A stretch of 64,000 nt of DNA. It comes from Macrostomum lignano (lineage: Eukaryota). Both the position numbers and the translations under genes were made by a program. Positions 1 to 64,000 of this stretch are shown here, piece by piece; the stretch's first letter is position 1; each line of letters begins with the position of its first letter. The notes below the pieces were generated by a model. The model was given only the letters and a program-made list of their open reading frames with translations. It did no database searches and was not told the origin of the DNA. The stretch lies in assembly GCA_002269645.1 (NCBI GenBank), contig NIVC01001948.1, positions 62,001 through 126,000 of the forward strand, written 5' to 3'.

Positions 1-3000
1 AGACCAAAAAGAAAGTCAAATAGATAACTAAGGCTTGAGAATCAATTGTAACATAGCATTGGCAATACTATATATGGGAATTTGTAGTCATGCCAAAAAT
101 CTTATTGTACTCCTTATTATATTCATACAGATATATGAATACCACCTAGGATCTTTTTATACAATAGTGCACTTAGCATACAATACTATAAAACATTGCA
201 TATAAGAATCTTAGTATCTTTGAGAAAATGCCATTTAATGCCATTCAATATTTTTACTTATTTAAAATGAAATTATATAATTTGAACCCTTAGCCATTTT
301 ATTGATTTGAACTAGCTAAAAATACTAAAGGTATAATTCAATATAGAAGCCTAAATAGCTTCTTATCACTGCTTAAAAATCTTGCAAATTAAAAAATTAT
401 ACAGCCATAGGCCTTTAATTAAAAAAATTCCATTGTAAAAATCTATTTTAGTTTACATTTTCTATCTTTGTCATTAAGGCTATGTTTATAAACTATTTAA
501 GCTACTTTTTTCTTTAATTATTAGGGCCTAACTATAACTACAGTGACTATTTTTGTGACTACTATATTGGCCCTAATAATAAGTCCAATTCAATTCATAA
601 CTAAAAAGCTTAAGCTTGATTTGCAAAACAAAAACTTTTGATAATTTTATATTTAAACATCATTAGGTTAGGCCTATCAACTAAGTCTAAAATTCGATCA
701 GATTGGTATAAGCCATTTTTAGGCCTACAACAAGTTATTGTAGTGACAAATTTTTTGGTAAAAAACATTTTTAGATGACAAATTGCTTGTGATAAACATG
801 TCACTTTTAGTAAAAAAGGAAACCATTTGTTGTGGTAGGGTTTCCTAGAAAAGCTTTTATTCAAATATATGCATAACAATTTATATGTTGTTTTACTTTT
901 CTAAATATTTTCCAATAATAGCCTTTTGTATTTAAATATACTTTTCACAATCAGTATAAAAAGGGAGCAAAGTTTAGGAGAGAAAAGACAACTTGCTATT
1001 ACAAATTAAATCGTTACAGCTAGTTCAATAATACATGTTTGCTAAATTGTTCTCAGATCTTTAAAGCATTATTCATTTTACCAGTAAGAGATTCTAAGAG
1101 CGTTTCAAAGAAAGTGTGCTAAAGAATAGAGAGAGAGAAATCGGGAATTCATGCAAAAGCAGTATTAAGAGTGATCATTATGACCCTCTAATCTCGGCAA
1201 CGCCCAGACTGGAGAAAGAAAAGCACATATACCAGTAGACTGCTTAGGCCATAAAAAGTATAAGAAGGCTACCAGAATATTACTAAGGATGCTACCAGAA
1301 TATATTCAAATGAAATTCTAAGAAATAGTAGAAATATTAGCATAGAAATTAAACACCTATTACAACTTTGGTAGCAGCTTGTAGGATATTTAATAAACAC
1401 TAGCATCAATAGTTTAGGAGTTTAGAAAGATAGCCAAAAGCCCTGTCACAGTTGGTAGTCATTTTAGAGATATGCATTTCAGGTTCAGGATTTTATACTA
1501 TTATATGCCAGAATGAAAATTGCCTTTGTAGCTTATTTATGCCAATGTATGCCAACAAACTTTTCATTGCATATAAAATATACTAAAATGAAAATTATGA
1601 CCAATTTTAGGTGGATGCAAAATTTTAATATTTATAAAACTAGTAGGTAAAAACCAGTAAATGTTTTACTAAATTGCATAGAACAAGTTCATTTCAACTT
1701 TTTCATTTGTTCAACCTATAACTTTTTAGAAAAGTTTTTTATTTAGTTTTCCATTTTTGGAAAGATCAGAAGCTATTCTTTCTAATAAAAAATTAGCTAC
1801 TATAACTATGTACATAAAGACTATACAACTATACCAAACATAAACTTATATGTTAGTTGAGTATTATTGGGACTTGGAACTTTTGGAGTTTTGGTAACAG
1901 CTACTATCTTGGCAATCTTTATATGCCAATATATATGCCAAGAGGGCATGCTAGGCCCCTCTGTATGCCAAGTTATATGCAAATAATGTATTTTAAGTCC
2001 CTTTATATACCAGAATTTTCTAGTATACATGTATACTATCGAGAGTCTAGCATGTATTTTAGCCTATTTACAATTATTAGTTTTTTAGCTATCTTATGAA
2101 TATAGAATATTTATATTTTGTATACTTTGAAAATTTTATTATCTAAATTAAAGTAGTATTTTAATCTTAGTTATAATAAAACAGGGGACTTATTGAACAA
2201 AACTAATAGGCCTAGTTGTCATTATTAACAAAATTATTATTTAACAAAACATTAAATTTGTTTTAAGAAATGATATGCCATTTTTGTACAAATCATATTT
2301 AAAGTATTCTTATAATGAAATGTGCCCTAAGAAAACCACAAAAAATATTTATAAAAGATGGAAAATGCATGAACAGAAAATTGTTTTGCTTTTGAACTAG
2401 CAAAATAATCAAAATAAAATAAAAATTAACATTTTAGTTAGGCCTACTTAGGAATTTTAGCAAAAATAACTTGACAACTATGTCTTGTCACCAAAATAAC
2501 TGCAATCCAATTTGCTTTACACTTTTATTTGGATAGTATTAAACAAGTTAATGACAACAACAAGTTAATTACTTAGTTTAGTTAATTTGATTTTAGTCCT
2601 TATCAATAGGTATAGGCCTAGGCCTACTCTAACAAATTTGACTATAAGCTTGGGCCTTGGTATAGGCCCTAGGGGCATAGCTAAAGCCATAAGCATGCAT
2701 ACATACTAGATTTTTACCTACAGATACTGGGCTAGGCCTACACAAAAAGTCTAAGTTGGGCCTAACAAACTTAGGTCGTCTTTAACAAAGACAAAGAAAA
2801 AAGACAATAAAAGAATATAAGACATAAGAGCTAACTAGATATGCTAGCTCATAGATCAGCAAGTTAGGCATCAGAATTGTCTTAGAAATTCCTCAACGTC
2901 AAAACTTGGCTTATTTATAAGTTAGGCCTAGGACTAACTTAAATAAAAACTAAATGAATCAACTTTAAACTATATCTAGTGAGCTATGCTATACATCAGG

Positions 3001-4796
3001 ATACTGAGGATAGCGGATAAAGCCGTGATCTGTATGCACCATGAAGCGTTCTCTCGCTTATATGCTAATGTATCTCTATATTCTAAATTTATCAATCAAG
3101 GGCGGCTTAGCTTTGCTAGGCTTAGCCGCTTAGTAAATGTTTATTTATCGATATTGTACGAGTGATTCGACGAAAATTCATTTATGAATACAGTTTGAAT
3201 GCATGCACATTTTAACAGAACTGCTTATTTGTTACTTTCTAAAACAAATTTATTTCTCTTTAAAAAGGACAAAGGTAGTTTGTCTTAGCTAAAGTTTTTA
3301 GCACCTCTAATTTGGCTCGAAATATGCATATAATTTTCTGGTCTGTCAGATATTGTCTGTAACGATCTTCTAAACCTACTGTATTTAATTATATGAAACA
3401 TTTTATATAAACGACTTAACTGATTCTCACCAAAGTTGCACCCACTCAAATAAGAAATAGGTGAACGTATTCCGTCGAAAGAATTATAAGTATTTTGCAA
3501 CCAGCAGAATATAATAATACCGCCCTAAATAAAACTGCATGTGCTCCTACAAAAACTGATGTGTATGTAACTAAAAGATCGGCAACCAAGCACAATGAAT
3601 TATGACAGCTGCTGCTTAACTTTTGCTAACTCTGCCTGTAATGTTTTAGATGGGCTGGTGGAACTCGCACTCCAGAGGTGTCATGCAATAATTATCGATT
3701 GTCCTTAATCACTTACACTATAATAGATATACTACATGTACCATGCAGCTTATAATTCTTCAGGTCGTGGAGTGCCTTGCTATCGGGTCAGGTACAATAT
3801 ATATAGCTACATGTACTGTAGTTGAGATCGAGCTGCATTCAATTCTTTATCCAGAGTGGAACTATGTCAAGTTACGTCTGATTTATTTACATTGTAACAT
3901 CATGTGTGTAAATGCATGAAACATGCATACTCTATACTGTAAAAAACACAGATCACATTCATGTAAGCCAAGCATAAATATAATTAAAGTTGAAATGAAA
4001 AAGCATATACGTGTAAAATAATCAGGACACATATTTGAAACAGCAAAAACAGTAAAAATGAAGCTGGTTTATTATTATTTTTTTATTAATTTCTGAAAAA
4101 ATCTAAACAAAAAATACCTTTAAAAAATATTATAAAGAAGCTATTACGATCGATAGCTAACAATTGCAAAGGTATTCAAGAGAAATAATGCTTCGAATTG
4201 GAACAATTTAGTTCAGAATGTCTATTTGTGGACCAAAATAAAAAAACGTGTAGATCCCAGCGTCAACTAAATGTTTTGCATTAAAAATTCAATCGATTCA
4301 ACCAACAAAAGCCAAAGCAACTGATGAAAAAATATAAAAAGGCCCTATTAGGAGAACTAGCAATCCAGTTGTAGGCAGTTATTCGTTACTATATAAAGCC
4401 TTTTATCAGTAGTATAAATCAAGAAACGTCAATATTTAAACTTTCGCTGTGTCTGCCTAAATATAATATCGAGTCACGACGAAACAGCAGAAAAAAGTTA
4501 TCAACATTTTAAACTTAATGACGCGCAGCTTCTCTGATCTACAAATTATGGACTTTTTGGCAGAAAAACAAACCAGAAACCAGAACAGTCGTATTAATTA
4601 GAGTAAAAAGCATAGAAAATGAATTGCTTTAATACTCGCATTTCTTGTAAATATGAATATTGTTTTCGAATAAGTGAAAAACTTCTATTATATTTGAGAA
4701 CTTTGCAAGGAATTCGAAGATTGACTCCAGAATTTTCTTTGTAAGTAAGAAATCAGAGGCTTCGATGTGAATCCCCATATACTCGTATGACTTGAC

Positions 4797-5527
4797 GCGG
4801 GGAATCCCCGAACTTTGACACAGAGAATCCTTATAAACTCAGATGCAGGGAATCCGTATAAACTCAGATGCCGGGAATCCGTATAAACTCAGATGCAGGG
4901 AATCCCTATAAACTTAGATGCAGGAAATCCCTATAAACTCAGATGCAGGGCAAGCCTTGATACGGGGAATCCCTATGAATTTTAATACGGGGAATCCCTA
5001 TAAACCGATGCGGGAATCCACGTAAGCTTCAATGCGGGGAATCCCTGTAAGCTTTGATGCGGGGAATCCCTGTAAGCCTCGATGCGCGGAATCCCAAGTA
5101 AACTCTGATGCGAAGAATCCATATAAGCCTCAACACAGGGAATCCCTAGTAAACTCTGATGCGAAGAATCCATATAAGCCTCAACACGGGGAATCCCTAC
5201 AGTATGAACTCAGATGCTGGGAATCTCTATGAAGTCTGATGCTGGGAATCCCTGTAAGCCTTGATACGGGGAGTCCCTATGAATTCTGGTGCGGGGAGTC
5301 CCTATGAATTCTGATGCGGCGAATCCCTACAAACTTTGATGAGGGGAATCCCTGTAAGCCTCGATGCGGGGAACCCCTGTAAGCTTCGATGCGGGGAATC
5401 CCTGTAAGCCTCGATGTGGGGAATCCCTGTAAGCCTGGATGCGGGGAATCCCTGTAAGCCTCGATACGGGGAATCCCTGTAAGCCTCAATACGGAGAATC
5501 CCTGTAAGCCTCAATGCGGGGAATCAC
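4797..5527. repeat. ~25-bp minisatellite (GGGGAATCCCTGTAAGCCTCGATGC and variants)
   Basis: Tandem units are directly visible. They are degenerate at the left and homogeneous at 5340-5520. Confidence 0.9.
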
Positions 5528-5711
5528 CAATGAAGGGGATTCTGTTCCAGTGTGCTAATTCAGCAGAAGCCGAAACATATTTATGTAGCTTTGGCTCGTA
5601 AAAAATTCGTAACATAACAGAAACCATTCCACGAAAACTTTAAACTTAAAACTTCACTTGCGTAACCGAAATAACTTCAATTAACTTCTCAAAAACAAGA
5701 ATCGTCCAAAT

Positions 5712-7416
5712 TCAATGCCGACGAAGCCGAAAGCAGGGCGGTTCAGGCGATCTCTCGCGCAGATGCTCATAGAGCCCCATTGTGTTCTCAGCAATCAGTG
5801 GGGCAAGCAATTCGGCGTAATTGGTACCTCCGGATTCGCCAGCGTTGCCATGGCTACTACTATGCTGCTTTTTGTTTCGCTTGCGCTGTTTCTGCTTCTT
5901 TTTCTTATTTCGCTGAGAATTCCCGGCTCCGTGTTGCTGAGCCTGATTTTCCCATTTCTGCTTCTGCTCGAATTCGTATCTGGCGAATACTACTCGGTGA
6001 TTCAATTGATGAATAGCTGTCGATAGTTCTTCGCCCTTTTTGTCAGCTTTAGCCAGTCTAGCGCTAAGCTCGGCGTTGTACTGCTGCTCTCGGGCCATCT
6101 GGATCTTCAGGTCTTCCAGCTGCTGCTTGGCTTCGTCTTTCACTTTTTCGGCGACTTCAAGACGCTTACGAACGCGTTCGCCTTGCCCTTTCAATTGGGC
6201 TTCTTCGATCTCTTTATTGCCCAAATAGATTTTTAGTTCACTGATTGAGTGAATCATTTCCGCTGTCTTGGCGCGAGTCTGCTCAATTTGACGCTGTTTT
6301 GCCTCGTGAGTTGCTTTGGCCGTCTTCAGAGCCTGCACCAGTTGAGACTGGGTCTCCAGAGAGAGAAGGCGATGCAGTGAAATTTGGAACAAATTTGATG
6401 AATGATCGAAGTGCGGCTAAGGTTTCAAAACGATTGTTTAAAATACAAAATTGGGGTCTACATGTAAGGAGCTGAAAGGAGTCTGTCATGAATATAGCCC
6501 AGGTGCCAAAGCAGAAGTCATGAAGAAATAAAGGGCCTATGTAACCTATGTACACAAATGATACGTCATTTCTGGTCACAGTGACACCAACAAGCTGGGT
6601 TTGGCAAAAAGCGACAAAAATAGGACTTATAAACAATTTAAGGACTATTATGTCAACTTAAGCTCATAAAGTAGAGTCCCTAATTATCCCCTTGCTTGTT
6701 CTCCCCTATCCCAAGTCCAAGTTTCGTAGCTTTTTTGCCAAACTCAGCTACCTGGTGTCATTTTGACCAGAATGACGTATCATTTGTATACATAGGTTAC
6801 TCGGGATACACTTTATGAGTTTAGGTTGAAAGTCCCTTTAGCTATTTTTATCCTATAGAATGAGTACCAGAGGCGTCAACAATGCAAAATTTCTACATAC
6901 ATATACATGTACAACACATAATACTGGTAAGTCAATACTTACCTGGTTCTGCCAAACGTTCACTGACTGTCTTAGCCAACTGACCATCTCTTTTGGCTGC
7001 ACGCCAACCAGAGCTAGCTCCTCACCTCGCATGTTCAAACGGGAGCTAAAAAGATACTCTTCGCTGTCCACCTCGATAGGAATACAGCACAGAGCGCACT
7101 GGTAACCAGTAGGTGAACGCGAAGTTCGACCTGCAGCCCATGGAGAATGTGGACTGCAGAACACGTGACCACATGGCAGGACCCAGCCTTCATCGTGGAT
7201 GATGTAATTACAATTTAGCATGTTGCATTGCAGTTTCTTGTGCAACTCTAGAGACCAAAGATTCTTAGATGTGATGCCATTTGGCTCACAATCAGGTATA
7301 TACTCTTCAGAATCATTGGGCTTAAATTGGTTGGCAGGGACCAAGCTAGTTGCAGCTTCAAATTCGGATTTACTTTGGGATTCAGATGGAGGCTCCATCT
7401 GGGACACTGCATCCAT
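5712..7416 (-). CDS. CCNB1IP1: HEI10/CCNB1IP1-like RING E3 ligase with C-terminal coiled coil (~392 aa; exons 7416-6943 and 6416-5712)
   Basis: CNMLNC..WVLPCGHVFCSPH..SRSP..CALC..SEEY..LVGVQPKEM..VWQNQ follows the recalled HEI10 pattern CNYRKC..WVTACSHIFCDQH..SRSP..CPAC..SEEY..LAGLRPE..FWTYQ. The GTAAGT donor at 6942 and the phase-0 TTAG acceptor at 6417 join in frame to a coiled-coil exon. An upstream exon is possible, because an acceptor sits directly before the ATG. Confidence 0.7.
6541..6800. mobile_element. MITE-like foldback element (~70-bp inverted arms) in the HEI10-like intron
   Basis: 6541-6610 GTAACCTATGTACACAAATGATACGTCATT...GTTTGGCAAAAA is the reverse complement of 6731-6800 at roughly 85% identity. 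No TSD was found. Confidence 0.55.
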
Positions 7417-9702
7417 CTGAAAAAATTAAAAGGCAAATAGTAAATTAGATACAAGCGTAGCATCAACACATTGGACAAAAAAAACTTTAAACTTTTTGTT
7501 GTAATCTTACCAAATTTAGAGTTTTAGCATACAAACTAGATGATTAAATTAAAATAAAAACGTTAGCAATAAATAAATAAATAAGACTTATTGTATGAAA
7601 GAAGAAACTTTGTCAAGCTTTTAATTCGGATTTTTACTAATTTAATTTAGATTTTGATTAAGTATTAATAAAAATATTATGAATCTTTAATAGAACTATT
7701 TAATAAAATAAACTTATTCATAGAGGTCAGATGAGATCCCAATCCCAATCCCAAAATCCTGGGATCCCAAAGAAAATTGTATTTCCATGGGACCAGGATC
7801 CCAACCCTAAAAAACATGAGAATCGGGAACAGGTCTTTTGATCAAAAGTTTATAGAATTAGTGATTACTTAAATGTATTTTGTTTTAACTTGTATTAATT
7901 ACATTATTACTTTGTTCATTACAAAACTTTGCATCAATTTTGTTATGTTTTACTTTTGATCTTGACATTTTTTGCTCAGTTTTGTTTAACTTTATATGGA
8001 CCTACAAACTACAATACACTAAAAGACCTGATCTAGATTCCCAAATCCCAATCCCGATCCTGATCCCAAGAAAAAAATTATTCCCAATCCCAATCTTGCC
8101 CAAAGATTTCAATCCCATTCAACCTCTACTTATCTAGTATTGAATTCAAAAGAAAAAGCATAAATATTTACCAAGATATATCAGTCAATCTACTTTTAGA
8201 AATAATATCTAGGAGATTCTATAGCAGCCTAAAATCATTAAGTAATTTGACTATTATAGTAAAAAAATAAATATTAAATTCTTAAAATCTTAAAAAAGTC
8301 TTTCAATTGTTTGGATCAAAAATAAAAAATTGAAGTGGCTGGTAAAAATTCAATTATGAACTTTTAAACTATTTACCAAGGATTAATTAAGGAAAAACCA
8401 AAGACAATAGTGGTAATGAAGAAATGATTAAAGCTGTATCTTATAATTTTTAGCAGCTTCAAAACATTACTATATTGCTACTCTATAGAAACAACTAATT
8501 TCTACAATTGTAGCTTTGGTTATAAAAACACACAGACCAATTAAAGCTTACATTACAAATCATGTTCCAAAAATGAAAGACTTCTAAATATCTAAAAAAT
8601 TGAAAATTATGTATTAGAATTAGAAAGAACTAAAGCAAACAAATAATACACAAGTTCAGTTTTGAACCCGATTCTTCAGGTTTACTGGCTGTTTGCATAG
8701 GATTCTTCAAGCTTGCTGCCTGTTTGCATCAATAAAAAAATTAAAATATTCGCTTCCTGTAATTACTTTCTAACTCGATTCTAATCGATCCTTTATAGTT
8801 ATAAAGAATAACTTGTGTTAATTTTTAATAGAGAATTACTTGACCTAGAAATGAATATTGAAGAGATATATGACTTGGTTCCAATATGATACTTCGAGTA
8901 AAAGTTTATGCATAAACTCGTGCAGTCCGTTAGTACAGTCCAAAAAGATCATGCGCAATGCGCGAGCGAAACTTTTGAATTGGTGCGTCAGCTAATCCCT
9001 TCCGTGATAAGATTTATCGTAAAAACTTACAAACTGCGAAAGCTATAAAGTGATGAAACCTCATAAAAAATAATAAAAAGATAACAAAGTCAGGTAAAAG
9101 CTACAATTCTCAAACTTCTTAGAAAATATGACCGCCTTTCCCCCAAAGCTGATCAACAACAGTCACATGTACGCATAATTAGGTACATTGTTAACCTGCT
9201 TAAATAGGTATAATCGAGTTCCACAAAAGCTAGATAGTGACTAAATTTAGCAATCTGTGTTCTCCCATTAAAAAATACCCATTTTTATCAAACATATTTT
9301 TTTCAGCTTGGATGTGTCTCAATACAGGACGAGACAACAGGATCTACATTTAGTACATGCGCGTAGGTGTTATGCGTACTGCATATTTTATCGATGGTTT
9401 ATATTATATCAATATTAATCGATTGAAGTCTACAACAATGAATGCATGTACATATGTGCATGCATTTTTCGGCATGTAAACTGGCAAAGTCTACTATAGC
9501 TCCCCCAGTTGGTCTTTCAGTTCAATTCCGTTAGCCTCAGCTGCAACTGTGCAACCTGTACAGCCATCCGACGTTGCCAACGCCTTACCTACTACAGTAA
9601 TCGACGTTCAGCCGACGTATGACGATATTTGCCATTGAAGTCGACAGATGGCTGCGGGTTGTGCAGTCGATCTCCAGTCCATGATCGTCGATTTGTCCTT
9701 AT

Positions 9703-10041
9703 TCCCGTACAACAATCCGACGTATCTGACCGACGTCGTACGACGTCTATGTAACATTACGTGTTTCCTATTGGTCAGACGTCGGGCTGACGTCGAAGTC
9801 GTAGTCGAAAAATTAAATTCGCCTTAATTCACGTTATTCGCCTTAAATAATTAAATTAAGCATAACAGTATTGCTTGCCAGTTCATCCCGCGAAAATAAA
9901 TGTTAAAGCAGTGCGAAATAAATTTTTGGACTACGACTTCGACGTCGGCCCGACGTCCGACCAATAGGAAACACGTAATGTTACATAGACGTCGTACGAC
10001 GTCGGTTCAGAGGTCGGTGCGACGTCGGATTGTTGTACGGG
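9703..10041. mobile_element. Foldback/MITE-like element with ~110-120-bp inverted arms and ~105-bp spacer
   Basis: 9703-9814 matches the reverse complement of 9921-10041. The inner 85 nt have 3 mismatches, and the right arm carries a ~10-nt insertion. Confidence 0.7.
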
Positions 10042-10924
10042 ATTAGCGATGAATACAGTTTCTCTAATTAAGTAAGTAAATGATGAGGACGCACATTTTC
10101 CCAAATTCTACGCTAGCACATGGGCTCTATACTTGCTAGCCTACTAACAACAGGCTATGGGCCTTTTTTCTTCTCTTTATGCAATTTTACTAGAATCCAT
10201 ACTAATTATGTGATTTTGCCATACTAGTATTTAAAATAACATAGGCGCGTCTTTTGGGTCATAAGTCATTGCTTTCGAGCTGGTCTGACAGCCACCTGCG
10301 CCTCACTCAATGCTGAGACTGGCGACAGATGGTCTGAGAGGATGCGGGCGGTAGATTTTTTCTCATCATTTTGACAGGCCAGCAAGATTTATGAGGTCAG
10401 GGCCTATTGTTCGTGTTCACTCAAGCGTGTGACAGCTTTGACAGCTAAGCATTTTACCCCTAAAAGTACGTTGAGATTAGCGATTAGCGATTTCTCTTCA
10501 TTATTGTTATGTCTTCTTTTACACCGAAGAAATTAGACGGAAGATAGTGTTTGAGCGTTTGCGAGCTTATGCCACTCGAGAGCATAGCCGTTTTTGAAAC
10601 TTAATATATTTCTTTGGCTCGCGAGCCGTCTCAAGCATTTAATACTGTACCGAGTATCTAGAGTTTCAACCCTAGACACTTTAGAAGCAGAAAGCAAAAG
10701 TCTATAAGAAGTCAGAAGTCACGTCACAACAATTATCTTCACTTCCTACTTAATAAGAGCTTTCTAATGTATATTTTTTCATTAATTTTTGCCATTTCTA
10801 CGCGAAAGGTCATAAATCATTATGTAGCGATTTTGAGTGATTTATGACCGCACGTGTCGTATTTTTATGGCCCCGAAGGAACTGATAGGATTTCTTGGTC
10901 ACGTGAATTTGGTTGGCAACAAGC

Positions 10925-11334
10925 TCAGCCAATCAGAAAATTCGACTGCGTTATGACAAGTCGGCTCAGCCAATCAGAGTCGAGGTGTTCCATTATAACA
11001 ATGGCGGTCCAGTTGGCGGCTATTTAAACCGGCGTTTTTGGCACGCTCGGACCTCAACTGGCTGTAACTCGGCTCCAACTCCTAGGTCGACTTTGGCCTA
11101 ACGGAGCCCGACCGTCGTCTTTTGATCCCCGGATCGCGACTCCCCCCCCATCACCATCAAGGACGAATTCCCACGGTCGTCAGCAGCGAACATCAAAGTT
11201 GAGAGCATCACCTGCTAGCTATCTGCGAAGATTGTGACATCAGCATCATCCCGGGTCTACAGCTGCGAAGCACTAAGCCGATTCGGTCACTGCGGATTAC
11301 CTGGTCTCCGGCTGTTGAGTTTCTGATTGGTTGG
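10925..11334 (+). promoter_or_regulatory. Candidate Nav2 core promoter and non-coding first exon
   Basis: There are two AGCCAATCAG boxes (~10928, ~10968), TATTTAAA at 11021, and a donor-like GG|GTGAGA at 11335. A second possible UTR exon lies at 12679-12806, and there is an acceptor TTAG at 13291 just before the ATG. No transcript evidence; a solo LTR is an alternative. Confidence 0.35.
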
Positions 11335-13299
11335 GTGAGAGGCTACCTAGACTTGCTTGATTGGGTGATTCCTTCACCTGTCCCCTATTTCAGTAGCTGG
11401 ATTAGGCGCACACTTTTGCTCATTTTGTTCAGTAGTGCTGTTGCTGAGGCAGAAATCATTCAATAATACTGTTAGTAGTCCGAAACTCCAATTCAATCTG
11501 AAGTGTGAAGTGATTTAAGGAAAAAGTTAAATCTGACAGTTATTTTCATCTGTTTTATTACTTTGTTCGCCGATGGCTCAGATGAGTAGCTAAGCTAGTA
11601 GGCGCCAGTCACAGTGGCAAGGCAAGGCAGCATGGCAAGGCAGTTCTCAGTCGATCAATCTATCAAATCAGTTATCAAAATTGCCAATAGTGCAAAATCG
11701 GCGCTAGAGATGTACTCTGTGCACTCTAGGTTCGCCAAGCGGCTCGGATAATGATCAATCATGCGGTCTCTGAAGTTCGAGTTAGCCTATCATCAGCGCT
11801 ACGAGAGGCTGGTTGGCGCGTTGAAAGCCAAAAGTACAATTCCTCGTATTTAGCAATGTAATAGTACATGTAGCTACCTCATAGTCTCGCCACTGCAAGA
11901 ATCCCCTGCACAAGTCCCCTCTGTACCTGCATGGCCAATGCGATCAAGTCCCAGCAGTGTCCCCTGTCATCGGCTATGACTTCGAGATTGACAGCGAAAA
12001 GACACTAGTTGGCAGGTAGTGCAAAGCCCCCTCTAGTCGGAAGCCCGATTTCGAAAGTTCCGGTTTGGTGAGCCAGGACGTACGGGCTGGTGGCAGCGGG
12101 TTCGTTAATCTGCGGATTAGCTAATTTCTACCTTCAAAATCCTCCCTGCTTGTCTCTCGCTGTCCCTCTCTTAGCTATAGGACCTAGACTGCTCGCCACA
12201 AGATCAAGCTACCATGGGGCTGACTATCTGACAGGAGTGGGGGGCCAGGACTCTAATTGATTTATTTCTGAGACCTGAGGCCCGAAGGCTTCCCCAAAAG
12301 GGGGCCGAAAGGCCGAAACCCATCATAAAGTAATAATATTTCCTAAGCCACATTGCATCGGTACATAAGTCGCAATATCTTTCATATACATATCTTTTCA
12401 AGGCTCGTCAAACGCGACCATTTTTTGTTATAAAAGTACATTCTCAGAAATTGGTGCAAATAATTGGGCTGCAGAACACAAAAAGGTGCAGAATACTAAA
12501 ACTCATCTTTTAACCGACTATATGCATGCAGAATATGGTCTCATCGCCTCTCTATATTCGCTGCCAATACCGCAGCGAAGGGGTGTTGAGCATACACAGC
12601 CTATAGTCCGACTGTTTAACAGCACGCATGCAAGCTATCTCGTCAAGCTTGCTAGCTGATTTGAATTGTTCTCTACAGCCCCTGCAGCTCTATATATTTT
12701 GCTTGGCAACCGACAAAAGCACCTAGCTTTTCTAACTCAGACTAGAACGAGATCTTATTGGAAGATATCAGTTGAAGAGAGTATAAGACCGTGAACAATT
12801 AAATAGGTAGAGGGACGAAACTTCATGCTGCATGAACATTGGAGGATTCTTCAAAGCCCTGCAGCGATGCAAATTGTTAGCAGTACTGAGGGTAGAAGAG
12901 ACTAACCCTGCCTCTGCTAGCACGCTCCGAAGAGATGCCGCGGGCTTATTGGAACAAATGGCTCACTGGGTGCGCTCGGGTCAAGACAAACCTGGGGGTA
13001 CTTAGGGTGAAGGGGTGAGACGCAAAAAAGAGTGCATTTTTTACAATCAACCACCCCAGCAAGCAGTCTTTGGGTATAACAGCTCCGACGGAGGCTCGAC
13101 TCTACGCTTCATCTTGCGCAGACAAACTATATTATACAGCTTTCAGTTCGAAATACTACCTGGTTGGCCTTGGTTAATAATCAACGTTACTCAAAACGAC
13201 ATCAAAGCGCCCTGTTAGCCAAAGAATGGCGTCACTTGAGTAAAACAAATCGACCAAAGAACTGCTAATTAACAAGTTCTAATCTGGTTAGAAAAAGCA

Positions 13300-16200
13300 A
13301 TGAGTGCTGAGACAGCTCAACCAGCTGAACGAGATGATCAGCGACGTCAAGGGCGCAAAAAGTCGACCGACGAGAGCACCGCGTCCAAAAGTCGTCGAAC
13401 TTCGATTGAGCCGCCAAAAATCACTCTGACTGGTAGCGGAGCCGGTGGCATTTCCGATGGCTCTCAGCAGCAGCAGCAGATGGGCTCCGCTATCAGCCTA
13501 CGAACTTACCGGTCCAGAGCGTCGAGTTTTGCCACCAGCGATCGACCCGTGGAGTTTCGGCCATTCGACGAGGCCAGCTACCAGCGCATGCTCAGACGCG
13601 AGGAGGACTACAAACGTCGAGTCGAGGAGAGAAAGCGCAACGGAGGCGAGGGCAAACTAGTCGAAGGCGAGATCAAGTTTGACGACGATCCCGAGGCCGA
13701 GGATGACAAGGTCAAGAGGGACAAAGAGCTGACCGAAGGCTGCAACCTGCCTGAACGATTGGGTGAATTTCCCGACGAGCTTCTGGCTCAACCAATTGAA
13801 GAGATCGATCGGCACTTGCACAAACGGGTGAGCGTTGCCGAGCGTTGGGAAGTGTTGGAGAGACGACCTTGCCCGAACAGGTGTTATGAGCCGTAAAATT
13901 ATAAGAGACCAAAGAACCTCGTCATTTGAGAGACTCTTTATTATCTCTGATTGGCTGAAAATCCTTGTCATGGATGCATAGCTGAAGTCTATCCTTTCCC
14001 GTCTCTGATTGGCTATAGCCCCAGCTCGATGCTTAGCCAGAAAATCTTTACCCCTATCCTGTCTCTGATTGGCTATAGCGTTTGATGCTTAGTCAGAAAA
14101 TCTCTACCCTTTCCCACATCTGATTGGCTATAGCCCCAGCTGGATACTCAGCCAGGAAATCTTTACGCTTTCCCGTCTCTGATTGGCTATAGCCTTGGAT
14201 GCTTAGCCAGAAAATCTCTACCCCTTTCCCGTCTCTGATTGGCCGTCAACATAAAATACCAAATGAGGGTTCCGGTAGTTTTATTTATCAATTGAATTGA
14301 TGATTCTCATAGCAAACTCAATTTTTTTTCAGTCATTTGTTGTGATCAACAGGAAAATGGGAAAGCATACCATATTTCGTTTCACGGCCAATTCCGCTTT
14401 TTTCTGCATGGCGCCGTGGAATCCGGTGCGAAAATTATTTGTTCGCATTGTTACTAACCAGATATTTGACTACTTCATCATGCTCACGATTCTGACAAAC
14501 TGCGTATTTCTGGCGCTGGACGAGGAGTACAAAATTGCCGAGTGAGTAGGAGGCTGCAACGGAGGGTAAAAAACGGAAGTGGGAGGCTGCACTGAAGATG
14601 GCGCCAGTACATTATCCTAAAAAATTTCAGGTACATCTTCCTAACGATCTATTCGCTGGAGTGCGTGGCGAAGCTGATGGCGCGCGGTCTGGTGATGGAC
14701 AAGTACACCTACTTGCGTGACCCTTGGAACTGGTTGGACATATTCGTTGTATTAATATCGTAAGTGTTGGACAGAAACTAAAAAATATTTTTTTAAATGC
14801 AACCAAGCTGTAACGAAACACTGGATTCGACTCATATTTCAGCTACATCATGATCATAGTTGAAAACACGACAACGGGTAGCAACGTGAGCGTTGGGCCG
14901 CTGAGAACGTTTCGAGTGTTTCGAGTACTCAAAACTATCTCAATATTTCCGGGTGAGACTGCCTGGGGCAGCTTTGACTTTGGTGGATTTAAACAGATTT
15001 AGATAAATTTAGGTTGGCTTAAGTACATTTAGGTAGATTTAGGTTGACTTAGGTGACTTAGGTAGATTTAGATGGATTTGAGTAGATTTATATAGATTAA
15101 GGCAGATTTAAGTGAACTTGCGTAGATTTAGGTTGACCTATCTAGATTTAGGTTGATTTAGATATCTTTAGGTAAATTTAGTTTGATTTAGGTAAATATA
15201 GGAAGTTTTGGGTAGATTTGGGTAAGAGGTAGATAAAAGTAGAGATAGTAAGATTTAGGTAGATTTTTATATATTTTATATATTTAGGTACATAAAGACA
15301 GATGAAGGTAATTTTAGGTAAATTTAGTTACAGTTAGGTAGATTTAGGTAAGTTTAGTTAGCATTTACGTAGATTGCAGTACTTTAAGTTACATTTAGGA
15401 TCTTTTGGTGGGAAGTAATTTTAAATACACCCAGCTAGTTATTTAGCAATATTAAAATAATAAGCATACTGAAGTTGAAATTCTTGGCTTGAAATGGGTT
15501 AACTGAAACCAGATAAATGACTACCAACCCTGCAGGTCTCCGAACCATCATCAGTGCCCTGCTGCAGTCGTTCAAGATGCTGGCAGAGGTCATTGTGCTC
15601 ACATTCTTTTGCATGGCCGTGTTCTCACTATTCGGTCTGGACGTGTACATGGGCACTTTTCGGAGCAAATGCGTCCAGAAGGTCGATTGGTCCGGTTTCG
15701 ACTTTGCCTCCAGCGATGCCAATCAGCAAGCCTTGGACGCTTATTATAACACCTGGATTAAAGACAGCAGCCACTGGCTCAAGGATGAAGAAGGCAATTT
15801 TCACACGTGCGGCAACAACACGGGGTCTGGGCAGTGCTCAACCTTCAACTCCAGCTACATCTGCCTGCCAGACCTGGGAGACAATCCCAATTGGGGATAC
15901 ACTAGCTATGATCATTTCGGCTGGGCTCTGTTGCAGACTTTTCAGCTAATTACGCTGGACTTTTGGGAGGACCAGTACAATATTGTGAGTGGATCGGGTG
16001 TTCTAAATTGATTTAGGATGACAGACTTCTATAGCCTAAGCTAAAATCTTGTCATCTGTGCCTTAACTAATAACTTATACTTGTACATATACATACAGGT
16101 GTAACTTGTGTCTGACTGGTTAATTACACCTGTGTCTAACTTGTTACACCTGAGTTTAACTGGTTACACCTGTGTATAACTGAATACACCTGTTGTCTAA

Positions 16201-19200
16201 CTTGTTACGCCTGTTATCCAACTGGTTACACCTGTTGTTCAACTGGTTTAGATTTTCCGGTAGAACAGGCGATCATTTTGATAGCACAGGTAATCATTTT
16301 GATAGAACAGGTGATCATTTTGATAGCACAGGTGATCATTTTGATAGCACAGGTAATCATTTTGACAGAACAGGTCATCTCCTTGATAGAACATATATTT
16401 AAATTTACACTTGATACACTGCTACACTACAAAGAGTAGCTGAAGAACACACCCCCCGCATGCACTAAAAAACATAAAACAGGTGGTACGAACCAGCGGC
16501 CCATGGAACGTGATCTTTTTCGTTGTTATCGTATTCATGGGCTCGTTTTACCTGATCAACCTGATGCTTGCCGTGGTCACCATGAGCTATCAGGAGCAGG
16601 CGGCCGCCACAGGAAAGGTATTTTCTAAATTAAAATATGTTTGTTTTAATTGACTTGAAGAATGTGTACATGCAAAACATGGGGCCGTATAGCCCAGTGG
16701 TCTGGCGCGGCGTTCTGATGTGCCAGCGGCCCAGGCTCGATTCCAAGTGCAGTCGCATTAATTTTGGGCTAAATTGGAATCTCGGCTTGGCTCTGCTCGT
16801 GCAATTAACGATGAGGGCCAACTCCTATGGCACAGTGAAGTGTACATGCCTAACGATAAACAAAGTTAGGGCCGATGTACACTCCTGTGGAGTGTGTGCC
16901 AGGGTGCACACAGTCCCTGCCTCTAATAAAATATCAAAGAGAAAACTATTTTCAGTAGTTAGGCTCAAATTACTGCATTTTAAAAATAGAGAACATTAAA
17001 AAAATTAAATAAAAATCCACTTTGCTAAAAGTTAATCGCGAATTTAAAATTCCTCAACTCCCAAATAAAAGTGCATTCAGAAATTGATCACCAAACCGTG
17101 TTTCTCTCCTCTCAACTCCATCGTGTAGAAAAACAAAAAATTCCAAGCGTCAGTTGAACAGCCTGACGTCACCGCCAATGGCGTCGAGAATGGAACGGTA
17201 GGGTGAGAAGGACGCAGAATGGAATTCTGAGAAATTTCTGCGTACACCTACTTTAAGTAGGGTGAAAAGCATTGCAAAAAGATTAAAACACTTGAAAAAT
17301 CCCTCTTCAGGAATCGGAGCAGTTGCTCGTAAGATTGTAAAAAAATTTCAATTTTTAATAGTTTTTTTGAACAGAACAGAAAACTTCAGCAATTTCTTCT
17401 ATTTATTAATCTATCTGTGATTATTACGTTCACTTAATTTATTCATTCAATCGCTTATGTCTTTGAAATAGCTGTTTTTTGGATGCTCGTTTAGACTCAG
17501 CTTTACACAAACTCCAGGTTATAAATATTCAATGAGCCGTTGGATACTAATAGATGTTTGAATATCACAATAATTATAATCTTGTAATTGTTTAATCAAT
17601 TATGCAACTATCCTGTTTGTATTTTATTTACAAGTGCAAGTAGGTTTGCAGCTAAAGTCACCAACTTGAATGGCAGGTTTTTGGGCTATCTTTCTATATA
17701 TGTATATACGAATCACTCTAATATCTATTTAGTGTAAATTGTGCGTCATATTATTGGTCCATTCTTGCCCAAGAATGGATGTGTACTTTTGCTTTTACAC
17801 ATTTTTTACTTACTCATACACACTTGCGACACTACTGACCCATCTACAGTCTGACCCATCTGCAGTGTGACCCAAAACCATACATCTGCAGTCTGACCCA
17901 TCTGCAGTCTGACCCATCTGCAGTCTGACCCATCTGCAGTGTGACCCAAAACCATACATCTGCAGTCTGACCCATCTGCAGTCTGACCCATCTGCAGTCT
18001 GACCCATTTGCAGTCTGACCCATTTGCAGTCTGACCCATCTGCAGTCTGACCCATCTGCAGTCTGACCCATTTGCAGTCTGACCCTTCTGCAGTCTGACC
18101 CATCTGCAATCCGACCCATCCCGAAATCTGACCCAAAACCATACATCTGTAATCTGACTCACAGCGCTAGTAACCCATCAACCGGAGTCTGACCCACAAC
18201 CCCATCACCAACTTTCTCCGTCATGCAACAGGCCGAAGAACGCGAGAAGTCGGAGCGAAAGCAGAAGAAGCGCCAGCAGAAGAAGAACGCGGCTGCAGAA
18301 AAGTCGAAGGAGACAAAGAAAGACGACTTAGGAGAGGCTGACAAAAACGGAAAGAAGAAGAAGAAGAAGAAGAAAGACAAGCAAAAGTCGACAAACAGCG
18401 AAGACGAAGCCACCGATAAAGACAAAAAGGGCAAGTCTTCCAGTGGCAAGCAGGACGACGGTGAGACAGCTACGGAGACCGGCAGCGTGGACACCAAGCA
18501 GCTGATGAAGACAGCAACGGAGGCTGGCGGCAAAGGCAAAGGAGAAAGTGACAGCGGCATGGGAAGCCAGGCGGAAGTGCCAGCGAAAGCTGTGAGTGAA
18601 AGTAGCTCAAATGCAGCTAAATAGTAGTTCAGTGGTAGCTCAGTGGTAGTGCAAACGTATTTTAGTGGTGGCTCAATGGTAGTTCAGTTGTAGTTCAGTA
18701 GTAGCTCAGTGGTAGTGCAAACGTATTTTGGTGGTAGCTCAATGGTAGTTCAGTGGTAGCTCAGTGTCAGTTCTGCGGTAGTTCAGTGGTGTTCAGCGGT
18801 AGCTCGGTGGTAGTTCAGTGGTAGTTCAGCGGTAGTTCAGTGTTAGCTTATAGTGATAGCTAAGTGGATAGCTCTATTAGCCGAATTATGAGCTTTAAAA
18901 GAGACGCTCTTACTTGAAATCTCTGCACTCTGCTCTGCCCTCTCAAGCAGGAGACAACAGCGCCTGGGGCTGAGAATTCCAATGCACCGGACACAGAAAA
19001 TGACATCACCGTGGAATTGCAACTCGACGACAAGGACGACGATGATGAGGATAAACCTGTCATTGTTGTTGCTGGTATGGAAGGTTTTTATGCTCTCGTA
19101 GAGGGAGGTAGAGCAAAGGGGTAGAAAAAAGAGGATAGAGCTAGGGGGTAAAAAAGAGAGTGTAGAGCTAGGGGGTAAAAAGAGAATGTAGAGCTAGGGA

Positions 19201-22200
19201 TAGAGAATAGAAGAGAAGGTAGAGCTAGGGATCGAGAATAGATTAGAGGTAAGGGTGAAGTCAAAAACAAGGAAGAAGTAGATCCTTTCATGTTCGCTGA
19301 GTACTAGAAAGGCATATGTGCTAGCCTCAACGGGGGGCTCAGTGGCTAGTCCACGTATACTAAAATCACACAAATTCAACTCCAGACGATGGCAAGGAGT
19401 ACGTGGACCGGAATTGCCCTTGCTGCGGCACATGCTGTCGAAACTACATTTGCTGGTTAAAATTTCAAAACGGCCTCTTCAAATTCGTTACGGACCCGTT
19501 TTTTGATTTGTTTATCACGTTTTGCATCGTGGCCAATACGGTGTTTATGGCTAGCGAGTATTATCCTATGTCTCCCTCATACTCGAACGCTTTGGACTGG
19601 ATTAACACAGTGAGTTATTTGTTTTATTCATTTGACATATTGCACTAGATATTAACTACAGAGCGCCTTCTGAGGCGTGTATTATGATTTGTATAAGCGC
19701 GCACTATGATTTGCACAAGCTTTCACTATGATTTGTATAAGCGCTCACTATTGTTTGCATTAGTCCGAATTCTTATTTGTTTAAGCGCGCAATTGTATTT
19801 GCACGTCTGTACAAGGCTTTTGTTAAATGCGTGTTTATGCCTGTGCGCTCTTAAAAAACTGCCCAACCTTGACGACTAGATAAAATTTCTGTTTTTAAAT
19901 TGCAGGCTTTCACCATTGTGTTCACCGTGGAAGCCGTCTTGAAAATCTTCGCAATGAGCAGAGAGTACTTTTTGTCCGGTTGGAATATATTCGACTTCGT
20001 AGTAGTTATTGCTAGCCTGATTGACCTCACGGTCCAGGACATTGATGGACTGTCCATATTTCGGTCGTTCCGATTGGTGAGGCGACGACTGGTGTACACT
20101 GCTTAGGGTTCTGTAGCGATGGTCTGTAGGGTGCTGTAGGATGAGCTGTAAGATGTGCTGTAGGGGCGCTGCAGGAGTGTTGTAGGGGTGCTATAGGATT
20201 TGCTCTAGAGGCTCAGTAGGATTTGCTGCTGAGGTGCTGTAGGGGTGCTGTAGGATTTGCTGTACGGGTGCTGTAAGATGTGCTGCAGGAGTGTTGTAGG
20301 ATTGACTTTAAGATGGACTGCAGGGGAGCTGTCGGGTCCTGTAAAAACACTGTATACTGTAGGGAGTGCTACAAAAAGGCTGTAATGATACTGTAAGGTT
20401 CCTGTATGACAGTGCGGAGTGCTGTAAAAGTTTACAGCTAATCTTTTCGACTCTGTTAGCTGTAGTAGTGCTGTAGCGGTTCTGTCAGAGATACTGTAGT
20501 GAGTTTCTGTAAAAATGCTGTTAGATGTGCTGTAGCGGTTCTGTATCGGGGTAATTACAGTGGGCAGTCCTACAATAAGTAACTTAAACAAATCTAGAAT
20601 AAAATCTTACACTATCCTCACCAACAGTTTCGAGTGTTCAGATTGGCTCAGTCGTGGGTGACAATGCGAAAACTGCTGCTGATCATCTTCTCGGCCATTG
20701 GAGCGGTTGGAAACCTGACCTTCATCTTGTTCATCATCATCTTCATATTTGCTGTCATTGGCAAGCAGCTGTTTATGAAAACATACACTGCTGCCGTTTT
20801 CGGCTCCGCCAACGATATTCCGAGGTGGAACTTCGAAGACTTCGGGCACAGCATGCTGATGGTGTTCAGGATTCTGTGCGGCGAGTGGATCGAGGCGCTG
20901 TGGGACTGCATGCGAGCGAATGGGGAGCTGTGTGCTCTGGTGTTCTTCCCATCCCTGATTCTGGGGAATTTCATGGTGGGTTTATTGTCTTCATTTTGGT
21001 GGCAAGTCGCTGTTAGATGAGGTGTCACATGAGTTGTAACCTGTTAGATATGATGTGCTACATGTTAGATATGAGGTAGCAAATGTTAGATACGAGGTGT
21101 CACCTGTTAGATACGAGGTGTCACATGTTAGATATGAGTTGTAACCTGTTAGATATGAGGTATCCCATGTTAGATATGATGTGTTACATGTTAGATAGGA
21201 GGTGTCACATTTATACATGATGTGTCAAATGTTAGATACGAGGTGTCACCTGGTAAATACGAAGTGTCCCCTGTTGGATATGAGTTGTAGCCTGTTAGAT
21301 ATGAGGTATCCCATGTTAGATATGATGTGTTATATGTTAGATAGGAGGTGTCACACGTTAGATATGAGACTTCACATGTTCGCTCGTAGATATGAGATGT
21401 CAAATGTTAGATATGAGGTGTCTCCTGTTAGATGTGAGGTATCACCTGTTAGATATAAGGTGTCACCTGTTATGTATGTACGGCTGATCAATTTACTCTG
21501 AAAACTTACTCATTCTCTCAACCAGGTGCTCAATCTTTTTTTGGCTCTGCTATTGAACTCGTTCAGCAACGACAAGCTCGGCAAAGATGACAGCGACCAG
21601 GATGCATCCAAGCTGTCCCTGGCCTTGGACCGGATCAAACGGTATTGCTGCTGCTGCTGTCCAACGAGAAAGAAGAAAGGCTCAGAAGAAGAAGAGGAGG
21701 CCAAAGCCAAGGAAGGCGATGCGGCGGACGGCAAAGCCGTAGATGCTCCTGCCAAGACGCACGCTGACTTGGACAGCGCCCTCGGCAGCGACAATACACC
21801 GCCAGGCCACAGTGAGGGGAATATTATGATTGATTTCTGTAGGTGTCGGTAGCGCAGGAGGGAATAATATTTAATCACGATAATTGATTACACCTGCCCT
21901 TAATGGCCAGATGTGCAACCGACAGCTCAGCCGCAGCTATTGCGCGGTGCATCTGAGGGCTGCGTACGGCTGTTCAGTCCAAGGATTGGGAGGGGGGTCG
22001 CCACACACACCCTTAATTAACCCATCTACTGCTGGCACCCATTTTACAGCAGGGGTGAACTGAAGCAATGAAGCAATGCAGAATTAAGTGTCTTGCTCAA
22101 GAACCCCCGACCATTCAGTCGTGAGTCCGACGCTCCAACCACTTAGGCTTACAACATCTACCTCGAAGCAGAGGGGAGCCCTACCCTAACTCTACTCCAC

Positions 22201-25200
22201 AAGGGTCAATGTCTACGTCAGAATGGAGTTAGAAATGAAACAAGGAGAAAGTCAGCCGCTGTAAACCCTGAGGCGAGCTTATGCTTGAGTACGTATCCAT
22301 GTGGCAAATGATTGATTGACTTACGAGCAACTCGTCCCCAAACACCAGAGCCTGGACACGAGCACGGCAAGCGTCATCACGGCAAGAAGAAGCACAAGCG
22401 ACACCATCGAAAGCGACACCGCAAAGACAACGGCGCCGACGCCGACGGCGTAATTGTTGACGAGCCAACTGGCGACGAGGACAAAGAGGCCGACAAAGAC
22501 GGAGAAAACGAAGGAGACCAGGACAGCATACTGGTCGACTGTTGCTGTCCGGTGTGCATGAGACCGTGCCAGCCGGGAGCAAAGTGCTCCTTCTGCTCCT
22601 GCTGCTTGTGCCTGGCAGGCACGCCTCACGGCGATCGGTGGACCAAGTTCAGAAGCGGCGCCCTGAAGATCACCTCGCACAAAGTGTTCGAAGGCATTAT
22701 TTTGTGCATCATCTTTGCCAGCTCGATTTGTCTGGTAATGACAAAGACAGGAAGAGGCTAGGGAATATAGAAGAAGAAAGGAGACGAGAAAAGAGGAGAT
22801 CAGGGTGAAGACAGCTGATAAGAGACACAAGCCTTGAGCAGGCCGGATTTCTATTGGGTCAAGTTTCAAAGGACCCGAGGGCTGGATAGAGGGAGGCCAT
22901 GGCCAGTGGCCGTTTTCCGACCCGTCTAATAAGGACGCAAAGGACGGCGACCCCCCCCCCCCCTAGACCCTTTAGACGTTGTAGCAGAACTATGAGACTT
23001 GGATTTTCAGAACTAGTTTGAATACAACGAAAACCCATTGATTCACTCTTCCAGTGCTTCGAAGACATTTACCTGGATGACCAGCCAACACTGAAGACGG
23101 TCCTAGGCTACCTGGACATTGTATTCACCATAATATTCTGCATCGAAATGGTGCTCAAATGGGTCTCTATGGGATTTAAGAAATACTTCACCGAGTTTTG
23201 GAGCATCCTTGACTGTATTATCGTTTGTGTGAGTATGGCAAAGAGGAATTGTCTTCGTAGCAAATATATGAAGTAAAATATGAAAGATATATGTATAGTT
23301 GGATATAATCAATCAATACCGCAGATATCGATTGCTGACTTGATGATCAGCGCCCTGACAACCAATGCTGGCCAGATCAGCGCGCTCAGGGTACTGAGAG
23401 CCTTGCGAGCATTCCGACCGCTGAGGACCGTGAGCCGTTGGGAAGGCATGAAGGTGAGGGCTAACATTAGCAATTAGCAACCCCGGGACAAAGGATAAGA
23501 TCCAGAGTTTTAGAAAGAGCACTGATGCCCAACAAGCAGTCACGCCCGTTCTGCTGACGAACCCTGTAAACAAATAATCACACTGGATGTACAGAGGCTC
23601 CGATTTTCTCTCATGAACACGCCTTAGTAACAAAGACCATACTTTGTAAAACAGGACGCTAAATTCAAAGATTGTGTAAATTTTTGGAGGCCAATTTCTC
23701 CGTAAAAGTACACACACTGCGGAGATAGGAAAATAATCAGTTTTCATCACAAAATCAATGATTGCATTTGATCTGGGGTAAGTGAAGAAATACCATTAAG
23801 CTGTGTAATGAAAGTTTCATTTTCATACTATTTTATTTTTATTTTATTAGCTCAAAGTTGTATGCAATAACTGTATGCATGCATGCAGGTAGCCAGTAGG
23901 AACTAATATGCATTGAAATGGAATTATACCTACAATAATAGCTTCAGCATTTGATTCAAGAAGTATCAAACACAAAATTTAAACAAGCTATAGTGCAAAC
24001 TAGTGAGTAGTTACACCTTTGGGCTTTCTTCCTATTTCCACAGTGTACTTTTCCCGGAAATAGGCCTTCAAAAATTACACGATATTTAAGTTTTAGATCC
24101 TGTAATACAACGGTTGGTCCTTTTGGAAAAGGAGCCAGAAACGCTAACCGCTAAGTTGCACTCTTCCCATCACTCTATGAATTACATGTCTGAAATCTTT
24201 ATAAGTGTTAGACAATCTACATTTAAATAATGTACGCGTAGTTCTTACATTACATTTAACAATCTACTATTACAACAGATCGTGGTCAACTGCCTGGTTA
24301 AAGCTGTACCATCCATCGGCAACGTGCTGCTAGTGTGCATGGTGTTCTGGCTAATATTCAGCATCACTGGAGTGCAATTCTTCAAAGGCAAATTCTACTT
24401 TTGTCAGGACTCAGAAGGCAATCAGTTGGATTATAGCGTCATACAGAACAAAACTCAGTGCGAGAACAACTCAGCGGCTGGTTACTCCTGGACTAATACT
24501 AACATCAACTTTGACAATGTGTTCATTGGCTACATAGCGCTGTTTCAAATTGTAAGTACTATCAGCCTAGACAACTGGCTCCTAGCACTGTATGCATGTA
24601 TATTAGGCTTATTGTGCTAGTGTCGGTGGCTCACAAAATTCTTTATTCAAAAAGATGCAAAGATAGCGTAAATTTTGATACTAAATTATTGTAAGACATG
24701 TCCCTGGAGTCATAAGCTCTGGAGGCTGGTATGAGCCATGAGTCATAAGAGTCGGAGGTTAGTATGAGCCATGAGTCATAAGACTCGGAGGTTGGTATGA
24801 GCCATGAGTCATAAGAGTCGGAGGTTAGTATGAGCCATGAGTCATAAGAGTCGGAGGTTAGTATGAGCCATGAGTCATAAGAGTCGGAGGTTGGTATGAG
24901 CCATGAGTCATAAGAGTCGGAGGTTAGTATGAGCCATGAGTCATAAGAGTCGGAGGTTAGTATGAGCCATGAGTCATAAGACTCGGAGGTTGTCTACTTT
25001 AAGTAATATGTTGATAGCTCGTAGTCGGAAGAATATTTAGCAATAGTCTTAAGTAATTGTATTGAAGGCATTACTATCAATTTTGTATTAGAATAATCTT
25101 GACAACAATTAGTTCATAAACGCCAATCAAGTTGCACCTTCAATACTCAATCCAACGCTCCCCACCCAGGCCACCTTCGAAGGCTGGATGGAGCTGATGA

Positions 25201-27217
25201 AATCCGGGGTCGATGTGACGGGCGTCGATCAGCAGCCGAAGCGGGAGGCGTCTCTCGGTTATTACGTATTTTTCGTCATCTTTATCATTGTTGGCGCATT
25301 CTTCACCCTAAATCTGTTCATTGGTGTCATTATTGACAATTTCTACTCGTTGAAACGAAAGGTACGTGGTGCAGCTTTCAAAATAATAATATTGAATACA
25401 CAAAACTGATTTTTAGAGTGAAGCTTTGTTGTAATGGTTATGATTTTGACGTTCACTGTATTTGACTTTTTTAGAAAGAAAACGTTCTTGAAATGTTTTT
25501 GACTCCGAGCCAGCGCAGCTATTATCACACAATGAGAAAGCTGGGTAAGAAGAAACCGCAGAAGACTGTACAGAGACCCAAGGTTTGTGCATTTTGATTT
25601 GTAAGTGTTGATTCTCCAAAGCAAGATTTAATGTAATTAACTCTTTTTAACCTAAAAACATCCTACAGAATCGATTCCAAGACTTCTTCTTCGATGTTGC
25701 CATGAGCAGCAAATTCGAGATGGTGATTGTTATTCTGATATTCCTCAACATGGTGGCGATGATGATCGATCACTACAAGGAACAACCAGCGATCACCCAG
25801 TGCCTCAGCTTAATTAACATCATTTTCACGGCCGTGTTCACTGTTGAAGCAATCATCAAGATAATTGGTCTCAGATGGCACTATTTCCGATTCGCATGGA
25901 ACGTTTTCGATTTTGTTATCGTCATACTCAGTATTGTTGGTAAGTCATGGTGGCTATGATAGGAGGAGCATTGGAACACTCATATACAAAGAACGACGCA
26001 ATTGACTTGGTAGATTTGCAATACGCAAGTCCAGAAGGTGAGATATTAATCATCATTATCTCTTGTTTTTTTTCACCAAATAATTAATAGGTGCCATCCT
26101 GAGCGACTCAGTCAGCAACGTGTTTGTGCAGCCAACGCTACTTCGAGTAGTCAGAATATTCAGAATCGGTCGAGTTCTGCGCCTTATCAAAGCGGCTAAA
26201 GGCATCAGACAGTTGCTGTTCGCTCTGGTGATATCACTACCAGCCCTGTTCAACATTGGCGCTCTGTTAGCTCTGATTGTATTCATCTACTCAATAGTTG
26301 GCATGAGCCTATGGGGCAACGTCATTCACAATGGCGCTATCAACGACCTCGTCAACTTTGAGACCTTCGGCAGGAGCATGGTACTGCTGTTCCGGCTGAT
26401 TACCAGCGCCGGATGGAACGACGTTCTCGATGGCCTTATGGTTAAACCGCCGAGCTGCAACAGCACCCACATCATACGGAACGGCGTTGCTAAGGAGTCC
26501 AGCAATGGCAACTGCTCGATACCTGAGGTGGCCATTCTCTACATGGTAACCTTCGTGTTCTTCACCAGATTGATCGTTATCAATTTGTACATTGCAATCA
26601 TTCTGGAGAACTTCAGCCAGGCGCACGAACAAGAGGAGGTCGGCATCACCGATGACGATTTTGAGATGTTTTATCAGGTGTGGGAGCGGTACGACCCGCA
26701 TGCGTCACAGTACATCAAATACGACTTATTATCCGACTTCGTCGCTGACCTAGAAGAGCCGCTCGGCATACCAAAGCCGAATATCATCGCCCTGACCTCA
26801 TTCGACATAGCCATCGTCGAAGGCGACAAGTTGCACTGTCTAGACATCCTGGTATCGCTGGTCCGCAACGTTCTCGGCGATATCGAAGACTCGGACCAGT
26901 TCCGCGACACAATGAACGAAATTGAGAAGAAATTCCGCGACACTTTTCCAACCAGAGTCCGCACGGTGGCCATCTCAACCACAATGCGACGCAAGAAAGA
27001 GGATATCGCGGCCAAGACTTTACAGCGGGCCTGGCGAAGGCACAAAGCTCAGCTGGCATTCAAACAGGTGACAGAGAATGCCATGGCCATGGCCGGGCGG
27101 AACATTGCCAACATGCCGGGCGCGCCGGGTCAGCTGGACTACGGATCAACCGTGTCGCTGCGACACGCCAAACCGACAAAACCGGCCCCACCAAATGTCT
27201 TCACGATTGCCACTTGA
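13300..27217 (+). CDS. Nav2: Voltage-gated cation channel alpha subunit, Nav2 (DSC1/BSC1-like) class, ~1933 aa, 21 exons
   Basis: Exons 13300-13827, 14333-14541, 14631-14759, 14843-14952, 15536-15984, 16483-16617, 17129-17197, 18232-18591, 18951-19074, 19386-19609, 19906-20076, 20628-20975, 21526-21811, 22349-22734, 23055-23228, 23325-23453, 24279-24551, 25170-25361, 25475-25582, 25669-25939, 26091-27217. All are GT-AG and phase-consistent (5802 nt). There are four S4 segments; pore loops TLDFW, CGEWI, TFEGW, TSAGW; III-IV linker EMFLTPSQ; and an IQ-like [12 protein letters not shown]. Confidence 0.95.
13940..14245. repeat. ~58-bp tandem repeat, each unit carrying CTGATTGGC (reverse CCAAT box), Nav2 intron 1
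   Basis: CTGATTGGC occurs at 13947, 14005, 14065, 14120, 14179 and 14235. Confidence 0.8.
14990..15400. repeat. Degenerate ~10-bp (TAGGTAGATT-like) repeat, Nav2 intron 4
   Basis: Visible periodic TTAGGT/TAGATT units. Confidence 0.7.
16095..16390. repeat. Two adjacent ~20-21-bp minisatellites (TTACACCTGT.. and ACAGGTGATCATTTTGATAG), Nav2 intron 5
   Basis: Tandem units are visible. Confidence 0.7.
16682..16925 (+). mobile_element. tRNA-derived SINE, family A copy 1 (Nav2 intron 6)
   Basis: It has an A-box-like TAGCCCAGTGG and a B-box-like GGCTCGATTCC. The head and body are shared with an opposite-strand copy at 53720-54021. Confidence 0.7.
17834..18195. repeat. 15-bp minisatellite (CAGTCTGACCCATCTG-type), Nav2 intron 7
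   Basis: Tandem units are visible. They generate the spurious [16 protein letters not shown] ORFs. Confidence 0.9.
18623..18860. repeat. ~10-bp (GTAGTTCAGT/GTAGCTCAGT) repeat, Nav2 intron 8
   Basis: Tandem units are visible. Confidence 0.75.
20100..20570. repeat. Degenerate ~10-bp (GCTGTAGG) repeat, Nav2 intron 11
   Basis: Periodic CTGTAG units. Confidence 0.7.
21015..21475. repeat. 21-bp minisatellite (TTAGATATGAGGTGTCACCTG), Nav2 intron 12
   Basis: Tandem units are visible. Confidence 0.85.
21890..22149 (-). mobile_element. CORE-type (MIR-like) tRNA-derived SINE, Nav2 intron 13
   Basis: The minus strand reads AGCCTAAGTGGTTGGAGCGTCGGACTCACGACTG (tRNA-like head) then TTGAGCAAGACACTTAA...CTTCAGTTCACC..CTGTAAAATGGGT. 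This resembles the recalled MIR core TTGGGCAAGTCACTTAA..CTCAGTTTCCTCATCTGTAAAATGGG. Confidence 0.65.
24712..24992. repeat. 33-bp minisatellite (ATGAGCCATGAGTCATAAGAGTCGGAGGTTAGT) x~8, Nav2 intron 17
   Basis: Near-identical tandem units. Confidence 0.9.
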
Positions 27218-27529
27218 TGATTAATTACTAATTAGACACACCGTTTAAGAATTGTCGTTTTTACCTGTAAAATGTGTTTTTATATGTGGATTTCGATCGT
27301 TATAATGCTTGCCTGATGCAAATGAAGCTTTGCCTAAACTTTTAAAACATGCTATATGATTATAATACAATAATTCACTCGCTTAGATGAATGTGTACGC
27401 CTGTAATTTTGATAACTACTTGTAGTAGTACTGTTGTAGCGAATTCAAGAATTCAAGTCAAGAAAGGAATCACATTGCTACGAGAAAGGAATCAATTTAA
27501 AGGGAGAAGTTTTCGAATCTTCCACCCAA

Positions 27530-27535
27530 AATAAA
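27530..27535 (+). promoter_or_regulatory. Candidate polyadenylation signal of Nav2
   Basis: AATAAA lies ~310 nt after the stop codon. Position is the only evidence. Confidence 0.35.
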
Positions 27536-28034
27536 AATTCGATTTAAGTGGATTGGCTGGTTTGACGTATATACTGGTGGGTAAAACAAGTAGAAGCTAC
27601 TTAAACTTAAGTGTAGAACTATGTAGGTTGCTCCTCATTACGTCGATAGAATTCCCTAACTTCGAAAAGGAATTGAATATTGCTATTGTCAAAATAAATT
27701 TCTGTAGTTTCATCATACGCCCTGTCATACAACCCCCAACAACTTGTTTCGTCGCAAATATAAATCACTGGTTTTAAACAAGCTACAAAACTATTGTTAG
27801 ATACTACTAACTTGAATAGTAGTAATACTTTTACACAGTTTTTTATATTATTAGTGACTGAAAATTGGGGTACAGTACAGACTCGCCCTCCTTGTTCTTT
27901 CAAAAGAAATTTGCGAGTTATGTGGTTATCTGCAAAAATGATCGATGGTTTTGACTTGGTGAATACTAATGGAACGTTTTAAGTAGTGTGAGCTTCTTAT
28001 TTTCAACCCGAGTTATGAGAGCTAGCCCATTTTT

Positions 28035-29620
28035 CTTCAATACCGTTGAGTTTTTCTGCACCAGTTCGTAAATGACGTCGAATTGAACTGCTATTTACCT
28101 GATTATTGGATCTTTCACTTAATAATATTCTTAATAATTGATAAATACTGAATGCACTTGTTTGTTCGTAGCATGCTTTGGAGTTTTTGAGACGAGCAGA
28201 AAGTATATTGTCTGTGTCAGGTAAAAGCAAAGCTACCTTGCATATAACGCGACACCATCCGCAATATCCTTCAGAGCAAGCATAGCAATACATCTTTGTT
28301 TTACATGTAGTAAAGCTAATTAGCACAAATAACCTACACAATTCATTTTACTCTCATACGACAGCAGTTCTTATCGAGCTGCAGTGTCAGGTGCCCGAGT
28401 TGCAAAACGGACACGAGAATTACCTGGTCGCCGGTCCAGGCGCTGCCGAAGGCGCAGTCGCCCCTGCAAAACAATCCGCCACCGCTGAAGCCACCGCCAG
28501 ATCCAAAGATGGTCATTCAGCTGCCTTCGCTGACTCCGAAGAAGCCTCAATCGCAGACGAGCTGTCGCTCTCTTATGAATGGATAATTGACTGTGGTGTC
28601 GGTCTGCTGAACTCTTACAATCAAAAATAGCAAGTATGCTTTGCTAAAACAACCGCTTCCTGTGAAACTTATGAGTGTGCTGTTTTAAATTCACTCTTTT
28701 ATGGCAAAGGTCAGTCAGGGCACAATAAAGACAGCATTTTCCTGAATAGTGAAAAAGTTCACTTCAACGAACTCTCTCTCTCTCCTTCCTTTTCTGACTT
28801 TATCAGTGACGAACGGATTCATACATCTCTACCACCTCCCTGCATCTCTGCCACCTTCCTGCATCTCTGACATACCCCTGCATCTCTTTCATATCCCTGC
28901 ATCAAAGCATCTTCCTGCATCTCAACACCTCCCTGCATCTCTCCCATCTAGCAGTACAAGCAGTACGGAAGGGCGCAGATGCAGGAAGGCAACTACAGAG
29001 AGCTGCAGCCGAGCGGCCTTGGCATGGGCCGAAAGCAGATACTGAAAGACGGCTTAGCCCAGAAATCTGGTCCGCTCGTCTAAAAAAGCCTTCAGAAATT
29101 TTCTGGCAGGAAAAAAAGACGAGCGGCTTCGGACAGACGAGTGCATTCAGTGTTTATTAATTATTAGGAATTGAGAACTGTTTGAGTTGTCTGAGTGCAA
29201 ACTCAGTAGCTGTGAAAGATCCACGAATCAGGTAAGCAGCAGTTCAGTTCGAAAAGTTTCAGAAAAGGTAGGTCGTACAGCAAAAAAATTTATTGAGGAA
29301 AAGTTGCCTTCGGGTGTGAACAAAAAGCCGGTTGAAGGCAACAAAGCTGGATTCAACAAGCGGCTGCAGCGGCCTCAGGTGACCGAGTCGCACGCGGCTG
29401 AGGCCGACTCCAGCAGGACGGACACGAAGCTCTGGTCGCCTGTCCAGGTGCCGCCGACACAAGCAGCCGCCTCTGCAGAAGGAGCCGCTGGCTCCAGCAG
29501 TGCCTTTCGCTGAGCTGGTCCTGCTGCCGCCTCCGTCGCCTCCGCCAAAGCCTCCATCGCAGACGCTGCCGTCTCCGGCGCTGCCGCCTCTCTCGCCGTC
29601 CGAAGAGTTCCGTCTGGGGC
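28035..29620. pseudogene. Two decayed paralogous coding-like blocks of unknown family
   Basis: 28380-28570 resembles 29430-29600 in direct orientation (FCRGxC..WTGDQ..VSVL..LGHL on the minus strand, with a frameshift in one copy). 28035-28210(-) resembles 29070-29305(+) (SARLK..QTSAFSxY, with a stop in one copy). Confidence 0.35.
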
Positions 29621-30339
29621 TGACGGCCTTGCCGAGCCAGCCGGCGCTGCAGCCACCGTGGTTGTTATTAAGGCGGGTGCTAGCGGGATTGTTGGAGCCC
29701 GGCTGACCATTGGAGCCGCCGAATCCGGAGTGTTCGCTGTTGGCTCACGTGCTGTCCGAACCGTTTATCCCAGTCTCTCCTGATTTTCCTACATCGCCAT
29801 CAATCAAAATGTGTATCAATGGGGCTTTTTGCTTTTCATAATTTACAATTTACACAACTGCGGCCACTGAGCTCGCCATTTGTAAAGCGGGAAGCTTCGC
29901 CACCTCCGCCGGCTGCCAGCAGCAGCAGCTGGTCAACCGTCCGGTACACGAAGCTCCGGAACAAAGTCTGAGCAGAGGCGTTTTTTGGAGCCAATCCCAG
30001 ACACGAGCTGTCCTCATGGCACAGGAGCTTTGTCTATCCATGGTGCTTTAGCGGTGTTTCTAAATAATAACAATTAATAATTACAAGCGGTCTGTTGTTC
30101 CACACAGCAAGAGATGAGGCAGTTCTGCCCTGAGCACATCTCCTGAGAGCACCAATACTTTACACGCACTTTACACGGGGGGGGGGGAGTGTGACATTAG
30201 CCGGCCGGAAGTTAGGAGGCGGACGGTAGTACCAGCGGCATTACCCGACAGGCTGGCATTTCGGAGGGAAATGAAGGATCCCTGATCACAAATGTTTTGT
30301 CCAACATTTGTTACACTGAATCTTTTGCTGTCCTTCTGT

Positions 30340-30512
30340 GCGCTCCGTGCTCCATTCTGAGGCCCTGGATGACGGGCTCAAGGCTCGCGGCTGTTTCAGG
30401 CAGTCGTTGAGACTGTCTTGTTGTACAACGCCGAGACCTGGACCCTGACGGACGCTTTGGAGAGGCAGCTGGAAGCTGGCGGCGACTTCGACTGGCTGGC
30501 CACGTCATCCGT
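30340..30512 (+). mobile_element. Internally deleted RTE-like LINE fragment
   Basis: Encodes LFQAVVETVLLYNAETWTLTDALERQLEA joined to RRLRLAGHVIR, the same family as 31807-32356. Confidence 0.75.
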
Positions 30513-31806
30513 GGGTTGTGAATTTCTGAGAGCTTTGGCCCAGAGAAGCGCTCTCTGACTTCTCCACTCTTTCTAGCCACTGCGTGGCTGGCGGGTGAAG
30601 TACTTTGTTGTTTGTCGTTGTTTTGCTGTCGCTATTATAAACAAATATTTTTACCAAGGAGGCTGATTGGAGTTTTGTAAAATCTAGCTCCTTTGAGAAC
30701 TGAGTTTTGTTTAAACGCATGTACATGTACGCTCGCACGTGTAACAATCAAAAACAAATTTGGTCTAAACAAGAAGTGACCATTATAGTGACCCAGTTGC
30801 TTTTTATTTATTTCTTGTTACAAATCAGTTGCTGGTTTGACAATATTATAAATATGTGGAAATTACCTGTATGTGCTGTGTGATATGGCTCGGCTGCAGT
30901 TTATAATGAAAGAAAATATAAAATGATGAACGCTGAAAAAGCAATGCATTTTCAAAACAAAAATGTTAGGATTTCATTATTTGTGCTAAAAAGCAAATCA
31001 TTTTTGGTGTATCATGGTTTAAAGGATGGATTTCGAAAAGACAGTTAAGTCTGTCATGGTCTAAACCATTCATAATAATGTAATTAAACACAATGGATAA
31101 ATCACGCACGTCACGCACTGCGACCGCTGATTCTTTGCATTGTTTTTCTGTTTGACGATCCTACAGACAATGCATTGTTTGTAGTAATGGATTGTTCTGC
31201 AATAAAAATGTGAATAATGATCGTCAAATTGCTAAACAATGAATAAAACATGTGCGTGGGTACATTAATGTCGTAGACAAGCCTCGAACTGAATCGCAAC
31301 ATGGTTCGTGGCGGCTTCGTCGTCCAAGAGCCAGACACGATTAAAGCTGAGCTGCTCTGACCCTGACAGTTCCTTTGCTTTAGAACTTTCTTAGATCACG
31401 ACAGAGCTACCTTACAATGTGCAACTGTTTCTGTAGCAACTTTCAGTTACGTTCACAGCAGCAACATTGTTTGAGGATTCCATTTCAGAGGGACTTGTAG
31501 TGGCACTTGCAGTAAGCAGCCCGCAGCAGATAATAAGCGCGCAGTATGCGGATGTCATGCTGTTGGCAGTAATTTTTCTGGATTAGCCTCAGCTGTACAG
31601 AATAAAAGTAAATGCAACATTGTCAGATTAAAATAATAATTTGGCATACTCAACATCTATAAAAGTGTTAACATCCTTCAATGCCGACTTTTTACGCTGT
31701 AGTTACTACTACAGCTAAAAAATTAACAATTTTGCTAATGCGTCTGGCGGACATTGTGAACTGCGTGAGGTGCCTGCCAAGAATAAGTGGGGACAGCTAC
31801 AGGCTA

Positions 31807-32356
31807 ACAACAACAACAACAAAATACGCTGTCAGGATGGCAAAAGTCAGCGTCACAGGGCGCGCTTCATGGCTTGGGCGCGAACAAAGGCCGCGCCACC
31901 GGCAGTGTCCGGGGCGCCGGCGTCAGCCAGCAGACAGTCGAAGTAACGCCGAGTTCGCGCTTGACCTCGCCGGTAGGGTGCCTGCAGCGTGAGCAGCAGC
32001 ACCTCCTGCACCGGCTGTGGGCAGTACGACTCGGTGCGGATGAGATGGCCTGCGAGCTGGAGTCGCCGACGGCGCAGTAGATCGCTTGGACGTGGCAGGC
32101 CAGCGCGGCGATAGAGTGCCGCGTTGTTGACTCGCTCGACGCCGATGTTGAAGGCGGCGCGCAGCAGGCCAGCGTGCGCCGCATCGACTTGCTGTTCGAG
32201 TGAGTCCGTCAGCGTCCAGGTCTCGGCGTTGTAGAGCAGGACGGTCTCGATTACCGCCTGGAACAGCGCCGCCCTCTGGCGGTCCGGTAGGGCCTCGGAC
32301 TGCAGGACTGCCCTCACAGAACGAAAGGCAGCCCAGGCAAGCCCGCGGCGGCGTCG
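31807..32356 (-). mobile_element. 5'-truncated RTE-like non-LTR retrotransposon with (TTG)n tail and 7-bp TSD
   Basis: The ORF has the post-RT motifs AWAAF..LLYNAETWTLT..RRRRLQLAGHLIR and an intact frame. The element ends in a TTG tail. CAGGCTA is duplicated at 31800-31806 and 32357-32363. Confidence 0.85.
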
Positions 32357-33373
32357 CAGGCTAGTAAGGTGCACCAGAGTCGCAGAACTCTCCATCAGCT
32401 CCATCAATAATAGATTCTGGGTACTGCTAACTCAGAAGTAAGTGCCCTTGTTGTCAGAAACTTTTGCACTGAGACTGAGACCTAGAAGCTCTTATGCATT
32501 TACTGGAAATGAAAATTGTCTTTTATACTACATGTCACAGACATTTTAAACTTGCATGCAATTAGCTTTGCGCTGTGCTCTAGCTCTGTTTAATATTTAC
32601 AGTACAATAGCATTTTAAAATTGAGTTTTAAGATTGCATACATGACTCTTCATATATCTTGCTCGAAATCAGCCTCTGTACCATAGTTAGCGTCCGACTT
32701 AAAAATGAGATAATGCACAATGAGATATAAATGATGTGCATGATAGTACTTTGGTAAAACGTTTTAATCATAATCAGCTATGTCCTGAGAAATCTCTACA
32801 GTTTGATTCGGGACTTGATTAATGACCCAAAATCGAGCCGGCTGCCGGCTTATGGTTAAATGAAAAAATAACTTCAACACAGTATGCTGCAAGAGCTTGT
32901 CAATGTTTCCTAATACTCCTACTGACTAAAGTTTTATTTGAATAACAGCAGAACAGGAATGCAATCAATAGCTACCAGTATAACCAACTGTGCTGAATCC
33001 AGCCAATAAAGAGACGAGATTCTTCTGCAATACCTCAAGACTGCGGCGGAGCTTTCAAAGAAATTAGCCTGTTCCGTCTGCTGTTCCATTGTTCCCGAAT
33101 TGCCTGGCACAAAGGCTGACTAACAATGCATAAATTTTCTCTTTAACTTGTAGAAAATTGCTTTAGAACTCTTTTTTAAGTGCGTTGTGAGAAGTTTCTG
33201 TTCTGGGAACTTACTCCTAGAGATGAAGCTATGTTCCTGTATTCACTCGCAGCAACGCAGTAAAAAACTGGATGCAAGCTTAAATTTTTACTGCTATAGA
33301 TTTTTATCTATTAACGACTCGCTCCGGAACAAGCAAAGATGCAGAGCGGCTCTTTGTTTGCAGTCACTTTACC

Positions 33374-33867
33374 CAGGGGCGTAGCCAGGAATTTTGATTG
33401 AGGGGGGGCCGTGAGTTAGAGGGCGCCAGCTTCTTATAGGGGGGCGCCAGTTTCTTATAGGGGGGGGCGCCAGTTTCTTTTAGGGGGGGGGGCGCCAGTT
33501 TCTTTTAGGGGGGCGCCAGTTTCTTATAGGGGGGCACCAGTTTCTTATAGGGGGGGGGCGCCAGTTTCTTTTAGGGGGGGGGGGCGCCAGTTTCTTTTAG
33601 GGGGGCGCCAGTTTCTTATAGGGGGGCACCAGTTTCTTATAGGGGGGGGGGGCGCCAGTTTCTTTTAGGGGGGGGGCGCCAGTTTCTTTTAGGGGGGCGC
33701 CAGTTTCTTATAGGGGGGGCAACAGTTTCTTTTAGGGGGGGGGGGCGCCAGTTTCTTATAGGGGGGGGGGCGCCAGTTTCTTTTAGGGGGGGGGGGGCGC
33801 CAAGGCCAGAGTTGGTGATTGGGGGGGGGCCACGGCCCCCCTTGCCCCCCTTCTGGCTACGCCCCTG
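33374..33867. mobile_element. Non-autonomous hAT-type MITE (15-bp TIR, 8-bp TSD) filled with a G-rich minisatellite
   Basis: Perfect TIRs CAGGGGCGTAGCCAG (33374-33388) and CTGGCTACGCCCCTG (33853-33867). ACTTTACC flanks both sides (33366-33373 and 33868-33875). Confidence 0.9.
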
Positions 33868-33929
33868 ACTTTACCTTCACTTGTGGCCTGCTCTTGGTTG
33901 GCTCTTCGTCCCAACGAACTGAAGACAAA

Positions 33930-35450
33930 ACATGGCGTCGCAAATTAGTAGATCAAAATCTGCATTTCCGAAGGTGCACCGAAGCTCGACATCAAATGTG
34001 TGCCAAATTTTGACTTGGAGTCTCAATGACATCTTAGCCGCAATGGATCCAGACGTGGAATAGCTTCGAGGTAGATCTACCAGGAGGCTCTTAAAAGAAG
34101 CGTAAAAGAAAGCAGAAACCAAATATTGTACTAACAGCCAGACGAGTCATTCAGCAAAATGGTAGATGGCTGTGAAGGAAATTTCAAGCAGATGCAATTT
34201 CTCAAGATGCTGCAAGAATTGCGAAGAATTCCAGTTAAGAGATCGCATATCGTCAAAAGACACAGGGACAGCAAAACTGTGGAGACACTGAAGCTGCGAA
34301 GAAGATTTGCAAAGCTTCAGAATAATCGCATAAGAAAAGCTCCATCATGACTGGTGAGCACAGCATATCTACACTGAGGAATAAATCCTCCCTACCGAAT
34401 GAACAACATCGAGCCTAAATCCGTAGAAAGTTAGGGAACGCTGGAAATTTTACTGTCGAGATGCGGCTGGGATCAACAAATCTTAAGTCTTTGTCCTACA
34501 ATGTATCAAATGTCCAATCATCTCGCCAGACATGCAAGGCTGTTCACATAATTAACGCGAATTTCTCGAAGCAGATGCAGTACAGACAAAAGCACAAGCT
34601 ACAGACTGTTTCCGCGCTCATCAGTGACTTACTTAGGGAGCAATTGATGTCAGAATTCCCAGAGGTCATCAGCGGAGGGACCAAGCCGATGCCTGGAGAG
34701 ACGTTCAGGATTCAACTAGCAGTGCCATTCTCTGTCATGATGACCCCAAGGAAATTTTCTAAATCCCTGAAACCAAAGTTAAAAGAACTGGAAGAGCTCG
34801 AAAAACAGTACATCATCAGAAAAATGAGCGATCCAACAGAGTGGTGCGCGCCGATAACAGTGCTGTCCAAGAAGGGTTCTGACAGATTCGATTCTCTGAT
34901 CACCTGCGTTACTTGAACAAATTCGTAACGCGCTAGAGATATCAAAGCAGTATTGGGTTTGAAGTAGTATCCAGAATGCCAGCAAACTCGCGGTTCTTCA
35001 CAACAGGTAGACGCCCTGAAAAGATATCACCATGCAGGTGCCTTTGGACACCGAATCACAAAAGCTAACGGCATTCGTAACACCCTTCATTCGATAAATC
35101 AGTTCAATTTACTGAACACTCTATAATAGAAGAATAGACGAAGCGCTGCAAGGGATGGAGAACATCAACCCCATCGTGAACGAAATTATCTTAGCTCATG
35201 CTGATACAACATGAGCACCTGCATGAAGTCCGGAGATTTCTAACTCAATGTAAGAATTTTAATTCTGGATTTTATTGAATATGCAAAATTCAAAATAGCA
35301 GAACCGTCTGTAATTAACCTTCGCAGGCTTCCGCATTGACTCTAACGGGTACACAATCGACCCAGGGATCGGATCGCAAAGGCTATCCGGAATTCCCGAA
35401 ACCGAGACTCGACCTGCCACCGAGGGGAGCTTCTAAAGAAAAACGAGTTC
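33930..35450 (+). mobile_element. Degenerate Ty3/Gypsy gag-pol remnant
   Basis: RT-like segments DPTEWCAPITVLSKKG, VDALKRYH/QVPLDTESQKLTAFVTPF and FAGFRIDSNGYTIDP are broken by frameshifts and stops. The catalytic (Y/V)VDD motif reads IVNE. Confidence 0.8.
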
Positions 35451-37964
35451 CTATGGAGTGAAAAGCACCAGGAATGCTTCGAAACCAACTTTTCGCAGAC
35501 ACCAGCAGGCCTCGAGCATTACAACCCTAGACAGATCAGGTTCTAGAAGCCGTTCTGAACGACTGCAACAACGTCACGACAATAACCACGACCACTGGTG
35601 TTCAGAACGGCTTCCAGCATGTGAAGCTGCTGCTCTGAGAATAGGTCCGCGAACTGGTGCCTTGCCCTTGAAGAACGAGAGAGCAGCAAACTGCGTTGGG
35701 GCAATAAGTGGTCAATAATAAATACTCGTAGCATGCATTGAATAACTTTAAGCAGCGGTTTTTAAGTCACTTACCGAATAAGGAAAGTAATTGTATAAAC
35801 AGATCTCTATCAGCCATGCTTGCAGCGACAGCTTGATAGTCGGCCTTCAATTTCTTAGATTCTTCTCAAACAGAATGCTTTATAGATAGCTATATATATC
35901 TTACCTGTCTTTTGACTGCTAAAATTACAAATCAATTTCTCCTATACCAGTAGAGTATAACACTCACCAGAAGCTTCTATTCATTTGCATTTTTAACTGC
36001 AGCAGGCACAGTCGCCTAAACTTTTGACAATTTTGCGCTTGCGCTCCACATGCACCGTTTAGGTAATAAGTTTAACATGGCTTTTTAACTGAATTTTATG
36101 GTTTACGATGGTTAAGATGGTATCGCTTGGTAAAGTAGCTTTTGTTGCTGCTACTAATCATTATTAGATGTATCCTTTCAAACTACTGCGAGAGTAGTGA
36201 AGTAAGAGTCACTTTGCATCATGGGCATTGCACATGCATGTGCACCCATCTTTTTGTAGTTGAAGGCCGGCTCCATCAATCGATGATTCTGGGCGCTGCT
36301 ATTCAGAGCTGAGCTTCATTGTTGTCTGCAAAAATCTCTGGCAGAGACTGGGCCACGGAAGCAAACAGAAATTGTCTTTTAAAAGCCGGTCAGACTCACC
36401 CTGGTTGAAATTGATTTCTTGTGAAACTGGCTTGAAAATGCTGGCTACAGTCCTCCCTGCCTGTCCCTAACGCTCACGCTTCAGCAGTTGCGTTTTAACT
36501 GCATGGCTACAGCAATAAACTGCTCAGTGCGTAAGAAGAAGTATTACTTTCTAAGAAAATATTGGTGGAAAGGTTAGAAATGGAGACTTGATGAGTCTGG
36601 TTAGTTTTGTTTTCAATTGCAATCAATATCTGCATTGTATTCTGTTTAAACACCATGCACTGATAACACTTGAATTTGACAACCCTAGTATTCACAAAGC
36701 ATGTGATTCCAACAAAAAAAACAATTTTTGCACAATTAATTCTTCTATGCATACTACTTTTCTACGAGTATTTCAGTAGTAAAAGTTGAATAATTTCGAT
36801 CGAAAATTCATAAATAAAGGCAAAAACGCTTTTTACTTAAATTATTTGATAAATAATTATGCTACTTGATCTACTATAATATTTATTTAGGCAATATGTC
36901 AAATTACTCGCGTACAATATCAACAGGAAAAAATTAATATGCCAACAAAATAAAGCACAATAAATGAATTCGATTAAAATCAGAACATGCTCCATTTTGT
37001 TAGCTATGAAATCAGTTAACAACGATTTGCAATGGAAATAATACAGCAAAAGTGTGCTTATTGCTAGTCAAAAAAAAAAAAACAAACTACGACTATAACA
37101 ATATTAAGTAATTATAATAAAATAATTAAATCAAATTGAGCTACCAGTTAACTAGGACTTATAATAGGTTTTACTACCTAATAACAATAATAAATGTGCA
37201 ATTAGCAGACATTCTATAAGGCACAAAAAATTAAATTAATTATTTTGCTAACTGTCGAAATTTAAGGAAAAAATGAGAAAAGTCGCACTACTCTACTGAC
37301 ACTGCGATATCAGTAGGATGTTAAGAAAACTAATTTTGTTCGCTTGCGTAAAATTTGAAACAAAAAATTGCTTAAAATCTTGATTAAAACATTAACTCCG
37401 ATTGTTGGGAATAGGTTGGAGAAGTTCAGATGATATAAAAATATTAATAGTAACAATAACGTCAAAATATAAACTTTGCGACTAGAGCAAACAGTATTGA
37501 GGATCCTGTCCAAATTCCATTTCACTCTGAGCATCTGGGAAACCGCCTGCTGATTTTTTTTCAAGTGCACGCACACTCAATGTCTGCCTAATCTGCAATA
37601 CTGCCCCAAGTCCACTGACTCTGAAATACAAAAGTTGAATCATGGCTCTCTTAGTGGGAACAAAAAAAGCACGAATTAAAATAATTTAAATATTTTTAAA
37701 CTGTCATACTGATTAAAACAAAATATACTAATTGAAATTAAAAGGCAAAAATTAATTTTTAAGAACGAAATCTCCACTAAGATTAGCAAACTTAAAATCT
37801 TTTTTTTACAAAAAAGCTCATAATTGCGAACGTACCGTCATGTGGGCAAAGATTTTGTCAAATTGACGAGATATATTTTTAGGATTTAGGTTAAAATATG
37901 ACTATAAAGATCAAACATTTCAACTACGCGCTAGATATTACAGCATTTTACAGCATTACAGCAG

Positions 37965-38465
37965 ACTCTCGGGGCGATTCTCTAGGAATCTCAGGGACGA
38001 TTCTCTAGAAATCTCTGGGGCGATTCTTTGTGAATCTCAGAGGCGATTTTTTAGGACTCGGGGCGATTCTCTAGAAAACTCAAAGGCGATTTTCTAAGAA
38101 TCACAGGGGCGATTTTTTAGGAATCTCAGGGGCGATTCTCTAGAAATCTCGGGGCGATTCTCTAGGAATCTCAGGGGAATTCTCTAGGAATCTCGGGGGC
38201 GATTCTATAGAAATCTCAGGGGAATTTTCTAGGAATCTCTGGGGCGATTCTCTAGAAATCTCAGGGGCGATTCTCTAGGAATCTCGGGGGCGATTTTTTA
38301 GAAATCTCAGGGGCGATTCTATAGAAATCTCAGGGGCGATTTTTTAGAAATCCCAGGGGCGATTCTCTAGGAATCTCGGGGGGGGGGCGATTTTCTAGAA
38401 ATCTCAGGGGCGATTCTCTAAAAATCTCAGGGGCGATTCTCTAGGAATCTCAGGGGCGATTCTTT
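37965..38465. repeat. ~22-bp minisatellite (GGGGCGATTCTCTAGGAATCTC)
   Basis: Tandem units are visible just 3' of TMEM65. Confidence 0.9.
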
Positions 38466-38529
38466 AAAAGGTCGATTTCTATTTTTTAAAAATAACTTGC
38501 ACAGTTAAACCTAGTCGATCAATCATATG

Positions 38530-40973
38530 TTATTTCCCTTTATGATCTTCGCCGTCAGCCTCATCGGTGTCAATAAACAGCAGGGGCAGCATGCCCAGAA
38601 GGCAGCCCAGCGAGATGCCCAGACTCCGGCCAAACACGGTGGCCCATCTGGTCGATCGCAGCTCCAGCTGTTGCGGAGTCAATCTGGGCGTCTCGAACCC
38701 CAGCCGGCTGGTCATGCCTTCCACCCAGCTGGCCAGGCTGAGGCCGGCCAGGTCGGACACCCAGTTGCCAAGCGCCGCTGCGGCTAACGTGCTGATGCAG
38801 AAAGCTGCACCCAGGGTCAAGTCAATGTACTCGCCCTGTCAGATGGAGAGCGCGCTGGGAGGTTTAACACTCAGTTATAGATGCTTTTTTGTCTCGGTTC
38901 TCCATCTCAGCCTCTCTATATCTACCTCCATCTCCCCATCCCCCTCCCATCAATCTCACCCTCTCCCTCTCATCAATGTCACCCTCTCCCTCTCACTCTC
39001 ATCAATGTCACCCTCTCCCTCTCATCAATCTCACCCTCTCCCTCTCATCAATCTCACCCTCTCCCTCTCCCTCTCATCAACGTCACCCTCTCCCTCTCAT
39101 CAATCTCACCCTCTCCCTCTCATCAATCTCACCCTCTCCCTCTCATCAATGTCACCCTCTCCCTCTCCCTCTCATCAATGTCATCCTCTCCCTCTCATCA
39201 ATGTCATCCTCTCCCTCTCATCAATCTCACCCTCTCCCTCTCATCAATCTCACCCTCTCCCTCTCATCAATGTCACCCTCTCTCTCTCCCTCTCATCAAT
39301 GTCATCCTCTCCCTCTCATCAATGTCACCCTCTCCCTCTCATCAATGTCACCCTCTCCCTCTCATCAATGTCACCCTCTCCCTCTCATCAATGTCACCCT
39401 CTCGCTCTCATCAATGTCACCCTCTCCCTCTCATCAATGTCACCCTCTCCCTCTCATCAATGTCACCCTCTCCCTCTCATTAACTCCCTTAGCCACAGCA
39501 AACTCACAGCCACAATCATGATGGCATTGTCGAAGAATCCAAATCCAACAAACGGAATGGCGCTTAAAGTGAACACTGAAATAAATATTTAACAATGAAA
39601 CAGAGTAACTAGCAGAACAATAAGGAAGATGATTAATATTATACAATATTCGTACCTTGACGTAATTGATCTCTTGTAGGCTGAGCCACTCCAGCAGTAG
39701 CAGTTTTAGTTTCAGGCTCAGCTGACGCAGCTGAGGCGCTTGTTTGATCGGCTGTTAAATAATGCATAAGAGGTCGCATAGTTTAATAAATAATACATGT
39801 GGCCCAGCAACTGAGGATCTGGGAGGCTGGCTCAGCAACTGAGGATCGGGAAGGCTGGTGGTCCAGCAACTGAGGATCTGGGAGGCTGGTGACCCAGCAA
39901 CTGAGGATCTGGGAGGCTGGTGACCTAGCCACTGACGATCTGGGAGGCTGGTGACCTAGCCACTGAGGATCTGGGAGGCTGGTGACCTAGCCACTGAGGA
40001 TCTGGGAGGCTGGTGACCTAGCCACTGAGGATCTGGGAGGCTGGTGACCTAGCCACTGAGGATCTGGGAGGCTGGCCCAGCAACTGAGGATCTGGGAGGC
40101 TGGCCCAGCAACTGAGGATCTGGAAGGCTGGCCCAGCAACTGAGGATCTGGGAGGCTGGCCCAGCAACTGAGGATCTGGGAGGCTGGCCCAGCCACTGAG
40201 GATCTGGGAGGCTGGTGACCCAGCAACTGAGGATCTGGGAGGCTGGTGACCTAGCCACTGAGGATCTGGGAGGCTGGTGACCTAGCCACTGAGGATCTGG
40301 GAGGCTGGCCCAGCAACTGAGGATCTGGGAGGCTGGCCCAGCAACTGAGGATCTGGGAGGCTGGCCCAGCCACTGAGGATCTGGGAGGCTGGTGACCCAG
40401 CAACTGAGGATCTGGGAGGCTGGTGACCTAGCCACTGAGGATCTGGGAGGCTGGTGACCTAGCCACTGAGGATCTGGGAGGCTGGCCCTGCAACTGGGTA
40501 TCTGGGAGGCTGGCCCTGCAACTGGGGATCTGGGAGGCTGGCCCTGCAACTGGGGATCTGGGAGGCTGGCCCTGCAACTGGGGATCTGGGAGGCTGGCCC
40601 TGCAACTGGGGATCTGGGAGGCTGGCCCTGCAACTGGGGATCTGGGAGGCTGGCCCTGCAACTGGGGATCTGGGAGGCTGGTAAAATCCAGCCAAGGCTC
40701 CTCACCCGCAGTCCCATGTTGCTCAGCATCCAGTCTCAAAGCGGCCATCAGTTCTAACCGCTCCATCGCGTTGAGCCGGCGCACGTAGCTGCTGGCCCAT
40801 TTCGGAGGCCGCTTGAGCACAGTGCAGCGAACTGGACTGGTGCTGATGCTGCGACTATTTAACTGGTTGGCGTGACGAGGAACCGCCACATTTCCATGGC
40901 AACAAGAGTTCGAGGCCAGAATAGCAGATTGTATGAAAACATTCTTGGTCTTCTGTAGGTGACTCGCCAGCAT
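38530..40973 (-). CDS. TMEM65: Transmembrane protein 65 (mitochondrial inner membrane), ~245 aa; exons 40973-40706, 39751-39656, 39575-39508, 38835-38530
   Basis: The spliced product PTRDQLRQVFTLSAIPFVGFGFFDNAIMIVAGEYIDLTLG..STLAAAALGNWVSDLAGL..LGCLLGMLPL matches the recalled TMEM65 signature. Introns are GT-AG and phase-consistent. Confidence 0.92.
38920..39482. repeat. ~22-bp pyrimidine-rich minisatellite (CTCTCCCTCTCATCAATGTCACC), TMEM65 intron 3
   Basis: Tandem units are visible. Confidence 0.9.
39803..40680. repeat. 28/31-bp minisatellite (GCCCAGCAACTGAGGATCTGGGAGGCTG), TMEM65 intron 1
   Basis: Tandem units; the same family occurs at 46735-47165. Confidence 0.9.
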
Positions 40974-41451
40974 GACTGATAGCAGCTGAAAGTGAAAAAG
41001 CTAATAATTAGTTCAGCTTTTAACTATAAAAAGTACTTTAAGTATCTACGAAACTTTTAAACAACATCGAATAGTCCTTGAATTATTGTTGGACCCTGGC
41101 AATTGTCAGGGCATGTACACCCTGGGGGGAAGGGGGTGACAAAACCAAGAATCCAACATGTACGTGTACATGACTAAATTCCCATTTCCATTATTTTGAG
41201 AAACGTGTTGTCAGCGCTCATTCTAGCGCCACAGGCACTCATTTTAGCGCCGCAGGCACTTATTTTAGCGCCGCAAACACTAATTTTGGCGCCGAAGGCG
41301 CTATATTTTGGCGCCCTGAAGAAAAATGATTGGCTCAAAGTATGGTGTCCTCGGGGACTGGTAATGGTTGGTTTCAGGAGCATACCAGCGCCGCTAAAAT
41401 AACCACATTTTCCACGGTTAAAACTTAGCATCCTACTTAGGTGGCTAAGAA

Positions 41452-41730
41452 ATGGAGCTACCTATATACGAAGCCCTTAATTTGCTCGAAGAGGAACCTG
41501 GGCCGCGTCCAAGGGAATTTCGAGAGCGCATGAACTTCGTCGACGACTGGGATTTTAGACAGCGCTTTAGAATGTTGCCACCTACGTTCGAGCATCTGCT
41601 CGAACGAATTCGCCCAACCTTGGAGTATGGTAGCGTTCGAAGTGATCAATTGAGTGCCAGGGAGCAAGCGTTGACCGCATTGCGTTTCTACGCCTGTAAC
41701 GGCTTCTACCACGTACTTCGAGACGCGTGC
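41452..41730 (+). mobile_element. PIF/Harbinger transposase N-terminal fragment (truncated)
   Basis: DFRQRFRMLPPTFEHLLERIRPTL..LSAREQALTALRFYACNGFY matches the Harbinger/HARBI1 N-terminal pattern. Homology stops before the DDE core, and the termini are unresolved. Confidence 0.7.
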
Positions 41731-42394
41731 CGCTTTTTCGATTTGGCTTCTGCGTTATTCGCAAAACTACCGAACAAAACGGCCTTTTTGTCTCTCATGA
41801 GAGACAGAAAGAGGAGCTTTTGTTCCGGCGGGGACAAGGTTGTGCACTTTTAAAATCTTTTCAGTTTTGACTTCTAAGCTAGCGAGACTAGAGCCTTATA
41901 TACTACCCGCTCCTTCTCTTTCTCCTTCTCCAACTCAGCTACTTCTTCAGCTGCAAAACGCATGTCTATGGCACGAATTCTATGCTAGAGAGAATAGCAG
42001 TATACTGATATTTACCAGTTCCTTCATGAAACCAGATTTTAGCAGACTGCTGAATATCCGCGGTTATTTTAGCTGCTGCTAACTGGTAATTTACCAGTTG
42101 CTCATGAAATCGGTCCCCGGTGGCGAGGCGCCTGCCTGGGGTATACTGTATATTTATAGTAAATTAAAAGAACAAGCTAAAACATACCTATTGGACAATA
42201 TTTCCATATGAAAACTGTCTAGTGTATTGCAACACATGCCAAGTTTATTTTATTTTAACCAAACAACTATTACAGGTACAAACGGTTTCTTTATTAGTGT
42301 AATTAGTCAACTAAGAAATGCCAATTAACATTATTAATATACAAACAGGATAAAGTTTATAGTTGAAGTAAAATAAACTTATTGAACGCCAGAA

Positions 42395-42670
42395 TCAGTT
42401 GTCGGGTCCTTCACCACCGGGAATCATCAATGCAATATTGTTGCCATTGAGCAATATCTGCTCAAGCCTCGTAACTTTCTTACCCTGAGAGCTGATCTCG
42501 TACACCACAACATCCTCAAGCACCATATTCACGTAGGGATCAAATCCCAACAAGGTGCCAACAAGTTCTTTGTCGCCTTTCATTTTGATGTGAATTTTCG
42601 AACCGATGCATTTGTCAACGAGTTCCAGTGGCATGATTTGAGACGGATTCTGGGGACCTGAGCTGGCCAT
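42395..42670 (-). CDS. LSM5: U6 snRNA-associated Sm-like protein LSm5, 91 aa, intronless CDS
   Basis: [56 protein letters not shown] is the LSm5 Sm fold. Confidence 0.95.
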
Positions 42671-42730
42671 GGCTGAAAGCTGAAGGTTTCTCGCAGTTCA
42701 AAATATGGTTTTTAAGATTGCTTACCTGGT

Positions 42731-43735
42731 GTCAAGCTGAAGGAGAATTACCCTACTAGTATCAAGCTGAAGGGGAATTACCCTACTAGTATCAAGCTGA
42801 AGGGGAATTACCCTACTAGTATCAAGCTGAATGGGAATTACCCTACTAGTATCAAGCTGAAGGGGAATTACCCTACTAGTATCAAGCTGAAAGGGAATTA
42901 CCCTACTAGTATCAAGCTGAATGGGAATTACCCTACTAGTATCAAGCTGAAGGGGAATTACCCTACTAGTATCAAGCTGAATGGGAATTACCCTACTAGT
43001 ATCAAGCTGAAGGGGAATTACCCTACTAGTATCAAGCTGAAGGGGAATTACCCTACTAGTATCAAGCTAAAGGGGAATTACCCTACTAGTATCAAGCTGA
43101 AGGGGAATTACCCTACTACGCTCGTAGTTGAAGGGGAATTACCCTACTAGTATCAAGCTGAAGGGGAATTACCGTACTAGTATCAAGCTGAAGGGGAATT
43201 ACCCTACTAGTATCAAGCTAAAGGGGAATTACCCTACTAGTATCAAGCTGAATGGGAATTACCCTACTAGTATCAAGCTGAAGGGGAATTACCCTACTAG
43301 TATCAAGCTGAATGGGAATTACCCTACTAGTATCAAGCTGAAGGGGAATTACCCTACTAGTATCAAGCTAAAGGGGAATTACCCTACTAGTATCAAGCTG
43401 AAGGGGAATTACCCTACTACGCTCGTAGTTGAAGGGGAATTACCCTACTAGTATCAAGCTGAAGGGGAATTACCGTACTAGTATCAAGCTGAAGGGGAAT
43501 TACCCTACTAGTATCAAGCTGAAGGGGAATTACCCTACTAGTATCAAGCTAAAGGGGAATTACCCTAATAGTATCAAGCTGAAGGGGAATTACCCTACTA
43601 GTATCAAGCTGAAGGGGAATTACCGTACTAGTATCAAGCTGAATGGGAATTACCCTACTAGTATCAAGCTGAAGGGGAATTATTAGTATCAAGCTGAGGG
43701 GAATTATCCTACTAGTATAAAGTTAAAGGGGAATT
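42731..43735. repeat. 30-bp minisatellite (GCTGAAGGGGAATTACCCTACTAGTATCAA) x~33
   Basis: Near-identical tandem units with no spacers. Confidence 0.95.
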
Positions 43736-44117
43736 CTTAGATGCTTTAGAGTTCGGAGGGAATTACTCAGATTTCACGAGACCCGAAACTCCCTAGTAAA
43801 ATATTTAACAAACCAAAGCGAGACAGAACAATTAAAAAATTGTGTAAATCAACAAAATTAATGCCAATACAATCAGTCTGTTTTCCACCGTGTATTTTCC
43901 AATTTTAAAGTTCAACCGACAGATGTCCGCCCGGACAGAGTTCATCGAGTTTTGAAAGAATATGGCCTGAGTCAGCATGAAAACGTGTGTAAACCAAGTT
44001 GACAATTGACGATGAAAATAATGTGCATGCATACATACGAACATTTCGGGGATCACACACGATCGTCTATTCTAAAGCTGGCTAAATAATCCAAGCTGAA
44101 GCTAACTATTTTGACTT

Positions 44118-44498
44118 GCACGTCGACCACATGTGTCTGCATCAGTTCCGCCCCCGCTGGTCACTGGCCCCCACCCAGGTGGAGCCTCTGGACCTCCAAC
44201 AGGTGACACCAGGTGACAATGTAGATCCTGTTGCAATTATGTCAGAATTTTCTTATCAAGCTTCAAATGGGCAAAACTCAACTGCTGGGCATCCTCAGCT
44301 GGTCTCTCAGGTATTCCGTCATCACCCGGACGCTGCCGAACCTTCAACAGGTGGCACTAGGTGACCATGAAGATCAACGTTGCAACAACGTGTTCATAGT
44401 CACCAAGTGCCACCTTTTGAAGGTCCAGAAGCTCCACCTGGGTGAAGGCCAGCGACCAACGAAGGCAGAACCGATGCAGACACATGTGATCGACGTGC
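44118..44498 (-). ncRNA. Candidate long hairpin RNA (hpRNA/pri-miRNA-like)
   Basis: Inverted arms 44118-44215 and 44401-44498. Of 15 mismatches, 13 are G:U pairs on the minus strand. A nested 31-bp stem-loop lies at 44341-44423. No expression data. Confidence 0.45.
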
Positions 44499-44789
44499 TG
44501 ATGAAATTTGGAGATTGGCGCACAGGGGTGTACTGAATACACTGGCGCTTATGGGAAAAATCCCACCTTCTGGCAGAATCGTCGAATATCTCGACGGTCC
44601 GGGGGGGGGGGGGCTGGAGACTTGATTCTTGTTTGAGAAGGTGCGCAATAAAAAGTTAGTCCGTGTTCTTGAATTTCGTGTGCCTGCGTTGCTCCGTTCC
44701 GGCGCAGCCAAAAAATTGTCAGGGGAGGGGGAATTCCGCCCTCTTTGGTAGTTATACTGTTAAACAGATCTAAAACTAGCTAAATGGGC

Positions 44790-46045
44790 CGAAAAATGAC
44801 TATAATTGGATCTAAAACTAGCTGAATAGACCTAAAAACACTAAACGGACCTGAAACCAACTAGATAGACCTAAAAAACTAACTAAATAGAACTAAAACT
44901 AGCTGAATAGACCTAAAAACACTAAACGGACCTGAAACCAACTAGATAGACCTAAAAAACTAACTAAATAGAACTAAAACTAGCTGAATAGACCTAAAAA
45001 CACTAAACGGACCTGAAACCAACTAGATAGACCTAAAAAACTAACTAAATAGAACTAAAACTAGCTAAATAGACCCAAAAAACACTAAACGGGACCTGAA
45101 ACCAACTAGATAGACCTAAAAAACTAACTAAATAGAACTAAAACTAGCTAAATAGACCCAAAAAACACTAAACGGGACCTGAAAACAACAGATAGACCTA
45201 AAAAACTAACCAAAATAGAACTAAAACTAGCTAAATAGACCCTTAAAACACTAAAACGGACCTGAAACCAACAGATAGACCTAAAAAACTAACTATAAAT
45301 AGAACTAAAACTAGCTGAATAGACCTAAAAACACTAAACGGACCTAAAAACAACTAGATAGACCTAAAAAACTAACTAAATAGAACTAAAACTAGCTAAA
45401 TAGACCCAAAAAAACACTAAACGAACCTGAAACCAACTAGATAGACCTAAAAAACTAACTAAATAGAACTAAAACTAGCTAAATAGACCCAAAAAACACT
45501 AAACGGACCTGAAACCAACTAGATAGACCTAAAAAACTAACTAAATAGAACTAAAACTAGCTAAATAGACCCCAAAAACACTAAACGGACCTGAAACCAA
45601 ATAGATAGACCTAAAAAACTAACTAAATAGAACTAAAACTAGCTAAATAGACCCAAAAAACACTAAACGGACCTGAAACTAACTAGATAGACCTAAAAAA
45701 CTAACTAAATAGAACTAAAACTAGCTAAATAGACCCTAAAAACACTAAAACGGACCTGAAACCAACAGATAGACCTAAAAAACTAACCAAAATAGAACTA
45801 AAACTAGCTAAATAGACCCTTAAAACACTAAAACGGACCTGAAACCAACAGATAGACCTAAAAAACTAACTATAAATAGAACTAAAATTAGCTAAATAGA
45901 CCCTAAAAACACTAAAACGGACCTGAAACCAACAGATAGACCTAAAAAACTAACCAAATAGAACTAAAACTAGCTAAATAGACCCAAAAAACACTAAACG
46001 GGACCTGAAACCAACTAAATAGACCTAAAAAACTAACTAAACTCG
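44790..46045. repeat. ~81-bp satellite built from ~20-bp subunits (TAGACCTAAAAA..), x~15
   Basis: Period 81 (GCTGAATAGACC at 44821 and 44902). Confidence 0.9.
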
Positions 46046-46192
46046 CATAAAGACAGTTATAGTCCGGACATAAAAATTACCACAACTGAAACTAGCCCAC
46101 GTCTTTTAAAAAACGGTTCCTTACTCAACTCGAACTCAATATTCCACAAACAAAGCCCCGTAAATGACCAACTTAGTTATGAAATGAGTTGC

Positions 46193-64000: not shown

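What the first reader, a model, noticed from the sequence alone, without database searches (positions are those of the whole stretch)
44118..44498. Long inverted repeat whose mismatches are strand-specific G:U wobbles: candidate hairpin-RNA locus inside the gene cluster
Aligning 44118-44215 with the reverse complement of 44401-44498 gives 15 mismatches in 98 nt. Thirteen are transitions, all in one direction (left C vs T, or left A vs G). On a minus-strand RNA these are G:U pairs, giving an unbroken 82-bp helix (71 Watson-Crick + 11 G:U; 44118-44199 with 44417-44498). On the plus strand they would be A-C mismatches. If both directions were equally likely, 13 of 13 in this direction has probability 0.5^13, about 1e-4. 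The other two foldbacks in the window show no such bias. The minus strand is also the strand of the flanking FBXO7 and LSM5. This pattern is typical of selected RNA helices such as Drosophila hpRNAs that yield endo-siRNAs. An alternative is strand-specific A-to-I or C-to-U editing of an RNA that was later retro-integrated.
Basis: partly seen in the sequence, partly recalled or inferred. Interest (0 to 1): 0.8.

Follow-up and report, generated by a model that had tools for sequence, protein, structure and literature searches.

The report
Decaying inverted repeat with one-sided T-to-C burst
The inverted repeat and its one-strand G:U pattern are real, but this is the cut-down remnant of a larger inverted copy of a flatworm (Macrostomum lignano) repeat, and the pattern comes from a recent burst of one kind of base change in one arm of one gene-copy, not from long-term selection for an RNA hairpin.

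Summary
Observation confirmed. Arms 44118-44215 and 44401-44498 differ at 15 of 98 positions. Thirteen are transitions, and all give G:U on the minus strand. The result is an unbroken 82-bp helix (71 Watson-Crick + 11 G:U). RNA folding energy is -255 kcal/mol on the minus strand and -211 on the plus strand.

The context changes the reading. The window is Macrostomum lignano assembly Mlig_3_7 (NIVC01001948.1). The locus occurs on three contigs. One (L003) carries the identical element. The other (L002, haplotype B) has arms of about 310-360 nt. The window lost 264 bp at 44117|44118, so 44499-~44700 is an orphan outer right arm.

In haplotype B the arm mismatches are not clearly strand-biased: 15 G:U-minus, 8 G:U-plus, 13 transversions, plus indels. 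Four of the 82 pairs are broken there.

Polarising with four arm sequences shows 8 of the window's 13 wobbles are window-lineage T>C changes in the left arm. Left-arm divergence between haplotypes is 16%, against about 5% elsewhere. That is too fast for a purifying filter. It looks like an A>G burst on the gene strand, confined to the pairing region.

The cause is unresolved. It could be real hypermutation, or an editing footprint written in by the RNA-seq polishing used for this assembly. The arm unit also occurs elsewhere in the genome. The hpRNA reading is possible but unsupported.

The parts
44118..44236 (-). Left arm (3' arm of a minus-strand transcript), truncated. Only the inner 119 nt of an ancestral arm of about 310-360 nt remain. 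It carries the T>C cluster at 44127, 44149, 44153, 44154, 44157, 44170, 44171, 44196 (probably also 44210) and one G>A at 44206.
44118..44199 (-). 3' half of the unbroken 82-bp helix; pairs with 44417-44498 (71 Watson-Crick + 11 G:U on the minus strand).
44117..44118 (.). Junction of a 264-bp deletion relative to paralogous contig L002. The deletion removed the outer left arm plus about 58 nt of unique sequence. It is shared with contig L003. No GT-AG ends, so it is not an intron.
44237..44331 (-). Spacer or loop. Divergence between haplotypes is ordinary (5.4%).
44332..44379 (-). Third, partial copy of the arm's inner end, direct to the left arm. It pairs with 44393-44432 to form an inner hairpin (44338-44426). 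That hairpin scores 38.2 bits against Rfam mir-306, below the gathering score of 52, and the candidate mature/seed region aligns only partially to the mir-306 consensus in the cmscan alignment.
44380..44498 (-). Right arm, inner part (5' arm of a minus-strand transcript). It evolves slowly (5.9% between haplotypes). One window-lineage change at 44472 (T>C on +).
44499..44700 (-). Orphan outer right arm. It is homologous to both outer arms of the L002 copy, but its partner in the window has been deleted. It contains a poly-G tract (about 44601-44613) whose length differs among the three contigs.
42395..42670 (-). Single-exon LSM5, 1.45 kb downstream of the hairpin in the direction of transcription. 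A splice acceptor (tttcag) lies immediately before its ATG.
46193..49996 (-). It ends 1.7 kb upstream of the hairpin in the direction of transcription.

Best explanation
The feature is the truncated remnant of an older inverted duplication, about 0.8-0.9 kb, with arms of at least 310 nt and a spacer of about 145 nt. The duplicated unit is a non-coding repeat unit so far seen only in M. lignano. It sits between two tandem-repeat arrays in the spacer between an F-box-like gene and LSM5. The IR predates the split of the locus into haplotypes A (window and L003) and B (L002). Since then it has decayed roughly neutrally in B, and A lost most of its left arm through a 264-bp deletion. If the region is transcribed together with the co-oriented gene cluster (inferred, not shown), the minus-strand RNA folds into a long hairpin. 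The strand-specific G:U pattern that drew attention is not a long-term selective signature. It was produced in lineage A by a burst of T>C substitutions on the plus strand (A>G on the gene strand). The burst is confined to the pairing part of the left arm, which is the arm transcribed second. This is a hypermutation-like or adenosine-deamination-like footprint. Each change turns A-U into G.U, so the minus-strand fold loses only about 8 kcal/mol while the plus-strand fold loses about 42. Whether the burst is in the germline DNA, or was written into the assembly by Pilon polishing with RNA-seq reads, cannot be decided here.
For: Source and paralogues: LSM5 protein P0121 lies on NIVC01001948.1 (identical to the window) and NIVC01000422.1. 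P0241 lies on NIVC01000030.1. L002 has arms of 306-309 nt at 87.7% identity by BLAST, extending to about 350 alignment columns. The window and L003 share a 264-bp gap at the arm edge and are identical across the element. The L002 outer arms differ by about 8%, which exceeds the A-B divergence, so the long IR is ancestral. L002 mismatches are 15 G:U-minus, 8 G:U-plus and 13 transversions, with 33 gap columns. Its outer arms show 4/3/4 in the class assignable to old or left-arm changes. Four-sequence polarisation gives 8 window-left T>C, 1 window-left G>A and 1 window-right T>C, and no other window-specific change. Two wobbles are old and shared. A further M. lignano copy (P0242) has the codons expected for T at 44149, 44154 and 44170. 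A-B divergence is 16.2% in the left arm against 2.5-8.3% in the left flank, spacer, mid copy, right arm and orphan arm. Lineage-specific changes number 17 in the left arms against 3 in the right arms, p = 0.0026. T>C occurred at 8 of 25 T sites while A>G occurred at 0 of 16 A sites on the same strand, p = 0.014. The Poisson p for 8 T>C is about 7e-9. Reverting the 10 changes gives -247.5 (plus) and -261.6 (minus), the same small asymmetry as in L002 (-564 and -579). RNA-seq was used in polishing this assembly (PMC5730564). Free-living flatworms have active ADARs (PMC8797187).
Against: The changed adenosines show no ADAR-type depletion of a 5' G: 4 of 13 with 5' G changed, against 5 of 21 with other neighbours. 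One change (44206) is C>U type. Haplotype B would form an even longer dsRNA but shows no such burst. Three pairs changed on both sides between haplotypes (44134/44482, 44146/44470, 44180/44436), and the window helix has no broken pair. Both facts are what RNA-level selection would also give. Polarisation rests on only two independent haplotypes plus fragments of one further copy. No expression or small-RNA data could be consulted. The neutral rate is estimated from short, heterogeneous flanks; the right flank 44701-44800 is 14% diverged.
Confidence: 0.55

Rival explanations
1. It is a functional hairpin-RNA (hpRNA or endo-siRNA) locus. The minus-strand transcript is diced into siRNAs. The right arm, as guide side, is constrained, and the left arm, as passenger side, may change only in ways that keep pairing. 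This would yield G:U wobbles and compensatory pairs. The wobbles could also protect the DNA palindrome from instability or self-silencing, as in engineered G:U hpRNA transgenes.
For: The 82-bp helix is unbroken and has 13% G:U on the gene strand only. All 10 window-lineage changes preserve pairing, p = 1.7e-5 against a one-third expectation. Three pairs changed on both sides. The right arm evolves slowly and the left arm fast. M. lignano has Dicer, Drosha, Argonautes and RNAi amplification factors (PMC4604429, PMC5594548). Engineered G:U hairpins are diced and work better because the DNA repeat is disrupted (PMC9263138).
Against: The paralogue breaks 4 of the 82 pairs and has unbiased mismatches and indels over its longer arms. 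The window copy lost two thirds of one arm. The left arm evolves about three times faster than its flanks, which a filter cannot cause. No complementary target was found in about 100 kb, and no coding homology of the arms. The arm is a dispersed repeat unit, not a gene fragment. No small-RNA evidence is available.
Confidence: 0.15
2. It is an assembly artefact. The real haplotype-A DNA has T at the eight to ten sites. The Cs were introduced when Mlig_3_7 was polished with Pilon using RNA-seq reads from a heavily A-to-I-edited hairpin transcript. If so, the pattern is indirect evidence for minus-strand transcription, dsRNA formation and editing, but it is not a genomic feature.
For: The paper states that Pilon was run with Illumina DNA and STAR-mapped RNA-seq (PMC5730564). 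The changes are A>G on the gene strand, clustered, confined to the pairing segment, and absent from the spacer and flanks. Planarians show ADAR2-dependent editing.
Against: Two separately assembled contigs carry identical changes. DNA reads were used in the same polishing and should outvote RNA reads unless expression is very high and editing nearly complete at every site. There is no 5'-G depletion. Haplotype B shows no such changes. One change is not A>G.
Confidence: 0.12
3. There was no burst. The T/C differences are old differences between the two arms, retained in haplotype A and erased in haplotype B by patchy arm-to-arm gene conversion. The one-directional pattern is then chance plus conversion.
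For: Three sites at which both arms differ between haplotypes show either that conversion between arms occurs or that compensation does. Parsimony with only two haplotypes cannot exclude it.
Against: It needs several short conversion tracts that skip the old shared mismatches at 44163, 44186 and 44200. The independent copy P0242 has T-type codons at three of the four testable sites. Even as old differences, 11 G:U-minus against 0 G:U-plus and 0 transversions in 82 bp contrasts with 4/3/4 in the outer arms.
Confidence: 0.1
4. It is a foldback or MITE-type DNA transposon insertion whose terminal inverted repeats are the arms.
For: Long inverted arms with a short spacer. The unit occurs at another locus. 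The surrounding region is rich in repeats.
Against: No target-site duplication at the ends of either the short or the long form. No other copy in about 120 kb of available sequence. At the other locus the pieces lie in direct, not inverted, orientation. No transposase-related ORF.
Confidence: 0.08

Closest known systems
Drosophila hairpin-RNA (hpRNA) loci that yield endo-siRNAs (for example PMC10317233, PMC10292708)
   Same: A long inverted repeat with a short loop that would fold into an extended, nearly perfect dsRNA from one strand. It lies among genes, and the organism has the RNAi machinery.
   Different: Fly hpRNA arms are copies of their target genes. Here the arms are a non-coding dispersed repeat and no target was found. 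Small RNAs were not examined. The paralogous copy is decaying and the window copy is truncated.
Engineered G:U hpRNA transgenes (PMC9263138)
   Same: One arm carries transitions that leave the RNA helix intact through G:U pairs (13% here, 18-26% in the constructs) while disrupting the DNA palindrome.
   Different: The constructs use C>T in the sense arm by design. Here the changes are mostly A>G-type, natural or artefactual, and no function has been shown.
ADAR hyper-editing clusters in long dsRNA formed by inverted repeats (PMC4365171, PMC5625713; flatworm ADARs in PMC8797187)
   Same: Clustered A>G on one strand only, restricted to the double-stranded part of an inverted-repeat transcript.
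   Different: Here the changes are in the deposited genome sequence, not in RNA reads. The usual depletion of G 5' of edited sites is absent. One arm is affected far more than the other.
Genomic palindromes or inverted segmental duplications with arm-to-arm conversion and deletion-prone behaviour
   Same: Arms that partly co-vary (3 sites), and a deletion starting exactly at the arm edge. Established knowledge is that long IRs are fragile.
   Different: The arms are already about 12% diverged, so conversion is weak. Conversion does not explain a one-type, one-strand burst.

Membership tests
hpRNA / endo-siRNA hairpin locus | Inverted repeat giving an extended dsRNA hairpin on one strand | tested here: met
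   82-bp unbroken helix on the minus strand. A hairpin with arms over 300 nt in the paralogue, -579 kcal/mol.
hpRNA / endo-siRNA hairpin locus | Transcription of that strand and Dicer-dependent 21-22-nt siRNA duplexes | not testable with these tools
   Indirect only: a co-oriented gene cluster, and an annotated LSM5 model on L003 with a GT-AG intron spanning the region.
hpRNA / endo-siRNA hairpin locus | Arms homologous or complementary to a target gene | tested here: inconclusive
   No match in the window or in L002/L003. No Pfam domain in the arm ORFs. The only protein hit is a gene model that contains the repeat itself. The whole transcriptome was not searchable.
hpRNA / endo-siRNA hairpin locus | Helix maintained across related copies | tested here: not met
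   In the paralogue 4 of 82 pairs are broken. Its whole IR has 13 transversions, 8 A.C-type mismatches on this strand and indels. The window copy lost 264 bp of one arm.
ADAR hyper-editing footprint | Clustered A>G on one strand within a dsRNA-forming segment | tested here: met
   9 of 10 polarised window-lineage changes are A>G on the minus strand, all within the paired arms.
ADAR hyper-editing footprint | Depletion of G immediately 5' of edited adenosines | tested here: not met
   Changed/total by 5' neighbour: G 4/13, C 2/16, A 3/5. The sample is small.
ADAR hyper-editing footprint | RNA differs from DNA at the sites | not testable with these tools
   Needs read-level data. The assembly was polished with RNA-seq.
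MITE / foldback transposon | Terminal inverted repeats flanked by a target-site duplication | tested here: not met
   No direct repeat flanks either the 381-bp form or the long form.
MITE / foldback transposon | Many dispersed copies with the same structure | tested here: inconclusive
   One other locus is known only through protein A0A1I8G181, with the pieces in direct orientation. The genome was not searchable by DNA.
mir-306 microRNA (Rfam RF00858) | Score at or above the family's gathering threshold and a conserved mature sequence | tested here: not met
   38.2 bits against 52. In the cmscan alignment the window sequence matches the consensus only partially across the candidate mature/seed region. 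One haplotype difference (44407) falls in the candidate mature arm.

The most novel reading that the evidence does not exclude
The T>C burst is real germline DNA change caused by adenosine deamination linked to the hairpin transcript. One route: the already-made 5' arm of the nascent minus-strand RNA pairs with the displaced non-template DNA strand of the second (left) arm, and an ADAR-type enzyme deaminates dA in that DNA:RNA hybrid. Another route: an edited transcript templated repair of the break that also made the adjacent 264-bp deletion. Either would explain why only one arm, one strand and one base change are involved. It would be a heritable imprint of RNA-editing machinery on an animal genome.
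Probability: 0.08. Interest if true: 0.85.

Novelty: new member of a known kind. Interest (0 to 1): 0.35.

Why it matters
If the hairpin were a selected hpRNA it would be the first described in a flatworm, but the paralogue comparison argues against selection. What remains of value is threefold. First, it is a worked example showing that a clean strand-specific wobble pattern can arise from a single lineage-specific mutational or editing-like burst. That weakens the use of G:U asymmetry alone as evidence for selected RNA structure. Second, it raises a concrete caution: Mlig_3_7 was polished with RNA-seq, so RNA-DNA differences may be embedded in this widely used reference. Third, if DNA reads confirm the changes, it is a rare natural case of arm-, strand- and base-specific hypermutation at a transcribed inverted repeat, next to a deletion junction. 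That would be directly testable in a transgenic model organism.

Tried and rejected
- **Rfam, whole window at gathering thresholds:** nothing.
- **Rfam, permissive scan of the region:** only sub-threshold generic miRNA-hairpin hits on the inner hairpin. mir-306 was rejected on score, on the only partial match of the candidate mature/seed region to the consensus in the cmscan alignment, and on lack of conservation.
- **Other copies or targets:** none in the window, L002 or L003.
- **F-box-like exon as a protein query:** no hits.
- **Exact look-up of the 91-aa LSM5 ORF:** failed because the deposited model starts one codon upstream.
- **Using the partial mid copy as an outgroup:** it only covers 44192-44227 and cannot be rooted.
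- **CpG deamination, GC-biased conversion and transcription-coupled asymmetry:** considered and rejected as sole causes. The first two are strand-symmetric. The third is far too weak, and A>G at A sites on the same strand is 0 of 16.
- **The 264-bp gap as an intron removed by RNA-seq polishing:** rejected, because it has no GT-AG ends on either strand.
- **DSB-resection damage:** predicts mainly C>T, which is not seen.
- **Pfam on all element ORFs:** nothing.
- **Metagenome scan with a conserved 24-mer:** 0 hits.
- **Contig for P0242:** not on record.
- **L001 versus L003:** gave no extra information, because unique sequence there is about 0.2% diverged and the element is identical.

Full report
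**1. The observation**

The inverted repeat exists as described. The repeat finder reports arms 44118-44236 and 44380-44498, 119 nt and 82% complementary, with 143 nt between them.

A base-by-base comparison gives 15 mismatches in the first 98 nt. Ten are left C against rc-right T. Three are left A against rc-right G. Two are transversions.

All 13 transitions are G:U on a minus-strand RNA and A.C on a plus-strand RNA (two-sided binomial p = 2.4e-4). ViennaRNA gives an unbroken 82-bp helix, 44498-44417 with 44118-44199, containing 11 G:U, on the minus strand only.

Folding 44100-44520 gives -255.3 kcal/mol on the minus strand and -211.3 on the plus strand.

A third, partial copy at 44332-44379 is direct to the inner end of the left arm. 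It pairs with 44393-44432 and gives an inner hairpin.

**2. Where the window comes from**

A sodium-channel exon is closest to Macrostomum lignano (79% identity). The single-exon LSM5 (42670-42395, minus strand) is identical to protein P0121. That protein lies on two contigs of GCA_002269645.1. This is the Mlig_3_7 assembly, deposited as NIVC00000000 (PMC5730564).

- L001 (NIVC01001948.1) is the window itself; window coordinate + 62000 gives the record coordinate.
- L002 (NIVC01000422.1) is a paralogous copy of the whole locus with the same gene order; matching blocks are mostly about 89-98% identical.
- A cluster mate of P0121 (P0241) led to a third contig, L003 (NIVC01000030.1).

TMEM9, an F-box-like gene, LSM5 and TMEM65 all lie on the window's minus strand. 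The hairpin sits 1.7 kb after the F-box-like model and 1.45 kb before LSM5. It is flanked by a 30-bp tandem array (42732-43735) and an 83-bp tandem array (44812-46041).

LSM5 has a splice acceptor directly before its ATG. On L003 the deposited model joins a 10-nt exon 18 kb upstream to this acceptor through a GT-AG intron. This is weak, indirect evidence that a primary transcript crosses the hairpin on this strand. The paper describes polycistronic transcriptional units and reports that 38.8% of genes are trans-spliced.

**3. The element is a truncated remnant**

In L002 the inverted repeat has arms of 306-309 nt at 87.7% identity by BLAST, and about 350 alignment columns in the four-way alignment.

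The window and L003 lack 264 bp exactly at 44117|44118. The missing segment is the outer left arm plus about 58 nt of unique sequence.

The window's 44499-~44700 is homologous to both outer arms of L002, so it is an orphan outer right arm. The outer arms of L002 differ from each other by more than the two haplotypes differ. The long form is therefore ancestral and the window form is a deletion derivative.

L003 is identical to the window over the element apart from the length of a poly-G run. Unique sequence around it is only about 0.2% diverged between these two contigs. In effect there are two independent haplotypes: A (window, L003) and B (L002).

**4. The same IR in haplotype B shows no clear strand bias**

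Over the full L002 arms there are 283 matched columns and 33 gap columns (binomial p = 0.21).

| Mismatch class in L002 | Count |
|---|---|
| G:U on the minus strand | 15 |
| G:U on the plus strand | 8 |
| Transversions | 13 |

In the outer arms, the class that is old or specific to the L002 left arm contains 4 G:U-minus, 3 G:U-plus and 4 transversions.

The two strands of the L002 element fold to -578.7 (gene strand) and -564.3 kcal/mol.

Of the window's 82 pairs, counted across the two haplotypes:

| Behaviour of the pair | Pairs |
|---|---|
| Invariant | 63 |
| Vary on one side only | 12 |
| Changed on both sides | 3 |
| Broken in B | 4 |

**5. Polarising the window's wobbles**

I used four sequences: left and rc-right arms of both haplotypes. 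The 13 wobbles sort as follows.

- Eight are T>C changes specific to the window's left arm: 44127, 44149, 44153, 44154, 44157, 44170, 44171, 44196.
- One is a T>C in the window's right arm (44472).
- One is a G>A in the window's left arm (44206).
- Two are old and shared by both haplotypes (44163, 44186).
- One (44210) falls in a gap in B.

No other window-specific change occurs in either arm. The B-specific changes are a mixture. In its left arm they are C>T, C>A, C>G, three G>A and one T>C. In its right arm they are an A>G and a T>G.

A further M. lignano copy of the unit is seen only as translated pieces inside UniRef A0A1I8G181 (P0242). It has the codons expected for T at 44149, 44154 and 44170. 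It has C at 44127, and it is B-like at two of the co-varying sites. This supports T as the ancestral state.

**6. Rates**

A-B divergence by segment:

| Segment | Divergence |
|---|---|
| Left flank | 2.5% |
| Left arm | 16.2% |
| Spacer | 5.4% |
| Mid copy | 8.3% |
| Right arm | 5.9% |
| Orphan outer right arm | 4.6% |

Lineage-specific changes in the inner arms number 17 in the left arms and 3 in the right arms (p = 0.0026).

In the window's left arm, T>C hit 8 of 25 T sites, while A>G hit 0 of 16 A sites on the same strand (p = 0.014). Eight T>C changes, where about 0.4 are expected, gives a Poisson p of about 7e-9.

A purifying filter can only remove changes. It cannot raise the rate of the permitted class fifteen-fold or more. 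The pattern is therefore a burst: either hypermutation or repeated positive selection.

Reverting the ten changes gives -247.5 (plus) and -261.6 (minus).

**7. What caused the burst**

It is A>G on the gene strand. It is confined to the segment that pairs in the hairpin. It is absent from the adjacent spacer and flank. It is almost entirely in the arm transcribed second. That resembles adenosine deamination of a double-stranded substrate.

Two facts make this worth taking seriously. Planarians have ADAR1 and ADAR2, and show ADAR2-dependent editing (PMC8797187). Also, this assembly was polished with Pilon using both Illumina DNA and RNA-seq (PMC5730564), so edited RNA reads could in principle have been written into the sequence.

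Several points count against a simple ADAR explanation:
- The changed adenosines show no depletion of a 5' G (4/13 with 5' G against 5/21 with other neighbours).
- One change is of the C>U type.
- Haplotype B shows no burst.
- Two separately assembled contigs agree, and DNA reads were used in the same polishing.

I could not obtain reads, so whether this is an artefact or real stays open. Strand-symmetric processes (CpG decay, GC-biased conversion) do not fit. Resection-type ssDNA damage predicts C>T instead.

**8. What the unit is**

Searches of the element gave little:
- No gene homology.
- No Rfam family at gathering score.
- No target-site duplication.
- The inner hairpin scores 38.2 bits against mir-306, whose threshold is 52. 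The candidate mature/seed region aligns only partially to the mir-306 consensus, and one haplotype difference falls in the candidate mature arm.

The one distant protein hit (E = 1.2e-8) is an M. lignano gene model from the older assembly. It contains pieces of the unit twice, in direct orientation, beside unrelated sequence. The arm is therefore a dispersed repeat unit, not a copy of a target gene.

**9. Verdict**

The hairpin-RNA potential on the gene strand is real, and transcription is plausible. The inference of a selected hpRNA is not supported by the only comparative data available.

The most likely account is a decaying, truncated inverted duplication of a repeat unit that acquired, in one haplotype, an editing-like burst of A>G changes in one arm. 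A read-level check would settle whether the burst is genomic.

The hpRNA reading keeps some probability because every window-lineage change preserves pairing and three pairs changed on both sides.

Noticed in passing
window 44117|44118; L002 8434-8699: A 264-bp deletion begins exactly at the edge of the inverted repeat. It is shared by two of the three contigs. It has no splice-site ends and no obvious microhomology. It lies directly next to the T>C cluster.
   Followed up: yes
window 44143-44157 and 44195-44196: The same short stretches of the left arm were hit independently in both haplotypes, and in the extra copy P0242. Three CCTTC motifs account for six T>C changes (five in A, one in B). 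Haplotype B has four changes within 14 nt (44143-44156).
   Followed up: partly
window 44338-44426 (-): The inner hairpin is miRNA-precursor-like (mir-306 38.2 bits, below the threshold of 52). It forms because part of the arm is present three times.
   Followed up: yes
window 42395-42676 (-); L003 10001-10010 and 28250-28531: LSM5 is a single exon with a splice acceptor immediately upstream of its ATG. One deposited model joins it to a 10-nt exon 18 kb upstream, across TMEM9 and the F-box-like gene. This suggests read-through or polycistronic transcription, or a chimeric model.
   Followed up: partly
window 44601-44613: A poly-G run of 13, 10 and 6 bases in the three contigs. It may be real length variation or homopolymer error in a PacBio-based assembly.
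   Followed up: no
window 54752-61874: A microsatellite (ATAG)n of about 7.1 kb lies between two exons of a FAD-synthase-like gene on the minus strand (PAPS_reduct at 54191-54523, FLAD1_M at 63086-63664), presumably within an intron.
   Followed up: partly
window 13300-27217 (+): A multi-exon voltage-gated sodium-channel gene. Its last large exon is 79% identical to an M. lignano UniRef entry, presumably a paralogue. Several introns are filled with tandem arrays.
   Followed up: partly
window 39799-40682 and 46729-47169: The same 28-bp tandem repeat occurs on both sides of LSM5. It is open in frame and overlaps the 3' part of the F-box-like model region. Many other arrays (periods of about 10-331 bp) fill the intergenic and intronic DNA.
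   Followed up: no
window 41452-41853 (+) and 31853-32407 (-): By eye these ORFs resemble the N-terminus of a Harbinger/HARBI1-type transposase and the C-terminal part of a LINE reverse transcriptase. Pfam gave no hit, so this is unconfirmed.
   Followed up: partly
window 51879-52321 / 52864-53306: The longest 'inverted repeat' in the window is only (AGAC)n facing (GTCT)n microsatellites around the first exon of TMEM9. It is not a comparable foldback.
   Followed up: partly
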